In this document: positions 1 to 64,000 of the stretch, piece by piece
Layout: every line of letters starts with the position of its first letter
How positions within the stretch are numbered: position 1 is the first letter of the stretch
NCBI GenBank assembly: GCA_965221655.1
Contig: OZ244906.1
Location: 2,608,009-2,672,008, forward strand
Source: a bacterium
Lineage (GTDB): Bacteria; UBA8248
Direction of reading: 5' to 3'
DNA length: 64,000 nt
The notes under the pieces: generated by a model
Database searches by the model: none
Told to the model about the DNA's origin: nothing
Seen by the model: only the letters and a program-made list of their open reading frames with translations
Made by a program: the position numbers and the translations under genes

Positions 1-188
1 CCCGAAGCGGCGAGGCGATCCACGAAGTCGAAGGCGCCTGCTCCCAAGTCGCCGAACCGGCCCGCTCCCGGCAGGGAGGTGGGATGCAGCAAAATGCCGC
101 TTCTTCTTTCCTGAAGCGCGTTCGCCTGGCTCATTTACGGTACCCTCCCGCGTCGGTGCCCTTTTGCGCCCTTCTCGCGCGTCGTGCC

Positions 189-1334
189 CTAGTGTCCCTC
201 TCCCAGGGGGAGCCTTACCGCTTCTCCCGTGCGGGCGGATTCCTCCATGGCGATGGTCACCTCGAGCGTCTGGCGGGTCTGCTCCGCGGTGGCGAGGTGG
301 CAAGCGCGTCCCGTGGCGAGGTGGTCGAGCCACGCGCGCGTCTCGTCGCCGATGGGGCCGTACATGGTGTCGAGTGCCCAGTCGCCCGATGAAGTGCTGC
401 CGAGGAACACCATCGGCATGTGGTGATCGGGAACGTAGGCGTGGGGGTAGCCTTTTTCGGTATACAGTATGTTCTCGCGGTGATCCTCGTCGAACATCAA
501 TACGCCTTCGGAGCCGATGACTTCCAGGCGAATGCTCTGGCCCGCAGTGGGATACTTCGCGGGCAGAGCGTAGCAGATTCCCAGGTTCACGGTAGCCCCG
601 TCGGCGAAGGTGATGATCGACCAGCTCACGTCATCTACTTTGGGGTAGCCCGCCTCCTTGAAGACGAAGCCTCCGCCCCGGCAGATGACCTCGACGGGCG
701 GGTTTCCCTCCATGAACCAGCACATCATGTCGACCCAGTAGGTGAGCACGTCGAGGACGGGCGTGGCGTCGGCGGAGCGCTTGAGAATCTCGAACGCCTG
801 CGCGCGGCTGTTGAACACGCGGCCCGTAGCCCCGACGAGCCTGCCCAGCCTGCCCTGTTCTATCTGTTCCTTGCCCAGGAAATAGCGCCGTTTGTAGCGC
901 ATGATGTAGCCCACGCGCAGGTCCGTTCGGTTCCTTTCGGCGGCATCCAACAGGCGATCGGCGTCTGCGAGCGACATGGCGATGGGCTTTTCGACGAGCA
1001 CCGGCTTGCCAAGTTCGAGTGCCTGGAGGACGGGCTCGACGTGGGCGAACTCCGAAGTGGAGACGATGACGGCCCCCACCTCGGGGCGGGAGATAACCTC
1101 TTCGTTGCTGCCCGAGGCGACCTGCGCCCCCACGCGCGAGGCGACTTGCTTCGCGCGCGCGGGGTCTGCATCCGAAACGGCGAGAAAGCGAACGGCGGGA
1201 TGCTGGGCCGCCAGGCGGGAGCGGTGGGTGCCGATGCGGCCTGCGCCCACTACGGCAACGCCGAGTTCGTTTCTGTCGAAAAGCGCCAAGGCGACGTCTC
1301 CAGAACCTCTGGCCCCATAAGAGTACGAGCGCAT
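189..1334 (-). CDS. Gfo/Idh/MocA family oxidoreductase. The track ORF runs to 2081, but the N-terminal 250 aa are Arg/Gly junk, so the start is placed at MRSYSYGARG.
   Basis: Rossmann motif VAVVGAGRIG, EKP motif and C-terminal alpha/beta domain typical of Gfo/Idh/MocA. ATG at 1332-1334 on the minus strand. Confidence 0.75.
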   Translation of the reverse strand: MRSYSYGARGSGDVALALFDRNELGVAVVGAGRIGTHRSRLAAQHPAVRFLAVSDADPARAKQVASRVGAQVASGSNEEVISRPEVGAVIVSTSEFAHVEPVLQALELGKPVLVEKPIAMSLADADRLLDAAERNRTDLRVGYIMRYKRRYFLGKEQIEQGRLGRLVGATGRVFNSRAQAFEILKRSADATPVLDVLTYWVDMMCWFMEGNPPVEVICRGGGFVFKEAGYPKVDDVSWSIITFADGATVNLGICYALPAKYPTAGQSIRLEVIGSEGVLMFDEDHRENILYTEKGYPHAYVPDHHMPMVFLGSTSSGDWALDTMYGPIGDETRAWLDHLATGRACHLATAEQTRQTLEVTIAMEESARTGEAVRLPLGEGH

Positions 1335-1405
1335 TCTATCCCGCGGGAGCGCGCCCTTCAACGCGAAGCGCACGCCCCGGGCTCGGAGGCTGTCCGCGCG
1401 GCCGC

Positions 1406-2637
1406 TCAGAGCAAGAGGCGCTCCTCCATGCGCGAGCGGGTGAGCACCTCGTGGCCTTCTTCGGTGATGAGCACGGTCTCCTCGATGCGCACGCCGCCGC
1501 CGCCCGGAACGTCCGGCACCCAGATGAGGGGTTCGATGGCGAACACCATGCCGGGTTCGAGGTCCACTTCTTCTGAATCCGGGTCGGGCTCCCCGATGTA
1601 GGGCGGCTCGTTCGGCGAGGTGCCCACGGCGTGGCCGATGCTGAGCGAGAACCAGTTTTTGCGCAGCCCGTATTTCTCGCCTGTTTCCCAGATGCGTTCG
1701 GCCACCTGCTTGTTGGTGAAGCCGGGCCGGGTGCGCTCGAGCCCCAGTTGCAGGGATTCGTGCACGGCGGTGTAGATTTCCTGTTGCCGCCGGGAGGGTT
1801 TTCCGCAAATCGTGGTGCGCGCCACGTCGCCGAAGTAGCCGTTCCACTGCGCGCCGATGTCGATGAACACCAGGTCGCCGCTTCGGATTATCTTGTCGCT
1901 CGCAAAGCGATACGGCGGCGACATATGCTCGCCCGACGCCACGAAGGGGGAGACCAGGTGGGCCATTTCGCCCCCGTAGTGGTGGAGCACCTTCATGGCC
2001 TCGGCGGCCACGTCGCACTCGCGCTTGCCCGCCCGCACGGCGTCCATGGCCTCTTCGTTCACCGCGTCGGCGATGGCGCACGCCTCGCGGATCATGTAGA
2101 CCTCCTCGGGCATCTTGTGGCGACGCACCTTGTGCATGAATGAGTCGCCGTTCACGAACTCGACGTCGTCAAGATGCTTGCGGTAGGCGCTGAACTGAAT
2201 GAACGTCATGAGGTCCAGCCCCACTTTCTTGCCGATGAGGCCCAACTCCTCGAACAGGGGGCGCAGCGTCTCGCGCACCATCTTGTCTACGAGGGGTTGT
2301 TCTTCCATCTTCGCCAGGTGATGGAATTTCTCTATCCAGGGCATGTCGCGCGAGACGCGGGGAATCTCTCCCCCGTTCGTCATGACGTGCGCTTTGCCCT
2401 CGCGCGGGAGGATGACGGCGTTTCTCGTTCCCTCGCGGTGGGCGAGGAAAGAAGAGCGCATGCTCGTGAGGTAGCGGACGTTTTCCACCTTCCAAAGGAA
2501 AAGAGCGTCCACGCCCTCCTCGGCCATGGCTTTCTGGGCTTTCTCCACGCGCTTGCGGCGCAGCATGCCCACGTCGACGCGCTCCTCGTAGTCGACGATA
2601 AATTGCCCACGCGCGAATCCCGGCATCGGCTGTTTCT
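1406..2637 (-). CDS. M24 family metallopeptidase (Xaa-Pro aminopeptidase/creatinase-like)
   Basis: Creatinase N-terminal domain plus a pita-bread fold with conserved D..D..H..E..E metal ligands (HxxGxxxHE-like GHAVG). Start trimmed to MPGFARG. The upstream track extension looks non-coding. Confidence 0.8.
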
Positions 2638-2687
2638 CCCGTTCGTAAAAAGAGGGGGCGAGCGCGCCTCCCCGGTCCGGACGCTCT

Positions 2688-3068
2688 CTAGAATTCCTCC
2701 ACCAGTTCGATGAGCACGTCGTCGGGCGCCTTGATGAAGGCCGTCCGCGAGCCCAGCACTCCATCGCCCGGTTTTTTCGTGAATTCCACGCCTGCGCGCT
2801 CGAGACGTGCGGCGACCTCGTCGATGCCCTCCACCTGAATTCCGAAGTGGTGGAGGCCGCGGCCCACCTTGGCGATTTCGTCGTTCTCGTCGGCGCGCAA
2901 GCCGCGGATGCGAATCTCTACCTGGCCGAGCATCACGCTGATGTAGGGCGAGCCCCGGTACTCGATCTCGGGCGTGAACAGCGTCGCGCCGAAGTGCTCG
3001 ACGTAGAATTGCGCCGCCGCCTGGGGGTCCTTGGCGACGTGGTGTACGTGGTGGGTTCGTGCAGGCAT
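2688..3068 (-). CDS. VOC (glyoxalase/bleomycin-resistance/dioxygenase) family protein
   Basis: 126 aa with two beta-alpha-beta-beta-beta modules. HH..E metal-ligand pattern typical of glyoxalase I-like proteins. Confidence 0.7.
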   Translation of the reverse strand: MPARTHHVHHVAKDPQAAAQFYVEHFGATLFTPEIEYRGSPYISVMLGQVEIRIRGLRADENDEIAKVGRGLHHFGIQVEGIDEVAARLERAGVEFTKKPGDGVLGSRTAFIKAPDDVLIELVEEF

Positions 3069-3096
3069 GGCTTCGTCCTCCTTCGTTCGCGGCGCT

Positions 3097-4374
3097 CTAG
3101 AGGCCGTCGCCCGCGGTGACGTAGGCGCCGCCGGGCACGGGGTTTTCCTCCGCGTTGCGCGCTCCCCACTGGCCCGTGATGGCGTACATCGCCCGCACCT
3201 TCTTCATGTTGTTGCCGCCGTCGCTCGAGAAGAGCATGTTGTGGGTGTCGCGGAACCATTTTTCGAGAAAATTCTCGCGCTGCACGCCCACGCCGGCGTG
3301 TATCTCCATCGCCATCTTGGTGACGTCGCAGGAGATTTCGTGCGCGAACGCACTGGCGGAGAGCGTCATGGGGGGGTCGACGGGAATCTCGTGGCGCATG
3401 TCCTGCCGCCAGGCGGCGTAGTGCACGTAGGCGCGCGCGGCCTGGATTTTCGTGTACATGTCGACGAGCTTGATGCCGACGGACTGGTGCTCGGCGATGG
3501 GTCGTCCGCTTTGCACGCGGTTCTGCGCGAATTCGAGGGATTTCTCGTAGGCGGCGCGCGCCACGCCGATTTGGCCCGCCGCGTTGATGAGGGCGTCGCC
3601 GCGCAGGTGGCGCCGGATGTAGGAGACGCCGCAGTTTTCGGGCCCGAGGCGATATTTTACGGGAACCACCGCGTTCTCGAAGACGATCTCCGCGTTCTGG
3701 TTGAGGCGGTAGCCCATCTTGTTGTGCACCTTGCCCATGCGCACGCCGGGAACGTCCATGGGCACCATGAGGAGGGAAGCGCCCTGCTCGACGCCCACGT
3801 CGGGGTTCGTGCGCACGAAGGTGAACATCAGCCGCGCCCAGCCCACGTTGGAGATGAAGTGCTTCGTGCCGTTGACGATGTAGTTGTCGCCCTCGCGCAC
3901 GGCGGTGGTGCGGTAGCCGCCGTCCGCCCCGTTGTAGGGGAGTTGGTTCTCCGACCCCGAGGAAGGCTCGGTCGTCGCCGTGCCGATGAGGAAGGTGGGG
4001 TCTTTCACGTACTCACGCATCCAGTAGTCTGCCAGTTCGGGGTCGCCGAGCAGTTCGCTCGTGAGAATATGGGAGATCTTGGTGGAGGAGAGCAGAAAGC
4101 CCGTAGCGCCCCTGTCTCCCCAGGATATCTCCTCGCCCACGAGGCAGTGGGTGAGCAAATCGTCGACACCGCCTCCGCCGTATTCCTTGGGGATGCTCAT
4201 CGTCCGCAAGCCGCACTTGTCGAGTTTCTCGAGCATGTGCGGCATGTAGGCGCAGTCGAGCGGGTTTTCCTGGTGGTCGAGCTCCAGGCTGATGGGCCTG
4301 ATTTCGTCGCGCGCGAACTCGTGCGCGATTCTTTGGTACTCTTTTTGTACATCCGTCATTCGGTAGTCGTACAT
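3097..4374 (-). CDS. acyl-CoA dehydrogenase family protein
   Basis: N-terminal alpha, middle beta and C-terminal alpha domains of an ACAD. Conserved catalytic region near the C-terminus. 425 aa. Confidence 0.85.
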   Translation of the reverse strand: MYDYRMTDVQKEYQRIAHEFARDEIRPISLELDHQENPLDCAYMPHMLEKLDKCGLRTMSIPKEYGGGGVDDLLTHCLVGEEISWGDRGATGFLLSSTKISHILTSELLGDPELADYWMREYVKDPTFLIGTATTEPSSGSENQLPYNGADGGYRTTAVREGDNYIVNGTKHFISNVGWARLMFTFVRTNPDVGVEQGASLLMVPMDVPGVRMGKVHNKMGYRLNQNAEIVFENAVVPVKYRLGPENCGVSYIRRHLRGDALINAAGQIGVARAAYEKSLEFAQNRVQSGRPIAEHQSVGIKLVDMYTKIQAARAYVHYAAWRQDMRHEIPVDPPMTLSASAFAHEISCDVTKMAMEIHAGVGVQRENFLEKWFRDTHNMLFSSDGGNNMKKVRAMYAITGQWGARNAEENPVPGGAYVTAGDGL

Positions 4375-4432
4375 GGGTTTCCTTTCTTGTGATGGGCGGA
4401 GCGTCTTGCGCCGCCGCGTGTCCGTGCTCCCT

Positions 4433-5464
4433 CTAGTCGCCTTCCTCGAGCACCTCGCTCACCTCGACGGGTTCGCCGCGCTCCCAGGAGCGCATGGCCG
4501 CCCACACCGCACCGAGTACGTGCAACCCCTCTGGGCCGCCGACCTCGGGCGGACGCGCGTCGCGCACGGCGTCGGCGAAGTCCTCTAACTCCTCGATGAG
4601 ATAATCCTGCGCGGGATATTCCTCGTAGGGAACTTCCTCGCGCTGCTCGCCGTCCTTTCTGAGGATTTTGATGCCCTCCCACCTGTCGTGATAGAGATTC
4701 GCCTCGTCTCCGTAGGCGTTCATGAAGTAGGTGTAGCGTCCGTTCGGCGTGCGCGGACTGATGAAGCTCGTCCCCAGCGTGCCGAGCAGCCCGGACTCGA
4801 ACTCGAACCACACGACGCTTACGTCGGGAATCTCGGATTTCGTTTTTATCTTGCTGAACGCGGCGGAAGCGCGTTTGATCGGCCCGAACAGATACAGGAG
4901 GTTGTCCACCTGGTGGATGGCCACCTGGAGCAGCGGGCCTCCCGGGGAGCCCTCCGCGTACCACTGCCAGTTGTCCGGCGTGTAGTGCAAACCCCGATCG
5001 TTCGAATAGTTGGTCTCGGCCATGGCGATGGTGCCGATGGTTCCCTCATCCAGCAGCTTCTTGAAGAGGCGGTGGCCCCTGAGCCTCCTCGAACTCGCGC
5101 CCACCGCCAGTGTGACGCCCGCCTCCGCACAGGCGCGAATCGTCTTCTTCGCGTCGGGGATGGTGGCGGTAATCGGCTTGTCGACGAAGACGTGCTTGCC
5201 CTGCTCAGCGGCGGCGGCGGCGAGCTCCGCGTGCTTGTTGTTGGGCGCCGAGATGACCACGGCGTCCACCTCGGGGTGGCGCACCACCGCCTCGTAGCTT
5301 TCCTCCTCCCCGCAGGAGAACTTTTCGCTGAACGCGCGGCGCTTCTCGGGCGTGCGCGTGTAGCAGGTGGTAATCTTGAGTTTCGGCGTCCTGACGATGT
5401 AGGACGCCAGGGTGTTTCCCCAGCGGCCCAGGCCGACCACGGCCACCCTCAGCGGATTGTCCAT
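4433..5464 (-). CDS. Gfo/Idh/MocA family oxidoreductase
   Basis: N-terminal VAVVGLGRWG Rossmann motif, EKP-like motif and a C-terminal dimerisation domain. Confidence 0.85.
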   Translation of the reverse strand: MDNPLRVAVVGLGRWGNTLASYIVRTPKLKITTCYTRTPEKRRAFSEKFSCGEEESYEAVVRHPEVDAVVISAPNNKHAELAAAAAEQGKHVFVDKPITATIPDAKKTIRACAEAGVTLAVGASSRRLRGHRLFKKLLDEGTIGTIAMAETNYSNDRGLHYTPDNWQWYAEGSPGGPLLQVAIHQVDNLLYLFGPIKRASAAFSKIKTKSEIPDVSVVWFEFESGLLGTLGTSFISPRTPNGRYTYFMNAYGDEANLYHDRWEGIKILRKDGEQREEVPYEEYPAQDYLIEELEDFADAVRDARPPEVGGPEGLHVLGAVWAAMRSWERGEPVEVSEVLEEGD

Positions 5465-5492
5465 CTACCCTCTCTCCTCGTTTCGAACCGAC

Positions 5493-6392
5493 TCACACCG
5501 ATTTCAGGCGCGGGTCCAGGGCGTTCCTGAGCCAGTCGCCCACCAGGTTCGCTCCCAGTACCGTAATCGTAATTGCCGCACCCGGCAGGGTAACGACCCA
5601 CCAGGCGGTGTAGAGGTGCACCTTGCCGTCGCTGAGCAGGCCGCCCCAGGTGGGCGTGGGGGGCGGTACGCCCAGGCCGAGAAAACTCAAGCCCGCCTCG
5701 ATGATGATCATCCGCCCCAGGTACAGCGACGCGATGATGATGACGGGCGCAAGCACGTTCGGCAGAATATGACGGACGATGACTCTCAGATGGCTCCCGC
5801 CGATGCTCCGCGCTGCCTGGACGAACTCGCGCTCGCGCAGCGTGAGCACCTCGCCGCGCACGACGCGGGCGTAGATGACCCAGATGCGCATCGACATGAC
5901 CAGTATCAGCACGACCAGGCTGGGTCCCACGATGGCGATGGTCGCCAGCGCCAGCAGGATGAACGGAAAGGAGAGCACCAAATCCACGAACCGCATGAGG
6001 AGAAAATCCACCTTTCCGCCGAAATAGCCCGACACCAGCCCCACGCACAACCCGAAACACCCCGTGAGCAAAACGGCGAAAAAACCCACCACCAGCGAGA
6101 TGCGCGCACCGTAGATGAGCCTGCTCAAGAAATCGCGCCCCAGGTGGTCCGTGCCGAGAAGATAGATGTTTTCGCCGTCCGACCACAACGGGGGCTTGAG
6201 GTTGCGGCTCAGCAGTTGCGCCTGGGGGTCCATGGGCGCGAGCAGGGGGGCGAAGACGGCCATCACCACCACGCACAGCAGTATAGCCACTCCCAGCATG
6301 GCGGACTTGTCCCTGCGCAGCGACTCCCACATCCGCGCGCGGGGGGGGAGGTCTTCGGCTTCTTCTGTGAACGTCGTCGCCTGTGCGTTCAT
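5493..6392 (-). CDS. ABC transporter permease, DppC/OppC type
   Basis: Six-TM permease with the EAA-like motif of peptide/nickel ABC permeases. Its start ATG overlaps the stop of the upstream permease (ATGA). Confidence 0.85.
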   Translation of the reverse strand: MNAQATTFTEEAEDLPPRARMWESLRRDKSAMLGVAILLCVVVMAVFAPLLAPMDPQAQLLSRNLKPPLWSDGENIYLLGTDHLGRDFLSRLIYGARISLVVGFFAVLLTGCFGLCVGLVSGYFGGKVDFLLMRFVDLVLSFPFILLALATIAIVGPSLVVLILVMSMRIWVIYARVVRGEVLTLREREFVQAARSIGGSHLRVIVRHILPNVLAPVIIIASLYLGRMIIIEAGLSFLGLGVPPPTPTWGGLLSDGKVHLYTAWWVVTLPGAAITITVLGANLVGDWLRNALDPRLKSV

Positions 6393-7306
6393 TCGTAGGT
6401 AATCCGCGGGTCGAGAACGGCGTAGATCAGATCCACCGCCAGGTTGATGAGCACGAACCCCGACGCCAGGATGAACACCGCCGACTGGACGATCGGGAAG
6501 TCGCGGTTCGCTATCGCCTCCACCACCAGCCGCCCGACCCCCGGCCAGGCGAATACCACTTCGATGATCACGGTGCCGCCGAGCAGAATCCCTAAGTCGA
6601 GCCCCATCACGGTGACCACGGGAATCGAGGAGTTCTTGAGGGCGTGCACCATGAGCACCACCTTTTCGCTCAGCCCCTTCGCCCGCGCCGTCATGATGTA
6701 GTCCTGGCGCATCACCTCGAGCATCTGCGAGCGCATGAGCCGTGCGAGGCGCGCGAGGTGGTAGGTGGAGGCGGCGAAGGCCGGCATCACGAAGTGCTCC
6801 CAGCCTCCACGTCCGAACGAGGGCAAGACGCCGAGCATCACCGAGAAGAACAGAATGAACATGATGGCCAGCCAGAAGTCGGGGACCGCCTGCATCAGCA
6901 CCGTGATGCCGACACAGCCCTTGTCGTAGGCCGAGCCTTCCCTGAAGGCGGCCAGGCAGCCGAAGGGAATGCCGATGAGCACGGCGAAGCCAAAAGCGCC
7001 GACGGCCATCTCTATCGTCGCCGGGAAGTGCTCGAGAACCAGGCCCATGGCCGACTCGCCGTGTTCGATGGACTCCCCGAAGTCTCCCCGCACGGCGTTC
7101 GAGAAAAACCGCGCGTATTGGACGTGGAGCGGCTGGTCGAAGCCCATGAGCTTGCGCATGCGTTCGATGTCTTCGAGCGTCGCGTCGGTGTCGAGCATCA
7201 CGACGGCGGGGTCGCCCGTCATGTGCAGCAGCAGAAACACGATGATCATGACGCACTTGATGAGCACGACCGCCTGAATCAGACGCTTGACGACGTATCC
7301 GGTCAT
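6389..7306 (-). CDS. ABC transporter permease, DppB/OppB type
   Basis: Typical BPD_transp_1 permease with conserved ARAKG-like motif (TARAKGLSE). Stop overlaps the next permease start. Confidence 0.85.
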   Translation of the reverse strand: MTGYVVKRLIQAVVLIKCVMIIVFLLLHMTGDPAVVMLDTDATLEDIERMRKLMGFDQPLHVQYARFFSNAVRGDFGESIEHGESAMGLVLEHFPATIEMAVGAFGFAVLIGIPFGCLAAFREGSAYDKGCVGITVLMQAVPDFWLAIMFILFFSVMLGVLPSFGRGGWEHFVMPAFAASTYHLARLARLMRSQMLEVMRQDYIMTARAKGLSEKVVLMVHALKNSSIPVVTVMGLDLGILLGGTVIIEVVFAWPGVGRLVVEAIANRDFPIVQSAVFILASGFVLINLAVDLIYAVLDPRITYE

Positions 7307-7415
7307 GGAGTCATCCGCCAGCGGGAATGTGTTCGGATTGGAGGATGCCTCCCCCGGGAGCGCGGTCCTCGCTGCCCCCGGAGGAGGGTTCGTCCCCGTT
7401 CCGAACCTGTGTGAC

Positions 7416-8930
7416 CTACTTGAGGCCGACCTCTGCGGCTATCAGCTTTCCGTCGGCGCGCGGCTGCCAGGCGATCTTCTTGTTCGCGCCGAAGATGCGG
7501 AAGGTCTGATACAGCGGAACTATCGGCACCTTGTCATAGCGCAGCACGCGGGCGATGTTCTGGTATTTCTTCTCCCGCGCCTTGTCGTCCAGGGTGGAGC
7601 GCGCATCGTTGATCATATCGTCCACCGCCTTGTCGCGGAAGCCGCCGTAGGCCGAACGACTGCTGATCGCGCCCGCGAACATGTGCTCGGCGCTGAAGGC
7701 CGTGTTCATGCGCGCGAGATAGTAGAGGAACGGCTTTACGTTCTTCTTGTACTTGCTGAAGATGATCTTCTTCATCGCTCCCCATTCCATCACGCGCACG
7801 TTCGCCTTAAGGCCGACCTTCGCCCACTGGCCCGCGATGCCCTCGAGTGCTTCCTTGCCCATCATGAAGCGTCCGCGGGGGATGTAGACGTCAAAGGAAA
7901 ACCCGTCCGCGAAGCCCGCCTCGGCGAGGAGCTTCTTCGCCTGCGCGGGGTCGTAGGGGTAGGGTTTGAGCTCGGGGTTGTAGCCGAAGCTGGCCGGCCC
8001 CTGGATGATAGCCACCGGCTTGGCGAAGCCCATCATCACGTTTTTGGTGATGGCGTTGCGGTCGATGGCCAGGTTCATGGCCCTGCGCACGCGCACGTCC
8101 ATCCAGGGAGCGCCTTCCTTGATGACCATCAGGATGTAGTTGGTGCGCGGCGACTGCTTGGCGACGACGCGCGCCCGCGCGCTCGCGTTAACGCGCGCAC
8201 TCAGCCCCGGCGGCAAGTTGTCGATGACGTCCACGTCTCCGGAGATCAGGGCGGAGACGCGCGTGGTCGACTCGGGGATGAACTTGACGACCGCCGTCTG
8301 CACCTTCGGCTTTCGCCAGGCGTTGGGGTTCGCCTCGTAGACGACCTCCTGGCCCTTGCGCCATCTCTTCATCACGAACGGGCCGCTGCCCACCGGGTTG
8401 CGCGAGAGGTGCTTGTTGTCGTGCTTGGCGTAGTATTTCGGCGGCACCATGAAGCCGTAGATTGCCAGAAACGGCGGCAGCATCGGGTCGGGCTTTTTGG
8501 TGTGAATCCGCGCCGTGTGAGAGTCGACCACCTCCACCTTGGCGATGCTCTTGAAGTAGCGGTACTGGCGCGACTTGAGTTTGGGGTTCAGCAGCCGCTC
8601 GAAGCTGAACTTGACCGACGCGGCGTCGAAGGGTTCTCCGTTGCTGAACTTCACCCCCTTGCGCAGCTTGAACTCCCACACCTTGGGGCTCACCATCTTG
8701 TAGCTCTCGGCGAGTTGATGCACCAGCGAGCCGTCGGGGGCGCGGGCGAGCAGCGTCTCGAATACGTTGGGGTGGTGCATCGAAATCGGCAGGGAAGTGA
8801 AGGTGTGCGGGTCGAACGTGGTCAGGGAGCCGGCCATGCCCAGAACCACTTTCCCCTTGGGTGCCGCTTTCGCGCCTGCGGGAAGCAGCAACAGCCCCAG
8901 GACGACCATCCAAAGCCAAAGCCTCTTCAT
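7416..8930 (-). CDS. ABC transporter substrate-binding protein, family 5 (peptide/nickel/opine type)
   Basis: Signal peptide MKRLWLWMVVLGLLLLPAGAKA followed by an SBP_bac_5-like domain. The track ORF starts 18 codons further upstream, but MKRLW is the plausible start. Confidence 0.8.
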   Translation of the reverse strand: MKRLWLWMVVLGLLLLPAGAKAAPKGKVVLGMAGSLTTFDPHTFTSLPISMHHPNVFETLLARAPDGSLVHQLAESYKMVSPKVWEFKLRKGVKFSNGEPFDAASVKFSFERLLNPKLKSRQYRYFKSIAKVEVVDSHTARIHTKKPDPMLPPFLAIYGFMVPPKYYAKHDNKHLSRNPVGSGPFVMKRWRKGQEVVYEANPNAWRKPKVQTAVVKFIPESTTRVSALISGDVDVIDNLPPGLSARVNASARARVVAKQSPRTNYILMVIKEGAPWMDVRVRRAMNLAIDRNAITKNVMMGFAKPVAIIQGPASFGYNPELKPYPYDPAQAKKLLAEAGFADGFSFDVYIPRGRFMMGKEALEGIAGQWAKVGLKANVRVMEWGAMKKIIFSKYKKNVKPFLYYLARMNTAFSAEHMFAGAISSRSAYGGFRDKAVDDMINDARSTLDDKAREKKYQNIARVLRYDKVPIVPLYQTFRIFGANKKIAWQPRADGKLIAAEVGLK

Positions 8931-8974
8931 CTCGCGTCCTCCTCCTCGGGTAAGAGTCGAAAAGTCCTTACACC

Positions 8975-10117
8975 TTACAGACAAGCCAGTTCGTCGGTGC
9001 TGCGGTTGAGCGGTTCATAGCCCTCGTCGGTGATCAGATAGGTTTCCCCCCAGAAAATCTGGCGGTTCGGCCCCAGGTTGAACATGGGGTGCGTCGTCAC
9101 CACCATGCCGGGTCGGAGCTCTCCCTCCGACACCGGGGTGATCATGTAGTCGGTCAAGTCCAGACCCGTAAGATGCACCAGGCCGTAGGGCCACACCTCG
9201 TAGCCGTGTTTTTCGAACACCTCGTTCATCGCCGTGACCATGCCGACCATGGGAGCGCCCGGCTGCATGCTTTCCAGCGAGGCGTCGCGCGCCTCGCGCA
9301 CCACCTGGTGGGCGTCCACGAGCCACTGCGCGGGTTCGCCCAGCGTGAGAACGCGCACGATCTGGTTCCAGTAGCCCCGTACGCGCGGGGAAATTTCCAG
9401 CAGCAGCGCGTCCCCCCCGCGAACGGCGCGATCCGTCTGGGGGATCACGTAGCCCCACGGCGCCTCGCCGCCGTTCGCCATGCCCGCCAGCCCCATCATG
9501 TTGAAGTTCTCCGTACCGCCTTCGGGGATGATCACCCGGTCCATCTCGGCGCGGATTTCGAGTTCGGTAACGCCCTCGCGCACGAAGCCCCGCAGGTGGT
9601 CCCACACCTTATCGCCCAGCTCGGCGGCGTGGCGCGACATGGCGACTTCCTCATCGCTCTGCACGAGGCGGAGTTCCCATATCAGTTCGCCCGCCTCCGT
9701 CCATTCCTTCGCCTTCACCTGCTCCTGCAACTGGCGATACCAGGCGGCGGGCATAATGGCGAGCGAGGAGACACCGATGCGCGCACCCGCCGGGGCGATT
9801 TCGTTCAGGTGTTTGCACGCCTGTGCGGGCACGGGCGTCAGCGCCTCGCAGCGCGTGTCGGCAATCCAGCCGTTGCGCAGCGATTCGATGCGCTGGTTCT
9901 CCACCCCCACGAACAAGACGGGCTCGCCCTCGCGCGGGAATACCAGAATCTGCTGTCCGGAGAAGGAGATGAAGTTGCTGACGTAGGCCAGGTTCCCCGT
10001 GCGCGGCCCCTGGCGGCCGCTGTTGCCGTAGACGACGAGCACGTCGATGCCCTCGCGCTCCATCTGTGCTCTCAGGTTCGCATGGCGGCGATCACGCTCC
10101 TTGGTCGAGAGTCCCAC
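8975..10117 (-). CDS. M24 family peptidase (Xaa-Pro dipeptidase-like)
   Basis: Pita-bread catalytic domain with conserved metal-ligand residues. Located at the head of the peptide-uptake operon. Confidence 0.8.
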   Translation of the reverse strand: MGLSTKERDRRHANLRAQMEREGIDVLVVYGNSGRQGPRTGNLAYVSNFISFSGQQILVFPREGEPVLFVGVENQRIESLRNGWIADTRCEALTPVPAQACKHLNEIAPAGARIGVSSLAIMPAAWYRQLQEQVKAKEWTEAGELIWELRLVQSDEEVAMSRHAAELGDKVWDHLRGFVREGVTELEIRAEMDRVIIPEGGTENFNMMGLAGMANGGEAPWGYVIPQTDRAVRGGDALLLEISPRVRGYWNQIVRVLTLGEPAQWLVDAHQVVREARDASLESMQPGAPMVGMVTAMNEVFEKHGYEVWPYGLVHLTGLDLTDYMITPVSEGELRPGMVVTTHPMFNLGPNRQIFWGETYLITDEGYEPLNRSTDELACL

Positions 10118-10145
10118 GTTTCTCTTCCCCCACGTTGCCAGAAGG

Positions 10146-10898
10146 CTAGAAAATGACCTTTCCGCCCGAGACGGCCACGTTCACGCCCGTCACGTAGGCG
10201 GCTTCCTCGCTGCAAAAAAAGACCACGGCCCCGCTCACGTCTTCGGGGCGCGCCAGGCGCCTCGCCGGAATGCTCTCCACGTATTGCCGCTGATACTCCT
10301 CGGAGTGGAGGATGGCCCGCTCGGTTTCGGTAAGACCCGGCGAAACCATGTTGACGGTGATTCCGTATGGCCCCATCTCCACGGCCAGGTTCTGCGAGAA
10401 ATAGAGCAGGGCGGACTTGACCGCCCCGTAGGAGTTCGTGCGCGCGCGCTTCTCGCCCAGCACCGTGGAGAGCACGTTCACGACGCGGCCCCAGCCTCGC
10501 TCGCGCATTCCCGGCAACGCGGCCTTACAGCAATGGAAGGCGCCCTTGAGCATGACCCGAATCTGGGGTTCGTAGTCCTCCTCCCAGGTCATTTCGAAAA
10601 ATTCCCTGCCCTTCACCAGCTGGCGCGCGTTGTTGACGAGTATGTCCACGCGGCCCATCTCCCTCTCGCACGCGGCGAACATGTGCTCCACCTCTTCGGG
10701 GCGGCCCACGTCGGCGCGCACGGCGAACGCCACGCCTCCTAGTGTGCGAATCTCCTCCGCCAGGCCGCGCGCCTCGGCCTCGCCCGTGTGGCAGTGCACG
10801 GCGACGGCCGCACCCTCTGCTGCCAGCGCGCGGGCTATGGCCTTGCCGATGCCCCGCGTGGCGCCCGTCACGAGCGCGGTGCGTCCTTCGAGCTTCAT
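10146..10898 (-). CDS. SDR family NAD(P)-dependent oxidoreductase (FabG-like)
   Basis: TGATRGIGKAIA glycine motif, NNAR, and the catalytic S...Y..K triad (YGAVK). Confidence 0.85.
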   Translation of the reverse strand: MKLEGRTALVTGATRGIGKAIARALAAEGAAVAVHCHTGEAEARGLAEEIRTLGGVAFAVRADVGRPEEVEHMFAACEREMGRVDILVNNARQLVKGREFFEMTWEEDYEPQIRVMLKGAFHCCKAALPGMRERGWGRVVNVLSTVLGEKRARTNSYGAVKSALLYFSQNLAVEMGPYGITVNMVSPGLTETERAILHSEEYQRQYVESIPARRLARPEDVSGAVVFFCSEEAAYVTGVNVAVSGGKVIF

Positions 10899-11003
10899 GT
10901 GCCACCCGTCGGTTGCATGAGCGAGAGCAAGTAGGTCCCCAACTCTACCGGGGCCACTCTTTGCTCTTCATGCTGCGAAAGAATCGGTTACGCCTTGAAT
11001 AAA

Positions 11004-11019
11004 AGTATTATATATAATA
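11004..11019. promoter_or_regulatory. Perfect 16-bp palindrome GTATTATATATAATAC in the divergent intergenic region between the SDR/peptidase operon and the GntR gene. Candidate GntR-family operator overlapping a TATAAT -10 element.
   Basis: Read directly. The sequence is self-complementary with GT at one end and AC at the other, as in FadR/HutC-subfamily operators (GT-N-AC). It is embedded in an AT-rich stretch. Confidence 0.4.
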
Positions 11020-11095
11020 CCATTAAAAATCGCAAGTTTTCTTTCAGACGTTTCGGAGCGGGTCTCCGGGGCGGGCACCGCGTCGATGGACGCGA

Positions 11096-11851
11096 ATGGG
11101 CGAGGGCCGGCCGCGCATGTGGGAATCGACTGCGGAAAAGCCGTTTTCGAACGAATTTGTTCCCTACTACTACCAGATTGCCAACTTGCTGCGCTGGAAG
11201 ATCGAGCACGGCGAACTGGTACCGGGCACGAAGCTGCCCAGAGAGCTCGACCTCTCCAGACATTTCGGCGTGAGTCGCGTCACCCTGCGGCAGGCGCTTT
11301 CCATCCTGGAGAAAGAAGGCCTCCTCTCGCGTGAACGGCGCAGGGGCACCTTCGTGCGCGAGACGCAGCCCGAGCCAAAGAAGATTCAGTTGACGGGTGT
11401 CGTCTGGGAGGAGGACGCGGGCGGAGAGGAGAGGCGCATCGTATCCATCGGGGAGGCGAATGCGTCGCCGCGCCTCGAGGAGTTCTTCGGCCTCAAAGCG
11501 CTCACCATGTTCCAGCGCGTGCGCATGACCGAGAAAACCCCTTTCAGCTACGTCATCAACTATCTGCCCCCCCAGCTCGCCCGGAACGTCCCGCGCGAGG
11601 ACGTGCGGGCGCACTCCATGCTCCACGTCATCAAGAACAGGCTGGGTGTTGCGCTTGGCAAGATTCACCAGACGTTCGAGGCGCGCACCGCCGAGGGCGA
11701 GGTGGCGAACCATCTCGAAATCGGGGTGCTCGAACCCGTCCTCTACGTGGAAACTTTCGTCCACGACAGGGAGGGCGAGCCGGTCGAGTTCTCCCAAATC
11801 TATTATCGGGGGGATCGACACAAGTACAGCGTGGAGCTCGTGAGCGAGTAG
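11096..11851 (+). CDS. GntR family transcriptional regulator with a UTRA effector domain (HutC-like)
   Basis: N-terminal winged HTH (LPRELDLSRHFGVSRVTLRQAL) and a C-terminal UTRA-type domain. Transcribed divergently from the catabolic operon. The start could also be the ATG at 11117. Confidence 0.8.
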   Translation: MGEGRPRMWESTAEKPFSNEFVPYYYQIANLLRWKIEHGELVPGTKLPRELDLSRHFGVSRVTLRQALSILEKEGLLSRERRRGTFVRETQPEPKKIQLTGVVWEEDAGGEERRIVSIGEANASPRLEEFFGLKALTMFQRVRMTEKTPFSYVINYLPPQLARNVPREDVRAHSMLHVIKNRLGVALGKIHQTFEARTAEGEVANHLEIGVLEPVLYVETFVHDREGEPVEFSQIYYRGDRHKYSVELVSE

Positions 11852-11882
11852 ACCGCGTTCTCACCCGAGAGGAGACGAAAAA

Positions 11883-12794
11883 ATGGCCCCCGGAAAAGTA
11901 CGCAAGACCGCCATCGGCTTCATCGGGCTGGGTCTCATGGGCCGGGCGTTTTCGAAAAATCTGATTGCCGACGGCCACCGCCTCCTCGGAACCGACGTGA
12001 GCACCGCCGCGCTCCGCAAGTTCAGGCGCATGGGGGGAGAAGCCCTGCCGACGCCCCGCGCCGTCGCCGAGGCCGCCGAGGTCGTGTTCATCTCGGTTCC
12101 CAATTCGCGCATATCGCTCGGGACCGCACAGGGGGAGGAGGGCTACCTCGCCTGTGCGCCCGGGGCCACCCCTGCGGTAGTGCTCGACACCACGACGTCT
12201 GATCCTGAGGACGCGAAGGAGCACGCGCTCCTTTGCCGGGCGAAGGGAATTCCCTATCTCGACGCGAGCGTGAGCGGCAACAGCGGCTACGTGGCCGAGC
12301 GCCAGGGGCTGTTTCTCGTCGGCGGAAACAAGAAGGCTTACGAAAAAGTGGCCCCGCTTCTGGGAACCATGCTTTCCGATCAGATATATTGCGGCCCCTC
12401 GGGCTCTGGAGCCGCCATGAAGGTGGTGGTGAACTACCTCACTGCGATGGGCCGCTGCGTCATCGCCGAGACCCTGCGGCTGGGGATGCGCAGCGGCTTC
12501 GGCAGGGACTTTCTTTTTGACGCCCTCGGCAGGAGCCGGGCGGGCGACTGGAGGATGTTCCACACCCACGGGGCGAAGATGTTGCGGGGCGCTTACCGGC
12601 GTCCGCTGAGCACCCTAGACGTCATCGTGAAAGACATCGGCCTGGGTCTCGAACAGGCCAGGCGCACCGGAGCCGTAACGCCGGTGGGCGACGCTTGCGC
12701 ACCGCTGTTCGATGAGGGCAAGCGGGCGGGTTACGGAGAGCTCGACAGCGCGGCGGTCTATCTCTCCTATCTCGACAGGGAAGGCGGCGCGTAA
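11883..12794 (+). CDS. NAD(P)-dependent beta-hydroxyacid dehydrogenase (3-hydroxyisobutyrate dehydrogenase family)
   Basis: IGFIGLGLMG dinucleotide motif, catalytic region DASVSG, and a C-terminal 6PGDH-like helical domain. Confidence 0.85.
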   Translation: MAPGKVRKTAIGFIGLGLMGRAFSKNLIADGHRLLGTDVSTAALRKFRRMGGEALPTPRAVAEAAEVVFISVPNSRISLGTAQGEEGYLACAPGATPAVVLDTTTSDPEDAKEHALLCRAKGIPYLDASVSGNSGYVAERQGLFLVGGNKKAYEKVAPLLGTMLSDQIYCGPSGSGAAMKVVVNYLTAMGRCVIAETLRLGMRSGFGRDFLFDALGRSRAGDWRMFHTHGAKMLRGAYRRPLSTLDVIVKDIGLGLEQARRTGAVTPVGDACAPLFDEGKRAGYGELDSAAVYLSYLDREGGA

Positions 12795-12802
12795 GCGCCC
12801 GG

Positions 12803-13819
12803 TTGCGTCCCTGGGGGAGGCGGGTCTTGCGAATCGAGGCCGAATCCACGCTCGTCGTCGTGGGCGACATGGAGATCGACCGCCCTGCGCCGGGGGACAC
12901 TTTCTCCGGGGTCGCCCCGTTTCTTGCGGCCGCCGACGTGCGCTTTGGTGGGCTCGAGGCGTCCATGTCGCGCCTGGGCGCGCCCGCGAGCGGGAAAATC
13001 GTGATGCGCCACGACCCCGAGATGATACGGGGCTATCTCGCCGGGGGGTTCGACGTGCTCGCGTTCGCCAGCAACCATTGCATGGACTACGGGGTCGCGC
13101 CCTTCGTCGAGACGATGGAATTGCTCGAGGGCCACGGGGTCGCCTATTCGGGAGCGGGCAGAAACATCCACGAGGCGCGAACGCCCGCCGTGCTCGAACG
13201 CGGCGGTGTGCGGTACGGGTTTTTGTCCTACGTGCTGGAACTCCCGCTGGGCTGGGGGGCGGGTCCCGAAAAACCGGGCGTCGCGCCCATTCGGCAAGAC
13301 GCCCTCTACGGCCCCCCCTGCGTGAACGAGGAAGACTTAGGGGCGATGGCAGAGGACGTCCGCCGGGCGCGGGGGAAGGTCGATTTTCTCGTCGCTTCGT
13401 TTCACTGGGGGGCGAGCCAGAGCCGCACGCTCACGCTGCCCCAGCGCGCCGTTGCCCACTGCGCCATAGATGCGGGGGTCGACCTCGTCGTCGGCCACCA
13501 TCCCCATATCGTCCAGGGCGTTGAGGTCTACCGGGAGAGGCCCGTTTTCTACGCTCTGGGCAACTTTGTGCTCGACCACGACCATCCGATGTTCCTGCCC
13601 ACCGCGCGCGAGTCGATTTGCCTGAAAATCAGCCTGCGGGGCGGGAAGCTTGTCGGGGTGGAGGCCTTCCCCGTGCTCATCGAACGAGACGGCAGCCCCC
13701 GGATTCTCGACGAGGGCGAGCCGAAAGCGAGCGAGATACTGGGGGTTCTCGAATCGTTGTCGACCAGGCTCGGAACACGGCTCGCGGTATCGGGCGGAGC
13801 GGCCCGCCTCTCGTTTTGA
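12803..13819 (+). CDS. CapA family protein (poly-gamma-glutamate synthesis-type metallophosphatase fold)
   Basis: Calcineurin-like phosphoesterase pattern (VVGHHPH, GNFV), length and motif order as in CapA/PgsA-like proteins. Exact start unclear; an alternative start codon is likely. Confidence 0.65.
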   Translation: MRPWGRRVLRIEAESTLVVVGDMEIDRPAPGDTFSGVAPFLAAADVRFGGLEASMSRLGAPASGKIVMRHDPEMIRGYLAGGFDVLAFASNHCMDYGVAPFVETMELLEGHGVAYSGAGRNIHEARTPAVLERGGVRYGFLSYVLELPLGWGAGPEKPGVAPIRQDALYGPPCVNEEDLGAMAEDVRRARGKVDFLVASFHWGASQSRTLTLPQRAVAHCAIDAGVDLVVGHHPHIVQGVEVYRERPVFYALGNFVLDHDHPMFLPTARESICLKISLRGGKLVGVEAFPVLIERDGSPRILDEGEPKASEILGVLESLSTRLGTRLAVSGGAARLSF

Positions 13820-13879
13820 GCACGACTTTTCTTGCGTTCGCCGCGCGTTGGACCAAAGGGCGGTGATGGAGCGTATGCC

Positions 13880-14623
13880 GTGGAACTGAAGGACAGGGTG
13901 TTCGTCATCACGGGTGCGGCGCGGGGTATCGGCGTAGCGGCCGCGCGCAGGTTCGCGGGGCAGGGCGCGCACGTGGCTGCCCTGGACGTGGATGAGGAGG
14001 CGTTGCGCAGCCTTGAGGCTGAATCGGCACGGGCTATTCTCGGCGTGCGTGCGGACGTTTCGGGCGCACATGGCGTGGAGAGCGCCTTCGATGCGGTGAT
14101 GCGTGCTTTCGGCGGCGTGGACGTGCTCGTCAACTGTGCGGTGGTTCGCGGCAACGGCCCCCTGGCCGAGGTCGAGGAGGCCACCATCGACGCGGCCCTG
14201 GCCGTGGGTTTGAAGGGCGTCATCCTTTGCGCACGGCGCGCGGCGCGGGAGATGGCCGGGCGCGGCGGCGGGGCCATCGTCAACATGTCGAGTTTCTACG
14301 CCCACACGCCGGCGAAAGAGCGTGTGGTCTACGCAGCCGTCAAGGCGGGCGTCGAGGGTCTTACGCGCGCACTGGCGGTCGAACTGGCCGAAGACGGCGT
14401 ACGTGTAAACGCCGTCGCGGCGGGTCCAGTGCTCACCAAACTGCGCGAGGAGCGCGGAGACGCTGACCCGCGCACCATGGCGGAGCGCTACCGCAAATCT
14501 CCCATGGGCCGGTTCGGCCGGGTCGAGGAAGTACTCGACGCCATCGAATACCTGGCGACGCCGCGCTCTTCCTACATGACGGGCCACGTGCTGATGCTCG
14601 ACGGCGGGCTGACCATCGTGTGA
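13880..14623 (+). CDS. SDR family oxidoreductase
   Basis: ITGAARGIGVAAA glycine motif and the S..Y..K catalytic triad (YAAVK). The track ORF begins at a TTG at 13832. The GTG at 13880 gives a standard SDR N-terminus. Confidence 0.8.
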   Translation: MELKDRVFVITGAARGIGVAAARRFAGQGAHVAALDVDEEALRSLEAESARAILGVRADVSGAHGVESAFDAVMRAFGGVDVLVNCAVVRGNGPLAEVEEATIDAALAVGLKGVILCARRAAREMAGRGGGAIVNMSSFYAHTPAKERVVYAAVKAGVEGLTRALAVELAEDGVRVNAVAAGPVLTKLREERGDADPRTMAERYRKSPMGRFGRVEEVLDAIEYLATPRSSYMTGHVLMLDGGLTIV

Positions 14624-14661
14624 GCCGCGCGGGTCGCGTGCTTGGCCCGGCGTCTAGGTTT

Positions 14662-15100
14662 TCAGGGACACCAGGGCTTGCGTCGTCTGCCCTTGTAGGG
14701 CCGCCCGTGGCCCGTGTCGATCATGATGCGGGCGAAGTCGCGTCCGTCGGCAAGTTTCACGTTCGCGCCCACGCGCTTGCCGAATTTGTCGTCCTTCACG
14801 CCGGTGAGGAGCACCTTGCCCCTCTTGCCCACGAGTTGCTTCGCGTAATCGCGCGCTGCCTCGCCGCGTCGGCGCTCCGCAGCGCACTTCGCCCCTCCGA
14901 TTTCGGGGCTGTCCATATGCAGCACGCGCACGTTGACGCGCACCGTCTGGCGCACCCATATCTTCGCTTCCACGTGGAGGGTGTCGCCGTCGATCACCCG
15001 CAGCACGGTTGCGGGCACGCGCAACTCGGCCGCGGCGGGCGTCGCGAACACCGACGCGGCGAACGCGAGAACGAGACACGCTGACTGAGGAGAAGAAAAC
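14662..15100 (-). CDS. thermonuclease (SNase-like) family secreted protein
   Basis: Staphylococcal-nuclease-like motifs (RVIDGDTL, DSPE, and conserved Arg and Glu) preceded by a signal-peptide-like segment. The start (TTG near 15100) is uncertain. Confidence 0.6.
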
Positions 15101-15152
15101 GGCGTACCCAAGGGTTTTCCCTTCTTGCAGATTCCAAAAGTTATAATTCTAT

Positions 15153-15181
15153 ATTTTATGGTTTTATAAAAAAATCTGCAA
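15153..15181 (-). promoter_or_regulatory. sigma70-like promoter for the thermonuclease gene (-35 TTGCAG, 17-bp spacer, -10 TAAAAT on the minus strand)
   Basis: Read directly in an AT-rich spacer. The reverse complement reads TTGCAG-N17-TAAAAT. Confidence 0.4.
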
Positions 15182-15467
15182 TTGATGAAGACAGGCGCTT
15201 CGTCTCGGCGCCGCCCCCGACCGCCTTTGGGCTTCACCCCGAACCGGGAGTCGAAAAGAGACCCGCGATGGAAAAACGCGTGGACACCGCCCTGGGTTGC
15301 GGCTTAAAGCAAGAATTTCTGCATGGGAAGCGGTTTGTGCGTCGTACAAGCCTTCGGGTGGGTCGGCGCGGCCCACGTGAAATGGATGGGGATGGGGTGC
15401 GTTGTGCGGCGTTCCGCTCGGCCGGGGTGGGCTTCTCCGTTTCTCGGGGAGGTGCGCGAGGTAGAGG

Positions 15468-15564
15468 TGGCGGGAACGCGTGGGAGTCGAACCCACCGAC
15501 GAAGTGATTAGCCCCGTCCACTGGATTTGAAGTCCAGGCGGCACACCGGCACCGATGCGCTCCC
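15468..15564 (-). tRNA. selC: tRNA-Sec (selenocysteine tRNA), anticodon UCA
   Basis: The minus-strand sequence GGGAGCGCATCGGTGCCGGTGTGCCGCCTGGACTTCAAATCCAGTGGACGGGGCTAATCACTTCGTCGGTGGGTTCGACTCCCACGCGTTCCCGCCA is 97 nt. It has an 8-bp acceptor stem (GGGAGCGC/GCGTTCCC), a CUUCAAA anticodon loop with anticodon UCA, a long variable arm, a 5-bp T stem with loop TTCGACT, and an encoded CCA. The CTGGACTTCAAATCCAG and GGTTCGACTCC blocks are nearly identical to E. coli selC. Confidence 0.85.
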
Positions 15565-15694
15565 GCGAGAAGGATACACCGCACGGGGCTGGTTCTGAAA
15601 GTGTGCCGGGCGTCTCGCCCGCGTGGTGCTTGTCCTGTGGGCGAGAAAACCCTACAACGAGACGCAACGCATTTTCACCAAAGGAGACGAAGGG

Positions 15695-16597
15695 ATGACG
15701 CAACGTGTGGGCATCGTGGGCATGGGGCTGATGGGCCAGGCCTTCATCAAGAACATGCGCGAGACGGGCTTCGATATACAGGGCTTCGACGTGGACCCCG
15801 CGCGCATGGACGATTTGCGCGCACAGGGCGGCGCGCCCGTCGCCACGCCCGCCGAGGCGGCCGGGGGCGTGAACTTCGTGATCACCTCTCTGCCCAACAG
15901 CACCATCGCCCGGGAGGCGACCCTGGGGGCGGGGGGCATCGCCGAGGGGGCGAAGGAGGGGCTGTACCACCTCGACACGACGACCTCGCGCCCCGAGGAT
16001 TCGGTGCGCCTCGCCGAAGACCTCTCCCGCCACGGAATCCGCTTTCTCGATTCCGCCGTGAGTGGCACGAGCACGATGGCCGTCCAAAAGGACCTGGTGG
16101 TCGTCGCGGGTGGGGAGGCGGAGGATTTCGACGCCTGCCGCGCCGTCTTCGCGGGCTTCAGCCGCGCGGCGTACTACATGGGACCCGTGGGCTCGGGGGC
16201 GCGCACGAAGCTGGTCATCAACATGATTCTGGCGGGCAATCGCCTGGCCCTGGCCGAGGGGCTGCTGCTCGGCACGAAGGTGGGCCTCGAGATGGATACC
16301 CTCCTCGAAGTTCTCAAGGACGGGGCGTGCTCTTCAAAGACGATGATCGACAAAGGCCCCAAGATGATTTATGGCGACTACTCCAAGCAGGGCCAGGTGA
16401 AGACCTCGCTCAAGGATTCGCGCCTGATGATCGAGCAGGGCCGCCTCCACGGCTCTCCCATGCTGATGACGAACCTCTGGTCCCAGGTCGTGCAGATGGC
16501 CTACGAGCGCGGCTACGCGGAGGAGGATACCGTCGCCTTCTACGAAGTCCTGCGCGAGATGGCGGGCCTGCCCCCGCGGATTGAGGGTGGAGGGTGA
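15695..16597 (+). CDS. NAD(P)-dependent beta-hydroxyacid dehydrogenase (HIBADH family)
   Basis: The RBS AAGGAGACGAAGGG precedes an ATG. VGIVGMGLMG motif, DSAVSG catalytic region, and a C-terminal helical domain. Confidence 0.85.
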   Translation: MTQRVGIVGMGLMGQAFIKNMRETGFDIQGFDVDPARMDDLRAQGGAPVATPAEAAGGVNFVITSLPNSTIAREATLGAGGIAEGAKEGLYHLDTTTSRPEDSVRLAEDLSRHGIRFLDSAVSGTSTMAVQKDLVVVAGGEAEDFDACRAVFAGFSRAAYYMGPVGSGARTKLVINMILAGNRLALAEGLLLGTKVGLEMDTLLEVLKDGACSSKTMIDKGPKMIYGDYSKQGQVKTSLKDSRLMIEQGRLHGSPMLMTNLWSQVVQMAYERGYAEEDTVAFYEVLREMAGLPPRIEGGG

Positions 16598-16662
16598 TGG
16601 TGGGGAGGATGTTGATGGGAGCAACTCGGTTAGTGGGAATGTCCGTATGGAGAGTTTCCTGC

Positions 16663-17313
16663 CTATGTTGGCTCCGATGGGAGATTTTCTGCGAATTCGT
16701 ATCCTTCTTTTGTCTCCCATGCCATGCCGTTGTAAGTCACACTCAGTAGTTTCGCGGTAGGAACGAAGCACTCGAGATCGATAGTTTTAATATCTCCGTA
16801 AAGGGTTTCTCGAAATTTTTCGTCGAGACAAGGAAACTTCAAACTCCGGGGCTCGCCAAAATTTTCTTGTGAGCATTGACAATCTTTGAGGTAGTTACGG
16901 CATTTATGACATCTCATGTATTTGTTTATCGATTTCCAAGCATTCTCGTTGGGAGTGTATAGCAGATAAAGTCGAAAAGGCTGCACATTCGCGTGCCCAA
17001 ACCCATTCCGAAATATGACTGTGCGTTCGATAGCTTCATGAATGGTTTTTTCTTCTTTCCATTGTGGCCAAATATCCAGGAAACAATTTTTCAAGTCTCC
17101 AAAACTGAATTTGCTGAGTTCCAGCCTTCTCCGTGCGAAATCCTCGGGGAAACTTCCGTTCTTAACTGCCGCGTTGTATCGTCTGCGCATGTCCCTCCCT
17201 CCTTCACGAAGTACTACTAAATCGCGCATAGAACTTTCGATACAACGAAGGAACATGAAACATTCACCAGCCGATATTAGATGGGGGTCGTCCTGCACCA
17301 TTTTGCTTTTCAT
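16663..17313 (-). CDS. hypothetical protein with a HEPN-like Rx4H motif (RNGFGH) and a C-terminal Cys cluster, encoded in a low-GC islet
   Basis: 216-aa ORF in a roughly 40%-GC stretch flanked by about 67%-GC DNA. Contains R-N-G-F-G-H (an Rx4-6H HEPN signature) and CHKCRNYLKDCQC. Confidence 0.5.
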   Translation of the reverse strand: MKSKMVQDDPHLISAGECFMFLRCIESSMRDLVVLREGGRDMRRRYNAAVKNGSFPEDFARRRLELSKFSFGDLKNCFLDIWPQWKEEKTIHEAIERTVIFRNGFGHANVQPFRLYLLYTPNENAWKSINKYMRCHKCRNYLKDCQCSQENFGEPRSLKFPCLDEKFRETLYGDIKTIDLECFVPTAKLLSVTYNGMAWETKEGYEFAENLPSEPT

Positions 17314-17368
17314 TGTGTGTCATCTCTTGCTTTTTGCGTCCCGATGCAGTTCGGATTCACCCCCCCCC

Positions 17369-18316
17369 TCACCCCTCCCCGCGCAGTGCAGGTGGGTAGG
17401 GGGCGAAGTAGGTCTGGGCTCCGAGGTAAGGGGAGCCCGGGTGCGCTATCCATTCGCGCAAGGTGTCGAACGCAATCTGCGGCGAAGCACCCCCCGCGCG
17501 GTATTCCTCCAGTGCGGCGTGAAAGCGTTTTTTCTCACCTGACGTGATTTTGTCGGAAAAATGCCCCGCCGCGTGTGTTAAGGCGTTGACGTGGGCCGCG
17601 CGCGTGGGCGGGCGCGAAAGCGCACGCAAGAGTGCGTTTTCGTAATCTGCGGCGAGCGGGCCGAACGCGCGTTTGGCGTGGTTGGCCGCGATGCGCCCCA
17701 TCTCGCGCATGGTCTCCTGGTGGTAGGCCAGGAAGAGCAGCTTGTTCTCCGTATGGTAGCGCGCGAGACGGGCGGGCTCTTTCGATTTCCTGACTGCGCG
17801 GAAGCCCGCAAGAGCGAAGAGTTTGGTGAGAAAGTGTGCGCGCGCCTCCGCTTCGTTCAGCTGTGCCTCATCCGTTACGGCGAGGGTGCCGAAGCGCGCG
17901 AGGACGTTTTCGGCGAACAGGCCCGCTCCCAGGGCGAGGGGAGTTTCCGAGGCGGGGCCGGCGAACGCCTTGGTGTCGGTGATTCCGCATGAGGGGGATT
18001 TCGACTTGAGGATGAAGCCGTCCACCTCGCTCAGCCCGTCCAGAAACGCATCGGCGAAAGCGTGCATCGCGTGCGTGAGGTCTTTTTGCGTGGAGGGTTG
18101 CAAGAGGGTTTTCCGCCCCTCCCGCATACAGATGCGGATGGGGTCACGCGGCGTGCCCAGGCCGATCTCCACTTCGGGACACACGGGCTGGAAGCGCACG
18201 TAGGGTCGGAGGCGATTCAGAAAGGGAGAGGCGATGCCCGCCCCGTCGTAACGGCATGCGTCGAAGCCCAGACACCGACTCGCGACGACGCAGGGGCGGG
18301 GGAACTCTCGGGTCAA
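17369..18316 (-). CDS. DUF523/DUF1722 fusion protein (YbgA / TudS-like family)
   Basis: N-terminal CLGFDACRYDG pattern typical of DUF523 (the 2-thiouracil desulfurase-like Fe-S domain) followed by a DUF1722-like helical domain. Confidence 0.7.
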   Translation of the reverse strand: MTREFPRPCVVASRCLGFDACRYDGAGIASPFLNRLRPYVRFQPVCPEVEIGLGTPRDPIRICMREGRKTLLQPSTQKDLTHAMHAFADAFLDGLSEVDGFILKSKSPSCGITDTKAFAGPASETPLALGAGLFAENVLARFGTLAVTDEAQLNEAEARAHFLTKLFALAGFRAVRKSKEPARLARYHTENKLLFLAYHQETMREMGRIAANHAKRAFGPLAADYENALLRALSRPPTRAAHVNALTHAAGHFSDKITSGEKKRFHAALEEYRAGGASPQIAFDTLREWIAHPGSPYLGAQTYFAPYPPALRGEG

Positions 18317-18365
18317 GGCGCGTCTCCCCGGGTGCGGGCGCAGCGTCGCGCCGGGTTTCGGGAGC

Positions 18366-20147
18366 CTAGGCGTAGTCGTAGAATCCCTTGCCCGTCTTTC
18401 TGCCGAGCCAGCCCGCCGCGGTCATCCGGCGCAGGATGGGTGGAGCGTAGAACCTGGCTTCGCCCAGTTCTTCGGCCATCGAATCCGCGACGAACGTCTG
18501 CACGTCCACCCCCACCAGGTCGATGAGGGTAAGCGGCCCCATGGGGTGCCCCAGACCCATGCGGATGGCCTTGTCCATGCTCTCCCTGTCCGCCAGCCCG
18601 TCGTCGAACGCCTGCGCGGCGTGGTTGAGATAGGGCACGACGAGGCGGTTCACCAAAAATCCGGGCCTGTCCTTGGCGAAAATCGGCGTCTTGCCGATGC
18701 GCTCGCAGAACGCGATTCCGAACTGGGTGATTTCAGGGGCCGTCTGCACCGCCTCGATCACCTCGACGAGCCGCATGGCGTAAGGGGGGTTGAAGAAATG
18801 CAGGCCGAGCACGCGCTCGGGGTGCTTCGTTTTGGCGGCCATGGAGGTGACGGGAAGACACGAGGTGTTCGAGGCGAGGATGGCGTCGGGCCTGACGATC
18901 TCCGCGATTTTCTCGAACAGTGCGAGCTTGGCCTCGAGGTTTTCCACGATCACTTCGATGACGAGGTCGCACTCCGCCAGTTCATCCAGTTCGGTCGTGC
19001 CGTGCAGGCGGTCGAGAGCCTCGCGTTTTCGGTCCTCCTCCATCTTGCCGCGCTTGACTGCGCCCTCCAGATTCGCGCGAATCCGTTGCAGACCGGCCTC
19101 CAGGAGTTCGGGGTTCGCCTCGATGGCGACGACTTCGAGCCCCGATGCAATGCAGACCTGCGCGATGCCCGAGCCCATGGCGCCGATTCCGATCACCCCG
19201 ACTTTTCGAACCGCATCGGCTATGGGTCGGCCCTCCGACACGTCGCGCTCCCGCTCCGCGTCCACTTCGGGTTCGGCCACGCCGAACACGCCCGCGGATC
19301 GGTAGGTGTAAAACCCCTTGCCCGTCTTCGTCCCCAGATGGCCCGCGTCGATCATGCGGTCCACCAGCGGCGGAGGAATGTACCTGGGGTCCTTGAGTTG
19401 TTCGTACATCGAGAGAGAGACCGTGCGGTGAATGTCGAGCCCCTCGATATCGAGCAGGCGCATGGGCCCCATCTTGTAGCCCAGGCCGAGCCGTACGCCC
19501 GCGTCCAGGTCCGCCGGCGTGGTGTAGCCCGACTCGATGAGGCGAATACAATCGTTTTGAAACGCCACGAGGAAATAGTTGAGCACGAAGCCGGGCGCGT
19601 CCTTCACGACGACGGGCGTCTGGCCCACTTCTTCGAGAAAGGCCGTCGTCGCGCCCAGGGTCTCCTCGCTGGTGAGCAGGCCGGGGGCGACCTCCACGAG
19701 CTTGTTGAGTGCGGCAGGCAGGCAAAAGTGCATGCCGACCGTCCTGTCCGGCCGCCCCGACGCTGCCCCCATGTTCGATATCGAGAGCGTGCTGGTGTTC
19801 GAGGCCAAAATGGCGTTCTCGTCCAGCACTGCGTCGAGGTTTCGAAGCAGAGCGTTTTTTTCGGCCTGGTTCTCCGTGATGGCCTCTATCACCATGTCGC
19901 ATCCGGCCATTGCGGAGAGCGACTCAGCCCGGTGAATGCGGCCGAGAACGGCGTCCCTTTCCTCTGGTGAGGTCTTGCCCTTTTGCACGCCCGCGTCCAG
20001 AAACGCGCGAATTCGGCCCATGCCCGCTTCCATGGCCGCAGCGTCGACCTCGAACACGCTCGTTTCTTTGCCGCCTCTGGCACATACGATGGCGATGTTC
20101 GACCCCATCGTCCCCAAGCCGACGACGCCGACTTTCTTGATGCCCAT
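18366..20147 (-). CDS. 3-hydroxyacyl-CoA dehydrogenase family protein with two tandem complete HBD-like units
   Basis: Two copies of the GxGxMG Rossmann motif (VGVVGLGTMG and VGVIGIGAMG). Each is followed by the S/N..S catalytic region and a 3HCDH C-terminal domain. 593 aa. Confidence 0.85.
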   Translation of the reverse strand: MGIKKVGVVGLGTMGSNIAIVCARGGKETSVFEVDAAAMEAGMGRIRAFLDAGVQKGKTSPEERDAVLGRIHRAESLSAMAGCDMVIEAITENQAEKNALLRNLDAVLDENAILASNTSTLSISNMGAASGRPDRTVGMHFCLPAALNKLVEVAPGLLTSEETLGATTAFLEEVGQTPVVVKDAPGFVLNYFLVAFQNDCIRLIESGYTTPADLDAGVRLGLGYKMGPMRLLDIEGLDIHRTVSLSMYEQLKDPRYIPPPLVDRMIDAGHLGTKTGKGFYTYRSAGVFGVAEPEVDAERERDVSEGRPIADAVRKVGVIGIGAMGSGIAQVCIASGLEVVAIEANPELLEAGLQRIRANLEGAVKRGKMEEDRKREALDRLHGTTELDELAECDLVIEVIVENLEAKLALFEKIAEIVRPDAILASNTSCLPVTSMAAKTKHPERVLGLHFFNPPYAMRLVEVIEAVQTAPEITQFGIAFCERIGKTPIFAKDRPGFLVNRLVVPYLNHAAQAFDDGLADRESMDKAIRMGLGHPMGPLTLIDLVGVDVQTFVADSMAEELGEARFYAPPILRRMTAAGWLGRKTGKGFYDYA

Positions 20148-20332
20148 GAACCTCTCCTTTGGTTTGCCGTGCTGGCTCGTCTTGCTTGCCCGGTGTTTGA
20201 CGCTTCAGATGGTCTTCGTCTTGTTTCCGGCGATTCCCGGAAGAAGAACGTCCGTTTCGGCGACATCTGCGCAAGTACCCCTTTGTAGGCTTCGCGCCGA
20301 AGCGTTGTCAATCCGGCCTTGCCGGATCGCAG

Positions 20333-20719
20333 GTGTGGTTTATGATTGTTCGCGCCATGAATATGCCGCGCGAGAAGCTGGAGAAAATTATCGAGAGCGC
20401 AGCGCGCAGAGGCGAGCCCCTCTCGCTGGCGGGAGAAGCGCTTGCCTGGGCGAACCTGGGTGGGCGCGATCTCACAAACGCCGACCTCAGGGGGGCGAGC
20501 CTCGTGCGCGCGAACCTCGTCGGGGCCGATTTGTCCGGCGCGGACCTAAGCGAGGCGGACTTGCGAAACGCGGACCTCGACGAGGCCGTGCTCAGGGATG
20601 CCGTCTTGCGCGACGCCGACGTCGCGGGCGCGAGCTTTCGGGAGGCGGACCTGACGGGCGCGGACATCGAGGGGGCGAATTTCGACGAAGCCATCATCGA
20701 GGGTGCGCGTTTCCTGTGA
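20333..20719 (+). CDS. pentapeptide-repeat protein
   Basis: About 15 consecutive A(D/N)LxG/A pentapeptide repeats (ADLRGASLVRANLVGADLSGADLSEADL...). The start codon is uncertain: GTG at 20333 or ATG at 20357/20363. Confidence 0.7.
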   Translation: MWFMIVRAMNMPREKLEKIIESAARRGEPLSLAGEALAWANLGGRDLTNADLRGASLVRANLVGADLSGADLSEADLRNADLDEAVLRDAVLRDADVAGASFREADLTGADIEGANFDEAIIEGARFL

Positions 20720-20737
20720 AGGGTGGGTGGCGCGCGC

Positions 20738-21913
20738 TCAGGAGGCGTTGCACGTGAGAAGCGCTGCCATCTTCCGCAGGCCGATGGCCTCTATGCCGCT
20801 TGCCGCGGGGTAGTGCTCCTCGCTCACATGGACGAGAAAGGCGCGCTCGGGCTCTATATCCTCGAGAGCGCTGTAGAAGCCCCTCGCGGGGGCGGCAGAG
20901 AGACTCCGCTTGATCTCCACGGCCCACGGCCCGCTCGTCCCGGGAATCTCGAGCACCAGGTCGATCTCCGCTCCTCCCGCCGTGCGGTAGAAGCTCGCCC
21001 GGGTGCGAGGGGGGGCGACGGCGAGCAGGTTCTCGATTACGAAGCCCTCCCAGCTTGCGCCGACCACCGGATGACCCGCCAGTGCGTCGTAGTTCCCCAC
21101 GCCGAGCAGGGCGTGGAGGAGGCCGCTGTCGCGCACGTATACCTTGGGCGACTTGACGAGCCGCTTTTTCACGTTCGCGTGGAAGGGCGGCAGCCGCCGG
21201 GCGAGGAGGAGGCCTACCAGCAGATCAACGTATCGCGTCGCCGTCGGAGCTCTCATGGAGAGATTCGCGGCAAGCTTCGATGCGTTGAGAATCCCGCCCT
21301 GGTAGTGGGCCAACATGGTCCAGAACCGATCCAGCGTCTCCGCCGGTATGCGCGGACCCAACTGCGGAACGTCGCGCTCGAGATAGGTGCGAATGAAATT
21401 GCGCCGAAAGGCGAGGCTGTCGTCGTTCTCGGCCAGGAAACTGTCCGGAAAGCCGCCGCGCACCCATAGGTTCGTCATGTCGCGAGCGTCGAGAGCTGCC
21501 TCTCCTGCGTCGAAGGGGTTGAGCTCCACGAACTCTATGCGCCCGGCGAGGGTCTCGCCCGACTGCCGCAGCAAATCGGGCGAAGCCGACCCCAGAATCA
21601 GGAAGCGACCCCTGCCCTTTCCCTGCCTTCTCCCCCGGTCGATGAGGCCGCGTAACTCCTGGAACAACTCCGGCACGCGGTGAATCTCGTCGAGGATAAC
21701 GAGACGGTCCGCAAACTCCTCGAGATACAGGGCGGGCTCGACGAGCTTGTTCCGGTCCGCACGGGACTCGAGGTCCAGATAGATTGCATTGGTGCTCTTG
21801 GCGATCTCCAGAGCGAGCGTTGTCTTGCCGACCTGGCGCGGACCGAGCAGGGCGACGGCGGCTTGGCGGCCGAGCGCATCGCGTACGTTTTTATGTGCGC
21901 GTCGAGTAATCAT
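20738..21913 (-). CDS. AAA+ ATPase with a DUF4143 C-terminal domain
   Basis: Walker A GPRQVGKTT, Walker B LVILDEIH, then a C-terminal region typical of the widespread ATP-binding protein / DUF4143 family. Confidence 0.75.
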   Translation of the reverse strand: MITRRAHKNVRDALGRQAAVALLGPRQVGKTTLALEIAKSTNAIYLDLESRADRNKLVEPALYLEEFADRLVILDEIHRVPELFQELRGLIDRGRRQGKGRGRFLILGSASPDLLRQSGETLAGRIEFVELNPFDAGEAALDARDMTNLWVRGGFPDSFLAENDDSLAFRRNFIRTYLERDVPQLGPRIPAETLDRFWTMLAHYQGGILNASKLAANLSMRAPTATRYVDLLVGLLLARRLPPFHANVKKRLVKSPKVYVRDSGLLHALLGVGNYDALAGHPVVGASWEGFVIENLLAVAPPRTRASFYRTAGGAEIDLVLEIPGTSGPWAVEIKRSLSAAPARGFYSALEDIEPERAFLVHVSEEHYPAASGIEAIGLRKMAALLTCNAS

Positions 21914-21989
21914 CCATGTAAATTAAATCTTATATTTTTAATTTGCAAGGATAAAATCAATTTAACTGCGTAAATTAAAAATTATATTT
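21908..21989. repeat. two about 30-bp AT-rich direct repeats (GTAAATTAAATCTTATATTTTTAATTTGCA and GTAAATTAAAAATTATATTTTTAATTTGCA) separated by a 22-bp spacer, in a low-GC intergenic region
   Basis: Read directly: the copies at 21908..21937 and 21960..21989 differ at 2 positions. The surrounding 190 bp are under 35% GC. Confidence 0.6.
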
Positions 21990-22118
21990 TTAATTTGCAT
22001 AGTTAATGTGAATAAAAAGAGAAAATACTGGTAAGGAAAATCTTCGCCCCGAGGCCTAAGAGGTACCGCGTTGAGCCGTTTCGGGTACTTCCTCTTTCTT
22101 GCGGGACGTCGCGGTCGC

Positions 22119-23720
22119 CTAGTCGAATACCGTATCGTCGTAGTGGGCGGCGTCCACCACCGCCTCGATGACGGTCGGCCCCTGGGCGTCGAAGGCCTCC
22201 TTGAGCGCGCGCGCCAACTCCTCGGGCGTTCGCGCACCTACGGCGGGAACGCCGAAGTAGTGTGCGGGCGGATCGCGGTAAGCCTCGGCCTGGAGTTCGG
22301 TTCCGTAGCGCCCGAAGGAGCGCCTGTCCTGCTTGACCTGGATGAGCGAGAGCCACCTGTCGTCCAGGACGACGATGGGGATGGAAAGCCCCATGCGCTT
22401 GGCGACCGCCACCTCGCCGCACGTCATCTGGAAGCAGCCGTCTCCGATGAGCGCGACGACGGGCTTTTCGGGGTGCGCGAGCTTCGCGGCGATGGCGCCG
22501 GGAAGGCCGAACCCCATGGAGGACCACCCGTTCGTGATCAGGAAGGTGCATGGCTCGTGGACGTCCCACTGGCTCGCGATCTGGTGGGTGTGCGCTCCCA
22601 CGTCGAAGGAGAGGATGCCCTCTTTGGGCGTCGCTTCGCGCACCACGTCGATTGCCTCGTGAGCGGCGAAATGGGGGCTCGGGGGACGCAGGGCCTTCTG
22701 GAATTTCGCTTTGTGGCGCAAGGCGGTGTCGGAGGGCCATTCGTAGGGGCCGGGGGTAAAGTCGTTCATGCGCTTGAGAGAAGCGTCCAGATCGCCGACC
22801 ACTTCGTGGGCTATCCGGACGGAGGAGTCCGCGTCCACGGGATCGATGTCGACGCTCACGAGGGGGACGTCCTTGATCCACTGCTCGTATTCTACCTCGA
22901 CTACGTCATAGCCGATTCCGACGATGAGGTCGGCACTCTGCAAGAACTCCCTCTGCACCTGCCGCTTTCCGCGCTCAATACAGCCGATGGAGAGTTGATG
23001 GTCCTCGTCGATCATCCCCTTCGCCATGGTGGTCGAGGCGAAGGGCAGTTTGTATCTCTCCACGAAATCGCGCAGGAGCGCGGGGTTTTCCATGCGCATG
23101 GTTGTTGACCCGAGAACGGCGACCGGCCGCTTGGCGCGTTGCAAAAGTTTTTCGAGTTCTTCGAACGCGGCATCGGGTGCGGGGCGCGGCCGTCTGCCCT
23201 GGGGAATCGGGGGAACCTCCTCGGTAGCGGGCGCGAGGGAGACGTCCTCGGGCAAGTCGAGGTGTACGGGCCCGTGCGGTTCGCTCAGAGCGAGACCCAG
23301 GGCTTCTTCGAGCACGGGGCCGACGCGGCCCTTTCTCAGGGGGAGGCTCGCCTTGCTGATGGGGCGGTACAGGGTGTGGTGGTCGATGTACATCTGGATG
23401 CGGCGTCCCAGTTGGTGGGTGTGCAGATTGCAGGTAAGCGCAATCAAGGGAGAGCGATCCAGATAGGCGTTGCCCACTCCGGTCGAGAGGTTCGTGGCAC
23501 CGGGACCCAGCGTGGCGATGCAAAAACCCGGTGCGCCCGTGAGGCGGCCCATCACGTCGGCGGCGAAGCTGGCGGAACCCTCATGCGCGGTGAGGACGAA
23601 CGTGATGCCCCCCTTGCGCATGGCTTCGAGCATGGGCAGCACGTTTCCGCTCGGAATACCGAAGCAGTGGGTGACTCCCGCTTCTTTCATGGTCTTGACG
23701 AACAGGTCCGCGTTGTTCAT
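22119..23720 (-). CDS. thiamine pyrophosphate-dependent enzyme, acetolactate synthase-like (large-subunit type)
   Basis: N-terminal TPP_enzyme_N domain, a central domain, and a C-terminal TPP-binding motif GDGCFQM...N. 533 aa. Confidence 0.85.
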   Translation of the reverse strand: MNNADLFVKTMKEAGVTHCFGIPSGNVLPMLEAMRKGGITFVLTAHEGSASFAADVMGRLTGAPGFCIATLGPGATNLSTGVGNAYLDRSPLIALTCNLHTHQLGRRIQMYIDHHTLYRPISKASLPLRKGRVGPVLEEALGLALSEPHGPVHLDLPEDVSLAPATEEVPPIPQGRRPRPAPDAAFEELEKLLQRAKRPVAVLGSTTMRMENPALLRDFVERYKLPFASTTMAKGMIDEDHQLSIGCIERGKRQVQREFLQSADLIVGIGYDVVEVEYEQWIKDVPLVSVDIDPVDADSSVRIAHEVVGDLDASLKRMNDFTPGPYEWPSDTALRHKAKFQKALRPPSPHFAAHEAIDVVREATPKEGILSFDVGAHTHQIASQWDVHEPCTFLITNGWSSMGFGLPGAIAAKLAHPEKPVVALIGDGCFQMTCGEVAVAKRMGLSIPIVVLDDRWLSLIQVKQDRRSFGRYGTELQAEAYRDPPAHYFGVPAVGARTPEELARALKEAFDAQGPTVIEAVVDAAHYDDTVFD

Positions 23721-23735
23721 GGAAAACCTCCGGCT

Positions 23736-24767
23736 TCAGGATGACGAACGGCGATGGACGTTGACGAGATCCTTGAGCAGGGCGGCGGCGGCGCCCAGCG
23801 GGTCGCTCTTTCCGCCCACAACGGTTACGCGGTCCATCGTGTCCGTCGTGTAGGTGATTCCCTTCTCCGCTCCCTCCACGCCCGCCAGGGGATGGTCGGC
23901 GGCGAGCGCCTGCGGGGCGACCCGGGCCGAGACGCGCCCCTGTTCGTCGCGTTTGGCGACGCCCACGAGGCGCAACACGTTTCCGCGCGCACTCGCTGCG
24001 CGCACCTCTTCGAGGGAGATGCCCGCAATTCCCGTACGAGCGACGTCTTCGGGGTTCAACTCCGCGTCCATGCAAACGTTGGCGATGAGCGCCAGCTTGT
24101 TCGTCGTGTCGAAGCCCTCCACGTCGAGCGTGGGGTCGGTCTCCGCGATACCCAGGGCTTGCGCTTCGGCGAGAGCCTCCTGGTAGCTCTGCCCGCGCGT
24201 TCTCATCCTTGAGAGGATGAAGTTTGTCGTTCCGTTCAGCACTCCCTCGACCGCGAGGATGCGCGTCCCGGCGAGGCAGGTTTCGGCTACGTCGATGGTC
24301 GGCAGTGCGGCCGCGGCCGCTGCGGAGATCTTGAGGGCGGCGCCCTTCTCCTGTGCGAGAAGGGTCAGTTCGCGATAGGCGCGGATGAAAGGTCCCTTGT
24401 TGGCGCTCACGACGTGCATCCCCCGCGCCAGGGCCGTGCGTACGTGGCCCAGGGCGGGTTCGCCCGTGCGCACGTCGGTGGGCGTCGTCTCCACGAGGAG
24501 GTCGGCCCGCGCGGAGTGGATGAGGTCGATCCCCCGCCAGTCCGCCTCCAGGTGGGGGTGGCCCGCAAAGCCGCCCTCGCGCTCGAAGGCCGCGGCTGTC
24601 GCCGGCCCGTCGAGTCCATCCGGGTGGTGGAGGCTCCCGGCGATCTCGCCCACGCCGACGATGATGGGCGCCAGGCCGTAGGCGGAGCGCAACGCGCTCG
24701 CCTTCTCCCCGAGAAGTCGCGCGAAAGCGCGTCCCACGCGCCCGAAACCGCACACAATGACTTTCAT
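23736..24767 (-). CDS. homoserine dehydrogenase family protein
   Basis: N-terminal NAD-binding motif VIVCGFGRVG and a homoserine dehydrogenase catalytic domain (NGTTNFIL, DxxGxDxxxK-like). The start is set at MKVIV, ATG at 24765-24767. Confidence 0.75.
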   Translation of the reverse strand: MKVIVCGFGRVGRAFARLLGEKASALRSAYGLAPIIVGVGEIAGSLHHPDGLDGPATAAAFEREGGFAGHPHLEADWRGIDLIHSARADLLVETTPTDVRTGEPALGHVRTALARGMHVVSANKGPFIRAYRELTLLAQEKGAALKISAAAAAALPTIDVAETCLAGTRILAVEGVLNGTTNFILSRMRTRGQSYQEALAEAQALGIAETDPTLDVEGFDTTNKLALIANVCMDAELNPEDVARTGIAGISLEEVRAASARGNVLRLVGVAKRDEQGRVSARVAPQALAADHPLAGVEGAEKGITYTTDTMDRVTVVGGKSDPLGAAAALLKDLVNVHRRSSS

Positions 24768-24973
24768 CTCTTTGGACAAGGACCGTCCTTCTCGGTTGGG
24801 AGAACGCGGAAAGCGCGGGACCCGAGGATTTTTCATGCCACGCATGGAGACGATCCGTCAACCTCAGAGTCCGGCCGCGGCGGCATCTCGTTGCCGAGCG
24901 GGGCGAACTATGAGAAATCTGTACGTATACCAAAAGCGTTTTCACGACCGCGCAGGCGCGAGAAGGGGAAGAT

Positions 24974-25939
24974 ATGCCGGATTTGGACTTGACGGCCGCA
25001 TTCGGGGATTACGACAGAACCAACGTTCTCAAGATGGGCTCGGTGCGGCCGCAGGGCGTGAACCTCCGGGTGCTCTCCCTGCCGCCATCGGAGATATTTT
25101 TCCGTATGTGCAGATACCAAGAGTTCGACCTCTCGGAAATGTCCATGGGAGCGCACATGTTTCTGCTCGGTGCAGGCGAGAGCCCCTTCGTGGGGATGCC
25201 CGCTTTTCCGAGCCGTGTCTTTCGCCACTCCATGGTCTACGCCAACACGGACGCAGGCGTGGAAGAGGTCGCAGACCTCAACGGCAAGCGCATAGCGATT
25301 CGCGAGTGGGGGATGACGGCGGTCGTGTGGATAGTGGGCATTCTGGCCGAGGAGTACGGCCTGGAGGTCGACTCCGTGGACTGGGTGGCGGCCATCGAGC
25401 CGCGCGTGCCGATACCGATGCCCGCAGGGGCGCGCATCCGCTACATGAAGCCCGGCCAGACGATATCGAACATGCTCGAATCCGGCGAGGTGGACGGCGT
25501 GCTCATCCATCAGGTGCCCGCTTGCTTCGCCGCAGGCTCCCCGCGCGTCAAGCGCCTCTTCCCGGACTACAAGGCCGCCGAGATCGCCTATTACGAAAGA
25601 ACGGGCATTCACCCCATGATGCACTGCGTCGTGCTGCGGCGCGACGTGTATGAGCGCAATCCCTGGGCGCTCGGGTCGGTCTACGAGGCCATGTGCGCGG
25701 CACGCGAGCAAACGCTCGAGGCACTTTCGGACAACGGCGCGCTCTCGGCCATGATTCCGTTTCTGCCGGCGGCCGTCGACGAAACCCGCGAGATATTCGG
25801 TCCGGATTTCTGGCCCTACGGCGTGGAGGCGAACCGCAAAGCACTCGAGAAGCTCCTCTCCTACGCCCATGCGCAGGGTCTTACGCCCGCGTTGCTGGAA
25901 GTAGATGACCTCTTCGGCGCAAGCGTGTTGGACACCTAG
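24974..25939 (+). CDS. 4,5-dihydroxyphthalate decarboxylase-like protein (NMT1/THI5-like periplasmic-binding fold, no signal peptide)
   Basis: N-terminal GDYDRT...G.V.P.G pattern and a length of about 320 aa, as in the PhtD-like family. Confidence 0.55.
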   Translation: MPDLDLTAAFGDYDRTNVLKMGSVRPQGVNLRVLSLPPSEIFFRMCRYQEFDLSEMSMGAHMFLLGAGESPFVGMPAFPSRVFRHSMVYANTDAGVEEVADLNGKRIAIREWGMTAVVWIVGILAEEYGLEVDSVDWVAAIEPRVPIPMPAGARIRYMKPGQTISNMLESGEVDGVLIHQVPACFAAGSPRVKRLFPDYKAAEIAYYERTGIHPMMHCVVLRRDVYERNPWALGSVYEAMCAAREQTLEALSDNGALSAMIPFLPAAVDETREIFGPDFWPYGVEANRKALEKLLSYAHAQGLTPALLEVDDLFGASVLDT

Positions 25940-26014
25940 AATGCGTGCGTGTTCCCTGCGCCGCGTTTTCAGGCCTTGCGCCTTTTCGTAAAGACATAGC
26001 TCCTCGTCCGTGAG

Positions 26015-29000
26015 ATGGAAACTCCAATGGCGTCGGCTCCCAAGACCTTGCTTGCCGCTCCTTTTCATCATTTGGAGCCGCTCCTGGCCGCGCGGGTGCG
26101 GCGGCTCGGCGGGGGAGACCCCCTGGCGCACCGCCGCGTCGTCGTCATCTCGAACCGGCTGCGCGATCACGTTCAGAGGGTGCTCGCCCGCGCGGGCGGT
26201 TTCGCCGGGGTGTCGGTTCTGGCGATGCTCGATCTCGCGCGTGAGGTGGCAGACACCCCCGTCGGCAGTCTCGCGTCGATGTCCCCGGTGGTCGCCGAGG
26301 TGCTGGCGGAGCAAGTACTCGAAGACGCACGGGGGGAGCTGGCCTTTTTTCGCTCCGCCGCACGGGGCTACGGAAGAAGCCTCTACGCCACGCTGACGGA
26401 CCTGAGCGAGGCGAACCTCTCGCCCGACGCCTTGGAGAAATTAGCGCGCGACACGTCGGGTGCGGACGCAGCGAGGTGTGCGGATCTGGCGCTTCTCGCA
26501 CGGCGTTTCGAGGGTGCGATGTTCGCGCGAAATGCCTGCGACGGCCCTCTCCTGTTCCGGATGGCGTGCGAGGAGGCCGAAGCCGCTCCTCCGTGCGTGC
26601 CCACCATCTTCTACGGTTTTGCGGAGATGAACGCCCTGCAGTGCAGGCTGGTGGCGGCGGTGAGCCGCAGGGCGGAGGTCCATGCCCTGGTGCCTGCTCG
26701 GCCCGAGGCGCCCGCCTGCGCGCACGCTGTGCCGCTGCTCGAGCGGTTTCAGGAGATGGGCTTCGTGCGTGAACAAGTGCGGGATTGCGAGGCGCGGCCG
26801 CTCTCCGCAGTGGCGGACGCCTTGTTCTCGCGCGGTATGCGGGCCGAACCGCCGCCCGAGGGTGCGCTGCGCATCGTCTTGACCTCCTCCCCGGGCCGGG
26901 AGGCGCGCGAGGTGTGTCGGGAGATGTTCGCGGCCAGAGCCGAGGCGAAAGGGGCGGACGCTCTATGCGTGTTGACGACCGACGGGAATCGCTACCAGAC
27001 CCTGTTCGAGGAGACGTGCGCGGTGCTGGACGCTCCGTGCCGCACCGAGGAGCCGGGGGCGCTATCCGCAGCGCCTGCGGGGCGTCTGTTTCTCTTGATG
27101 CTTGATTTGAAAGCGAGGGGCTACCCGCGTGCTGGGTTGATGCGCTTTCTGGGCGAGGGTGGCTTCGCGCGCTCAGCGACGTTTCGGGAGATGACGCGCG
27201 CGCATGGGCTGGAAAACTTGGCCGAAGGCTCGCTCCTTGCCTCCCGGTGGGAGTTTTTCTCGAGAGAATTGCCTTACGTGCGTGGCCGCGCCGCCTGGCT
27301 TGCCGCGTTGTCCTCGGCATGTGGCGAGTTGCAAGAAGAAGACGAGGAATATCCGGTTGCGTATTCGCTCGCCGTGGCGCTGCCCGAGGTTTTCGGGCTG
27401 CTTGAGAAAATACCCGAGCACGCCGCACCCTCTGTGTTCGCCGGCGCGGCGGCGGAGGCCTTTGGGGCGACTACTTGCGACGTGCAGGGCAGCAAGCAAG
27501 TCGAAGAACTCCTCTTCTCCCTCGTGCATTTGGACGACATTCTGGCCGAGGTGACGCACGAGGAGTTTTGCGCGTTGTGCGAGCGGTTTCTCGAGAAGAC
27601 GCCGGTGCGCGACGCAGAGCGGGGGACCGCGCACCTGGCGAGCCTCTCCTCCATGCAGGGTGCGCGCGGGTTTTCCTTCGACACTGTCGCCGTGGCGGGT
27701 ATGACGGAGGGCGTGTTTCCTCCCCGGGGGGCGGAGGATCCCCTCCTGCCCGACGCCCTGCGCGAGGAGATAAACCGCGCCGCCGCGCGTGTTTTCGGAG
27801 AGGGGGTGGCGACGCTTCCCCTCAAGAAAATCCGCGAGCGCGAGGCGCGTTTTCAGTTGTGGACGATTCTGCAATCGGTTCGCGGGCGCTTGATTCTCTC
27901 GACGCCGGGTCTGGATGAGGATTCCGCAAGGGAGGATGCGTCTTTCCCGAGTCCTTTTTTCGACTATCTGGCCGAGACGCTCGAGGGGAGTGCGGAGCGT
28001 GTCTTGGCCCCGCTCGCCCGGAGCGCAGGCGCCCCTGCAAACTACGTGCACACGCTCGAGTACGATCTCGCACGCATTGAGGAGCAGATCGAAAAACCGG
28101 AGGCGGGCAGCCTCGCCTACCTGAATGCCTTCCCCGGCTTTGCCCGCAGGCGCGCCGCCCTGGCCGCGCGGTGGCGCGAGGGCGTTCTGACGGCCCATGA
28201 CGGATTGTTCGCCTCTCCCGACCTGCGCGATGCGATTCTGGCGAGAGTCCGCCCGCCCGCCGAAGCGATTGGGGTCACCTCGCTGGAGGGTTTCTTCGGC
28301 TGTCCCTATCGCTTCCTCTACGCCCGCCTCTATCCGCGTATGAAGCGGCGCGAGGAGCCCGCTCCGCCCCTGGCTGCCGATGGTTTGCTTCGGGGCGAAT
28401 TGGCGCACGCTGTTCTGGAGGCGCTTCACCGCAGATTGCTGGAGGCGGGCTGCGGGTTTCAGGAGATGGACGAGTCGACCCTCTCTGGCGCACTTGAGCA
28501 GGCGATTCGCACGGTCATGCACGAGAAAACACAACAGACGGGAGCGCCGCTCCTGCTTTCCCTTCCCTGGGAGGCGCTTGCGGGCGAGTTGCGCCGCCGC
28601 TTGTTGGATTACCTGAAAAGCAGGCGCGCGCAGGGTGCGGGCTGGCAGCCCGTGTGCGTCGAGGAGCGCTTTGGCACAGAGGCCGCGCTGCCCATGTGCA
28701 TACCCCTGGAGGGAGGAGAAATTTCTCTGGCCGGGAAGATAGACTTACTCGAGCGCGGCGCGCAGGGCGCATACCGGGTGGTCGATTTCAAGACCCTAGG
28801 GGGCAAGGGCAACGTTCCGTCAAAGAACGAGCTGCTCAGCGGCGGCGCGCGGCTTCAGCTCCACCTCTACGCGCGGCATCTGCTGCGCGAGGGCCACTTG
28901 CCTGCGGACGCCCGCGTGGGCGGCGTCTACGTCTACCTCACCGAGGAGGGAACCATCGAGCGGGCACGCGCGCATGAGGAGCTCGAGGAGGAGCGGGGGC

Positions 29001-29191
29001 GGGTGGATGCGCTGCTGGGCGATTTTCTCGCACTGGTCGGGGGTGGAATGTTCTTCCCCACTCCTTCGGATGCCTGCAGGTATTGTGACTACAAGGCCCT
29101 GTGCGGCCCCGACAGGAACGAGCGCTTTGAGCGCAAGAAGACCGCCCTTGAGGCGGGCAGACTCATCGCGTTGCGGGAGGCCGCCCCGTGA
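26015..29191 (+). CDS. addB: AddB/RexB-like helicase-nuclease subunit (PD-(D/E)XK nuclease with a C-terminal Fe-S cysteine cluster)
   Basis: 1058 aa. The C-terminal VVDFKT...CRYCDYKALCG matches the AddB nuclease/Fe-S domain. Its stop overlaps the start of the following UvrD-like gene. Confidence 0.75.
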   Translation: METPMASAPKTLLAAPFHHLEPLLAARVRRLGGGDPLAHRRVVVISNRLRDHVQRVLARAGGFAGVSVLAMLDLAREVADTPVGSLASMSPVVAEVLAEQVLEDARGELAFFRSAARGYGRSLYATLTDLSEANLSPDALEKLARDTSGADAARCADLALLARRFEGAMFARNACDGPLLFRMACEEAEAAPPCVPTIFYGFAEMNALQCRLVAAVSRRAEVHALVPARPEAPACAHAVPLLERFQEMGFVREQVRDCEARPLSAVADALFSRGMRAEPPPEGALRIVLTSSPGREAREVCREMFAARAEAKGADALCVLTTDGNRYQTLFEETCAVLDAPCRTEEPGALSAAPAGRLFLLMLDLKARGYPRAGLMRFLGEGGFARSATFREMTRAHGLENLAEGSLLASRWEFFSRELPYVRGRAAWLAALSSACGELQEEDEEYPVAYSLAVALPEVFGLLEKIPEHAAPSVFAGAAAEAFGATTCDVQGSKQVEELLFSLVHLDDILAEVTHEEFCALCERFLEKTPVRDAERGTAHLASLSSMQGARGFSFDTVAVAGMTEGVFPPRGAEDPLLPDALREEINRAAARVFGEGVATLPLKKIREREARFQLWTILQSVRGRLILSTPGLDEDSAREDASFPSPFFDYLAETLEGSAERVLAPLARSAGAPANYVHTLEYDLARIEEQIEKPEAGSLAYLNAFPGFARRRAALAARWREGVLTAHDGLFASPDLRDAILARVRPPAEAIGVTSLEGFFGCPYRFLYARLYPRMKRREEPAPPLAADGLLRGELAHAVLEALHRRLLEAGCGFQEMDESTLSGALEQAIRTVMHEKTQQTGAPLLLSLPWEALAGELRRRLLDYLKSRRAQGAGWQPVCVEERFGTEAALPMCIPLEGGEISLAGKIDLLERGAQGAYRVVDFKTLGGKGNVPSKNELLSGGARLQLHLYARHLLREGHLPADARVGGVYVYLTEEGTIERARAHEELEEERGRVDALLGDFLALVGGGMFFPTPSDACRYCDYKALCGPDRNERFERKKTALEAGRLIALREAAP

Positions 29192-32100
29192 GCGCGCAGC
29201 CTCTCGATCAGAAAGAAAGGGATGAAGCGGCGCACTGGACGCAAGGCCCCGTTCTGGTGGAGGCGGGTGCGGGTACGGGCAAGACCACCCTGCTTGTCGA
29301 AAGGATGCTCCACCTGATTCTGCACGAGCGCGTGCGCATCGACGAGATAGCCGCCATCACCTTCACCAGAAAGGCGGCCCTGGAGCTCAGGGAGCGGGTG
29401 CGCGCCCGCCTGCTCGAGGCCGTCGGGAGCGAAGAAGACGCCGACGTGCGGCGTCGCCTCGAAGATGCGCTGGAGCATTCCGAATCCGCCAGAATTTCCA
29501 CCATTCACGGCTTCGCCCTTCGCATTCTGCGCGAGGCGTCCGTCGAGGCGGGGCTGCGGCCCGACGTGTCCGACGTGGACTTGCTCGCCTACGAGGCGCG
29601 ACGCGACGCGGCCTGGCGCGACTGGTTGGCCGAGAAGATGAGCGGCGCGCACCCGGCGTTGCGTGATTTTCTCGACTTGGGTTTCGGTGCGGCGGACTTG
29701 GAAAAAATCCGCGACGCTTTGCTCGAACTCCCCGAGTTGCGCGCATCCTTCCCGTGCTCAGCGTGGGTTTCGTGCGAGGAAGAAGCGCATACGTCGATTC
29801 GGCGGAACTTTATGGAATGGGAGTCTTTCGCCCAGGCCCATTGCGTCGACGATACGGACAAGGCGCGTTTGGAGGTAGAAGAGCTGAGAGACTGGTTCGA
29901 TACTCTTGCGGACCTTTCCCGGACGCAGATGCTGCGCGCACTCTGGCAGCCGAGCCGGAAACTGAACAAGCGGGTGGGCAGCGCCGCGAAATGGGGGGAG
30001 ACGAAAGAAGAGGGCGGGAAGATCCTGAAAGACTTTCGCGGCATGTATGATTCTATGCTCGGTAGAGCCGCCGCGATTCTGGGTCAGGGGATTCTCGCGG
30101 AGGTAACGGCCCTCGTCGCCGGCTTTGCCGAATCTTTTGAGAACGAAACCCGCGAGGCGGGTCTTTTGTCCTACAGCGACATGCTGTTTCTGGCGACGCG
30201 GCTCGTTCGGGAAAGCCCCGCCGCGCGGACGCGCATACGCCGCGGCATTCAACATTTTCTGGTGGACGAGTTTCAGGATACCGACCCCTTGCAGGTGGAG
30301 TTGATATTCCTGCTGGCCGGAGAGGAGGATGATGCGCTCGACTGGCGCAAGACGCCCCTGGAAGGAGCGAACCTCTTCCTGGTGGGCGACCCCAAGCAGT
30401 CCATCTACCGGTTTCGGCGGGCGGACATCGCTATCTACCACGAGGTGAAAGAGCGCATCGAACGCCTCGAAAGCGGGCGCGTCCTCTACATTCGGGAGAA
30501 TTTTCGCAGTGGTGCGGGTGTGCTCGATTTCGTGAACGCGGTTTTCTCGCGCGCCATCGTTCCCGAACCCGAGATGCAGCCCGCATACGTCGCCCTCGAG
30601 ACCGGCTCGAAAACAAGAGGGGGCGGGACGTTTCTCATCGAGGAGCGAAAAAACGAAGGAGGTGAAGAAGGAGACGTCCCCAAACCCACTGCTGAGGAGC
30701 GGCGCGCGCATGAGGCCGCCCTCCTCGCCGCCTCCATCCGCGAGTTGGTGAACGTGCGCAGGGTGGAGATTCGTGAAGGGGGCGCGCGCCGTCCGGCCCG
30801 TTACGGAGACGTAGCGGTGCTCTTTCGTACGCGCACGGGTTATTCTGCCTTTGAGGCCGCCTTCAGGAGTGCGAACATCCCCTTCGTGTCGGACGGCGGA
30901 CGGGGTTTTTACGAAAAATTCGAGGTCGGTGCGGTCGTCTCCGTCCTTCTGGCGGTGCTGCGGCCCGCCGATCCGCTGGCGTTGGCCGCCGCCCTGCGCT
31001 CCCCGCTATATGGTTTCTCGGACGAGGACATTGCCCGCTATTTCCTCGAAATCGCGGATGTGCCTGCCGACATGGTAGAGGCCGTTCGGGAGATTCATCT
31101 CTTGCACGAGAAAAGAAAGGATGTGAGCCCCCGTGCGCTTTTGGAGGAAATCTATCGCCGCACCGGGGCGTTCGAGCTTTTTCTCGCATCCTCAGAGGGG
31201 GAGCAGCGTGTCGCCAACCTGTGGAAGCTGCTCGACATGGCCTTCGAGTTCGCAGGCGACGGCAAGCGGGGAGCGGACGACTTCGCCGCGCATGTAGAGG
31301 CACACTACGCACTGGGGCGCGAGGCGAAAGAACCCGAGGCGGTACTGAGTACGGACAAGGCCGAGGCCGTGCGTTTCATGACCATCCACCAGGCCAAGGG
31401 ACTGGAATTTCCCGTGGTCGCCATGGCGGATTTGGAAGGGCGCGACTCGTCGGGATCGACCCTCTGGGTCGCTGACCGCACGAAAGAAACAGTCGACCTG
31501 GGTGTGGGGCCGAAAGGAAGGCGCCTGGTTTCCATGGGCTACGAAGATGCGCTCGCGCGGGAGAAAAAATTCGAAAAAGCGGAAAATGTGCGCCTTTGGT
31601 ACGTCGCCGCGACCAGAACGCGGGACTGGCTGCTTTGGCCGAAGGCGAGCCTGGGGTCGTTTTTGGAAAAAGCAGGCGTGAACGCCCAGGAGGGGGAGGC
31701 GATCGCGCGCATGGCTTCTCCTCTTGCAGTTGAACGGGGTGTGTTCGAGCCCGCCCCGCCCATCCTGCGCGTGCGCGATGCGGCTTTTCACGCAAGCGAC
31801 GCAGGCTCCATGTCCGCACCCGGGGACAGGGAAGAACTCGAAGCGAAGCTTGCGCGCCTGAAAAAGCCGGCGCCCTCCCGTGCGTTTCTCGCTCCCAGCA
31901 GCCTGGTCGAGAAGGGGGTGTTCGACGATGCGGGGCCGGAGGCGGCGGCCGACGGAATCCCCCCCGGAAGCGCGGACGTTCACGCGGGGGGGACGGCATT
32001 CGGAAGGCTCGTGCATTCGATTCTCGCGCGCCTGGAGCCGCCGAGCGTCGCACGCCTCGAGATCCTGCGCGCGGAAAGCCTCGCCCACGCCCGGGCTCTG

Positions 32101-32505
32101 GCCCTGGACGAAGAGGACGCGGCGCATGCAATCTCGTTGATTCGTCGCTCCCTGGAGGGGGGCGTACTGCGGCGTGCTGCCGCCGCCACCAGACGCCTGC
32201 GGGAGTTGCCCTTCATGTTCGAGGTGGAAGGCAGGGCTGTTCGGGGGTTCGTCGATTTGGTATGGGAAGAGAAAGGCGCATTGACTATAGTGGATTTCAA
32301 GACCGACCGCGTAACGGCGGAGGGAGCCCCCCGAAGGGCCGAGCTCTATGCAAACCAGGGGGGAGCCTACGCCATGGGGCTGGAGGCGGCGACGGGTCTC
32401 GCCGTGCGGGAACTGGTGTTCGCCTTCCTGCGCCCCGGAGTGGACGTTCCGCTGCCCGTGGACGATCTTCTCAGGCGAAACGTTCGCGCGGCGGCGGCGA
32501 GGTAG
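29188..32505 (+). CDS. addA: AddA/RecB-like UvrD-family helicase with a C-terminal PD-(D/E)XK nuclease
   Basis: Walker A GAGTGKTT, UvrD helicase motifs, and the C-terminal FVDLVWEEKGALTIVDFKTD nuclease motif. 1105 aa. Confidence 0.85.
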   Translation: MSAQPLDQKERDEAAHWTQGPVLVEAGAGTGKTTLLVERMLHLILHERVRIDEIAAITFTRKAALELRERVRARLLEAVGSEEDADVRRRLEDALEHSESARISTIHGFALRILREASVEAGLRPDVSDVDLLAYEARRDAAWRDWLAEKMSGAHPALRDFLDLGFGAADLEKIRDALLELPELRASFPCSAWVSCEEEAHTSIRRNFMEWESFAQAHCVDDTDKARLEVEELRDWFDTLADLSRTQMLRALWQPSRKLNKRVGSAAKWGETKEEGGKILKDFRGMYDSMLGRAAAILGQGILAEVTALVAGFAESFENETREAGLLSYSDMLFLATRLVRESPAARTRIRRGIQHFLVDEFQDTDPLQVELIFLLAGEEDDALDWRKTPLEGANLFLVGDPKQSIYRFRRADIAIYHEVKERIERLESGRVLYIRENFRSGAGVLDFVNAVFSRAIVPEPEMQPAYVALETGSKTRGGGTFLIEERKNEGGEEGDVPKPTAEERRAHEAALLAASIRELVNVRRVEIREGGARRPARYGDVAVLFRTRTGYSAFEAAFRSANIPFVSDGGRGFYEKFEVGAVVSVLLAVLRPADPLALAAALRSPLYGFSDEDIARYFLEIADVPADMVEAVREIHLLHEKRKDVSPRALLEEIYRRTGAFELFLASSEGEQRVANLWKLLDMAFEFAGDGKRGADDFAAHVEAHYALGREAKEPEAVLSTDKAEAVRFMTIHQAKGLEFPVVAMADLEGRDSSGSTLWVADRTKETVDLGVGPKGRRLVSMGYEDALAREKKFEKAENVRLWYVAATRTRDWLLWPKASLGSFLEKAGVNAQEGEAIARMASPLAVERGVFEPAPPILRVRDAAFHASDAGSMSAPGDREELEAKLARLKKPAPSRAFLAPSSLVEKGVFDDAGPEAAADGIPPGSADVHAGGTAFGRLVHSILARLEPPSVARLEILRAESLAHARALALDEEDAAHAISLIRRSLEGGVLRRAAAATRRLRELPFMFEVEGRAVRGFVDLVWEEKGALTIVDFKTDRVTAEGAPRRAELYANQGGAYAMGLEAATGLAVRELVFAFLRPGVDVPLPVDDLLRRNVRAAAAR

Positions 32506-32549
32506 CGCGCGAGGAGTCGCGGCCCATCCGCAAAGAGGAGGAATCGCAA

Positions 32550-33667
32550 TGAGAGTCTCTTCCGTAGAGGTATTTCGCGTCGACATGCCGATGCGGGACT
32601 ACTTCAAGAACGCGAACCACAACCACAACGTCCAGCCTTGCGTCGTCGTGCGGGTGACTTCGGACGACGGCTTCGAGGGCATCGGGGACGTCGAACCCGT
32701 GGCGGGATACTCCGGGTTGGGGCGCGACGACATCGCCGACGCGGTGGAGGAGAAGCTGGCCCCCGCCCTGCTCGGCGCCGACCCCCGGCGTGCACGCGAG
32801 ATCAACAGTCTGATGGACGAAGCCTGCGAGGGCTACGACGGAGGAAAGGGCGCGCTCTCGCTCGCCCTGGCCGATCTGCACGCGAAATCCCTGGGAATAC
32901 CGCTGCACGAATTGCTGGGCGGAGCGGTGCGGGAGGAGGTGTGCTTCAACGCCTGGATCGGCATCAAAGATCCCGAGGAGGCGGCGCGCGAGGCGCGGGG
33001 TTTTCAGAAACGGGGCTGGGTAGCCTGCAAGGTGAAGATGGGCGGAGACGTGGCGTCCGATGCCGCGCGGGTGCTCGCCGTACGGGAGGCGACGGGAAGC
33101 GACTTCGAGATACGCATCGACGCGAACGAATCCTACGCGCGCGTGGAGGATGCCGTGGCTCTCGCACGGGAAGTGGAGGGAGCCGGCATCGAGCATTTCG
33201 AGCAGCCCGTTCCGAGAGCGGATGTGGAGGGGCTGGCCCGGGTGCGTCGTTCCATAAACATTCCCGTCATGGCGGACGAGTGCGTGTTCGGCCCCGAAAG
33301 CCTGCTGCGCATTATCCGCGCCGAGGCCGCCGACGTCGTGAAGCTCAAGATCATGAAGCAAGGCGGCCCCCTGCGGGTGCGGGACATGGCCGCCACGGCG
33401 GAGGCCGCGGGGCTGAAGCTGGTCATCGGCCACGGGTTTGGCCTCTCTCCCTATACGCTGGGCGAGATTCACGTGGCGTCGACCTCGAAAGTCTTTCTCT
33501 CGGCCATAGAATCCGTCGGCCCCGAAAAAATGCTCGACGACGTGGTGGACCGCCCCCTCGACATGAGCACGGGGCGTTGCGCGGTTCCCCGAACTCCCGG
33601 CCTGGGCGTCACCCTCGACGAGGACAAGGTGGACGCCTATTTGTCCCGGCGTCCGGTCAAGGTATGA
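32550..33667 (+). CDS. enolase-superfamily enzyme, muconate-lactonizing-enzyme subgroup (dipeptide epimerase / N-acylamino-acid racemase-like)
   Basis: The RBS AAAGAGGAGG precedes the ATG at 32550. KxK (CKVKMG), DxN (IDANESY), E (EQP), D (MADE) and a second K (KIMKQGG) give the MLE-subgroup catalytic pattern. Confidence 0.85.
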
Positions 33668-33721
33668 GCGCCGCGAAAATCCTCTGGCCCCGCCGCGTGC
33701 GCGGCCTCTAGGGGGTAGGGG

Positions 33722-35170
33722 GTGGTGGTGTTGTCTCTGCTCCAGGAACCGATTTCGTTGGCCCACCAACTGGCGGCAGCGGGTCTGGGTCTTCTCTTCG
33801 CCGCTGTGCTGTCGTGCGTTCTGGGCGGGGTGCTCTTCGTTCTCATCGCGGCGTTTCAATCCCGGCAGAGCATGGACCCGCGCTGGAGCGACCTCTCCAT
33901 GCGTTGTGTGCGCTTCACCCGAGCGGCGGCGTGGGCGTCGCCACTTTTCGGTCTCGCGTTTTGGGTGGTCGTGATGACCGCCTATCCACGCATGATGGAG
34001 CAGCTCCACTCGATTTTCCTCGCACCTGCCTTGTTGGGTCTGGCGGGTTTCGCCTTGGGCTTTTGCTTTCTCGTGCGCTACGAGTCTTGCCTGAGGGCGA
34101 GGGGCGTCGGGGTCAGGTTTCCTTTCACGTGGGGAATCCTGGCCGCTCTGGGCTTTTGGGGTGCGGCAGCGGTTTTGGTGTCGCTCTGCGCTTTTTCGGC
34201 CGACGCGGGTGCGTGGCCGGCGCAGCCCAGCCTCGTGCGGGCGCTTTGGAACCCCACCTTCCCTGCGACGCTTGTGACGTGGGGGGCCGTTTCCGTATCC
34301 GTTTTCGGGGCCTTCGGTCTCGCTTACGCCGGAGCGCAGCGGGATCGCGCGTGGCGCGTCGTCCTGGTGGAGGCGTGGGCCAGGTGGCAGGTGGCGGCCT
34401 CGGCGGTCGGCGTCCTCGGATGGATGTGGTGGGGCGTTTCGCTGCCCGGAGGTGCCAATCGCACGCTGGTGGTTTGGCTGGCGGTGGGGATCTCGGCAAA
34501 AGTGGCCCTTGGCGTGCTCGCCTGGTGGTGGGGCTTGCGCTCGCCCGCGGGTTCCCAACGCCTCAGCGGATGTGTCGTTTCGGTTCTGGCCGTTTTCCTG
34601 GTGGTGGCGTGCGGGTGGGTTCTCGTGGAGGCGCGCGGGAATTTTCAGATTCGCGGCTACGTCTATCGCAACGGGCTGACGATAGAGGAGGTGGAATCCG
34701 CCCGGATATCGGGCTTGTGGCGCCTTGCGCACCCTGACCGCCCTCTTCCGGGGGAAGAGGAAATCGGTGCGTTCAGCTTCCGCGCGCAGTGCATGACTTG
34801 TCATGCCGACTGGGTGGGGGGCCGCACGCCGGGGTTCGGGGTACGGGGGGAGGCGGCGGCGTTTATCGAGCGAATGGGCGAGGCGCATCCCGCCTATCCC
34901 TTGTTTGCGGGCACGAGCGAGGAACGCCACGCCCTGGCGAATTATATAGAGGGGTTGATCGCCAGGTCGGGCCGTGCGCTCGCACCGCCTCCTGCGCCGC
35001 CCTCCGCGCGACGCGAGCCTGAATCGCCCGGAGACGCGGCTCCGGCAAACGTTCCACGCACGAAAGAGCCCGCGCAGGCCGAGGAGCAGCCCGAGACGAA
35101 GCAGACGAACGCCCCCTTGACCCCCTCCGGCGAGACGCCGCGCCCCTCACGGGAGAAGAATGCTCCATGA
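33722..35170 (+). CDS. polytopic membrane protein with a C-terminal c-type cytochrome domain (CxxCH)
   Basis: About 9 predicted hydrophobic helices followed by FRAQCMTCHADWVGG (a haem-binding CxxCH) and a Pro/Ala-rich tail. The start codon is non-ATG. Confidence 0.55.
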   Translation: MVVLSLLQEPISLAHQLAAAGLGLLFAAVLSCVLGGVLFVLIAAFQSRQSMDPRWSDLSMRCVRFTRAAAWASPLFGLAFWVVVMTAYPRMMEQLHSIFLAPALLGLAGFALGFCFLVRYESCLRARGVGVRFPFTWGILAALGFWGAAAVLVSLCAFSADAGAWPAQPSLVRALWNPTFPATLVTWGAVSVSVFGAFGLAYAGAQRDRAWRVVLVEAWARWQVAASAVGVLGWMWWGVSLPGGANRTLVVWLAVGISAKVALGVLAWWWGLRSPAGSQRLSGCVVSVLAVFLVVACGWVLVEARGNFQIRGYVYRNGLTIEEVESARISGLWRLAHPDRPLPGEEEIGAFSFRAQCMTCHADWVGGRTPGFGVRGEAAAFIERMGEAHPAYPLFAGTSEERHALANYIEGLIARSGRALAPPPAPPSARREPESPGDAAPANVPRTKEPAQAEEQPETKQTNAPLTPSGETPRPSREKNAP

Positions 35171-36165
35171 ACGCCCTGATTGCCCAATGGAGCGATTGGC
35201 TCGTCGTCCTGCTCGGTTGCGCCTTGTGGTTTTCGGGAGGCGTATCCGTCGCCATGCCCTGCTATTGTGCGCATCTCGCGTTCCGGGGAGGCCGGCTGCG
35301 CGATGCGGAAGACCTCGCTTGGGCGCGCCGCCTCGCCCGCCTGTGCAGGGAGTGCCTTGCGCCTGTGTTTTTCGTTGGGGCGGCTCTCGTGCTGCTTGCG
35401 TCCGTGGCGCAGCCCGGTGTGTTTTTCGCCTCGTTGCGGCGGCTGGTTCTGCCTCTGGGGGCGTCGTTCGTCCTGCTGGGCGGCTACGTGATTTTGGTGC
35501 GCGCGTATGAAAGAAGCGCCGAGAAGGGGAGCAGACGCCAGTTCGCGCACCTGATGATGATGCCTGCGGGCCTGCTGGCGGCGGCGTGCGCCGGGCTGGT
35601 GTGGCTGTTCGTACTCTGCAATCTCGACCCGACCCTTCTCCAGGGCGAGGGGGCGTGGAGTCTGCGGATGTGGGAGCGCTCCGCCCTTTGGTGGACGGCG
35701 GCGTATTTTTATGCGTCGGCGTTCTTCTCGGGTGGTCTGGTCCTCATGATAGCGGGGGGAAGAGCTTTCCGGTGGGAGAGCCGCGTTCGGGCGTCGAGCG
35801 GCGCACGGCTGGTCGTGCTGGGTGCGGGCTTCTCCTTGTGTTTTCTGGTGATTCAGGTTGCAATGGCGGGCGGCTGGCTTTTGTGGCGAGGTACTGACGT
35901 CGCGCGCGAGATGACCGCGGCGGGGGGGGGAGCATTCGTCGCGTCGTGCGGCGTCGGTTTCCTCTGCGTCGTCTTGCTCTTCGAGACGCTGCTCGGCGCG
36001 CTGCGCCGCAGCGGTAACGCGCACAGGGCGGGGGTGGTCGCCATCGTTTTGCTTCTGGTCCTGGCGGGCTCCGTGGTCTCGGCGCGATGGGCGTTGTGGC
36101 AAGGCGGTTTTCCGCTCACCGGGCCGGAGGCTGTTTCTGCGGAGACGAAAGGGTCGCTTCGTTGA
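35167..36165 (+). CDS. integral membrane protein, unknown function
   Basis: Multiple hydrophobic segments. Its start overlaps the upstream stop (ATGA) and its end overlaps the start of the amidohydrolase gene. Confidence 0.5.
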   Translation: MNALIAQWSDWLVVLLGCALWFSGGVSVAMPCYCAHLAFRGGRLRDAEDLAWARRLARLCRECLAPVFFVGAALVLLASVAQPGVFFASLRRLVLPLGASFVLLGGYVILVRAYERSAEKGSRRQFAHLMMMPAGLLAAACAGLVWLFVLCNLDPTLLQGEGAWSLRMWERSALWWTAAYFYASAFFSGGLVLMIAGGRAFRWESRVRASSGARLVVLGAGFSLCFLVIQVAMAGGWLLWRGTDVAREMTAAGGGAFVASCGVGFLCVVLLFETLLGALRRSGNAHRAGVVAIVLLLVLAGSVVSARWALWQGGFPLTGPEAVSAETKGSLR

Positions 36166-37115
36166 TCATAGACGTTTGCAGTTTCTTGCCCGTGGCGGAG
36201 TCCTACCGGGCCCGCCTACTGGGGTGGGCCTCGATTCCCGGCTATTTCCGCATGTTCTCAAAGGGTCTGAGCGCGTTTTGCGGCGTGGAGGAGGCGGAGT
36301 TTCGCCGCCGGGCGGTGGATACGACGCCCGGGGAAATGCAGGCTTTCGTGGATGAGGTGTCGGCGCGACTCGGCGAGCCGGTTTCTAAGTTCGTGGCGGC
36401 ACTCGACGAGGCGGGCTACGACAAGGCGGTCGTCTTCAGCATCGACCAGCAGAGTACGACCGGCGTTTCGCCCCTTGATCCCGAAGTCCTGGCCGCCGCG
36501 GTGGACGCCTACCCACAGCGTATTGCGGCCTTCCAAGGCGTGGATCCCCACAAGGACGACGCGGCTGCGACGCTTGAGCGCGGTGTGCGCGAACTCGGAC
36601 TGCACGGGACTTTGCTCGTTCCTTTCCTGCACGGCGCACCCGCGGATTCCCCCGTCTACCGGCCCGTCTACCGCAAGTGTCTCGAGCTGGGCGTTCCCGT
36701 GTGGATTCACACCTCGGTCAACTGGGCGCCCGCGCACCCCATGGAGCTCGGAAGGCCTCTGGCTCTCGATCGCCTCTGCGGCGAGATGCCCGATTTGAAG
36801 GTCATCGCGGGCCACGGGGGGTGGCCCTGGGTGCCGGAGATGGTCGCCGCCGCCTGGCGGCACCCCAACCTCTACGTAGACCCCTCCGGCCACCGGTGGA
36901 AGTATTTCACCACGCCCCATTCGGGCTGGGAGATGCTTCTTCACTTCGGAAACTCCACGATACAGGACAAAATTCTGTTCGGAACCGACTGGCCGCTTTT
37001 GCCGATATCGCTCGCGGAGATTCTCGCAGAGGCGCGCGCCCTGCCCCTCAAGCCTTCCGTTATGGAAAAATGGCTGGGCAAGAACGCGGCTCGCTTACTG
37101 GGGGCAGACGAATGA
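36162..37115 (+). CDS. amidohydrolase-2 family protein (ACMSD-like metal-dependent hydrolase/decarboxylase)
   Basis: The IDVCSF start, HxH-like motif and D...H..H metal ligands, and a C-terminal DWPL pattern are typical of PF04909. Start placed at the TTG at 36162. Confidence 0.7.
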   Translation: MIIDVCSFLPVAESYRARLLGWASIPGYFRMFSKGLSAFCGVEEAEFRRRAVDTTPGEMQAFVDEVSARLGEPVSKFVAALDEAGYDKAVVFSIDQQSTTGVSPLDPEVLAAAVDAYPQRIAAFQGVDPHKDDAAATLERGVRELGLHGTLLVPFLHGAPADSPVYRPVYRKCLELGVPVWIHTSVNWAPAHPMELGRPLALDRLCGEMPDLKVIAGHGGWPWVPEMVAAAWRHPNLYVDPSGHRWKYFTTPHSGWEMLLHFGNSTIQDKILFGTDWPLLPISLAEILAEARALPLKPSVMEKWLGKNAARLLGADE

Positions 37116-38320
37116 GGGAAGATACCCACGGCTGGCGTTTCATACTCGCTGGAGCCTGCCTCGTCATTCTGGCCGTTTTCGGTTCGTTGGTGTCGACGAG
37201 TGGCCTCATCGGCTTTATCCGAGAGGATATGGGGCTCTCCTACGGGGCGGGTGGCTTCCTGCTCTCCGCCCCGTTTCCGCTCATCGCCTTCTTCGCGGTG
37301 GCGGGCGGCAGGCTGGTCGACCGACTGGGCGTCAAGAAGATGGTGGCGGCGGGTGTTTTCTTCACCCTGCTGGGCGGCGTGATTCGCTTCTCCAGCGGAG
37401 ACTTCTGGTCGCTTGCAGCGGGCATCGTGCTCGTGGGCGTGGGTACGGGGCTGGTCTTTCCCGCCATACCCAAGGTGGTGGGCACCATCGTCCCCCCTGC
37501 ACACAAGGATTTTGGTTCCGCCATGTATACGGCTTCGGTCATCGCCGGTTCGGGCTTGGGCATCGCCGTCTCGCACTATATGGCGCAGGCCGCGGCGGTT
37601 TTGCCCTCCGCGTGGGGCGGGAGTGTCTGGCGCGGCGGCTACTTGATGTGGGTGCTCGTTTTGGGGCTGGCTTTTCTCGTCTGGTGCAGAAGCGCCCGCT
37701 CGATCCCGGCGCGCGTCGAACCCGAGGGGAGGCCGCCGGCGAGCAACGCGGTCTACCGGCTCATCGCCGTCTGGGCGATCGCTGGTTCCCTGTTCGTCGA
37801 CAACATCGTTTTCTATACCAGCCTCGGCTGGCTGCCCACGGTTCTGACCGACCGGGGCTGGACGCAGGCGAGCGCCGTCGCCATTGTCTCGTGCGTGCCC
37901 TGGCTGGGGCTCGTCGCTTCCCTCACGGCCTACAAGGTGGCTTCCGCACTCGGCGGTGAAAGAAAGACGGTGCTTCTGTGCGGGCTGTGCACGGCCGGTG
38001 CTCTCGCCGCGGCTCCTGCGGGCAATGCGTGGCTCGCGGCGCTGGGGACCGTGATGTTGGGGCTGACCACGAACTACTGGTTTTTGTTCTGCCTGGCCTA
38101 TCCCGCGCAATACGTGGAGGAGGATCAAGTGGGCCAGGCGGCCGGGTTGATTATCGGCATGGGCTATCTGGGCGGCTTCGTAGGTCCCTGGGCAATCGGC
38201 ATGATACGCGATGCGTTCGGCTCCTTCGGACCGGGCTTCTACGCACTGGCGGCCCTTTCGGTGCTGGGGATGTTCTGCGCCCCGTTCTTCGGCAAAAACG
38301 CCGACCCGAACACGAGGTAA
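37112..38320 (+). CDS. MFS transporter
   Basis: 12 predicted TM helices and a G..GRLVDRLG-type MFS motif between TM2 and TM3. Its ATG overlaps the upstream stop. Confidence 0.8.
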   Translation: MREDTHGWRFILAGACLVILAVFGSLVSTSGLIGFIREDMGLSYGAGGFLLSAPFPLIAFFAVAGGRLVDRLGVKKMVAAGVFFTLLGGVIRFSSGDFWSLAAGIVLVGVGTGLVFPAIPKVVGTIVPPAHKDFGSAMYTASVIAGSGLGIAVSHYMAQAAAVLPSAWGGSVWRGGYLMWVLVLGLAFLVWCRSARSIPARVEPEGRPPASNAVYRLIAVWAIAGSLFVDNIVFYTSLGWLPTVLTDRGWTQASAVAIVSCVPWLGLVASLTAYKVASALGGERKTVLLCGLCTAGALAAAPAGNAWLAALGTVMLGLTTNYWFLFCLAYPAQYVEEDQVGQAAGLIIGMGYLGGFVGPWAIGMIRDAFGSFGPGFYALAALSVLGMFCAPFFGKNADPNTR

Positions 38321-38323
38321 AAC

Positions 38324-39568
38324 ATGGCGCAGGCGACGTCGCGGCGCCCCAGGCTCAGACCCCTGGAGGCCGTGCCCACGGACCATGAAGGCCAAACGAT
38401 GCTGATGCTCAGAGACCCCCTGCATCTGAGCGACGCGGTATTGCTCGTCCCCATGCCCCTGGTGCGTGTACTCGAGCGGCTCGACGGGCGCCATACGTTC
38501 ACGGAAATCCGGGAGCGATGCCGCACCCTCCACGATTTCGACGTTCCCGAGGAAGTCTACTGCACGATGGTGGCGCGGCTCGAGGAGGCCCATTTTCTCG
38601 AGGGCGAGGGTTTCGACTCCTGGAGTGCGTCGCTCCAGGAGGCGTTCGTGCGCGCTCCTGTGCGCCCGAGCTTTCTGGCGGAGAAGAGCTACGCGGCGGA
38701 CCCGGCGCGTCTGCGTTCGGCGATTGAGGGATTCTTCACCTCAGCGGATGGCCCCGGATTGCCCCGGCAAGCCTCCGCCGCCCGGACGCTTCGGGGTCTC
38801 ATTGCCCCGCACATCGACTTTCAGCGGGGAGGCTCGACTTTCGCTTGTGCGTACAAGGCGCTCGCCGAGCGGACGGACGCGGACTTGTTCGTCGTCCTGG
38901 GCACGGCGCACGTCCCGATGGCGCACACCTATGTCCTTACGCGAAAGTCTTTCGACACGCCCTTCGGGGTGCTGGAGACGGACGCAGGATTCGTGGAGGC
39001 TCTCGCGGGCGGGCTCGGCGTCGACGCCTTTCGGGACGAATTCGCGCACCGGGCCGAGCACGCAATCGAGTTTCAGGCGGTTTTTCTGCAATATCTTTTC
39101 GCGGGCGTGCGGCCCGTGCGGTTCGTTCCCGTCCTGGTGGGTTCGTTCGGCGAGTTCGTCGCGCGCGGGGAATCTCCCCGTGGAGACGAACAGGTGGAGG
39201 CCTTCGTCTCGGCTCTCAAGGAAACGATGGCGGCCCACCACGCAAAAGGCAAAAAGATTTGCCTGATAGCGAGCGTGGATCTGGCCCACGTCGGCCCCCA
39301 GTTCGGCGACGCGCATCCCGTCGACGCAAAGCGGCTCGAAGAGTTGGCGCAGGCGGACGACGCTTCCCTCCGCGCGGCTTGCCGCGGAGACGCCGAGGCT
39401 TTCTACTGGAGCGTGGCCACGGACGGCGACGCGCGCAAGGTTTGTGGTTTGGCGCCCATCTACACCATGCTGCGCACTTTGGGTGCTTGCGAGGGAGAGG
39501 TGTTGCGCTACACGCAGTGGCCGGACCCGAACGGGGTGGTCACCTTTTGCAGCGCGGTGCTGGTTTGA
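38324..39568 (+). CDS. fusion protein: N-terminal PqqD-like (RiPP recognition element) domain plus MEMO1-family domain (AmmeMemoRadiSam system protein B-like)
   Basis: Residues of about 25-100 (VLLVPMPLVRVLERLDGRHTFTEIRERCRTLHDFDVPEEVYCTMVARLEEAHFLEG) fit the PqqD/RRE pattern. Residues of about 110-414 carry MEMO1 hallmarks (GLIAPHIDFQRGG, DLAHVGPQFGD). No internal stop lies between the two domains. Confidence 0.7.
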   Translation: MAQATSRRPRLRPLEAVPTDHEGQTMLMLRDPLHLSDAVLLVPMPLVRVLERLDGRHTFTEIRERCRTLHDFDVPEEVYCTMVARLEEAHFLEGEGFDSWSASLQEAFVRAPVRPSFLAEKSYAADPARLRSAIEGFFTSADGPGLPRQASAARTLRGLIAPHIDFQRGGSTFACAYKALAERTDADLFVVLGTAHVPMAHTYVLTRKSFDTPFGVLETDAGFVEALAGGLGVDAFRDEFAHRAEHAIEFQAVFLQYLFAGVRPVRFVPVLVGSFGEFVARGESPRGDEQVEAFVSALKETMAAHHAKGKKICLIASVDLAHVGPQFGDAHPVDAKRLEELAQADDASLRAACRGDAEAFYWSVATDGDARKVCGLAPIYTMLRTLGACEGEVLRYTQWPDPNGVVTFCSAVLV

Positions 39569-39611
39569 GAGATTCGCGTGTTCGGGAAATTTTCAAGAGG
39601 AGAATCAGGCG

Positions 39612-40595
39612 TTGCTTTATCTGAGTGAATCCGACGTAAAGAAACTGGTGAGCATGTCCGACGTCATGAGCGTAGTGGACGCATGCTTCAAGGCCCAGGG
39701 GGAGGGCCGCGCCCCCAACCAGCCCAGGCGGCGGGTGTTCGTCCCCAAGGGGACGATGCACGTCATGTTCGGCGGCATGGTCGACGCGGAAGAGAGCTAC
39801 ATGGGTCTCAAGGCCTACACCACGTTTCCGGGAATCGGCGTGCGGTTCGTCTTTTTACTGTGGGATGCCAACACCTCCGAGATGCTCGCACTTATGGAGG
39901 CGAACGTGCAGGGGCAACTGCGGACGGGTGCGGCGAGCGGCGTCGCGGCGCAATACATGGCGCGTGCGGACGCCACGGAGGCAGGCTTGATCGGCACGGG
40001 CTGGCAGGCGCGGGCGCAACTCGAAGCCCTTTGCTGCGCGCGCGATCTGGAGGTCGTGAAGGTGTATAGCCGAAACGCGGAGAAGCGTGAGAAATTCATT
40101 CGCGCAATGCAGGACAGGGTGAGCGCGAAACTCACCCCCGTGGAATCGGCGCGCGATGCGGTGCGGGGTTCGCAAATCGTGTGCACCATCACCACGGCGC
40201 GCGCGCCCGTTTTCGACGGAGCCGACCTCGAGGCGGGAACCACGGTTCTCGCAGCGGGATCGAACCGCGTGACGAATCGCGAGATCGACGACGAAACCTT
40301 CCGCCGGGCGGGCAGAATCGTAACCGACAGCCTCGAGGGAGCCGCCTTTGAGAGTGGCGACCTGGTGGGCGCGGTGCGGGCGAACGCCATCCAGTGGGGC
40401 CAGGTTGCGGAGATCGGGCTCGTGGCGAGCGGTGCCATGCCCGGGCGCGCCTCCGACGAGGAAATCAACGTCTTCCTGAGCCAGGGAGTCGCGATAGAGG
40501 ACGTGGCCCTGGGCGCGGAACTCTACCGCCGCGCCAAGGCGCAGGGCGTCGGCGCGCAACTGCCCGTGGAGGGATTCTTCAAGAGAGCGACCTGA
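39612..40595 (+). CDS. ornithine cyclodeaminase / mu-crystallin family protein
   Basis: OCD_Mu_crystall pattern with the Rossmann motif IGTGWQARAQ. The RBS AGGAGAA precedes a TTG start. Confidence 0.8.
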   Translation: MLYLSESDVKKLVSMSDVMSVVDACFKAQGEGRAPNQPRRRVFVPKGTMHVMFGGMVDAEESYMGLKAYTTFPGIGVRFVFLLWDANTSEMLALMEANVQGQLRTGAASGVAAQYMARADATEAGLIGTGWQARAQLEALCCARDLEVVKVYSRNAEKREKFIRAMQDRVSAKLTPVESARDAVRGSQIVCTITTARAPVFDGADLEAGTTVLAAGSNRVTNREIDDETFRRAGRIVTDSLEGAAFESGDLVGAVRANAIQWGQVAEIGLVASGAMPGRASDEEINVFLSQGVAIEDVALGAELYRRAKAQGVGAQLPVEGFFKRAT

Positions 40596-40601
40596 GGCGC
40601 G

Positions 40602-41482
40602 TCAGGCGTCCAGCCCCGCCGCCTCGTCGAAGAACGCGCGCACGGCGTTTTGGTCCGCTTCGCCAAAGCCCATCGCCGAGGCGGATATGAGCACTTGCCT
40701 CGCCAGGGCGGCGAATGGCGTCGGGGTCGTGGCCGCGTCGGCCATCTCCGCGATGAGGCGCAGGTCCTTGCGCATCAAGTCGACCTTGAAGTAGGTCGTG
40801 TAGTCTCTCCTGGCCAGGGCGTCGCCCTTGATGCCGAGGATCTTCGGTATCGAGGCCTGCTTCATGTACTCTATCATCGCAACGGGGTCGAGTCCCGCGC
40901 GTTCGCCAAGTGTGAGGCCTTCGGACACCACGGAGAGGAACACCGAGACAATCTGGTTGGCCACGAGCTTCATGTGCAGACCCGCACCGTTCGGCCCGAA
41001 GTGGTGGATGGATTCGGATACCGCCTCGAGCACGTCGCGGTGGCGGTTCATGGCCTCCTCGTCTCCGCCGACCATCACGTTGAGTTCGGCGCGGACGGCG
41101 CTGGGGGCGCTCCCGCTCACGGGCGTGTCGAGAAAAATCGCGCCCCGCTGTGCGGCTTCCTGAGCGATGGCCTGGCTGCCGCCCGGGGCGATGGTCGAAA
41201 AATCGAAGCACACCACACCCGCAGGCGCGCCCAGGAGCGCTCCTTTTTCTCCCAGGTAGGTCTCGCGTACATCCTGGGTCTCGGGTACTGAGGAGCAGAC
41301 GACTTGTGCCTGTGCTGCGGCTTCGGCGGGGGAATCGAACGTTTTTGCTCCCGCATCTTCCGCGCGGGCGCGCGCCTCGGGTGCGGGGTCGAACCCGTGC
41401 ACTTCAAACCCTGCCTTTATCAGATTACCCACCATGGCCCCGCCCATGGTGCCCAACCCAAGGTACGCAACGATTTTCGACA
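40602..41482 (-). CDS. NAD(P)-dependent beta-hydroxyacid dehydrogenase (HIBADH family)
   Basis: VAYLGLGTMG motif, DTPVSG catalytic region, and a C-terminal helical domain. GTG start with a GGAGAAACC RBS. The N-terminal extension in the track is rejected. Confidence 0.8.
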
Positions 41483-41704
41483 CGGTGGTTTCTCCCCGGA
41501 TGCGCGGACGGCGCGCAAAATCCGTCCGCTTGCCTGTTGTGTGCGCTTGCGCCAATTCTAGCGTATCGCCGGGGCAGGGGACACCGGCGCGGCTTGCCTT
41601 TTTCCTTTCCCTCGGCTATGGTTCGGCTTTCGTTTCGGGGCGTGGCGCCTCCGCGCACCCCGAAATTTGGGTGACGGACCGGTTTCGACGATAGAGGTTT
41701 CGCG

Positions 41705-41854
41705 ATGCGCGAGAACATTCAGCTCGAATGCACGACTTGCAAGAGGATGCGCTACACCACCACGAAAAACAAGCGCAACACGCCGGATCGGCTCGAGTTC
41801 AAAAAGTACTGCAAGTTCTGCCGAGGGCACGAGCCGTTTCGGGAGATCAAGTAA
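41705..41854 (+). CDS. rpmG: 50S ribosomal protein L33
   Basis: 49-aa peptide [49 protein letters not shown] with the L33 Cys4 zinc-ribbon pattern. It is absent from the ORF track because it is too short. Confidence 0.85.
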
Positions 41855-42115
41855 ATGAAGACCCACAAGAATACCGTGGCGCGCAAGCGTTGCGTCGTGA
41901 CTGGCAAGAGCGTCATGTACGGCAACAACGTCTCGCATTCGCACAAGAAGACAAGAAGAAGATTCGAAGCCAACCTCCACACCAAGCGTTTCTACCTTCC
42001 CGATGAGAAGCGCTGGGTGAAGTTGCTCGTCTCTGCGCGCGGCCTCAAGATAATCGCCAAGCGCGGCATCTCGAAAGTCCTGGCCGAGGTCAAAAAGCGC
42101 GACGGCGCCCTCTAG
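41855..42115 (+). CDS. rpmB: 50S ribosomal protein L28
   Basis: The ATG overlaps the L33 stop (TAAATG). The sequence TGKSVMYGNNVSHSHKKTRRRFEANLH is a typical L28 core. Confidence 0.85.
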   Translation: MKTHKNTVARKRCVVTGKSVMYGNNVSHSHKKTRRRFEANLHTKRFYLPDEKRWVKLLVSARGLKIIAKRGISKVLAEVKKRDGAL

Positions 42116-42199
42116 CCCCGCCCCCGTGCAGGTTCGCGTGTTTGTCGCGCAAGACCCCGGGGTGCCTTTATCTGCTCGGGTGGTGGCGTCTCCTCCGCT

Positions 42200-42985
42200 T
42201 CAGCCTTCGTTTTCTTCTTCGAGCATCTCGCGGTATCGCTCATAAGAGGGCGGAAAGCCGCCCGAATAGTTGAGCCAGTTCGTCACCGGATAACGCGCCG
42301 CCCCCGCCTTGTGGGTGGCCTCGAGTCCCTCGAGAATCTCCTCCATCGCCGCGTAGGGAAACGAGAACGCCACCTCGTGGTCCTGTACCTGGCCGAAGAT
42401 ACGATCCCCCGTGCAGGGGACGACCATCTGCGGCTCTCCCGTCGTGTGGGGGGCGATGGCCAAATCCGCGCAGTCGATTCTTCCCCGAAAGGCGCTGCCC
42501 AGCGTACCTCCGCGCTTCCAGAGCCACGCCTGGCCCAGCCGCATAATCTGCGCGCCGTTGCCGTAGACGACGACCGAGTCGGGTGCGAAAGCAGCGCGGT
42601 GTAAGGGTGCGACGAGCACGCCCACGTATGCGCCCTGGGGCAGCTTCGGTACGCTCTCCTCGCTCAGGCGGCCCGCCTCGAGGTTCTCCGTGTAGAGGTC
42701 GATGCACAGGTTGCCCTCGGTGTAATGGGGCAGGCGCTTTTCGATACCCAGAGCCATCGCGCCCAGCACGCAACTGCTGTCCTCGCTTCCCAGGGCGAGT
42801 GCCCAGCCGTAGCGCCGCGCCATGGAAACCGCCTGGCAGGTGGTGAAGCGGTTGCCCAGGTCCGCCAGGGGGCGCTTCGTTCTGGGCGGCACCTCCTCCC
42901 AGGAAGTCAGGAACTTCACTGTCACGGGGAAGGTGGCGAGCCGCAGGAAGCGGCCCAGTCTCTCGTCGTATTCCGCGTTCTTCAT
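42200..42985 (-). CDS. hypothetical protein, possibly DUF169 family
   Basis: 261-aa soluble protein. The assignment rests on length and composition only. Confidence 0.4.
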   Translation of the reverse strand: MKNAEYDERLGRFLRLATFPVTVKFLTSWEEVPPRTKRPLADLGNRFTTCQAVSMARRYGWALALGSEDSSCVLGAMALGIEKRLPHYTEGNLCIDLYTENLEAGRLSEESVPKLPQGAYVGVLVAPLHRAAFAPDSVVVYGNGAQIMRLGQAWLWKRGGTLGSAFRGRIDCADLAIAPHTTGEPQMVVPCTGDRIFGQVQDHEVAFSFPYAAMEEILEGLEATHKAGAARYPVTNWLNYSGGFPPSYERYREMLEEENEG

Positions 42986-43461
42986 GTCGGCCTCCCTCGA
43001 TTGCTTCGCGCCAGGGGTTATCGTAGCATTTGAGAACCAAGGCGGTCATGAGGCGGGTCGTCTATTTGCCTGGCGCGCACGCGGTTGGGCTGAGGCGCAA
43101 TCCGTGTGCCGCGACCGGCGAGACGGTAGCATACGACAGCGTACGCGATTTTGGCGGCGCAGCGGGTGTTGACATACAAGCCAATGCGCCTTCAAGGACA
43201 ATGGGCGCACCGGGTTTTTTCTAACCGGCGGAAGCCGCCGGTCGTTTCGGTTGCGTAGCAGGCGCGTTCGCAGCACAGGCGCCTGAGTGCGTTCGACAAC
43301 GACCAACCTCGTACGGGCGCGGAGAATGGTACCTCCCCCCTTTGCTCGATCCCTTGCCGCCGCGGTTTTTCGTCTGCCTTGCGTATCAAGGTGGTCCATC
43401 GACAAAAGGAGAGAGAGGGGCGGGAACCGAGCAGGGTCGCGCTCTTTTTGCTCCACCCAAC

Positions 43462-44820
43462 ATGAAGAGATTTTTTCTGTCCTTCATAGCACTCCTCGTT
43501 TTTACGCACCTGGCGGTGGGGGGTGTCGCCGCTGACTCCCATGTCTCCGGCGACCTCGTGGTGCGGATGGCGCGCACCTTGATGCATCAGGGCCGCTACG
43601 CCGCAGCCCTGCGGATTCTGCGTCCTTTGCTGAAGGCAGGCGAGGACGATACCGACGTGCGTTTTCTCGTGGGTCTCGCGGCCATCGAGCACTCCCGGCG
43701 TCTGCCCGCGAACAAGCAAAACGAGCGCGTCGCCCTGCTGGAGGAGGCCATTGCCGCCCTGCGCGCGATTCTCATCGAAAGGCCCGGGCTCGTGCGCGTG
43801 CGGCTCGAGCTCGCGCGTGCGTTTTTCCTGAAGGGCGAGGACGACCTCTCGCGTGAGCATTTCGAGCGCGTGCTGGCGGGCAAGCCGCCCGAGGCCGTAG
43901 CGGCCAACGTCCATCGTTTCCTGCGCACCATACGCGCGCGGCGCGGGTGGAGCGCCTACTTCGGCTTTTCCATCGCACCCGACACGAACATCGGCGCCAT
44001 CTCGAACGACGAGGTCATCTATATATACGGGCTGCCCTTCCGGCGCTCGGAGGGCGCGGAGAAGAGCTCGGGAGTCGGATTCATCACGTGGGGCGGGGCC
44101 GAGTACCAGAAGCCTTTGGCGAAACGCTTGCGTCTGCGCGTGGGGACGGACTTCTCCCGCCGCGAATACGAGGAGCGGGACTTCGACCAGACGGTCGTCT
44201 CCGTCCACAGCGGGCCGCGCTGGTGGGTGAGTCCGCGCTCGGAGTTCAGCCTGCTGGCGAACGTGCGCGAGCACTTTATCGGGGATGAGTCCTACAGCCG
44301 CGAAATCGGTGCGCGCCTCGAGGTGGAACACCGCTTCATGCGTCGAGGGCGGCTGAGCGGGCGCGTCTCCTGGCACGAGCGCCAATACGCGCGCCTCGAC
44401 TATCTCGATGGGCCGGTTCTCTCGCTGGGGTTGGACGGCTCGTGGATATTCAACCCCACCCTTCTGGGTCGGGCTTCGTTCGGCTTTCTGGACGAAAGGC
44501 CCGAACAACTGCGCTATCGCAACGCGACCTACTGGGGGCGCCTCGGTTTTTCCGTCGCCTTGCCGCGCGGCCTCACCCTGGGCGGGTCGGGCGAGTTTCG
44601 CGCCGTCGGATACGAGGGCGGGTGGTTTCCCTTTACGCGCGGCGGTTCCTCGCGCGAGGACAACGTGCGCATCTACCGTCTTTCCATCTACAGCCGCGCC
44701 TTCACCCTGTGGGGATTCAGCCCCCAGTTCGTGGTGGTGCGGGAATCACGCGAATCGAACGCGCAACTCTACGACTACGCCCGCACGCGGGGCGAGTTGC
44801 GTTTCGTGCGCCAGTTCTAA
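43462..44820 (+). CDS. outer-membrane beta-barrel protein with an N-terminal TPR-like region (DUF560 / Slam-like architecture)
   Basis: Signal peptide MKRFFLSFIALLVFTHLAVGG, TPR-like helices, and a C-terminal region of alternating amphipathic strands ending in an aromatic residue (RFVRQF). The track's opposite-strand ORF 43192..44508 is rejected. Confidence 0.55.
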   Translation: MKRFFLSFIALLVFTHLAVGGVAADSHVSGDLVVRMARTLMHQGRYAAALRILRPLLKAGEDDTDVRFLVGLAAIEHSRRLPANKQNERVALLEEAIAALRAILIERPGLVRVRLELARAFFLKGEDDLSREHFERVLAGKPPEAVAANVHRFLRTIRARRGWSAYFGFSIAPDTNIGAISNDEVIYIYGLPFRRSEGAEKSSGVGFITWGGAEYQKPLAKRLRLRVGTDFSRREYEERDFDQTVVSVHSGPRWWVSPRSEFSLLANVREHFIGDESYSREIGARLEVEHRFMRRGRLSGRVSWHERQYARLDYLDGPVLSLGLDGSWIFNPTLLGRASFGFLDERPEQLRYRNATYWGRLGFSVALPRGLTLGGSGEFRAVGYEGGWFPFTRGGSSREDNVRIYRLSIYSRAFTLWGFSPQFVVVRESRESNAQLYDYARTRGELRFVRQF

Positions 44821-44839
44821 AACGGAGGAGGAACCGATT

Positions 44840-45739
44840 TTGACCCCACTCGGTTTTATAGGTCTGGGTTTAATGGGCAAGCCCATGGCGCGGCGGCTTC
44901 TTGCGGCGGGGCATCCCCTCTCGGTGTCGAGCCGCAGCCGCCCGCCCGTGGACGAACTCGCAGGCGAGGGGGCATACGCCTGCGATGCACCCGCCGGGGT
45001 GGCTGCGCGCGCCGACGTCGTCTTCACCATGCTGCCCGACGCACCGCATCTCGAAGACGTGGTGTTCTCCGAGAACGGTCTGGCCTCTGCCATGAAACCG
45101 GGCAGCGTACTGGTGGACTGCACGAGCAACGACCCGGCCTGCACGGCCCGCGTCGCCCGTGCACTGGCGGAGAAGGGCGTGGGGATCCTGGATGCGCCGG
45201 TATCGGGCGCACCCGAGGGTGCTGCGGCGGGTACGCTTGCGATCATGGTCGGGGGGGCGAAGGAGGTCTTCACGCGCTGCGAACCCTTGCTGGGCGTCCT
45301 GGGGGCGAAGGTGGTGCACGTGGGCGAGGAGGCGGGTTCGGGTTGCATCGCCAAGCTGGCGAACCAGATTCTGGTGGCCGTGACCTTCCTGGGCGTGGGC
45401 GAGGCGCTCGTCTTCGGAGCCAAGGCGGGTCTCGACCCCGCCGCCCTGGTCGAAGTGATGGGAGCGGGCCTTGCACGCTGCGGGGGGCTGGAGGTCAAGG
45501 CGCCCAAGATTCTTTCGGGCGATTTCTCCCCCGGCGGCAAGATCACGAGCCACGTCAAGGACTTGCGCTACGCCCTCGAACAAGCGCGCGAGCGCAGCGT
45601 CGCCCTGCCGGGAGCCTCGCTCGTGGCCCAGATGTTCAACTCCCAGGTGGCGAACGGCGAGGGAGAACTCGATCACATCGCTCTCGTCAAGGTGCTCGAA
45701 CGCATGGCGGGCATAGAAGCCCGCTCGCCGCGGGGCTGA
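44840..45739 (+). CDS. NAD(P)-dependent beta-hydroxyacid dehydrogenase (HIBADH family)
   Basis: The RBS GGAGGAGGAA precedes a TTG start. IGLGLMG motif, DAPVSG catalytic region, and a C-terminal helical domain. Confidence 0.8.
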   Translation: MTPLGFIGLGLMGKPMARRLLAAGHPLSVSSRSRPPVDELAGEGAYACDAPAGVAARADVVFTMLPDAPHLEDVVFSENGLASAMKPGSVLVDCTSNDPACTARVARALAEKGVGILDAPVSGAPEGAAAGTLAIMVGGAKEVFTRCEPLLGVLGAKVVHVGEEAGSGCIAKLANQILVAVTFLGVGEALVFGAKAGLDPAALVEVMGAGLARCGGLEVKAPKILSGDFSPGGKITSHVKDLRYALEQARERSVALPGASLVAQMFNSQVANGEGELDHIALVKVLERMAGIEARSPRG

Positions 45740-45871
45740 GAATGCCAGGTCGTTGCGGGTCAGGTTCTGGACGCCCCTCGCTTCGTCCACCCCGCGTTTT
45801 CGTGTATGGTTCGAGGAGTCGCGTGAGGAGCCCCCTCTCGCGCAGGAACGAAGGCAGGAGGAGACGCCGTT

Positions 45872-46213
45872 TTGCGGCACGAGCCCGTTTTGGCGAAGTT
45901 GAACGAGTTGAGAAAAGACGCACAGGGAGAGGGCGGCGTCGAGGAGAAAGCCCTCTACCATGCGTTCTGCTTCATCTCCTACGAGGTGGGTGCGTTTGCG
46001 GACTTCGTGGAGGGGGGCAAGCCTCCCGCGGAGAAGAAGGGCGTTGCTCCCGGAACCGTCTCGCAAACCTACCTGGAGACGCTCGACGCGCTGCGCGAAG
46101 AAGTCGCCGACGATCCGGATGACATGGAATGCATCGCCCTGGACCGCGCGGCGGCCTTCATTTCGCAGGTTCCGGGAGATTTCCAGGCCTACCTGACCGA
46201 AGCGGAGGGGTGA
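45872..46213 (+). CDS. hypothetical acidic protein
   Basis: 113-aa ORF with plausible composition in a gap between genes. No recognisable motif. Confidence 0.3.
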   Translation: MRHEPVLAKLNELRKDAQGEGGVEEKALYHAFCFISYEVGAFADFVEGGKPPAEKKGVAPGTVSQTYLETLDALREEVADDPDDMECIALDRAAAFISQVPGDFQAYLTEAEG

Positions 46214-46238
46214 AGGCGCACGGGCGGCTCGTACGTGA

Positions 46239-46538
46239 GTGATCAAGAGCCTGAAGGCCGTGCGATTCTTCACAGGTGGCCACCACATGTTCGGAGGCTT
46301 GGTGATAGCGTCTTCCACCAAGGGCTATCTCTTTTTGCTCGTTGCGCTCGTGGTTGCGCTCAATCATTTTTTGTTCTCGGTTGCTCCGGACGCGGCACGG
46401 CCCGTTTTCCATTGGATTGATCCGTTCGTCGTCCTCGGGCTGGCTTTCGTGTTTGTCCGCAACCTGGGAGACGCGGTGCGGGCGGTTCCCGTAGGTGCGC
46501 TGACCATTTTTACGCCTACAACTATCTCGCCAAGATAG
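46239..46538 (+). CDS. hypothetical small membrane protein
   Basis: Two hydrophobic helices. GTG start. Confidence 0.25.
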   Translation: MIKSLKAVRFFTGGHHMFGGLVIASSTKGYLFLLVALVVALNHFLFSVAPDAARPVFHWIDPFVVLGLAFVFVRNLGDAVRAVPVGALTIFTPTTISPR

Positions 46539-46825
46539 CGGGAAGCGGCTTGGAGAGCGGCGTCGTGTGGCTCGTTTCGGTTCCCTTCGCTATTTCCGTG
46601 CTCGTTTGCGAAGGCTTTTTCCACTTGCGCTCGGATAAGTAGGCGCACTGCCCGAAAGACGCGCATGTGCGGCTTTTCGGCGCGCATCGTCCCGTCTGCG
46701 GCCTTCGTCTTGTTATCCCCAAAATCGATGTTGTATGGTTCGTTTTTTCCATATTGACGTATTTCGTAGTAGTTTGCGGCGTGGCCTGGAGGCGCCGCCG
46801 CCTCGTTCGAGAAAGGAGCCGTCCC

Positions 46826-47977
46826 TTGGATTTCGAATTGAACGAATTGCAAGAGAGTGTCCGCCGGATGATGAAAGACTTCGTGGAGCGCGAGGTCCTG
46901 CCCATCGCCATGGAATATGAACTCGCCGACAAGTACCCCACGCCCGCCGTGGAGAAGATGAAGGAACTCGGTTTTTTCGGCTTCACGATACCTGAGGAAT
47001 ACGGCGGGAGCGGCATGGACGAGGTGTGTTACGCTATCGCCATGGAGGAGCTTTCCGTCGGCTGGATGAGCGTGGCGGGTATTCTGGGCACGCACATGAT
47101 GACCGCCTGGATGCTCCTTCACTACGGAACCGACGAGCAGAAAAAAGCCTACCTCCCCAAGATGGCGACCGGCGAGTGGCGCTCGGGCATGGCGCTCACC
47201 GAGCCGGGCTCGGGCTCAGACGCCGCCGCTCTCAAGACCCGCGCGGTGCGCGAAGACGACCAGTGGGTGATGAACGGCTCGAAGATGTACATCTCGAACG
47301 CCGAGCACGGCACCATGTTCAGCGTCTTCGCGCGCACCGACCCGGAAAAACCCAAGGCGCGGGGCATTTCCTGCATCCTCGTCCACAAGGGAACGCCCGG
47401 GTTCCGAGTCAGCCGGCACCTCAAGAAGATGGGCTACCGCGGCATTCGCACGAGCGAGTTGGTGTTCGAGGACGCGCGCGTGCCGCTCGAGAATCTTTTG
47501 GGAGAGGAGAATGCGGGTTTCCCGATGATCATGAGCGCCTTGGAGGGCGGCCGCATCAACGTGGCGGCGCGCAGCGTGGGGCTGGCGCGGGCGGCGTTCG
47601 AGGATTCGATGCGCTACGCACAGCAGCGCGAAACCTTCGGCAAGCCGCTGGCCGGACACCAGTTGATACAGGCGAAACTCGCCGAGATGGGAACGCGCAT
47701 CCACGCGGCGAAGCTGATGACCTACCACGCGGCGAACCTCAAGTCTCAGGGCAAACGCTGCGACCTGGAGGCCGGCATGGCCAAGTTCTTCGCTTCGGAG
47801 ACCGCCGAATTCTGTGCGAGCGAGGCTATTCAGGTGCACGGCGGCATGGGCTACATTCAGGAGTTGCCCGTAGAGCGCTATTTCAGGGACTCGAAACTTC
47901 TGGTGGTGGGCGAGGGGTCGAACGAGATTCAGCGCCTCATTATCGCCAAGAGGCTTTTGGAGCTCTACCCGGCCTGA
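46826..47977 (+). CDS. acyl-CoA dehydrogenase
   Basis: The RBS AAAGGAG precedes a TTG start. Full ACAD three-domain layout with a conserved catalytic Glu region near the C-terminus (YIQE..). Confidence 0.85.
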   Translation: MDFELNELQESVRRMMKDFVEREVLPIAMEYELADKYPTPAVEKMKELGFFGFTIPEEYGGSGMDEVCYAIAMEELSVGWMSVAGILGTHMMTAWMLLHYGTDEQKKAYLPKMATGEWRSGMALTEPGSGSDAAALKTRAVREDDQWVMNGSKMYISNAEHGTMFSVFARTDPEKPKARGISCILVHKGTPGFRVSRHLKKMGYRGIRTSELVFEDARVPLENLLGEENAGFPMIMSALEGGRINVAARSVGLARAAFEDSMRYAQQRETFGKPLAGHQLIQAKLAEMGTRIHAAKLMTYHAANLKSQGKRCDLEAGMAKFFASETAEFCASEAIQVHGGMGYIQELPVERYFRDSKLLVVGEGSNEIQRLIIAKRLLELYPA

Positions 47978-47996
47978 CGCGCAAAGGAGAGAGAAG

Positions 47997-48500
47997 GTGG
48001 CGAACTTCCAGATGGGACGCTGGTATGAGGATTTCGTCGTCGGCGAGGTCATCAAGCACAGGCCGGGGCGCACGATACTCGAATCGGACAACACCTGGTT
48101 CACCCTGCTGACGAACAACACCCACCCGATTCACTTCGACGCCCACTATGCGTCGAAGACCCAGTTCGGGAAACCACTCGTGAACTCGGCCCTCACCCTG
48201 GCCGTCGTGGCCGGCATGACGGTCACCGATACCTCCTACCGCTCGGTGGCGAACCTGGAGTGGACCTACATCCGGCTTCCCGCCCCCGTCTTTGCGGGCG
48301 ATACGCTCTACGCGGAGTCGGAAATCATCGACAAGCGCGAATCGAAGAGCAAGCCCGACAGGGGAATCGTCTCCATCAAGACGCGCGCCTACAACCAGCG
48401 CGGTGAGTTGGTGATGGAGTATGAGCGAAAATCTCTCGCCGCGAAAAAGGGGATGGGCGCCATCCCCGACTACGACAACATTGCCCTGGACGGCGAATAG
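47997..48500 (+). CDS. MaoC-like (R-specific enoyl-CoA hydratase hot-dog fold) dehydratase
   Basis: Hot-dog-fold hydratase motifs (NNTHPIHFD) and a length of 167 aa. It directly follows the ACAD gene. Confidence 0.85.
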   Translation: MANFQMGRWYEDFVVGEVIKHRPGRTILESDNTWFTLLTNNTHPIHFDAHYASKTQFGKPLVNSALTLAVVAGMTVTDTSYRSVANLEWTYIRLPAPVFAGDTLYAESEIIDKRESKSKPDRGIVSIKTRAYNQRGELVMEYERKSLAAKKGMGAIPDYDNIALDGE

Positions 48501-48659
48501 AGCGCGCGCGGTCCATACGGCGTGCATGGGGAGGAGGCATCCGCTCTTTTGCGGCGGCGTGGTCCTGTGTGCTAGTATCGCGCCGTTGCGCTTGCCGACG
48601 CGAGGAGGCCGTGCCTTCCCGAACGTTTTCGAAAACCCGATTCGAGCGAGGAAAACGTC

Positions 48660-49841
48660 TTGTACGATGAGTTGAGTCCGCATTTGCGCCTGTTGCTGGG
48701 TCCGGGGCCGAGTCCGGTGCACCCGAGAATTCTCAAAGCCATGAGCACCCACGTGGTAGGGCATCTCGACCCCGACTTCCTCCAGGTGATGGACGATTGT
48801 CAGGGGATGCTGCGCGCGCTGTTCAACACGCGCAACGAGGTGACGTTCCCCGTCTCGGGCACGGGCAGTGCGGCGATGGAGGCGTCTGTATGCAACATCG
48901 TCGAACCGGGGGATAAGGCCGTCATCTGCGTGAACGGCGTGTTCGGCGAACGCATGAGCGACGTGGCGGCACGCTACGGGGCGCAGGTCGTGCGCGTGGA
49001 GGCTCCCTGGGGCCACGCCATCGACCCCCAGGACGTAAAGGCCGCACTGGATGCCCACCCCGACGCCGTGATGCTCGGCATCGTCCACGCCGAGACGAGC
49101 ACGGGCGTGCTCCAGCCTATGGAGGAAATCGGCGCGATGTGCCGCGAACACGGGGCGCTGTTGTTGCTCGACTGCGTGACTTCTTTGGGCGGCGTTCCCG
49201 TGGCGCTCGACGAATGGGGGGTCGAGGTCGCCTACAGCGGCACGCAGAAGTGTCTGGCGTGCCCGCCGGGCGTCGCGCCCATCACTTTCAGCGAACGCGC
49301 CCTCGGCAAGGTGCGCGAGCGAAAGTCGAAGGTCACGAGTTGGTACTTCGATGTGAGTATGGTGGAAAAATACTGGGGAGAGGACCGTGTCTACCACCAC
49401 ACCGGGCCCATCTCCATGAACTACGCGATTCGTGAGGCGCTGCGCATCATTTTCGAGGAAGGCCTTGAAGCGCGCTTCGCCAGGCACGCCCTTGCGAGCC
49501 GGGCGTTGCAGGCGGGAGTCGAGGCACTGGGGTTGTCCATGTTCGCGCAGGCAGGCGCGCGCACGCCGACGCTCAATACCGTCGCTCTTGCGGAGGGGAT
49601 GGACGACGGCGCGGTGCGCAAGCGCCTGCTCGAGGAGTTCAACATCGAGATCGGCGGGGGGCTGGGCGCCGTGGCCGGCAAGATATGGCGGATAGGGATG
49701 ATGGGCCACGGGGCCACCCAGGCCAACGTGGTCTACCTTCTTTCGGCTCTGGAGGTTATTTTTTCTCGATTGGGCTATATTGCAAAGGCTGGAGACGGCG
49801 TCGCGGCTGCATCGCGCGTGTTTGCCGAAAGCGCTTCCTGA
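48660..49841 (+). CDS. class V aminotransferase (alanine-glyoxylate / serine-pyruvate aminotransferase family)
   Basis: PLP-binding Lys region SGTQKCL and the overall AGXT-like layout. 393 aa. Confidence 0.85.
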
Positions 49842-49866
49842 GCGTTCATCCAAAGGAGCCTTCTCG

Positions 49867-50076
49867 ATGTTCCCGATGAATATGGGCATCCCCGAACTGC
49901 TGGTGATTCTCGCGATATGCGTGCTCGTCTTCGGCGCGAAGCGCCTGCCGGAAATCGGTTCGGGCCTCGCGCGGGGGATCAAGAGCTTCAAGAAGGGAAT
50001 GAGCGACGACGCGGAACTGCCCGAGAAAAACGGGGAGGCCGCTTCTTCCGCCGCGGGAAAGGGCGAGAAGAGCTGA
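49867..50076 (+). CDS. tatA: twin-arginine translocase TatA/E family protein
   Basis: [26 protein letters not shown] is the canonical TatA TM helix plus amphipathic helix. The RBS AAAGGAG lies upstream. Confidence 0.8.
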
Positions 50077-50086
50077 GAGAGTCCGC

Positions 50087-50135
50087 TGCCGCCGCGCGTG
50101 TGCCTTGAGGCGCGGCGGGCGGGGGGTCGTCTTTT
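50087..50135 (+). terminator. rho-independent terminator after tatA
   Basis: GC-rich hairpin CCGCCGCGCG-loop-CGCGCGGCGG followed by the T-rich tract GTCGTCTTTT. Confidence 0.5.
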
Positions 50136-50280
50136 CCCAGTGCCCCGAATGCCGACGTGCCCCGGTGGTCGAGAAGCGGATTTTTGAGCGGCGGAACAAA
50201 GCAGCGAAAGGCAACCCCGATTTTCCGACCAGCCCTGCGTGCGCAGCGGTTGGTTTTTTCATTCACGCGAGAGCATACCT

Positions 50281-51522
50281 GTGGAATTCTTCAAGGTCGT
50301 ATCGCCCGAAGAAGCGCGGCGCCAGCTGGAGGGCTTTCGCCCGCTGGGAGAGGAGAGTGTTTCTTCTTTCGACGCGGTGGGCCGCGTCCTGGCCCGGGAG
50401 GTGTGCTCCCCGGTCGATCTGCCCGATTTCCCCCGGGCCACGATGGACGGCTACGCGCTTCGGGCGGCGGATTCATTCGGTGCGAGCGAATCCATTCCCG
50501 CCTATCTCGACATCAAAGGCCAGGTTCCCATGGGGGCCGCTCCCGGGTTCGCCCTCGAGCGGAGCGAGGCGGCGCGCGTCCTCACCGGAGGCATGATTCC
50601 CGAGGGCGCCGACGCGGTGGTGATGGAGGAGTTCACCTCCGCGCCCGATCCGCAAACCCTGGAGGTCAGACGGCCCGTCGCCGTGGGCGAGAACGTTCTG
50701 GGGGTTGGTGACGACATCAAGGCGGGCGAGGCAATTCTGCGGGCGGGCTTTCGCCTCAGAAGCCAGGACGTCGGCGCCCTCGCCGGCGTCGGCATCACGT
50801 CGGTGACGGTGCATCGCCGCCCCCGGGTGGCGATACTGCCCACGGGGGACGAACTCGTCGACCCAAGCCGAACGCCCGGCACGGGCCAAGTGCGCGACAT
50901 CAATCGCTTCTCCCTGGCGGCGGGTGTGGTCGAGGCGGGCGGCGTGCCCGAAACCGCCGACATCCTCCCCGACGACCTGGCCCTCATCAAGGAACGCCTC
51001 GAAGAGGCCGTTCGCCGCGCGGACGTCGTGCTCATCTCGGGGGGCAGCTCCATGGGTCTGCGCGACTATACGGTCGAGGCCGTCGACGCACTCGGGGAGC
51101 CGGGCGTTTTGGTGCACGGCATATCCATCAAGCCCGGCAAGCCGACCATCATCGGGCGCGTTGTCAAAGACGGGGAGGACAAGGCCGTCATCGGCATTCC
51201 GGGGCATCCCGTCTCGGCTCTCATGATTTTTCACGCCTTCGTTCGACCCGTTATCCGGCAATTGAGCGGGGAGACCCTGCGGGCGGAAACGGCTCCCGAG
51301 AGTCTGGCGGCCACCCTTTCAAGAAACGTGGCCTCTGCCCCCGGACGCGAGGACATGATTCGGGTCTCGCTCGCCCCGGGCGAGAACGGACGCATCGCCC
51401 ACCCTCTGATGGGCAATTCCGCGATGATATCCACCATGACGAAGGCCGACGGCTACATCACCGTGCCCCTCGAGGCCGAAGGGTTGCCCGAAGGAGCGCG
51501 GGTGCGCGTACATCTGTATTGA
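50281..51522 (+). CDS. moeA: molybdopterin molybdotransferase MoeA
   Basis: Complete MoeA four-domain layout including the MoCF-biosynthesis domain (GDEL, ISGGSSMG). The start (GTG 50281 versus the track start 50239) is uncertain. Confidence 0.85.
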   Translation: MEFFKVVSPEEARRQLEGFRPLGEESVSSFDAVGRVLAREVCSPVDLPDFPRATMDGYALRAADSFGASESIPAYLDIKGQVPMGAAPGFALERSEAARVLTGGMIPEGADAVVMEEFTSAPDPQTLEVRRPVAVGENVLGVGDDIKAGEAILRAGFRLRSQDVGALAGVGITSVTVHRRPRVAILPTGDELVDPSRTPGTGQVRDINRFSLAAGVVEAGGVPETADILPDDLALIKERLEEAVRRADVVLISGGSSMGLRDYTVEAVDALGEPGVLVHGISIKPGKPTIIGRVVKDGEDKAVIGIPGHPVSALMIFHAFVRPVIRQLSGETLRAETAPESLAATLSRNVASAPGREDMIRVSLAPGENGRIAHPLMGNSAMISTMTKADGYITVPLEAEGLPEGARVRVHLY

Positions 51523-51662
51523 TGGAAAGCAGGGCGTCTGGATGTTTTTCTTCTGAAGCCTCCACATCTCCTCCTCGCCGCTTACGGCCGGCCTCGCCAT
51601 GGCAATCCGGCCTGCCTGCGCCTATAATCGTCTTTTTCGTTCAGTGGAACGGGGCAAAGCGG

Positions 51663-53612
51663 ATGAGCGATTTACTTCCGGTCGCTGGGGGCCGGAAAAT
51701 CTATTTGGAAAACGTTCCGCGCGAGGAGGCGCTCACGCGCCTTTTGGAGAAAGTGAGCACCCTGCGTCTCGAAGAAGAGGAAGTTCCCACGCCCGAGGCG
51801 CTCGGGCGCGTAACGGCGCGCGCGGCCTATGCCCGAATTTCCAGCCCGCACTTTCATGCCGCCGCCATGGACGGCTACGCCCTCGACGCGGCGCAGACCT
51901 CCGGCGCCACGCCCGTCACCCCGAAAGAATTCGCCCTCGGCGCGCAAGCCCACCCCCTCGACACGGGCGATCCGCTGCCCGTGGGAACCGATTGCGTCGT
52001 CATGATCGAGCACGTGCACGAGGCGACTCCCGGCGCGATTCGTATCGAGGCGGCGCTCTCGCCCTGGCAAAACGTGCGCGTGGCGGGAGAAGACGTCGTC
52101 GAGGGCCAGCTTCTCCTCACCGCGGGCCACGTGTTGCGGCCCTATGATCTGGGCGCTCTTCTCGCGGCAGGCCTCACGCGGGTATGGGTGCGCAAGCGTC
52201 CGCGGGTCGCCGTCATCCCCACGGGAGACGAACTCGTCGAGGCAGGCTCGGCTCTAGCGCCCGGCGATCTGGTGGAGTTCAACTCCGTTGTCCTCTCCGC
52301 CTTCATCACCGAGTGGGGGGGGGAGGCGCTCCCCGGCCCGATACGCGCGGACAGGTTCGAGGCCATCGAGGACGCCGTTCGCGACGCTCTGGAGAGTGCC
52401 GACATTGTCTTGGTGAACGCGGGTTCCTCCGCGGGGCGCGAAGACCACACTGCCGCCGTCGTCGAAAGACTCGGGGAAGTTCTGGTGCACGGCGTGGCCA
52501 TCTTTCCCGGCAAGCCCACTATCCTCGGCGTTTGCCGCGCGAAGTCGGGTGCGCGCAAGCCCGTACTCGGGATTCCGGGCTATCCGGTTTCGGCGGCACT
52601 GGCGCTTCGCGAGTTTGTGCGTCCCCTCATGGCGCATATGGCGGGCGCGACGCCCGGGGAGGAGGAGCGCATTCGCGCCTTCATGAGCCGCAAAAGCCCT
52701 TCTCGGCTCGGCATGGAGGAGTTTTTGCGCGTGAAGATCGGCCAGGTGGGCGAGCGCATGATTTGCCTGCCCGCCAAGCGCGGGGCCAGCGTCATCAGTT
52801 CACTCGTAGAGGCCGACGGCGTGGTGCGCGTTTCCCCCCAAGTGGAGGGAATCGAGACGGGCGAAGAGGTCTCGGTCGAATTGTTGCGGCCGCTCTCCGA
52901 GATTCGGAGCAACGTACTCATGGCGGGCAGCCACGACAACGCGCTCGACTTGCTGGCGGAGGAGCTGAGAAAACGCCACCGCGACGCGCGCCTTTGCACC
53001 TCGGCGGTGGGTTCGCTGGCAGGCCTCATCGCCGTGCGCGACGGCGAGGCGCACGTGGCGGGCAGCCACCTGCTCGACGTACGGACGGGAGACTACAACT
53101 GGCCCTACGTCCGGCGCTATCTCAAGGGGCGCGACGTCTTGGTGGTGAATTTCGTGCGCAGGGAGCAGGGCATCATCACACCCCCGGGAAACCCCAAGGG
53201 CATCGAGCAAATATCCGACCTCGCGCGCGAGGACGTGGCCATCGTGAACCGCCAGAGCGGAGCGGGCACGCGGGTGCTGCTGGATCACTTGATGGAGCGC
53301 CACGACCTCTCGCCCGCGGACGTTGCGGGCTACGAGCGGGTGGAGACGACCCACATGTCGGTGGCCATGGCGGTGGCGGCCGGGCGTGCGGACTGCGGTT
53401 TGGGGATATTCGCCGCCGCGCGTTTGCTGAACCTCGACTTCATTCCCCTGGAGTGGGAGCGCTTCGATTTGGTCGTGCCGCGAGAGCATTGGGAGACGCC
53501 TGCGCTGCGCAAGGTGATGGAGGTTTTGCACGACGCCGCCTTTCGAGGTGCCGTGGAGGCGTTGGGCGGGTATAATACGGAATGGACGGGCAGGGTGCTG
53601 ACCGAACCCTAG
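51663..53612 (+). CDS. MoeA-family molybdotransferase fused to a C-terminal periplasmic-binding-protein-like (molybdate/tungstate-binding type) domain
   Basis: N-terminal 400 aa are MoeA-like (PTGDELVEAG, NAGSSAGRED). C-terminal 250 aa resemble a type-II periplasmic-binding-protein fold. The ATG at 51663 follows a TATAAT box at 51622. Confidence 0.75.
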   Translation: MSDLLPVAGGRKIYLENVPREEALTRLLEKVSTLRLEEEEVPTPEALGRVTARAAYARISSPHFHAAAMDGYALDAAQTSGATPVTPKEFALGAQAHPLDTGDPLPVGTDCVVMIEHVHEATPGAIRIEAALSPWQNVRVAGEDVVEGQLLLTAGHVLRPYDLGALLAAGLTRVWVRKRPRVAVIPTGDELVEAGSALAPGDLVEFNSVVLSAFITEWGGEALPGPIRADRFEAIEDAVRDALESADIVLVNAGSSAGREDHTAAVVERLGEVLVHGVAIFPGKPTILGVCRAKSGARKPVLGIPGYPVSAALALREFVRPLMAHMAGATPGEEERIRAFMSRKSPSRLGMEEFLRVKIGQVGERMICLPAKRGASVISSLVEADGVVRVSPQVEGIETGEEVSVELLRPLSEIRSNVLMAGSHDNALDLLAEELRKRHRDARLCTSAVGSLAGLIAVRDGEAHVAGSHLLDVRTGDYNWPYVRRYLKGRDVLVVNFVRREQGIITPPGNPKGIEQISDLAREDVAIVNRQSGAGTRVLLDHLMERHDLSPADVAGYERVETTHMSVAMAVAAGRADCGLGIFAAARLLNLDFIPLEWERFDLVVPREHWETPALRKVMEVLHDAAFRGAVEALGGYNTEWTGRVLTEP

Positions 53613-53614
53613 CA

Positions 53615-54622
53615 ATGCTGAAGCCGAGGATGCGAAAGATGGGTTTGTCTGATCGATACGGAAGAAACCACGACGATTTGCGAATCTCGGTGACGGACAG
53701 GTGTAACTTCCGCTGTTTCTACTGCATGCCCGAAGAAGGCATGACGTGGCTGCCGCACGAGGAGATTCTCGATTACGAGGAGATAGCCCGCTTGGTGCGC
53801 ATTACCACCGAGCTGGGTTTCGTGAGCTACCACCTCACGGGCGGCGAGCCGCTCCTGCGCAAGGATATCCACCGCCTCGTCGAGCAGATGGTCGAGATTC
53901 AGCCCGAAATGGACTTGGCTCTGACGACCAACGGCGTCCTGCTCCCCCAGATGGCGAAGGATTTGTACGCTGCGGGCCTTCGGCGCGTGAACATCAGCCT
54001 CGATTCGCTCGATGCGGGCAAGTTTCTGTTCATGACGCGCCGCGACGTGTTCGGCCAGGTCATGGAGGGTATCGAGGCGGCGGCCGAGGCGGGTTTTTCG
54101 CCCATCAAGATCAACGCGGTGGCCGTGAAAGGACTCACCGAGGAGGAGTTGCCGCGCTTCGCCAGGTGGTCGCGCGAGACGGGCCACGTCGTGCGTTTCA
54201 TCGAATACATGCCGCTCGACGCGGACCAGACCTGGGAGCACGAGAAGGTGCTCACTGCCGAGGAGATACTTGAGGGCCTTTCCGTGGAGGGAGAGCTCGA
54301 ACTCGTGAGCGGCCATCCCTCCGACCCCGCCACGCGCTACCGCTACCGCGACGGCAAGGGCGAGGTAGGCGTCATCGCCTCGGTAACCCGGCCTTTCTGC
54401 AAGGATTGCAACCGGATTCGCCTCACGGCGGACGGCATGGTGCGCACCTGCCTGTTCTCCAGCGTCGAGTACAACGTGAAGGAGATGCTCCGGGGCGGGG
54501 CATCGGATGAGGCGATCAAGGAGTGGCTCGCCGAGGTGGTGCTCACCAAGACGCCGGGTCACCTCATCGGCCAGGAAGAATTCACCCAGCCCGCGCGCAC
54601 CATGAGCGCCATCGGCGGCTAG
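53615..54622 (+). CDS. moaA: GTP 3',8-cyclase MoaA (radical SAM)
   Basis: CNFRCFYC radical-SAM cluster motif and the C-terminal auxiliary-cluster cysteines (CKDCNRIRLTADGMVRTCLF). Confidence 0.9.
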   Translation: MLKPRMRKMGLSDRYGRNHDDLRISVTDRCNFRCFYCMPEEGMTWLPHEEILDYEEIARLVRITTELGFVSYHLTGGEPLLRKDIHRLVEQMVEIQPEMDLALTTNGVLLPQMAKDLYAAGLRRVNISLDSLDAGKFLFMTRRDVFGQVMEGIEAAAEAGFSPIKINAVAVKGLTEEELPRFARWSRETGHVVRFIEYMPLDADQTWEHEKVLTAEEILEGLSVEGELELVSGHPSDPATRYRYRDGKGEVGVIASVTRPFCKDCNRIRLTADGMVRTCLFSSVEYNVKEMLRGGASDEAIKEWLAEVVLTKTPGHLIGQEEFTQPARTMSAIGG

Positions 54623-55191
54623 ACCCCGCGCACGGCGTTCTACCTTCCAAGCACGTGGTCCATCTGTCCGTTGTTTTTTCCTGATTTATAGCAAAATGAG
54701 GGAGTTTATGGATGATTCGTAAACTCCTTGTTTTTCTTGTGTATTGCTGCTGCGCGGCCCATGCCGGCGAGGGGCTGTTTTGCTTTGGGAGTGAAGGCAA
54801 AAGATGATTGATCAAAAAAGATATGACGAACTTACCGTGGCAATGGCGTCCCGCCCCGGTACGGATTCTGTAAGCAAGCGGTTCTTCGTCTTTGAGGTTT
54901 CGGTGTCTGGGTGAGCGTTCGTCTGTGGATTTTAACGCTGCTCGATTTCTCGTATTGTACACTGCATCGTACAACTCTGGCGACATGCGATATGCCCGGC
55001 CTGTTTTCGCGAATCCTCTAAGGTAGGCGAGCGATTTTTCTCGTACACCATTGCATTTCGCCTCCCCCGGAACCCGAGCGTGTCTAAAGGGGAATACACC
55101 TGCTTTGTGGTAAAATCGTGTGATTCGCCGCACCGAATCGGTAGAATGTATGGTTCACCGCCGGTGCTCTTTTATGGAGAGGGGCAGGGCA

Positions 55192-56643
55192 ATGTCCGCA
55201 AGAACGGCTGTCGTCCTCGTCTTTGTGCTCATCACCGCCGGGCAGGCCGTTTTCTCCGAGGCGGGCCGCCCGAGGGGCCGGGGAAACAGGGTCGTCTCCG
55301 TGCAGGTGCAAGAAGTCGCCGTAGGTCGTTTGGGCAGGCGCGTAGCGGCCACGGGCACCCTTTTGGCCCAAAGCGAGGTGCGGCTCATGTCCCGCGCCGA
55401 GGGCCAGGTGCGCGAAGTCCTGGTGCGCGAGGGTGCGCGTGTCGCAAAAGCACAGGTTCTCGCCCGGCTCGATTCCACCATCAAGCGGATAGATTTGGCA
55501 CTGGCCGAGAGCGACCTCGCCGCCGCGCGGGCGAAGCTCCAAAAGCTGCGCGCGGGCAGCAGGCCGGAGGAAATTGCCGCCGCTGCCGCCGCCTTCGCAC
55601 AGGCCAAGGCGGCGCGCGCGCGGGGCGAGGCGGAACTCGCCTCCATGGTTGCGCGTCGAAAGGAGGTGGATGCCAACGCGCGTTCTCTCGGGGCACTGCA
55701 TGAGAAGGGCGTCATCAGCGCACAGGAGTGGCGGAAGGTGACGACCGAGGCGAATCGCGCGCGTGCGGACGTGGCCGAACGTCGGGCGCGCCTCGCCGAG
55801 GATGCCGCCCGCGTCAGAGTCGCGGAGGAGAAGCTCAAGCTGGCAAGGGTCGGCGCGCGCGCGGAGGACATCGCGATGGCGCAGGCGGAGGTGGGTCAGC
55901 GCCTCCAGCGGGTGAAGCGGCTGATGGTAGAGATGGAATACTTCATCGTGCGTGCGCCGATATCGGGCGTCGTTACCGAAAGAAGGGTCGAACCCGGCGA
56001 CCTGGCGGTGAACAGGGCGCATTTGTTCACCATCGCCCGAACCGACACGCTGCGCGCCCGGGTGCGGGTGAGCGAACTGGATTTGCCGCTCATCCGCAAG
56101 GGCCAAGGAGCGCAAATCGAGCTCGACGCCTACCGCGGCCGAACGTTTTCGGGGCAGCTCACCCGGATTTTTCCGAGTGTCGACCCGAGTGCGCGGCAGC
56201 TCATCGTGGAGGTGGACATCGAAAACCCCGATTTTTCCTTGCGCCCCGGTCTTCTGGCCCGCGTGCGGTTCGACCCCCTGCTGGGCAGGAGTGCCATCAA
56301 CCTGCCGATTCATGCCGTGATATGGGACGGAGACTTGCGCACGCGAACGGGTATCGTCTTCGTCGTGGAGAAATTGCGTAGGAAAAGAGCCGGAGGCGGC
56401 CCTGGCGGCAAGGGTGCGCCCCGCGCAGGCGTGGCCGAGGCGAGCGTCCGGGGAGGGGAGCGCCGCGGCCGGGAAGGACGCCGTGGTCCGGGTTTCATGG
56501 TGGTGCGCCGCGAGGTTCGCCTGGGTGAAATGATTGACGGCCGCATCGAGATTCTCAAGGGTCTGCGCGTGGGTGAGCGGGTGGTGGTGAGCGCCACGAC
56601 CCGTTTGCGAGACAAGCGGCCCGTCCGGATCGTGGAGCCGTGA
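55192..56643 (+). CDS. efflux RND transporter periplasmic adaptor subunit (HlyD/MFP family)
   Basis: N-terminal signal/TM segment, long coiled-coil hairpin region, beta-barrel and MP domains. Positioned immediately upstream of the RND pump gene. Confidence 0.85.
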   Translation: MSARTAVVLVFVLITAGQAVFSEAGRPRGRGNRVVSVQVQEVAVGRLGRRVAATGTLLAQSEVRLMSRAEGQVREVLVREGARVAKAQVLARLDSTIKRIDLALAESDLAAARAKLQKLRAGSRPEEIAAAAAAFAQAKAARARGEAELASMVARRKEVDANARSLGALHEKGVISAQEWRKVTTEANRARADVAERRARLAEDAARVRVAEEKLKLARVGARAEDIAMAQAEVGQRLQRVKRLMVEMEYFIVRAPISGVVTERRVEPGDLAVNRAHLFTIARTDTLRARVRVSELDLPLIRKGQGAQIELDAYRGRTFSGQLTRIFPSVDPSARQLIVEVDIENPDFSLRPGLLARVRFDPLLGRSAINLPIHAVIWDGDLRTRTGIVFVVEKLRRKRAGGGPGGKGAPRAGVAEASVRGGERRGREGRRGPGFMVVRREVRLGEMIDGRIEILKGLRVGERVVVSATTRLRDKRPVRIVEP

Positions 56644-56656
56644 GGAGAATGGGCCC

Positions 56657-59600
56657 GTGCTGAGCCGCGCTTGTATCCGAAGACCCGTGGGAACCATCAT
56701 GGGTGTGGTATGCGCGCTCGTGATGGGCTTTTTTGCACTCACGCGGTTGCCCGTCGATTTTTTGCCCAGAATCGTCTACCCGCGGATATTTATCGGCATC
56801 GACTTTGAGGGGGCCGACCCCCAGGTGGTCGAAGAGCAGGTTACCAAGGTGGTGGAGCGTGAACTCGCGACTACCCAGGGGGTGGTGCGCATATTCTCGA
56901 TCAGCCGCGAGGGCGCCGCACGCCTGTGGATGTTCTTCGACTTCGGCCGCGACATCGATCTGGCTCTTCAGGACGCCATCACCAAATTCAACGTGGCCAG
57001 GAGAAACCTGCCCCAGGAGATACAGGATCAACTCCAGAACACGCGCATCTTCAAGTCCGACCCGGCGCAGGTGCCCATCATCGAGTACGCCCTGTCTTCG
57101 AAAAACCTCAAAGGACCCCAGTTGCAGACCTGGGCGCGCAAGGTGCTCGTCCCCCAGTTGATGACGGTTCCCGGCATCGCCTCGGTCGAGGCGTTCGGCG
57201 GCCAGGACGAAGAGGTGCAGGTGCTCGTCGACCTGCCGAGAATGCAGGGGCTGGGTCTCGACCTGCCCTCGGTTCTCAGGCGAATGCGCTCCGAGAACAT
57301 GGACCTCGCCGCCGGGCGGGTGAAGACCGCCCACCGTGAATACTCGAGCCGCACGGCGGGAAAACTCAAGAACGCGGGCGAACTCTCCCGCCTGATTTTC
57401 CCCACCAGAGACGGCAGACGGGTGTACCTGCGCGATTTCGCGCATGTCGAGGACGCCGGCAAGGAACGCCGGATTTTCGTGTGGCTCAACGGCGACGAGA
57501 GCATCAAGGTGGTCGCCCTCAAGCAGCCCGACGCGAACACGGTCTCCGTCGTGGACGGCCTGCGGGAGAAGCTCGGTTTCCTCAAGCGCTACGGCATCGT
57601 TCCGCCCGACGTCAGCCTCGTTCCGATTTCCGACCAGAGTTTCTTCATCCGTGCTTCCATTGCCAACGTGCTCTCCTCCGCCCTGGTGGGTGGGGCGCTG
57701 GCGATTCTGGTGGTGCTCTGTTTTTTGGGCAGTCTCAGGCGTACGTTCATCATCGGTCTGGCTATTCCGGTCGCTTCCATCTTCACCTTTTTCCTGATGT
57801 GGATGCTGGGCTTCACCTTCAACATATTCAGTCTGGGCGGGGTGGCGCTCGGCGTCGGGATGCTCGTGGACAACGCCATCGTCATGCTCGAGAACGTCTC
57901 GCGCCACCAGGAGGGGGGCGGGGACCCCGTGGAGGCGGCGGAGAGCGGCTCCGCCGAGGTGGAAAGCGCCATGGTGGCTTCCACGCTCACGAACGTGGCG
58001 GCGGTGATGCCGTTTCTGTTGGTCTCGGGCTACGTGGCGCTTTTGTTTCGCGAATTGATACTCACCATCACCCTGGCGTTCGTGTGCAGCTTGTTGGTGG
58101 GGTTGACGGTCGTGGCCATGCTCTCTGCCCGGCTCTTGCAGGTTCCGATGCGCAGCGGTTTGAGCCGCTTTCCGCTCTTTCGTTTTTTCCGCTGGCTCAT
58201 TACGCTCGCCAACCGGGCCTACCGCGCCCTTCTGGGGCCCGCCCTCACGCTCAGGTGGCTCGTCATCCTGCTTGCCCTGGGCGTGTGCGCGAGCAGCTAC
58301 GCGCTCATTAACAGGATGGGCAACGAACTCTTGCCCCAGGTGGACGACGGGCGCATCTCCGTGGACATCCGCTTCTCGCCCGGCGGCGCGCTCGAATACA
58401 CGAAGCAGGTGACGCGCGAGATTCACGACATGCTCGTGCGAGACCCCGCCGTCGATAAGGTGTTCGCCACGGCGGGTGGGCGTCTTTTCGGCAGAAACTT
58501 CTCGCCCTCCGCCTCACGGGGGAGAATCGACGTAACCCTCAAAGAGGACGTGAGCGTATTCGAGTATCTCAAAAAACTCAGACCCCGGCTCGCGCGCATG
58601 GCTTACCCCGACGCGCGGATTTACGCCTTCAAGAGCCGGGTGCGCGGCCTGCGCACCTCCAACACCAGGCACAACAAGAGCTTCTCCTTAGGCGTTCGGG
58701 GCGAGGATTTGCCTACGCTCAACCGCATCGCCGAAGAGGCCGTCGAGAAGCTCCAGAGCGTGGAGGGCTTGCACAACGTGCAGATGAACGAGGACAGGCC
58801 GCGGCCCGAGTTTCGCGTCGAGGTGAACAGGGAGCGCGCGGCGGAACTCGGCCTTTCGGTCGAGGACGTGGGAGACACCGTCGCCACGGCAGTCGACGGG
58901 TCGATAGCCACGTTCATCAACAGACTGGACAAGCGCGTGCCCGTGCGCGTGAAATTCTCGGACACCCGCATCAAGAGCGAGCAAGACCTCGCGCACCTGC
59001 CCCTGTTTCCCCAGAACGGACGCTCCACGCGCTTGAACCACGTGGCGCACATTCGCTATGCGCAGGGCAGTGCCGTCATCGCGCGAACGGACCAGAATCG
59101 CATCGTTCAGATTACGGGCGACATTCAGGGCAGATCGTTGGGCGAGGTGAGCGCGGATGTCCGCGCCCGGCTGAAGGAGGTCGAACTGCCGAGGGGCTAT
59201 TTCATCTTGCCGGGAGAGGACGAGGAGAACCTGAAGAAATCGAATCGCGAGTTGTTCATCCTGGCTCTGCTCGCGTTGTTCCTCGTCTATACGGTGCTGG
59301 CCGTGCAGTACGACTCGCTCGTGAATCCGTTCGTCATCATCTTCGCCGTGCCACCCGCGCTCACCGGCGCGCTCGTCGGCCTCTATCTGAGCGCTACGCC
59401 TTTCGGGTCGACGGTGCTCATCGGCATCATTCTCCTCGTGGGCATCGTGGTGAACAATTCCATCGTCATGATCGACTACGTCGAGCGTTTGCGCGCGCGC
59501 GGCCTGGAAGTGCGCGCGGCCATCGTGGAGGGTGCGTCGGCGCGGTTGCGACCGATTTTGATGACCACGTTCACCACCATCATCGCGCTGGTGCCCCTGG

Positions 59601-59791
59601 CGAGCGGCTGGGGAAAAGGGTCCGAGATGCTGAGACCCCTCGGCCTGGTTGTGTCGAGCGGGCTGTTGGTTTCCACCCTCTTCACGTTGTTCCTGGTGCC
59701 GTGCATCTATCTCGTGGCCCAGAACCTGGTGCGCATTCTGCGGCGCGCCGTGGGTCTCAGGGAGACGAAATACACCGCACCCGCCACGTAA
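56657..59791 (+). CDS. efflux RND transporter permease (AcrB/HAE1 family)
   Basis: 1044 aa, 12 TM helices in two 6-TM bundles with two large periplasmic loops. Conserved ACR_tran motifs. Confidence 0.9.
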   Translation: MLSRACIRRPVGTIMGVVCALVMGFFALTRLPVDFLPRIVYPRIFIGIDFEGADPQVVEEQVTKVVERELATTQGVVRIFSISREGAARLWMFFDFGRDIDLALQDAITKFNVARRNLPQEIQDQLQNTRIFKSDPAQVPIIEYALSSKNLKGPQLQTWARKVLVPQLMTVPGIASVEAFGGQDEEVQVLVDLPRMQGLGLDLPSVLRRMRSENMDLAAGRVKTAHREYSSRTAGKLKNAGELSRLIFPTRDGRRVYLRDFAHVEDAGKERRIFVWLNGDESIKVVALKQPDANTVSVVDGLREKLGFLKRYGIVPPDVSLVPISDQSFFIRASIANVLSSALVGGALAILVVLCFLGSLRRTFIIGLAIPVASIFTFFLMWMLGFTFNIFSLGGVALGVGMLVDNAIVMLENVSRHQEGGGDPVEAAESGSAEVESAMVASTLTNVAAVMPFLLVSGYVALLFRELILTITLAFVCSLLVGLTVVAMLSARLLQVPMRSGLSRFPLFRFFRWLITLANRAYRALLGPALTLRWLVILLALGVCASSYALINRMGNELLPQVDDGRISVDIRFSPGGALEYTKQVTREIHDMLVRDPAVDKVFATAGGRLFGRNFSPSASRGRIDVTLKEDVSVFEYLKKLRPRLARMAYPDARIYAFKSRVRGLRTSNTRHNKSFSLGVRGEDLPTLNRIAEEAVEKLQSVEGLHNVQMNEDRPRPEFRVEVNRERAAELGLSVEDVGDTVATAVDGSIATFINRLDKRVPVRVKFSDTRIKSEQDLAHLPLFPQNGRSTRLNHVAHIRYAQGSAVIARTDQNRIVQITGDIQGRSLGEVSADVRARLKEVELPRGYFILPGEDEENLKKSNRELFILALLALFLVYTVLAVQYDSLVNPFVIIFAVPPALTGALVGLYLSATPFGSTVLIGIILLVGIVVNNSIVMIDYVERLRARGLEVRAAIVEGASARLRPILMTTFTTIIALVPLASGWGKGSEMLRPLGLVVSSGLLVSTLFTLFLVPCIYLVAQNLVRILRRAVGLRETKYTAPAT

Positions 59792-59881
59792 ATCCTCCTG
59801 GTTTTGCTGGCCTTGAGAATGGAATCACCGTAGCATGGCACACAGATGGGGCGAGCGTTCGTTTTAACGGGGAGAGAAGAC

Positions 59882-60619
59882 ATGCCCGGCAAGAAGGGAG
59901 GCGCGCCCGTGCGCCTCGGCGGTAGGCTTCCCGACGAAAACAGGAGTGTGCGCGTCGAGGTCGATTACGTGAAGACCTGCGCGGGCAGCTGCCTGATCTC
60001 CGTGGGGGACACCCGGGTTTTGTGCACCGCCTCGGTGCAGGAGGGGGTGCCTGCGCACAAACGCGACTCGGGCGAGGGATGGGTGACGGCGGAGTACGCC
60101 ATGTTGCCGGGCAGCTCTTCGGAGCGCGTGGACAGAAGACGTGCGCGCGGTGGCCGCAGCCAGGAGATTCAGCGCCTCATCGGCCGGTCCATGCGAACGA
60201 TCGTCGATCTGTCGAAAATCGACGGACTGACGATATGTCTCGACTGCGACGTCGTGCAGGCGGACGGCGGCACGCGGTGTGCCGCTATCACGGGCGGCTA
60301 CGTGGCCCTGGCGCGCGCGGTGAACGCCCTGCGCGCGCAGGGGCGAATCGTGAGCTCCCCCATCCGCGACGCGGTGGCCGCGGTAAGCGTCGGCGTGGTG
60401 GGGGGAGCGCCCCTCCTCGACCTCGACTACCGCGAGGATGCGAACGCCGAAGTGGACATGAACGTCGTGATGACGGGCGCTGGCCGCTTCGTGGAGTTAC
60501 AGGGAACGGCCGAGCGGACGCCCTTTCGCAAAAGCGATTTGAACCGCCTGCTCGCCCTGGCCGAAAAGGGAATCGGGGAGCTTCTCGAAATGCAGGCCGC
60601 GCACGTCGCAACGCCGTGA
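59882..60619 (+). CDS. rph: ribonuclease PH
   Basis: RNase PH domain 1/2 motifs ([24 protein letters not shown]). Confidence 0.9.
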
Positions 60620-61218
60620 GAATCGTTCTGGCGAGCGGCAACCCCGGAAAGGCCCGCGAGGTGCGCGCCGCTCTGGGGGGAGTGGACGTCGAGTTGCTGA
60701 CCCCTGCCGAGGCGGGCATCGTCTTCGAGGTCGAAGAGACCGGCGACACCTACGCACAAAACGCGCTTATCAAGGCACAGGCCGCCTGTGCGGCGAGTGG
60801 CCTGCCCGCCCTCGCGGATGATTCGGGGGTGGAGGTCGATGCCCTGCCCGACGCACTCGGGGTGCGCTCGGCGCGCTTCGGCGGCGAGGGATTGGACGAC
60901 GCGGGCCGCAACGCGCTTTTACTCGAAAGGATGCGCGAGGTGCCCGCGGAGCGGCGCGGTGCGCTCTACGTCTGCGTGCTGGCCTACGTGAAGCCGAGCG
61001 GCTGGTTCGGCTTTTTCGAGGGCACACTCGCGGGAGAAATACTACACGCGCCGCGGGGTGCGGGCGGCTTCGGCTACGACCCGCTGATGTATCTTCCCGC
61101 GCACGGCTGCACGGTCTCTGAGCTTCCTCTCGAGGTCAAGAACCGCATCAGCCACCGCGGCTGCGCTCTTGCCGCTTTTCGGAGTTGGCTGGCCCGGGAG
61201 AAAGAGATCGGGCGATAA
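60616..61218 (+). CDS. rdgB: non-canonical purine NTP pyrophosphatase RdgB/HAM1 family
   Basis: GTG start overlaps the rph stop (GTGA). Motifs [17 protein letters not shown] and GFGYDP are typical of RdgB. Confidence 0.85.
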
Positions 61219-61324
61219 TGAGGAGACCCAAGATCGGGCCGCACGCCACCGGGCGGAAGCGGCCGCTGCCCATCACTACGGCGGCCCGTGCCGAGCGGGA
61301 TGCGCCAGACAGGAGACTTTGTGT

Positions 61325-62002
61325 ATGTCCAGGATAGGTATGATCCAGCCCGAAGACGCGGATGCCGACGTGGCGCGCTTCTATGAGGCGACCACCGCCA
61401 TGCTGGGCCGCGTTCCGCATTCGATGCGGGTGCTTGCAAGAAGCCCCCACGTCGCCAAGACGATGCTGCCCTTCGTGGCGACGCTCCAGCGCGAGGGCGG
61501 GGGCAGCGTGCTGACCTCCAGGATCAAGGAGATGGTGGTTATCAAGACCAGCCATCTCAACGGGTGTGCTTACTGATACGCCCACAACACGTCGCTTGGT
61601 CAAGCGGCGGGCATTACCCCCGAGCAGGTAGAGGCCATCGGGACGGACGGCTACATGGAGTCGGGCCTGTTCACTCCGAGGGAGAAAGCGGCCATCCTCT
61701 GGGCCGAGCACGTCACGCTGAACACCGCACGCTCGCGGGACGACGTGTTCGAGGAGGTGCAGAAACATTTTTCCGAAGCGGAAATCGTCGAGCTCACGAT
61801 GGTGAGCGGGTTGTTCAATCTCTTCAACCGCTACATGGATTCTCTCGGCATCCCGCTCGAGGAGCAGAGTGAGGTCGACAAGATCAAGAAATCCCTGCGC
61901 CTCGACGGCAACAAGGTGAAGACCTACTACGAGACGATGGTGACCCACTGGCCGAGCGCGTACCCCGAGCCCGACGCCGGGGACCCGAACAAGAACGGGT
62001 GA
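61325..62002 (+). CDS. AhpD-like / carboxymuconolactone decarboxylase family selenoprotein. The in-frame TGA at 61574..61576 is proposed to encode selenocysteine (transl_except), replacing the second Cys of the NGCxYC..H redox motif.
   Basis: The RBS AGGAG sits 9 nt upstream of the ATG at 61325. The N-terminal 83 aa end in ...VIKTSHLNGCAY, then comes TGA. The same frame continues without an ATG as YAHNTSLG...EREKAAILWAEHVTLN...EIVELTMVSGLFNLFNRY, the conserved CMD C-terminal half. The track reports the second half only from an internal Met at 61655. Confidence 0.65.
61591..61608 (+). ncRNA. candidate bacterial SECIS hairpin (7-bp stem, GGUC apical loop) 15 nt downstream of the in-frame UGA
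   Basis: GTCGCTT-GGTC-AAGCGGC read directly. The loop G/U lie at +25/+27 from the UGA, similar to the E. coli fdhF SECIS geometry (+23/+24). Confidence 0.4.
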
Positions 62003-62197
62003 GGCCCGCCGCGCGCGGGACGCCGCTCAAAGGGGCGTGCGCGCCTTGCGCCGCGTCGTTTCTCTGGAACCTGCCGCGTTGGGATGGAGGCGCGAGACGC
62101 CTCGTTTGGATGGGCGTGAAGCCTTTGCTGGAAATCCGCCGCGCGAATCGTTCATAATGGGCGCACCGTTTGTTCTGCCTTCCGACGAGGGTTTCGG

Positions 62198-62692
62198 ATG
62201 AAGGGTGTCCTGTGTGTCCTGTGTGTCCTGGTGGCGCTCGTCTCTCTTCTCGCCCCCTTTTCCAGGGCCGAAGCGGAGGGGGAGTTGCGCTGCCGGACTC
62301 GCTACACCATCCTGAACGGCTTTTTGGTGGAGCAGAACGTGCGCATCACCCTTCCTGCCGAGAAGCGCGATTTGGCCGTGTGGCTGGTGGAAAAGAAAAC
62401 GGGCGCGTTCAAGAAGCTGGCCTATCCCATCGGGGGAGAGGGGAGGTTGCGTATCTCGCAGCCCTTCGATAAGAAGAAATACGTCGAATACCCCTTCATT
62501 CTCACCTGGCAGCCCTTTGGCGGCTTTCGCCTCACGGGGTTTTTCCTCTCGAGAAGGCACGCGCACACCGTCGTCGTGCGCGAGTCGAAAAACAGCGCGT
62601 CCGGCGCGCAGGCAAAGAGAATTATCGAGATTTTCCCCCCGTTTCCGGGGCACCTCTCCTCCAAGCTGGCGCAGGGGGAATGCGACAAGTGA
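62198..62692 (+). CDS. hypothetical secreted protein
   Basis: The signal peptide MKGVLCVLCVLVALVSLLAPFSRAEA with an AXA cleavage site is the basis for the secreted call. The 164-aa mature region has no recognised motif. Confidence 0.45.
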   Translation: MKGVLCVLCVLVALVSLLAPFSRAEAEGELRCRTRYTILNGFLVEQNVRITLPAEKRDLAVWLVEKKTGAFKKLAYPIGGEGRLRISQPFDKKKYVEYPFILTWQPFGGFRLTGFFLSRRHAHTVVVRESKNSASGAQAKRIIEIFPPFPGHLSSKLAQGECDK

Positions 62693-62752
62693 GGCGGGGC
62701 TTCTCGCGCCGCGCCTCGTTTTCCCGGTAGCTCTACTCCTGCAAGCGATGCC

Positions 62753-63565
62753 CTACAGGTAACAGCGCAAGAGGCGGATGCTGCGCTCGGCCGCTATCTT
62801 GAAGGCGGGTTTTTGGTCGATCTGCACCGAGAGCACGCCCTCGTAGCCGATTTCCCTGAGGGCGCGGATGAAGTCGCCGAAGTGGATGTGGCCCGAGCCG
62901 GGATAACCCCGTGTGGAATCGGCCACGTGCACGTATTCTATCCATTCGCGTGCGGCGAAGATGGCTCCGGGTATCGAGGCGTCTTCGGAGTTCATCCAGC
63001 AGCTGTCGATCATGAGGGCGAGACCGGAGTGGTTCTCGGCCTTCACGTATTCCATCCCTTGGCGCACGGTGTTGATAAAATTCGTCTCGTAGCGGTTGTA
63101 GGGTTCGATATATATTTTCATGCCGCGCTCGGCGGCGTAGTCCGCGCCTGCGCGCATCGCGTCGCGCATCCAGGCGTTGGAGGTCTCCCACATCTCGCCG
63201 GGAATGCACGTGCCCCGAAACCGGCCGATGTTCACGCCCATCGCGCCGAGGTTCGCGCCTGCGTCGAGCAGGGTTCGCAGCCGCGCGGCGCCCGCTTCGC
63301 GGACTTGTGCGTCGGGGTGGCACAGCATCACCCCGTCCTGAAGCTCGCTGGGGGCCGAACCTATCATCGTGACCGAAAGGCCCGAGCGGGCAATTTCCGC
63401 CTCCACGCCCCGGGCGTCGGGGTCGTCGGGGTCGCGCATGGCGACTTCCAGCGTGTCATAGCCCAACTCCTTGAGTACGGCGAGGTTGTCGCCAAAGTTT
63501 CCGCGCACGCCCGGCATCAGGGGCGAGCGCACCTCGGGCGTGGTGATGACGTAGCCCACGCGCAT
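62753..63565 (-). CDS. sugar phosphate isomerase/epimerase (xylose-isomerase-like TIM barrel) family protein
   Basis: AP_endonuc_2-type TIM-barrel motifs (E..H.D, metal-ligand E/D/H pattern). The start is set at MRVGYVITT, while the track extends to 63610. Confidence 0.75.
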   Translation of the reverse strand: MRVGYVITTPEVRSPLMPGVRGNFGDNLAVLKELGYDTLEVAMRDPDDPDARGVEAEIARSGLSVTMIGSAPSELQDGVMLCHPDAQVREAGAARLRTLLDAGANLGAMGVNIGRFRGTCIPGEMWETSNAWMRDAMRAGADYAAERGMKIYIEPYNRYETNFINTVRQGMEYVKAENHSGLALMIDSCWMNSEDASIPGAIFAAREWIEYVHVADSTRGYPGSGHIHFGDFIRALREIGYEGVLSVQIDQKPAFKIAAERSIRLLRCYL

Positions 63566-63742
63566 GCGGCTGGGCTCGGAGTATTCGGCGGCGTGGGGGG
63601 ATATCGGCATTTTTCGCGTGTCTCCTGGGTGGGGTGTCGCGCCATATTTTGGCGGAGGTTACGCTTGCGCGCGCGTCTTGTCGAGCGGAGCGGTTCCATG
63701 TCGCAAAACACCGCAGCAAAGAAAATTCTCGCCTGAAAAGTC

Positions 63743-64000
63743 CTACCGGCCCACGAGAAACTGAAAGGCGTACCCCACGATCAGCGAACCCAGGATGCCC
63801 GCGGCCAGGTAGATGGCGAGTATTTTGCGCTTCACCAGCGCCCACACGCCCGCCATGGCGGGTACGCACGTGACGGGACCTGCAATCAGGAAGGCCATGG
63901 CCGCGCCTCCGCCCATGCCTGCGGCGAGGAGCCCCTTGGTGATGGGGATAGCGGCGACGCCCGAGGTGTAGAGCGGAATGCCCACCGCACTCGCCAGTGG
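63743..64000 (-). CDS. partial CDS (C-terminal part) of a polytopic membrane permease; the ORF continues beyond the window end
   Basis: A hydrophobic Gly/Ala-rich helical sequence is open to the window edge on the minus strand. Confidence 0.35.
   Translation of the reverse strand, partial: PLASAVGIPLYTSGVAAIPITKGLLAAGMGGGAAMAFLIAGPVTCVPAMAGVWALVKRKILAIYLAAGILGSLIVGYAFQFLVGR

What the first reader, a model, noticed from the sequence alone, without database searches (positions are those of the whole stretch)
15468..15564. Unannotated selenocysteine tRNA (selC) on the minus strand
A 97-nt tRNA with anticodon UCA, an 8-bp acceptor stem, a long variable arm and blocks nearly identical to E. coli selC (CTGGACTTCAAATCCAG, GGTTCGACTCC). 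It sits in the 458-bp gap between the thermonuclease gene and a HIBADH gene. This establishes that the organism decodes UGA as Sec and supports the selenoprotein call at 61325..62002, 46 kb away. No selA, selB or selD gene is in this window, so selC is unlinked from the rest of the machinery here.
Basis: seen in the sequence. Interest (0 to 1): 0.65.

Follow-up and report, generated by a model that had tools for sequence, protein, structure and literature searches.

The report
Ordinary selenocysteine tRNA gene (selC)
This is a genuine, standard bacterial selenocysteine tRNA gene in an uncultivated Nitrospinota-type bacterium; bacteria deposited under that name are already known to use selenocysteine heavily, so the call is correct but ordinary.

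Summary
ARAGORN calls one tRNA in the 64-kb window, tRNA-SeC (anticodon TCA), at 15468..15564 on the minus strand. Rfam tRNA-Sec (RF01852) matches it full-length at 74.8 bits (gathering score 47, E 1.6e-13).

An unconstrained fold gives the bacterial 8/5 cloverleaf: 8-bp acceptor stem, 6-bp D stem with a 4-nt loop, a long variable arm, a 5-bp T stem, G73 and an encoded CCA. This is element-for-element like E. coli selC.

The same gene sits at the same position in six fetched relatives. A pattern search found it in 26 species-representative genomes; every one with a phylum-level name is a Nitrospinota MAG. It is 98-99% identical where flanking DNA is 72-83% identical. Three stem pairs change by compensatory double substitutions.

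A client gene exists. The AhpD-like ORF at 61325..62002 has TGA at codon 84 in four orthologs, Cys there in 9 of 12 full-length homologs, and an invariant hairpin with a GGUC loop just downstream.

No selA, selB or selD is in the window. The rest of the genome could not be searched.

BSepDB (2026) already lists NCBI-labelled Nitrospinota MAGs among the selenoprotein-richest bacteria. Verdict: real, functional, already-known kind; low interest.

The parts
15468..15564 (-). tRNA-Sec gene (selC), 97 nt. Anticodon UCA is at tRNA nt 35-37 (window 15530..15528). It has an 8/5 acceptor/T domain, a 6-bp D stem with a 4-nt loop, a 7-bp variable arm, G73 and an encoded CCA.
   Evidence: ARAGORN; Rfam RF01852 at 74.8 bits; MFE fold; covariation on 13 distinct orthologs; side-by-side comparison with E. 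coli selC.
15571..15599 (-). Conserved promoter-like block upstream of selC: TTCAGA (15599..15594), a 17-nt spacer, then TATCCT (15576..15571). The second hexamer lies at -12..-7 from the mature 5' nucleotide. Its function is inferred, not shown.
   Evidence: In an ungapped comparison of -45..-1 in the window plus 26 loci, TGTAT at -14..-10 and T at -7 are conserved in at least 85% of 27 loci, including distant loci whose other upstream sequence does not align. The match to the sigma-70 consensus is 8 of 12, so the scan, which needs 9 of 12, missed it.
61325..62002 (+). Candidate client gene: an AhpD/carboxymuconolactone-decarboxylase-like selenoprotein of 225 codons with the redox motif C-A-Y-U.
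   Evidence: Translation. NCBIfam hits to the peroxidase-related, YciW-related (seleno)protein and AhpD-related (seleno)protein models, all below their cut-offs. Nine of 12 full-length homologs carry Cys at the TGA position. Four orthologs keep TGA at codon 84.
61574..61576 (+). In-frame TGA (codon 84), read as selenocysteine.
   Evidence: Sequence. It is conserved as TGA in L007, L037 and L038, while third-codon positions across the gene are only 69-78% identical.
61591..61608 (+). SECIS-like apical hairpin: GUCGCUU / GGUC loop / AAGCGGC. The extended stem spans 61580..61612. The stem starts 14 nt after the TGA.
   Evidence: Fold. The six codons ACG TCG CTT GGT CAA GCG are invariant in all four orthologs, including their third positions. 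The folding energy is not better than shuffles (z = -0.11), so support comes from position, loop sequence and conservation.

Best explanation
This is the genome's selC gene, encoding a canonical bacterial tRNA-Sec.

Inferred mechanism, from established knowledge of the bacterial Sec pathway:
- Seryl-tRNA synthetase charges the tRNA with serine, using the long variable arm and G73.
- SelA converts Ser-tRNA-Sec to Sec-tRNA-Sec with selenophosphate made by SelD. SelA recognises the 6-bp D stem with its 4-nt loop.
- SelB, which recognises the 8-bp acceptor stem that also excludes EF-Tu, delivers the tRNA to UGA codons followed by a SECIS hairpin.
- At least one such client is in the window: the AhpD-like gene at 61325..62002, where Sec replaces the second Cys of a CxxC redox motif.

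Shown here: the gene, its fold, its conservation and covariation, and the conserved TGA with hairpin in the client gene. Inferred: charging, conversion and delivery, because selA, selB and selD lie outside the window and no expression data exist.
For: - ARAGORN calls tRNA-SeC (tca). Rfam tRNA-Sec scores 74.8 bits against a gathering score of 47, E 1.6e-13, full length, and wins the tRNA clan competition.
- The MFE fold equals the 8/5 cloverleaf with a 6-bp D stem and 4-nt loop, the same architecture as annotated E. coli selC folded the same way.
- An ortholog sits at the same position in 6 relatives. It differs at 1-2 of 97 nt, both in loops, apart from the last base of the CCA tail. Flanking DNA there is 72-83% identical.
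- A further 26 species-representative genomes carry it, and ARAGORN calls all of them tRNA-SeC.
- On 13 distinct sequences, 99.8% of cells pair. Compensatory double changes occur at 6-88 (CG to UA), 7-87 (GC to AU) and 53-61 (GC to UA). Slid controls drop to 36-56% paired.
- Client gene: TGA at codon 84 is conserved in 4 orthologs. Nine of 12 full-length homologs have Cys there; the other three have Trp (one) or Ser (two). An invariant hairpin with a GGUC loop follows.
- Literature: the defining tRNA-Sec features are described in PMC7609411. NCBI-labelled Nitrospinota MAGs (GTDB UBA8248) carry 48-54 selenoprotein genes each (PMC13326102).
Against: - selA, selB and selD were not found in the window, and the rest of the genome could not be searched.
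- There are no expression, aminoacylation or proteomic data.
- Thermodynamic stability alone is unremarkable (z = -1.85).
- The invariance of the D, anticodon and T arms among the 26 pattern-derived loci is by construction of my search pattern. Only the acceptor stem and variable arm were free to vary.
- No consensus promoter or terminator passed the scan threshold.
- One ortholog (L009) has a G8-G86 mismatch.
Confidence: 0.96

Rival explanations
1. It is a tRNA-Sec look-alike that reads UGA with another amino acid: a selC*-type tRNA-Cys(UCA) or a Ser-accepting allo-tRNA.
For: Such look-alikes exist, share the long acceptor stem and long variable arm, and some carry UCA (PMC7609411; PMC5389517). 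One homolog of the client protein shows W at the Sec/Cys position (P0147). That may reflect a different reading of TGA by whoever called that gene.
Against: - selC* tRNA-Cys has an 8/4 structure with an A51a bulge and a U73 discriminator. Allo-tRNAs have a 12-bp 8/4 or 9/3 acceptor domain.
- This tRNA has 8/5 (13 bp), no bulge and G73.
- No selB*- or cysS*-like gene lies next to it.
- Rfam tRNA-Sec matches full-length, well above threshold.
Confidence: 0.02
2. It is a decaying or non-functional relic of a lost Sec trait.
For: No sel machinery genes are in the window. No consensus promoter or terminator was detected.
Against: - It is 98-99% identical across species whose flanks are 72-83% identical. 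Substitutions fall in loops or are compensatory in stems.
- The client gene keeps its TGA and hairpin in 4 species.
- A conserved upstream block sits at a fixed distance from the gene.
Confidence: 0.015
3. It is an ordinary class II tRNA (Ser or Leu) that acquired a UCA anticodon, that is, an opal suppressor.
For: It has a long variable arm and G73, as in tRNA-Ser.
Against: tRNA-Ser has a 7-bp acceptor stem, a 4-bp D stem and an 8-11-nt D loop. This tRNA has 8 bp, 6 bp and 4 nt. The 8th acceptor pair, C8-G86, is kept in 12 of 13 distinct orthologs. Within the tRNA clan the Sec model is the best match.
Confidence: 0.005

Closest known systems
E. coli selC tRNA-Sec (Rfam RF01852, bacterial 8/5 type)
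   Same: - 8-bp acceptor stem, 2-nt linker, and a 6-bp D stem with the identical 4-nt loop CGGU.
- Identical anticodon arm (CUGGACUUCAAAUCCAG).
- Long variable arm, and a 5-bp T stem with the identical loop UUCGACU.
- G73 and an encoded CCA.
- Unlinked from selAB and selD.
   Different: - 97 nt against 95 nt.
- Variable arm of 7 bp with a 7-nt loop, against 8 bp with a 4-nt loop.
- Different stem sequences in the acceptor, D and T stems; 63 of 97 aligned columns are identical.
- The promoter-like -10 box lies at -12..-7 of the mature 5' end, against about -37..-32 in E. coli.
selC* tRNA-Cys (tRNA-Sec-like cysteine tRNA; Mukai et al. 2017, reviewed in PMC7609411)
   Same: 8-bp acceptor stem and long variable arm; some members have a UCA anticodon.
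   Different: Members have an 8/4 structure with an A51a bulge and U73, often with selB*/cysS* downstream. This tRNA has 8/5, no bulge, G73 and no such neighbours.
Allo-tRNAs (PMC5389517)
   Same: Extended acceptor stem, long variable arm and Ser identity elements.
   Different: The acceptor domain is 12 bp (8/4 or 9/3). Here it is 13 bp (8/5).
AhpD-like selenoprotein family (listed in BSepDB, PMC13326102) - for the client gene
   Same: Carboxymuconolactone-decarboxylase/AhpD fold family (PF02627 in homologs). Sec replaces a Cys of the CxxC redox motif. A hairpin lies directly downstream of the UGA.
   Different: It scores below the cut-offs of the named NCBIfam (seleno)protein equivalogs: 69.5 against 310, 45.5 against 175, and 70.9 against 81.8 for TIGR01926. 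It is therefore a different subfamily within the superfamily.

Membership tests
Bacterial tRNA-Sec (selC) | Anticodon UCA, complementary to UGA | tested here: met
   ARAGORN places anticodon tca at position 35. The anticodon loop is CUUCAAA.
Bacterial tRNA-Sec (selC) | 13-bp acceptor domain in the 8/5 configuration (8-bp acceptor stem, 5-bp T stem) | tested here: met
   The unconstrained MFE and centroid folds show it. Acceptor pairs 6-88 and 7-87 covary, and pair 8-86 is kept in 12 of 13 distinct orthologs. The definition is from PMC7609411.
Bacterial tRNA-Sec (selC) | 6-bp D stem with a 4-nt D loop (the SelA discrimination element) | tested here: met
   CGGUGC / CGGU / GUGCCG, the same layout and loop as E. 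coli selC. There is no variation to test covariation, because this arm was fixed by the search pattern.
Bacterial tRNA-Sec (selC) | Long variable arm and G73 discriminator (SerRS identity) | tested here: met
   A 7-bp variable stem with a 7-nt loop, in which pair 53-61 covaries. G94 of the gene is the discriminator before CCA and is invariant in 13 orthologs.
Bacterial tRNA-Sec (selC) | Scores above the curated threshold of the tRNA-Sec covariance model and beats the general tRNA model | tested here: met
   RF01852 scores 74.8 bits against a gathering score of 47, and the best-of-clan match is kept.
Bacterial tRNA-Sec (selC) | Co-occurrence with selA, selB and selD in the same genome | not testable with these tools
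   All three are absent from the 64-kb window and from 33 related loci. BSepDB reports the Sec pathway and 48-54 selenoprotein genes in NCBI-labelled Nitrospinota MAGs of GTDB phylum UBA8248. Placement of this window's genome in UBA8248 was not tested.
Bacterial tRNA-Sec (selC) | At least one client gene with an in-frame UGA, a downstream SECIS hairpin and Cys-containing homologs | tested here: met
   The ORF at 61325..62002 has TGA at codon 84 in 4 orthologs, Cys at that position in 9 of 12 full-length homologs, and an invariant hairpin with a GGUC loop starting 14 nt downstream.
Bacterial tRNA-Sec (selC) | Serylation, SelA conversion and SelB-dependent delivery | not testable with these tools
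   These are biochemical steps, inferred from structure only.
selC* tRNA-Cys | 8/4 structure with an A51a bulge, and a U73 discriminator | tested here: not met
   The T stem is 5 bp without a bulge, and the discriminator is G. The definition is from PMC7609411.
Allo-tRNA | 12-bp acceptor domain (8/4 or 9/3) | tested here: not met
   The acceptor domain is 13 bp, 8/5. The definition is from PMC5389517 and PMC7609411.
AhpD-like selenoprotein (client gene) | AhpD/CMD-domain protein in which Sec aligns with a redox Cys of the CxxC motif | tested here: met
   Alignment A2 shows NGCAYUYAHNT against NGCxYCYAHNT in 9 of 12 full-length homologs. One has Trp and two have Ser at that position. PF02627 is present in homologs.
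AhpD-like selenoprotein (client gene) | Passes the cut-off of a named NCBIfam (seleno)protein equivalog | tested here: not met
   NF053654 scores 69.5 against 310; NF041238 scores 45.5 against 175; TIGR01926 scores 70.9 against 81.8.

The most novel reading that the evidence does not exclude
In this Nitrospinota lineage, selC may be transcribed from a conserved promoter whose -10-like hexamer (TATyyT) lies at -12..-7 of the mature 5' nucleotide. The primary transcript would then start at, or within 1-3 nt of, G1. That would make it a nearly leaderless pre-tRNA-Sec needing little or no RNase P processing. From my own knowledge, this is reminiscent of vertebrate tRNA-Sec, whose transcription starts at the first mature nucleotide. 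It would differ from E. coli selC, where the TATAAT box is about 25 nt further upstream.
Probability: 0.12. Interest if true: 0.4.

Novelty: already known. Interest (0 to 1): 0.1.

Why it matters
The value is practical rather than conceptual. A verified selC tells annotators that TGA can encode Sec in this genome. ORFs split at TGA should therefore be merged rather than called as two genes or a pseudogene.

In all three related genomes whose gene calls were available, the AhpD-like gene is split into an 83-aa and a 115/124-aa fragment. The window's own ORFs split at the same TGA.

NCBI-labelled Nitrospinota MAGs are reported to hold about 50 selenoprotein genes each. If this genome belongs to the same group, which was not tested, it probably contains many more mis-split genes outside this window. 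Nothing here changes what is known about Sec decoding.

Tried and rejected
- An exact 97-nt search of species-representative genomes gave 0 hits. The source genome is not a GTDB representative. A degenerate pattern then found 26 loci.
- Exact-protein look-ups of the HIBADH-like protein, L28, L33 and the 100%-identical P0001 all returned 'not on record'. The source contig could therefore not be fetched or searched for selA, selB or selD.
- The listing of cluster members returned no names or accessions.
- I looked for an att-like direct repeat of the tRNA 3' end, as expected for a tRNA-targeted island. There is no second copy with up to 3 mismatches. The variable 3' flank therefore has no integration footprint.
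- I first took the nuclease-like ORF 3' of selC to be unique to this genome. That was wrong: L011 and L032 carry a 57%-identical copy at the same place.
- The zero-spacing junction at 41705..42115 is two adjacent ribosomal-protein genes (L33 and L28), not a recoding site.
- A systematic scan for other in-frame TGA junctions flagged only unrelated adjacent genes that share a frame (PGA_cap/SDR; homoserine dehydrogenase/TPP enzyme), plus the AhpD-like gene.
- I considered a functional link between selC and the TudS-like gene because the two stay close in distant relatives. The order 3HCDH - TudS - ... - selC is simply ancestral, with variable filling.
- The consensus promoter/terminator scan found nothing.
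- A permissive Rfam search of 14500..17500 gave only chance-level extra hits.

Full report
**1. Observation**

ARAGORN finds exactly one tRNA in the 64-kb window: tRNA-SeC with anticodon tca at 15468..15564 on the minus strand. A gathering-threshold scan of all 4227 Rfam families gives a single hit, RF01852 tRNA-Sec. It covers 15472..15564 on the minus strand at 74.8 bits (gathering score 47, E 1.6e-13), with model positions 1-91 of 91 and no truncation. A permissive rescan of 14500..17500 adds only chance-level hits.

The unconstrained RNA fold (MFE equals the centroid) is a cloverleaf with these parts:
- an 8-bp acceptor stem (one G-U pair) and a 2-nt linker;
- a 6-bp D stem with a 4-nt loop;
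- a 5-bp anticodon stem with loop CUUCAAA;
- a 7-bp variable-arm stem with a 7-nt loop;
- a 5-bp T stem with loop UUCGACU;
- discriminator G and an encoded CCA.

The folding energy itself is not exceptional (z = -1.85). The statistical weight lies in the covariance model and in the comparative data below.

**2. Comparison with the reference molecule**

The best local similarity in 5423 of 5426 complete E. coli genomes falls on the annotated tRNA-Sec. I fetched one annotated copy, folded it the same way and aligned it.

The architecture is the same element for element. Differences are the stem sequences and the variable arm: 7 bp with a 7-nt loop here, against 8 bp with a 4-nt loop in E. coli.

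**3. Relatives, organism and selection**

The HIBADH-like neighbour (15695..16597) has a 100%-identical entry on a 2,934,324-bp NCBI/ENA contig. It also has 83-91%-identical homologs on Mb-scale contigs. The source contig could not be fetched.

Six related loci were fetched. All carry a tRNA-SeC at the same position. Those copies differ from the window's at only 1-2 of 97 nt, both in loops: D-loop nt 17 and variable-arm loop nt 58, apart from the last base of the CCA tail. The surrounding DNA is 72-83% identical.

The exact 97-mer is not in the species-representative genomes. A pattern with the acceptor stem, variable arm and loops left free hit 26 of them. Every hit with a phylum-level name is a Nitrospinota or Nitrospinaceae MAG, from marine and sponge metagenomes. 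All 26 are called tRNA-SeC.

On the 13 distinct sequences, 99.8% of stem cells pair. Three pairs show compensatory double changes: 6-88 CG to UA, 7-87 GC to AU, and 53-61 GC to UA. Further changes are G-U to G-C or A-U to G-U. Sliding the 3' partners by 1-3 columns drops pairing to 36-56%.

One caveat applies. The D, anticodon and T arms were fixed by my search pattern, so their invariance in that set is by construction. One ortholog (L009) has a G8-G86 mismatch.

**4. Local anatomy**

selC is divergent from the HIBADH-like gene and co-oriented with a weakly SNase-like ORF at 14662..15237.

Homology with most relatives ends exactly at the tRNA 3' end (15468/9) and resumes at the stop of the SDR gene (14623). 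In most relatives only 16-54 bp separate the two. The 844-bp filling with the nuclease-like gene is shared only by L011 and L032 (57% amino-acid identity). L002/L024 has a 5.5-kb ABC-transporter block there instead. No repeat of the tRNA 3' end exists in the window, so there is no integration footprint.

Upstream, an ungapped comparison of -45..-1 in 27 loci shows TGTAT at -14..-10 and T at -7 conserved in at least 85% of loci. In close relatives TTCAGA lies 17 nt further up. In the window this reads TTCAGA 15599..15594 and TATCCT 15576..15571. This is 8 of 12 matches to the sigma-70 consensus, below the scan's threshold of 9 of 12.

If this block is the promoter, transcription starts at or very near the mature 5' end. 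E. coli selC has its TATAAT box about 25 nt further upstream. This is inference only.

**5. Sec machinery and client gene**

Pfam scans of about 55 called genes show no SelA, SelB-wing or AIRS (SelD) domains. Six-frame tblastn with E. coli SelA, SelB and SelD finds nothing at E <= 0.01 in the window or in 33 related loci. So selC is unlinked from the machinery in this lineage, as it is in E. coli. Whether the genome has the machinery could not be tested.

The ORF at 61325..62002 translates to an AhpD-like protein with ...NGCAY[TGA]YAHNT.... The evidence on it is:
- NCBIfam hits are to peroxidase-related and '(seleno)protein' AhpD/YciW models, all below their cut-offs.
- Nine of 12 full-length homologs (49-63% identity) carry Cys at that position, making a CxxC motif. 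P0147 has Trp, and the two longer proteins P0121 and P0122 have Ser.
- The closest database entries are C-terminal fragments of 115-124 aa, meaning gene callers stopped at the TGA.
- Three orthologous loci (L007, L037, L038) have TGA at the same codon 84, with both halves conserved. Third-codon positions are only 69-78% identical gene-wide, yet the six codons forming the hairpin core are invariant.
- The hairpin (7-bp stem, GGUC loop) starts 14 nt after the TGA. From my own knowledge, GGUC is also the apical loop of the E. coli fdhF SECIS. Its energy is not better than shuffles.

A window-wide scan for other in-frame TGA junctions found no further candidate.

**6. What is known**

The features that define bacterial tRNA-Sec are reviewed in PMC7609411. 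They are the 13-bp acceptor domain, the 8-bp acceptor stem as the SelB determinant and EF-Tu antideterminant, the 6-bp D stem with 4-nt loop as the SelA determinant, and the long variable arm.

The same review describes the look-alikes: selC* tRNA-Cys (8/4, A51a bulge, U73) and allo-tRNAs (12-bp 8/4 or 9/3). This tRNA meets all the tRNA-Sec structural criteria and fails the defining criteria of both look-alikes.

BSepDB (PMC13326102) lists three NCBI-labelled Nitrospinota/Nitrospinae MAGs (GTDB phylum UBA8248) among the ten bacteria with the most selenoprotein genes (48-54). It also lists an AhpD-like selenoprotein family. I could not determine whether this window's genome belongs to UBA8248 or to Nitrospinota in the strict sense.

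**7. Verdict**

The object is a standard selC gene that routine tools detect. Near-identical copies exist in dozens of public genomes, and organisms deposited under the same phylum name are already documented as heavy Sec users.

Novelty: already known. Interest: low (0.1). The only mildly unusual point is the conserved promoter-like box abutting the mature 5' end, which is untested.

Noticed in passing
window 14624..15467: The stretch immediately 3' of selC is a variable spot in this lineage. The window, L011 and L032 carry a weakly SNase-like gene there (57% amino-acid identity). L002/L024 carry a 5.5-kb branched-chain ABC-transporter block. Most relatives have only 16-54 bp. Homology breaks exactly at the tRNA 3' end, but there is no att-like repeat and no integrase.
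   Followed up: yes
window 16598..17368 (ORF 16663..17313, minus strand): A low-GC patch (0.575 against about 0.64) holds a Cys-rich 216-aa ORF with no Pfam match. It lies between the HIBADH-like and TudS-like genes. The same slot in relatives holds very different cargo. L004/L005 have two tyrosine integrases, HU, TetR, a TrwC relaxase and TraG/VirD4, which looks like an integrative conjugative element. L002 has a 1754-aa DUF4011 helicase. L003 and L006 have an HD-domain gene, and L003 also an Eco57I-like gene. This looks like a second insertion hot spot with an unidentified target.
   Followed up: partly
window 15571..15599 (minus strand); L008-L033 upstream of selC: A conserved TGTAT..T block lies at -14..-7 of the mature tRNA 5' end in 27 loci, including AT-rich distant Nitrospinaceae whose other upstream sequence does not align. 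It suggests a -10 box abutting the mature 5' end, and hence a near-leaderless transcript. E. coli selC has its TATAAT box about 25 nt further upstream.
   Followed up: partly
L007 5698..6375; L037 1171..1848; L038 1074..1751; window 61325..62002: Public gene calls split the AhpD-like selenoprotein gene into an 83-aa and a 115/124-aa protein in every related genome examined. This is a systematic mis-annotation at the Sec TGA.
   Followed up: yes
protein P0147 (alignment A2): One full-length homolog has Trp at the Cys/Sec position (NQCSYWFAHNT). This may be a TGA translated as Trp under a different genetic code by the depositor, that is, another hidden Sec.
   Followed up: no
window 41705..42115: The ribosomal protein L33 and L28 genes abut with zero spacing in the same frame (stop codon directly followed by ATG). 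This mimics a read-through junction but is two separate genes.
   Followed up: yes
window 49867..54622: A cluster of TatA, two MoeA-type genes (one fused to a PBP-like domain) and MoaA. It points to molybdo-/tungsto-enzymes such as formate dehydrogenase, the commonest bacterial selenoprotein, encoded elsewhere in the genome.
   Followed up: no
window 11883..12794, 15695..16597, 40602..41483 (minus strand), 44873..45739: There are four paralogous beta-hydroxyacid (HIBADH-family) dehydrogenase genes within 34 kb. The window is generally dense in short-chain and GFO/IDH/MocA oxidoreductases.
   Followed up: no
L013, L015, L016, L017, L023, L032 (3' end of selC): The terminal CCA is encoded in the window and most relatives. 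Six species have GCCG instead, so the last A must be added by the CCA-adding enzyme there.
   Followed up: no
L008 361..5355; L009 4060..7937; window 17369..20147: The gene order double-3HCDH dehydrogenase, then TudS-like (2-thiouracil desulfurase + DUF1722), then ..., then selC is kept from the high-GC sponge/marine group to the AT-rich Nitrospinaceae. The genes between TudS and selC are exchanged (Zn-ADH with or without an M24 peptidase, against HIBADH plus variable cargo).
   Followed up: yes
window 26072..32505: An AddAB-type pair: a 1039-aa PD-(D/E)XK nuclease protein followed by a 1105-aa UvrD-helicase/PD-(D/E)XK protein, with overlapping stop and start codons.
   Followed up: no

Follow-up and report, generated by a model that had tools for sequence, protein, structure and literature searches.

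A single foreign gene in a defence hotspot of a Nitrospinota-like bacterium encodes an unannotated protein family with likely HEPN affinity

A low-GC islet in a variable slot

The window, the whole 64-kb stretch of DNA analysed here, contains one AT-rich gene inserted between two native genes. The gene is a 216-aa ORF on the minus strand (16663–17313) with an ATG start; it encodes a HEPN-like protein and makes up the entire low-GC islet, as a preliminary description of the locus had proposed. A 55-nt spacer (17314–17368, minus strand) separates it from the co-oriented DUF523/DUF1722 gene upstream (2-thiouracil desulfurase-like; 17369–18316, minus strand), and a 65-nt spacer (16598–16662, minus strand) runs from its stop codon to that of a convergent NAD_binding_2/NAD_binding_11 dehydrogenase gene (15623–16597, plus strand). 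A tRNA-Sec gene (15468–15564, minus strand; identified by ARAGORN, 74.8 bits in Rfam), which is a conserved backbone feature, lies about 1.03 kb from the islet, in agreement with the distance of roughly 1 kb given earlier. The first 12 nt of the upstream spacer (17357–17368, GGGGGGGGGTGA on the gene strand) are nearly a tandem copy of the final 12 nt of the DUF1722 gene (17369–17380, GGGGAGGGGTGA). No sigma-70-like promoter was found in the upstream spacer of the window, which we counted against the gene encoding a defence RNase, and the downstream spacer has no terminator-like hairpin. Both sequence elements described earlier can be read in the translation, namely RNGFGH at residues 102–107 (codons 16993–17010, minus strand), a candidate HEPN Rx4H catalytic motif, and the Cys cluster CHKCRNYLKDCQC at residues 135–147 (codons 16873–16911, minus strand), a putative zinc knuckle with the spacing C135-x2-C138-x6-C145-x-C147.

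The GC content of the ORF is 0.441 (0.49, 0.38, and 0.45 at codon positions 1, 2, and 3) and that of positions 16600–17360 is 0.452, against 0.641 for the whole window and 0.656 and 0.635 for the two 5-kb flanks. Among 1267 sliding segments of 651 bp (mean 0.641, sd 0.032), the ORF is the minimum, approximately 6 sd below the mean. At a 200-bp scale, the 64 kb contain just three patches below 50% GC, of which the islet is the largest, and the drop is restricted to the ORF, with the 100-bp bins alongside already at 61–62%. The compositional jump is real, although the figures first reported for it (about 40% versus about 67%) were slightly too extreme, the measured values being 44–45% and 64–66%.

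The backbone genes around the islet are syntenic and 78–90% identical in three relatives (L024, L025, and L026, all ENA contigs; no strain- or species-level relative was among the genomes found). In these genomes, the interval with the 3HCDH-DUF1722 genes on one side and the NAD_binding_2 dehydrogenase gene (87–89% identical to that of the window) on the other is a slot with variable content. The HEPN-like gene is missing from all three orthologous slots. L024 carries AbiLi and AbiLii instead (E = 5e-91 and 7e-12), L026 carries a helicase-nuclease of the PDC-S37/Hhe type (E = 1e-254 and 2e-104), and L025 carries four other ORFs, one of which resembles the MBL-fold accessory proteins of DRT and Lamassu. 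The cargo of the window, L024, and L025 starts directly past the stop codon of the DUF523/DUF1722 gene. One conserved gene pair bracketing differing defence cargo in related genomes is the hallmark of a defence hotspot, and the slot is an integrase-less, lineage-specific hotspot of this kind in a Nitrospinota-like genome.

That the islet consists of one accessory gene acquired horizontally, as its composition had suggested, is well supported: relatives hold other cargo at the exact position, rather than the equally AT-rich orthologues that a conserved native gene would have left there, and the homologues are scattered and AT-richer than their hosts at 17 of 17 loci. Moreover, pairwise identities among homologues do not track host taxonomy, and the genomic context of the closest homologue (64% identity) is unrelated. 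Vertical inheritance of a native gene kept AT-rich by functional constraint is therefore very improbable; the lower GC in every carrier genome would allow for an intrinsic compositional constraint, but such a gene should not be absent from the slots of three relatives with flanks this similar, nor should its similarities depart from host taxonomy.

A search of the islet borders for direct repeats, suggested at the outset, gave none that is convincing, the sole bracketing repeat being 19 nt long, 79% identical, and located within the flanking coding regions. We rejected a transposon-like element or a homing endonuclease, as there are no convincing terminal inverted repeats or target-site duplications and no family-wide conservation of the flanks. 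A role for tRNA-Sec, whose proximity the preliminary description had pointed out, is not supported, and we rejected it as an integration site: its place in the backbone is unchanged in the relatives, the conserved dehydrogenase gene lies between, and there is no integrase. JGI metagenomes probed with a neighbouring protein for the empty site returned no close relative.

The protein family and its relation to HEPN domains

The islet protein belongs to a rare family, with 84 representatives among 1.84 billion proteins. Seventy-seven homologues share 47–65% identity with it at conserved length, and R102, N103, H107, and all four cysteines are invariant among 41 members of the clade. With dN/dS values of 0.12–0.24, the family is under purifying selection and represents a real gene; the ORF of the window is intact and full length and keeps every invariant residue. 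Degraded copies do occur, with a nonsense codon at locus L004 and frameshifts at L011 and in an E. coli plasmid copy. At about 20% identity, a wider superfamily can be aligned in which only G16, R102, and H107 are invariant; in two sets of 40 and 35 divergent members, R and H remain invariant and the residue right after R is predominantly N or D. The superfamily includes a minimal 180-aa branch without the four cysteines, against which hhalign places the Cys segment as an insert, so that the Cys4 cluster is a putative zinc knuckle inserted past the motif-bearing helix. Such a knuckle would presumably bind zinc. The AF2 model of the 216-aa protein is of high confidence (pLDDT 91.5), as is a second AF2 model (96.9), and the predicted architecture comprises an all-alpha core with R-N-x3-H ending its third helix, then the Cys4 insert, and a beta-hairpin at the C-terminus.

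HEPN domains are recognized by a conserved Rx4-6H motif with a polar residue (N, D, or H) directly after R, and by an all-alpha core in which the motif closes helix 3 and is followed by a loop ahead of helix 4 (PMC3710099). In the islet protein the motif reads R102-N103-x3-H107 and, at the level of secondary structure, forms the C-terminal end of a helix spanning residues 89–107 (81–98 in the minimal branch), after which comes a loop. HEPN domains also have a second conserved acidic residue close to the active site, in their N-terminal half. Candidates for it are two helix-1 residues conserved in the clade (E17 in at least 90% of members and D31 invariantly), neither of which is invariant in the wider superfamily. 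One feature was counted against HEPN, namely that the large insert sits after the motif helix, the usual place for an insert in HEPN domains being between helices 2 and 3.

Searched directly, the window protein has no match in Pfam, PADLOC, NCBIfam, or PDB sequences, and a profile of the superfamily alignment run against a 5.8-billion-protein database returned the same family alone, without annotated relatives. Distant members give weak Pfam matches to HEPN_MAE_28990, Swt1, RiboL-PSP, Apea, and pEK499_p136 (12–18 bits versus cutoffs of 24–28). These five HEPN families account for 15 of the 31 member-family matches in Pfam, all sub-threshold and all covering the motif region, and the strongest score against a curated HEPN family is 18.4 bits versus a cutoff of 24.4. 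HEPN_Apea is the best, still sub-threshold, Pfam match of two minimal-branch members (E = 0.003 and 0.09). Sub-threshold matches in PADLOC fall on four HEPN models, RTasHEPN in 8 of 40 members (best E = 9e-4), Cas13c, Csm6, and CARF-HEPN, while NCBIfam and PHROGs, used as a noise control, gave unrelated singletons only. None of the curated HEPN models in Pfam and the other collections reaches its threshold. When aligned by hhalign with a 22-sequence DUF4145 alignment, the family places motif on motif without significance (P = 0.01, probability 4%), and the same register, again not significant, was obtained with a single DUF4145 sequence. Foldseek searches with the two high-confidence models against PDB and BFVD found no HEPN structure (best E 0.35–1.4, TM about 0.2), nor did profile searches of PDB sequences with alignments A1, A2, and A3 find a HEPN chain.

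Because the motif stands at the end of a long helix and weak matches fall on nine different HEPN models, we consider HEPN membership likely, if short of proven, despite the null fold searches. The HEPN assignment made initially from the motif thus holds in part: the motif is invariant and well placed and the weak matches converge, but no threshold is passed and Foldseek is silent. Placement in a non-HEPN family, which would have contradicted that assignment, was not encountered in the homology searches.

The alternative that the protein is not HEPN appears unlikely. It would then be a novel helical zinc-binding protein with a convergent R-N-x3-H, serving as a non-catalytic accessory of R-M or BREX systems (a regulator, specificity factor, adaptor, or anti-defence protein). 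The sub-threshold level of every HEPN match and the generic helical bundles that are all the fold searches return are compatible with it, as are the nucleic-acid binding suggested by the Cys4 cluster and the frequent position of the gene directly downstream of, and co-oriented with, large R-M enzymes, much like an accessory subunit. However, G16, R102, and H107 being the only invariant residues of the superfamily is the pattern expected for catalytic residues, no family other than HEPN recurs among the weak matches, and the gene is also found without an R-M neighbour, in the window among other places.

Genomic neighbourhoods and the search for a partner

The family is spread over at least six bacterial lineages, including Alphaproteobacteria, Binatia, Dehalococcoidia/Chloroflexota, Rhodothermales, and MAGs of Deltaproteobacteria. 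We surveyed the neighbourhoods of 18 loci, the window and 17 homologue loci. In two phyla, the HEPN-like gene lies directly downstream of an MmeI-family R-M enzyme; between these two loci, the MmeI proteins are 72% and the HEPN-like proteins 60% identical, and the intergenic DNA is shared. Another homologue is located inside a BREX operon, and other neighbours comprise an Eco57I-like methylase, CBASS, PD-T7-5, a HEC-01 ATPase, GmrSD, and elements with serine recombinases or transposases. Relatives from the minimal branch are found on an E. coli IncF plasmid, where the adjacent gene is annotated 'anti-phage transmembrane ATPase', in a prophage as a reverse-oriented 'moron' insert in the terminase-portal interval, and, at L028, inside an R-M plus RES-Xre island with a 4-bp overlap with a DUF4145 (HEPN) gene. 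The idea of an abortive-infection or toxin module, voiced in the preliminary description, fits these contexts well in respect of a defence role. Counted against such a role were about 5 of the 18 loci, whose neighbours are housekeeping or unknown genes only, and the absence of the HEPN-like family from PADLOC and from IMG/VR viral contigs. For the zinc-knuckle clade, no phage or plasmid carriage was found in INPHARED or IMG/VR, and plasmid carriage was seen only for a minimal-branch copy, frameshifted, on IncF plasmids of E. coli.

The gene stands alone. In the window its neighbours, across the two short spacers (55 bp upstream and 65 bp downstream), are the DUF523/DUF1722 gene and the NAD-binding dehydrogenase gene, and no MNT gene adjoins it, either there or at the 17 homologue loci. 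Across the 18 loci, no neighbouring gene is conserved. Among all ORFs of 40–140 aa within 700 bp at these loci, only an RHH gene recurs, at two or three Chloroflexota loci, where it accompanies a serine recombinase (77% identity from locus to locus), with the HEPN-like gene on differing sides of it. Comparison of the flanking non-coding DNA between loci revealed no conservation. A hidden RNA antitoxin was rejected, as there is no Rfam match (gathering threshold or E ≤ 1) and no repeat array, and the spacers fold like shuffled sequence; the tandem repeats are just two 2-copy G-rich units at gene junctions. For the window, this agrees with the earlier statement that no cognate antitoxin or MNT gene is adjacent.

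Proposed function and comparison with known systems

Taken as a whole, we find it rather probable that this hotspot-borne foreign gene belongs to an unannotated family, most likely a new HEPN ribonuclease branch, and acts as a latent abortive-infection RNase without an antitoxin. The gene product is most likely a stand-alone enzyme. By analogy with characterized HEPN enzymes, a dimer would bring the R...H motifs of its two subunits together in a single composite RNase site that needs no metal, and auto-inhibition or the oligomeric state may keep the enzyme latent in uninfected cells in place of a dedicated antitoxin. A phage-derived cue, or the loss of a neighbouring R-M or BREX function, could switch it on, and the active enzyme would cut cellular or viral RNA and thereby abort the infection. 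The commonest target of solo HEPN defences is the tRNA anticodon loop. The zinc knuckle may serve as an element that binds nucleic acid or a signal. More tentatively, the family could be an unrecognised single-gene anti-phage system, that is, a minimal (about 215 aa) antitoxin-free HEPN RNase with a zinc-knuckle sensor insert, passed as an AT-rich one-gene cassette among unrelated bacteria of shared, probably marine-sponge, communities and possibly serving as a back-up effector for R-M or BREX that fires, for example, when phage anti-restriction disables them.

Two further explanations concern the role of the gene rather than its fold. The protein might be a toxin with an antitoxin that has escaped recognition, whether a small RNA (type III or AbiF-like), a micro-ORF overlapping the gene, or an unlinked gene; its main role would then be addiction or stabilisation of mobile DNA instead of phage defence. 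HEPN toxins are commonly neutralised by MNT, RnlB, or RNA antitoxins (as for AbiF), an RHH 'antitoxin-like' gene adjoins the homologue at L006 and L017, and the L028 gene overlaps its DUF4145 neighbour; yet none of the neighbours is conserved over the 18 loci, the RHH gene belongs with the serine recombinase, the non-coding flanks are not conserved between loci, and the spacers of the window are short and free of repeats, Rfam matches, and unusual folding. We regard this alternative as quite unlikely. It is also improbable, in our estimate, that the window carries a hitchhiking gene, silent or in decay, left over from a larger island of defence genes or mobile element that formerly filled the slot. 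The lack of promoter- and terminator-like signals, a GC3 of 0.45 far from that of the host, the decay of other copies (L004, L011, and the E. coli plasmid), and the turnover of slot cargo would suit a hitchhiker, but the ORF retains all invariant residues in a family under purifying selection, and read-through from the co-oriented native gene 55 nt upstream could express it.

If confirmed, the abortive-infection RNase would add another family of antitoxin-free HEPN abortive-infection nucleases, unusually small and with a zinc-binding insert, and would offer a compact test case for how antitoxin-free toxins are silenced. The locus is an instance of a defence hotspot without an integrase, in a Nitrospinota-like lineage that has been little studied, and the family exemplifies how a single defence gene, and a two-gene unit of MmeI and a HEPN-like gene, may cross phyla within shared communities. 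Current ideas stand: that defence islands harbour solo HEPN genes was a prediction made in 2013, which experiments have since borne out. The islet family is a further one of a known type and not a new type of system.

Several known systems resemble the islet gene in part. Zinc modules within or fused to HEPN domains have precedent in the CXorf38-type proteins of animals (an inserted Zn ribbon) and in EC042_2821 (HEPN plus ZnR) (PMC3710099 Table 1); CXorf38 is a eukaryotic multidomain protein, and the resemblance is architectural only. HepT of the HepT/MntA pair (HEPN-MNT, type VII toxin-antitoxin) resembles the proposed enzyme in being a small HEPN RNase toxin with Rx4H and a dimeric active site, but the adjacent MNT nucleotidyltransferase antitoxin that defines this system is missing at 18 of 18 loci. 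The solo Abi-type HEPN proteins (Abi2/AbiD/AbiF, AbiJ, AbiU2, MAE_28990, pEK499_p136, and Swt1-like bacterial forms) are small and helical with R[NDH]x3-5H, and are often encoded alone in R-M or defence operons, on plasmids, or in prophages (PMC3710099 Table 1). The weak Pfam matches of the islet family go to these families, and since none of them rises above threshold, the islet family is a separate and much rarer lineage. AbiF, in addition, has an RNA antitoxin, whereas none is detectable at the islet.

ApeA is an antitoxin-free single-gene HEPN defence, a latent RNase that is activated by infection and cleaves tRNA anticodons to abort it (bioRxiv 10.64898/2026.01.26.701840). Like the islet family, it is encoded by a stand-alone gene in defence and R-M neighbourhoods (PMC3710099 Table 1). 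ApeA differs in carrying a large beta-rich domain (about 300 aa) at its N-terminus, in forming doughnut-shaped oligomers, and in having a deoxydinucleotide-binding pocket, while the islet protein is mostly helical, has only 216 aa and a Cys4 insert, and belongs to a family in which HEPN_Apea matches are sub-threshold and confined to 2 of 40 members. DARNA (PD-T7-3), another antitoxin-free single-gene HEPN tRNase, is activated by ssDNA bound by phage SSB (10.64898/2026.02.22.705581). Its N-terminal HEPN domain of about 160 aa with Rx4H, its abortive-infection outcome, and its catalytic sites formed by HEPN dimerisation are similar to what we propose, whereas its 300-aa C-terminal ssDNA-sensing domain and dodecameric assembly are not; no sequence similarity of the islet family to DARNA was detected, and the PADLOC models gave no such match. 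PrrC and RloC, anticodon nucleases that guard type I R-M systems and are encoded within R-M loci, differ from the islet protein in that an ABC-ATPase domain precedes their C-terminal HEPN domain, and EcoprrI physically masks PrrC. The islet protein has no ATPase domain, and its family is linked to R-M at some loci only, the window not being one of them. The likeness here lies in the logic, in which a latent HEPN RNase within or next to an R-M system acts as a back-up once restriction is disabled, and at several loci the islet family is positioned in keeping with this logic, co-oriented and directly downstream of MmeI, Eco57I-like, and BREX genes.

The low-GC islet and its slot in related genomes

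The islet contains a single, intact ORF on the minus strand (16663–17313), which encodes the 216-aa HEPN-like protein. Its GC content of 0.441, compared with 0.641 over all 64 kb and with 0.656 and 0.635 in the 5-kb flanks, is the minimum among 1267 sliding windows of 651 bp, approximately 6 standard deviations under the mean. The compositional dip noted in the preliminary description was thus confirmed, although its values of about 40% against 67% were measured nearer 44–45% against 64–66%. The dip is limited to the ORF, with the neighbouring 100-bp bins back at 61–62%, and the spacers to the adjacent genes measure only 55 nt upstream and 65 nt downstream. At the 200-bp scale, three patches below 50% GC occur in the 64 kb, of which this islet is by far the largest; another lies at 54651–54900 (minimum 0.46 in 200-bp bins). 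The RNGFGH motif and the C-terminal Cys cluster (CHKCRNYLKDCQC) previously ascribed to the ORF were both found, at residues 102–107 and 135–147, respectively. The left islet junction (17357–17380) bears a 12-nt tandem near-duplication: the DUF1722 gene closes with GGGGAGGGGTGA (final codons and stop), and its near-copy GGGGGGGGGTGA comes next. Recombination may have left this as a scar, or it may have arisen by slippage. The convergent dehydrogenase gene across the islet likewise has a G-rich end (...GGAGGGTGA).

The native gene upstream, DUF523/DUF1722, has its best relatives at 57–65% identity, several of them labelled Nitrospinae, and three of the genomes with such relatives (L024, L025, and L026) have the backbone of the window, namely a TPP enzyme, 3-hydroxyacyl-CoA dehydrogenase, DUF523/DUF1722, a variable slot, a convergent NAD-binding dehydrogenase, tRNA-Sec, and a short-chain dehydrogenase. 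While the flanking proteins are 78–90% identical between the window and these relatives, the slot content is different in each of the four: the HEPN-like gene in the window, AbiLi and AbiLii in L024 (E = 5e-91 and 7e-12), a 1754-aa helicase-nuclease of the PDC-S37/Hhe type in L026 (E = 1e-254 and 2e-104), and in L025 four other ORFs, one of which is similar to the MBL-fold accessory proteins known from DRT and Lamassu. The DUF1722 stop codon is followed directly by the cargo in the window, L024, and L025. The slot is an integrase-less defence hotspot, and the horizontal acquisition proposed earlier is borne out by the other cargo occupying it in the relatives. A native, conserved AT-rich gene, which the preliminary description had named as a scenario that would overturn its reading, is excluded for practical purposes, given that the cargo differs among relatives sharing the backbone. 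The distance to tRNA-Sec was measured as 1.03 kb, in agreement with the roughly 1 kb first reported; in the relatives this tRNA gene holds the same position past the conserved dehydrogenase gene and is therefore part of the backbone, so that its nearness to the islet is incidental.

Other parts of the region also vary. DUF523/DUF1722 (17369–18316) is only 60–62% identical to its orthologues in the three relatives, compared with 78–90% for the surrounding backbone proteins, indicating that this hotspot-border gene evolves much faster than its neighbours. Between adh_short (13832–14623) and tRNA-Sec (15468–15564), an 844-bp gap on the 3' side of the tRNA gene is occupied by a minus-strand 191-aa ORF (14662–15237), which seems to have a signal peptide and weakly matches Staphylococcal nuclease (SNase; E = 0.0045); the same gap measures 54–55 bp in L024 and L025, and tblastn found no homologue of the ORF in L024, L025, or L026. 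We count this ORF as another lineage-specific insertion, and it truly adjoins the tRNA gene, which the HEPN-like gene does not. Another variable region (20333–22150) lies between the 3HCDH and TPP-enzyme genes. It holds a pentapeptide-repeat-like ORF (20333–20719) common to the window, L024, and L025, a 391-aa ORF (20738–21913) without a tblastn match in L024 or L026 and 78% identical to the AAA_14/DUF4143 ATPase of L025, and an intergenic patch (21801–22150) with GC down to 32%.

A rare protein family and the HEPN question

The window protein has no match in Pfam, PADLOC, NCBIfam, or PDB sequences. Its 77 homologues at 47–65% identity are nearly all 211–218 aa long and none is annotated; an exhaustive HMM search among 1.84 billion cluster representatives returned 84 family members, so the family is rare. 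The same search surfaced a distant branch of about 180–190 aa (the minimal branch), which is homologous to the clade of the window over the full length (hhalign probability 99.8%) and has neither the Cys cluster nor the C-terminal beta-hairpin. Invariant in the clade of the window (the Zn clade) are R102, N103, H107, C135, C138, C145, C147, and an N-terminal AGECFM block; across the superfamily, at about 20% identity, only G16, R102, and H107 are. The family is unannotated and rare, missing from four domain and defence libraries, and distinguished by an unusual predicted zinc-knuckle insert and by a notable spread across phyla with AT-richness throughout.

According to Anantharaman et al. (2013, PMC3710099), HEPN domains have an all-alpha core of four helices and carry an Rx4-6H motif where helix 3 ends and passes into the next loop, its R being followed by a polar residue; an N-terminal acidic residue is often conserved as well. 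In favour of the earlier HEPN assignment, confident AlphaFold2 models of the window protein and a minimal-branch member (pLDDT 91.5 and 96.9) both have the motif precisely where a long helix reaches its C-terminal end and a loop begins. When 40 superfamily members were scanned singly, the only Pfam families matched by more than one member were MAE_28990, Swt1, RiboL-PSP, Apea, and pEK499_p136, all HEPN, which account for 15 of 31 member-family matches and cover the motif-bearing helix in every one of the 15. The PADLOC RTasHEPN model was matched by 8 of the 40 (best E = 9e-4) and the Cas13c, Csm6, and CARF-HEPN models by one member each; as a noise control, NCBIfam and PHROGs gave unrelated singletons only. 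Against the assignment, none of the HEPN profile matches reaches its curated threshold, and no HEPN was found by Foldseek against PDB and BFVD or by PDB sequence profile searches. An hhalign comparison with a purpose-built DUF4145 (HEPN) alignment did put motif on motif, but at only P = 0.01 and a probability of 4%. Because two of the tests spoke for membership, one against, and two gave no clear outcome, we consider it probable that the window protein belongs to the HEPN superfamily. The Cys4 cluster is an insert placed after the motif helix, and we infer that it binds zinc; CXorf38 and EC042_2821 offer precedents for HEPN domains with an inserted or fused zinc-binding module (PMC3710099).

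Hosts and neighbourhoods of the homologues

Homologues occur in MAGs labelled Rhodospirillales/Alphaproteobacteria, Binatia, Dehalococcoidia/Chloroflexota, Rhodothermales, and Deltaproteobacteria, with pairwise identities out of step with host taxonomy. Their GC content is below that of the flanks in 17 of 17 loci, by 3 to 25 points under every host. One possible source of this bias is a rapidly turning-over donor pool of low GC; another is selection that keeps a toxic gene silenced or weakly expressed. Several carriers and relatives of the window share samples ERZ25766727, ERZ26167216, and ERZ25069580, and one MAG, SB0666_bin_1, is named in a series that has served for sponge-associated symbionts (PMC7883664); a marine-sponge habitat for the family, read mostly from names, is plausible.

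No family-wide conserved neighbour or flanking non-coding sequence was found across the loci. The neighbourhoods consist mostly of defence and mobility genes, with about five loci having housekeeping or uncharacterised neighbours only. In a Binatia and a Rhodothermales MAG, an MmeI-family R-M gene lies directly upstream of the HEPN-like gene (L003, 7004–10645; L008, 7090–10630). The MmeI proteins are 72% and the HEPN-like proteins 60% identical, and about 45 nt of intergenic DNA upstream of the HEPN-like gene are 87% identical, indicating that a two-gene unit crossed phyla. CBASS cyclase (SMODS) and ThiF/E1-like genes come next in the Rhodothermales locus, and an Eco57I-like methylase adjoins one homologue. 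In L014 (2211–11555), the HEPN-like gene is inserted in a BREX operon between BrxC/PglY and an SLFN_AlbA_2/HATPase_c_4 gene with a PglX-like methylase; a DUF4238 gene lies downstream, as also near the E. coli plasmid copy. Further neighbours include PD-T7-5, HEC-01 ATPase, GmrSD, a transposase, tyrosine integrases, and a large serine recombinase. In two Chloroflexota loci (L006, 197–2745; L017, 6001–8569), the HEPN-like gene is accompanied by an RHH gene and a large serine recombinase of 529 aa (77% identical between the loci); it is located between the two in L006 but upstream of the pair in L017. The RHH gene was rejected as an antitoxin partner, since it goes with the recombinase while the side of the HEPN-like gene varies. 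No Zn-clade member was found in phage genomes or IMG/VR contigs.

The minimal-branch contexts follow the same pattern. On conjugative IncF plasmids from dog isolates (E. coli pHB42-2, NZ_CP104079.1, 5944–6528), a frameshift splits the homologue into 72- and 103-aa ORFs, only the second of which is annotated in RefSeq, as a hypothetical protein. An 'anti-phage transmembrane ATPase' of 1273 aa is encoded just downstream. This homologue is present in 5 of 5426 complete E. coli genomes, all of them the HB42 strain and its transconjugants and all plasmid-borne. The member at L028 (3674–4683) has a 4-bp overlap with the stop of a DUF4145 (HEPN family) gene, pointing to an operon of two HEPN genes. 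It adjoins an R-M module (ResIII helicase and N6_N4 methylase) and a RES-Xre toxin-antitoxin pair. A third member (L029, 3076–3675) is a reverse-oriented insert ('moron') of a lambda-like prophage, flanked by the large terminase (GpA) and gpW/portal genes.

Candidate function and comparison with known systems

The preliminary description saw no adjacent MNT or antitoxin gene, and this held at the loci examined, where no MNT gene or recurring small ORF was found; the islet spacers contain no repeat array, match no Rfam family at thresholds as loose as E ≤ 1, and show nothing unusual in RNA folding. A toxin whose antitoxin escaped detection is accordingly quite unlikely. A non-HEPN accessory protein of R-M or BREX systems, in whose company some homologues stand, is unlikely too. 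Decaying copies do exist (a stop codon at a conserved Trp in L004, several frameshifts in L011, and the frameshifted E. coli plasmid copy), and dN/dS values of 0.12–0.24 for informative pairs indicate a real gene under purifying selection; a silent remnant in the genome of the window, where the ORF is intact, is improbable.

Most likely, the gene encodes a HEPN RNase that works alone, stays latent, and serves as an effector of abortive infection. Two subunits would dimerise to form a composite R/H site, the putative zinc knuckle may serve as the sensing element, and the activated enzyme would cleave RNA, possibly as a guard of R-M systems. Solo HEPN-like genes within defence islands are of a kind that the field already expects, and the proposed RNase fits the solo HEPNs reported by Anantharaman et al. 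from within R-M operons (PMC3710099). It also fits ApeA (bioRxiv 10.64898/2026.01.26.701840) and DARNA (10.64898/2026.02.22.705581), single-gene HEPN systems in which an infection cue frees the enzyme to cut the anticodon loops of tRNAs.

Follow-up and report, generated by a model that had tools for sequence, protein, structure and literature searches.

An RRE–Memo fusion protein and its gene neighbourhood: a probable juxtaposition of separate modules in one bacterial lineage

Described relatives and the layout of the block

The closest described relatives of the protein considered here come from two groups. Human MEMO1 binds redox-active Fe or Cu through the ligands H49, H81 and C244, shows no dioxygenase activity with standard substrates, and has a primary molecular function that is regarded as unsettled (PMC11081632). 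The bacterial counterpart, AmmeMemoRadiSam system protein B (TIGR04336), belongs to a triad (TIGR04335/04336/04337) in which it is adjacent to protein A (AMMECR1) and a radical-SAM enzyme. The RREs, among them PqqD (PF05402), the lasso-peptide B1 proteins TfuB1/TbiB1 and the N-domain of PaaA, have a common βββ-ααα topology. RRE–Memo fusions are named in one sentence of the 2025 RRE-Finder update (PMC12710340), which offers neither an analysis of the family nor any context, substrate or function; to that text we add here their distribution, their contexts and the conservation of the metal site.

The fusion gene analysed here (G6) lies in a block of seven genes within the window, by which we mean the whole 64-kb stretch of DNA that was examined (Table 1). 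The original prediction had described these genes as co-directional and tightly packed after addA, and had suggested a tailoring operon of a type not known to be described. The gene models bear out the orientation and the packing, with gaps from addA to G1 through G6 to G7 of 43, 54, -4, -4, -4, 3 and 43 nt, but the block begins at 32549 rather than 32550. As to novelty, the fusions had already been named in PMC12710340, where no function was given. G2 to G5 are joined by 4-nt start/stop overlaps (the start of G3, for example, overlaps the stop of G2), and only 3 nt separate G5 from G6, an arrangement that suggests co-translation of these five genes. A promoter and terminator scan found a single promoter-like site where 1.4 would be expected, and terminator-like sites that fall mostly within genes.

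Table 1. Features of the gene block and its surroundings (window coordinates)
Feature	Position	Strand	Basis or remark
PBP-like (SsuA/NMT1-like) cytoplasmic protein, 321 aa	24974..25939	+	upstream of addA in window; weak TIGR01728 match
addA	29188-32505	+	ends directly before G1
G1, MLE-subgroup enolase-superfamily enzyme, 372 aa	32549..33667	+	Pfam MR_MLE_N/C
G2, membrane protein, ~7 TM helices, one c-type haem motif, Pro/Glu-rich tail	33722..35170	+	
G3, polytopic membrane protein, ~9 TM helices	35167..36165	+	
G4, Amidohydro_2 TIM-barrel protein, 317 aa, start TTG	36162..37115	+	Pfam
G5, MFS transporter, 402 aa	37112..38320	+	MFS_1
G6, RRE–Memo fusion protein, 414 aa	38324..39568	+	Pfam, TIGR04336, fold
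G6 residues 8-113, RRE-like winged-helix domain	38345..38662	+	βββ-ααα + α4
G6 residues 114-414, Memo domain	38663..39565	+	Pfam Memo, Foldseek, HMM alignment
G7, ornithine-cyclodeaminase/mu-crystallin (OCD) family NAD(P)-dependent enzyme, 327 aa, start TTG	39612..40595	+	

The RRE–Memo fusion protein

G6 matches Memo (PF01875) over residues 119-401 (121.8 bits against a threshold of 27, E 4e-35) and scores 101.8 bits against the TIGR04336 cut-off of 26, the model from which public annotation takes its name for this protein; both searches confirm the complete MEMO1- or protein B-like domain proposed at the outset. The full-length AF2 model (pLDDT 93.4, pTM 0.88) finds its best Foldseek match in MEMO1 (3bcz/7kq8; E 1e-16, TM 0.80-0.82), and LigB-type dioxygenases form a second tier. 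In the HMM alignment, the MEMO1 metal ligands correspond to G6 His163, His196 (in a GxxH motif, where the alignment is shifted by one residue) and Cys374, while MEMO1 D189 and H192 correspond to Asp319 and His322; these residues are invariant among 25 family members. The C-terminal 300 aa of G6 therefore have in common with human MEMO1 and yeast Mho1 (PF01875; PDB 3bcz, 7kq8, 7l5c) a fold, a His/His/Cys metal-binding triad and an adjacent Asp/His pair, at only ~20% identity, whereas human MEMO1 is without the extra 110-aa N-terminal domain. No signal peptide or TM segment was found in G6.

The N-terminal domain of the window's G6 sequence matches neither PF05402 nor any other Pfam or NCBIfam model above threshold. 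Its match to TIGR04248 is sub-threshold (E 0.044), and among 38 family members the equally sub-threshold matches to PaaA-like_N (10 members) and PqqD (6 members, best 0.0014) are nonetheless recurrent; a profile of the domain searched against the PDB gave PaaA at 0.034 and PqqD at 0.3-1.5. Since the sequence matches are all sub-threshold, the RRE question was decided by fold. The predicted structure (pLDDT 93.8), for which the underlying alignment was built from database matches, has the canonical βββ-ααα order that served as the RRE criterion in PMC12710340, with strands at residues 8-14, 17-23 and 32-36, helices at 37-43, 52-63 and 69-81, and an extra helix at 88-103. It resembles experimentally solved RREs, which are its best structural matches. 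The predicted model is thus strong evidence that G6 begins with an RRE-fold domain, and the proposed PqqD-like RRE–Memo fusion holds at the level of fold. RRE-like winged-helix domains are also present in protein-modifying enzymes such as the MINA53/NO66 ribosomal oxygenases, Rickettsia PKMT2 and Rv2067c, a likeness from which we claim no homology; these enzymes differ from G6 in their catalytic domains (JmjC, methyltransferase) and in the position of the winged helix. In some enzymes the role of the RRE fold is structural, which speaks against the reading of G6 favoured below, and no peptide ligand was found.

The expected partners of a Memo protein of the AmmeMemoRadiSam type were correctly predicted to be missing. 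Motifs of AMMECR1 and of PFL-activase-type radical-SAM enzymes are absent throughout the 64-kb window in a motif scan, and the sole radical-SAM protein from Pfam scans, which covered the window beyond 12.8 kb, is MoaA. Neither an AMMECR1 nor a partner radical-SAM gene accompanies the fusion in 84 of the 85 RRE–Memo loci compared, AMMECR1 being adjacent in only one; Pfam searches of flanking genes at other loci found AMMECR1 in 1/40. At one locus (L041) the RRE–Memo gene adjoins both AMMECR1 and a canonical Memo of 279 aa (229 bits to Pfam Memo), and this co-existence of the two Memo types indicates that canonical Memo and RRE–Memo are distinct paralogues.

No precursor peptide gene is present in the cluster, as had also been noted at the outset, and intergenic gaps of at most 54 nt leave no room for one. 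None of the small ORFs next to the fusion gene elsewhere is conserved outside a single lineage. Unlike the RREs of RiPP systems, G6 has no cognate precursor or RiPP-type neighbourhood, and its family differs from theirs in very high cross-phylum conservation and in housekeeping flanking genes. Next to RRE–Memo, loci of the Syntrophaceae type encode, on the other strand, a helical protein of 79 aa. A 100-aa ORF beside RRE–Memo in Rokubacteria, which has no NCBIfam match, looks GroES-like by eye rather than like a precursor.

The neighbouring enzymes and membrane proteins

The assignment of G1 to the MLE subgroup of the enolase superfamily was sustained by Pfam (MR_MLE_N/C, E 1.5e-50) and by the presence of the catalytic set (KxK, Asp/Glu/Asp and a second Lys), and that of G7 to the ornithine-cyclodeaminase/mu-crystallin family by OCD_Mu_crystall (E 4e-56). 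G1 scores under every NCBIfam equivalog cut-off, the best match being the muconate/chloromuconate cycloisomerase subfamily (228 bits against a cut-off of 335), and its best PDB matches are 2p88 (2e-53), YkfB (7e-51) and MLE (~1e-45). Dipeptide (L-Ala-D/L-Glu) epimerases carry a DxD motif at the end of β8; this function was rejected for G1 because the motif is absent, the 'fDfD' of YkfB aligning with 'iEsv' of G1. The best PDB match of G7 is a Δ1-pyrroline-2-carboxylate (Pyr2C) reductase (6t3e, 4e-51), followed by archaeal AlaDH. The same two families are paired in cis-3-hydroxy-L-proline dehydratase (MLE subgroup) and Pyr2C reductase (OCD family), but at equivalog level both genes fall short (G1 to NF043002, 145 bits with a cut-off of 500; G7 to NF004793, 155 with a cut-off of 322), and G1 is just as close to N-succinyl-amino-acid racemase. 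A distant MLE (29% identity) has an Amidohydro_2-like neighbour at another locus (L098).

G2 and G3 were rightly described as polytopic, the former with a C-terminal CxxCH, as TM prediction and motif conservation indicate. G2 has 7 predicted TM helices, a single CxxCH (residues 357-361, CMTCH, nt 34790-34804) that is conserved in 10/10 orthologues, and a Pro/Glu-rich tail that varies in length; its only Pfam match is a weak one to Cytochrome_CBB3 (E 0.005). It is clade-restricted, with 41/41 homologues from the clade of the block, and G3, which has no Pfam match, is always paired with it. No PDB relatives were found for either protein, and a comparison of the two rejected the idea that they are paralogues. 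G4 belongs to Amidohydro_2 (E 8e-43; best PDB hit 3irs, an uncharacterised protein), as proposed, but the further label of ACMSD-like was an overstatement, for the N-terminal HxH metal motif is missing. At that position G4, like 114 relatives, reads IDV[C/S]S[F/T], and H183, H218 and D269 are conserved in the subfamily. Relatives of G4 at 46-48% identity outside the clade lie beside penicillin amidase and a PaaK-like ligase. G5 is an MFS transporter, as first named (MFS_1, E 2e-30), and is weakly CynX/NimT-like.

Amidohydro_2 includes lactonases and decarboxylases of ring-cleavage pathways. One might thus imagine an aromatic or catechol ring-cleavage cluster in which G6 opens the ring, G1 lactonises, G4 hydrolyses or decarboxylates and G7 reduces a cyclic imine; the best NCBIfam match of G1, the family of G4 and the LigB-type fold matches of G6 would all fit such roles. 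We consider this very improbable. The G6 site is the His/His/Cys of MEMO1 and not a 2-His-1-carboxylate, and MEMO1 itself is without dioxygenase activity on standard substrates (PMC11081632); the RRE–Memo family occurs in strict anaerobes, and small-molecule catabolism has no use for an RRE domain. G1, moreover, falls below the subfamily cut-off, G4 lacks HxH, and the genes do not co-occur elsewhere.

Distribution, synteny and interpretation

A search with G6 found 2,750 homologues, and a profile of its N-terminal domain matched 1,991 representatives at E<=1e-3 (1,160 at E<=1e-10), with 400-440-aa Memo fusions or fragments making up nearly all of the matches. The RRE–Memo family thus comprises ~1,160-2,000 clusters at 50% identity in at least 10 phyla, strict anaerobes included, and relatives of G6 are present in at least 555 species genomes, with Syntrophaceae, Syntrophorhabdus, Brocadiales and Scalindua among the lineages. 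Identity across phyla is 38-48%, as high as that of addA inside the clade. Among the 85 loci the neighbours seen in the window accompany RRE–Memo in one Nitrospinota/Tectomicrobia-like clade only and in 0/69 loci of other lineages, so that the expected co-occurrence of tailoring and transport genes with the fusion across taxa fails. Outside the clade RRE–Memo adjoins housekeeping genes. In Rokubacteria, Methylomirabilota, Acidobacteria, Dormibacterota and Binatia it has an ArgE/DapE-family deacylase on one side and a DUF1285-like gene on the other, with RmuC alongside, and at 21 other loci 40 flanking genes yielded 77 Pfam families, each in at most 2 loci. No homologues of the M20 deacylase, DUF1285-like, RmuC, DUF2400 or Cpn10-like genes were found within the window.

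Inside the clade the gene order is kept in ~15 genomes whose addA genes are only 45-61% identical. The unrelated addBA upstream and rpmB and DUF169 downstream are equally syntenic there. A 33% GC relative (L091), compared over ~15 kb of contig, has the order thiouracil-desulfurase / 3HCDH / TPP / PBP-like / MLE / OCD / L28 / DUF169, with MLE directly adjoining OCD and with neither addBA nor G2-G6. The 321-aa PBP-like protein of the window is 63% identical to the product of L091 8984-9961, and the position of that gene directly upstream of MLE-OCD in L091 places it in the older backbone. Gene loss has taken different courses in two clade members: in L002, G2 is deleted, G3 is a frameshifted remnant and G5 a 67-codon remnant while G4 and G6 are intact, and L013 lacks G4, G5 and G7 while it keeps G2, G3 and G6. 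The soluble enzymes G1, G4, G6 and G7 are under strong purifying selection and occur together in most clade members.

These patterns bear on the central claim of the original prediction, a single operon-encoded pathway in which the RRE–Memo protein reads a leader peptide, and the epimerase, hydrolase, cyclodeaminase, membrane redox proteins and exporter yield a new peptide- or amino-acid-derived product. The tight co-directional packing with overlaps, the conserved order, the predicted RRE fold and the plausible tailoring or export functions of the epimerase, hydrolase and transporter speak for it. The comparison of loci does not support the claim, however, and we judge it quite improbable: there is neither a precursor ORF nor space for one, the neighbours are absent from all 69 loci of other lineages, synteny in the clade extends to genes of no evident relation, L091 has MLE-OCD without the rest, relatives of G4 lie in other contexts, L002 and L013 differ in what they lost, G1 has no dipeptide-epimerase motif, and export by G5 is putative.

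Somewhat less improbable, but still unlikely, is that a single functional unit made up of G2-G6 was inserted between MLE and OCD; in it the G2/G3 cytochrome pair would exchange electrons with the Memo metal, and G4 and G5 would process and move the same substrate. The overlaps and the short gap before G6, the presence or absence of the five genes en bloc relative to L091, the invariable CxxCH of G2 orthologues and the redox-active metal of MEMO1 (PMC11081632) are consistent with such a unit, whereas the unequal losses in L002 and L013, the want of all these partners in the wider family and the absence from G6 of any segment that would bring it near a periplasmic haem domain argue against it.

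We favour, with a probability of about 0.55, a lineage-specific juxtaposition of two or more modules rather than one pathway. The best reading of G6 is as a stand-alone peptide- or protein-directed metalloenzyme, orthologous to the members of a large phylum-spanning family, beside an older MLE+OCD amino-acid pair. Its RRE-fold domain would capture a peptide segment on which the Memo domain, with its MEMO1-type His/His/Cys site, would act; the substrate would be encoded elsewhere in the genome, and we infer that it is probably not one of the hypervariable RiPP precursors but a conserved peptide or protein of the cell. The occurrence of the family in strict anaerobes makes O2-dependent ring cleavage an improbable chemistry for it. 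G1 and G7 in all likelihood transform a derivative of an amino or imino acid, G1 acting as an MLE-type proton-abstracting enzyme and G7 as an NAD(P)-dependent imine reductase or cyclodeaminase of the OCD type, possibly by racemisation or dehydration to a cyclic ketimine that is then reduced. The membrane c-type cytochrome and its partner, the HxH-less amidohydrolase and the MFS transporter would be clade-specific additions that came, with G6, to lie between G1 and G7. Against such a mixture of modules, G2-G6 are a single indel block relative to L091 and might be co-translated, and G6 could thus work with G2-G5 in this clade; the purifying selection on G1, G4, G6 and G7 and their togetherness would also be expected of a real pathway. 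The direction of change is likewise a matter of inference, as L091 may have lost genes by genome streamlining rather than the window lineage having gained them.

For genome mining, the block is a caution that an RRE fold and tight co-directional packing alone do not mark a biosynthetic cluster, and the label 'AmmeMemoRadiSam system protein B' is misleading for RRE–Memo proteins because that system is absent. More tentatively, RRE–Memo proteins might be widespread peptide-guided metalloenzymes in which the RRE fold docks a conserved peptide or protein of the cell, the product of a gene at another site, onto the His/His/Cys Fe/Cu site for an O2-independent modification; in the clade of the block, they might also be connected to a membrane c-type cytochrome pair of their own. 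Memo has been linked to cancer and to metal homeostasis, yet it is without an assigned biochemical function in any organism. A bacterial Memo subfamily with a built-in peptide-recognition domain suggests peptide or protein substrates for the family, and the RRE domain of the fusion offers a tractable handle for finding them. The peptide-guided reading, if true, would provide the first defined substrate class, and hence a biochemical function, for the Memo family from bacteria to humans.

The seven-gene block and its models

Gene models for the block that follows addA in the window (GC ~64%) were drawn from an ORF listing and inspection of start codons, and those for G1 to G7 match genes annotated publicly on this contig or on related ones. 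The domains that the original prediction had named for G1 to G7 were all confirmed by Pfam and NCBIfam. The CxxCH motif of G2 is kept in 10 of 10 orthologues. Orthologue lengths range from 482 to ~700 aa because of the varying length of a Pro/Glu/Ala-rich tail; in the window this low-complexity tail follows the haem domain at the G2 C-terminus (34997-35170). In L001, a 7x-coverage ENA assembly apparently from the same organism, the calls for G3, G4 and G5 are split or truncated (L001 6844-9997 against window 35167-38320; 91%, 99% and 81% matches), which probably reflects assembly frameshifts and not biology.

Genes of the block and the addBA genes before it
Gene	Position	Strand	Gap to preceding gene (nt)	Content
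addB	26015-29191	+		upstream of addA
addA	29188-32505	+		directly before G1
G1	32549-33667	+	+43	MLE-type enolase-superfamily enzyme (Pfam, NCBIfam)
G2	33722-35170	+	+54	~7 TM helices and one CxxCH
G3	35167-36165	+	-4	~9 TM helices
G4	36162-37115 (TTG start)	+	-4	Amidohydro_2 (Pfam, NCBIfam)
G5	37112-38320	+	-4	MFS (Pfam, NCBIfam)
G6	38324-39568	+	+3	Memo, exceeding the TIGR04336 cut-off (Pfam, NCBIfam)
G7	39612-40595 (TTG start, good RBS)	+	+43	OCD/mu-crystallin (Pfam, NCBIfam)

The MLE catalytic set is complete in G1, which stands closest to a B. cereus protein of the N-succinyl-amino-acid-racemase type, YkfB and muconate cycloisomerases, under every NCBIfam equivalog cut-off; a role as dipeptide epimerase was rejected on the absence of the DxD motif. 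The closest relatives of G7 are Δ1-pyrroline-2-carboxylate reductase and archaeal alanine dehydrogenase. An MLE-plus-OCD pair for amino- or imino-acid conversion would explain G1 and G7 most economically. G4 and 114 relatives form an Amidohydro_2 subfamily in which IDV[C/S]S[F/T] replaces the canonical N-terminal HxH metal ligands while His183, His218 and Asp269 are retained; no function is assigned to 3irs, the sole relative with a solved structure.

Elsewhere in the window, a tRNA-Sec gene with anticodon TCA (15468-15564, minus strand; Rfam RF01852, 74.8 bits; ARAGORN) implies that the organism uses selenoproteins. Two tandem MoeA paralogues, the second with a fused C-terminal PBP-like domain, are followed by MoaA (50239-54622).

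The RRE–Memo fusion and its relatives

An alignment of 25 full-length G6 relatives has a conserved N-terminal region of 110 aa followed by the Memo domain; the similarity of the N-terminal part to RRE/PqqD models by sequence is sub-threshold only. TIGR04248 matched the G6 N-domain at E 0.044, PaaA-like_N and PqqD matched the N-domains of 10 and 6, respectively, of 38 family members, and the N-domain profile against the PDB gave 0.034 for PaaA and 0.3-1.5 for PqqD. The full-length model of G6 (pLDDT 93.4, pTM 0.88) is most similar to human MEMO1 (TM 0.80-0.82), with LigB-type dioxygenases second at ~0.55. H49, H81 and C244, which hold the metal in MEMO1 (PMC11081632), correspond to H163, H196 and C374 of G6 in the 25-sequence and HMM alignments, and the adjacent D189 and H192 to D319 and H322; all five G6 residues are invariant across the 25 sequences. 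MEMO1 itself is without dioxygenase activity towards standard substrates, and its primary function is stated to be unknown (PMC11081632).

We detected 2,750 homologues of G6, of which the best 120 are nearly all ~410 aa long and cover almost the whole query, and at least 555 relatives came from a scan that took a single genome for each species. At E<=1e-3 the N-domain profile retrieved 1,991 cluster representatives, a number that falls to 1,160 at E<=1e-10; nearly all matches are Memo fusions of 400-440 aa or metagenomic fragments. Among the other matches of the profile, P0144 (986 aa) has the N-domain and, where Memo would stand, TPR repeats. P0268 (2076 aa) contains 15 separate matches to positions 42-88 of the profile and also hits HxlR and PKMT winged-helix models, and therefore looks like a giant winged-helix repeat array. 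The lineages with RRE–Memo include Nitrospinota, Tectomicrobia, Methylomirabilota/Rokubacteria, Acidobacteriota, Binatia, Dormibacterota, Planctomycetota (Brocadiales, Scalindua), Thermodesulfobacteriota (Syntrophaceae, Syntrophorhabdus), Gemmatimonadota, Sumerlaeota, Dadabacteria and Abyssobacteria, and identity across phyla (38-48%) is as high as that of addA within the window's own clade, a Nitrospinota/Tectomicrobia-like group. The presence of the fusion in strict anaerobes would argue against an obligatory O2-dependent chemistry.

The fusion is real, widespread and uncharacterised, yet already flagged in the literature, where such fusions were named without further analysis (PMC12710340). 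For the triad of AMMECR1, a radical-SAM enzyme and a "ring-opening dioxygenase", RNA base modification has been predicted (PMC2034487); no connection of an RRE to MEMO1 function was found in the literature searched.

Genomic neighbourhoods and the question of a single unit

The original prediction took G1 to G7 as one tailoring pathway centred on G6, which the comparisons did not support. The clade keeps the order of G1 to G7 with addBA upstream and HIBADH, rpmG, rpmB and DUF169 downstream, and G6 may be functionally tied to G2-G5 within it. When window proteins were searched by tblastn against 85 loci, neighbours of G6 were confined to the clade, with Memo at least 59% identical (15 loci, to which a metagenome scan adds two more), and none occurred in the 69 loci of other lineages. 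When flanking ORFs were clustered de novo, Rokubacteria, Methylomirabilota, Acidobacteria, Dormibacterota and Binatia turned out to share another conserved arrangement: TIGR02757/DUF2400, RmuC, a 100-aa protein, an ArgE/DapE-family deacylase, RRE–Memo and an overlapping DUF1285-like gene. The 40 genes immediately flanking RRE–Memo at another 21 loci belong to 77 Pfam families, each seen in at most two loci.

Unlike the AmmeMemoRadiSam system, RRE–Memo has an AMMECR1 motif beside it at only one of the 85 loci, and MoaA is the sole radical-SAM protein found by Pfam scans of the window beyond 1-12.8 kb. At the exception, L041 (8405-11251, a Deltaproteobacteria MAG), a canonical 279-aa Memo, AMMECR1 and RRE–Memo stand in tandem, which marks the fusion as a separate paralogue; next come RadC and an oligopeptide-type ABC binding protein.

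A second comparison comes from L091, a locus recovered by a metagenome scan with G1. Its OCD gene (62% identical) begins 37-39 nt after its MLE gene (55% identical), with no gene between them, and addBA was not found there. The shared backbone runs through a 2-thiouracil-desulfurase/DUF1722 gene, a 594-aa 3HCDH, a TPP enzyme, a 326-aa PBP-like protein (63% identical to window 24974-25939), MLE, OCD, L28 and DUF169. About ten genes are syntenic (L091 4342-15101, window 17369-42985; proteins 43-70% identical), and the difference in GC, 33% against 64%, is unusually large for gene order so well kept. In the window, a DUF4143/AAA_14 ATPase gene (20738-21913, minus strand) separates the 3HCDH and TPP-enzyme genes; as these two lie next to each other in L091, it is probably a local insertion. 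Relative to this backbone, the window lineage has two extra co-directional blocks, addBA and G2-G6. Since addBA is plainly unrelated in function, close packing on one strand does not speak for a shared pathway here.

Members of the clade also differ in which of these genes they have. L002, a 2.9-Mb relative, has lost G2 and keeps no more than a frameshifted remnant of G3 and 67 codons of G5 (L002 8202-8779 and 9794-9985), with the four soluble enzymes intact (71-83% identical); L013 is without G4, G5 and G7. G2 is restricted to the clade, and relatives of G4 (46-48% identity) have CoA-transferases as neighbours, or penicillin amidase together with a PaaK-like ligase.

The block is most likely composed of three parts: G6 would be a stand-alone Memo metalloenzyme directed at a peptide or protein, G1 and G7 an older MLE+OCD pair beside it, and the membrane, hydrolase and transporter genes would be specific to the clade.
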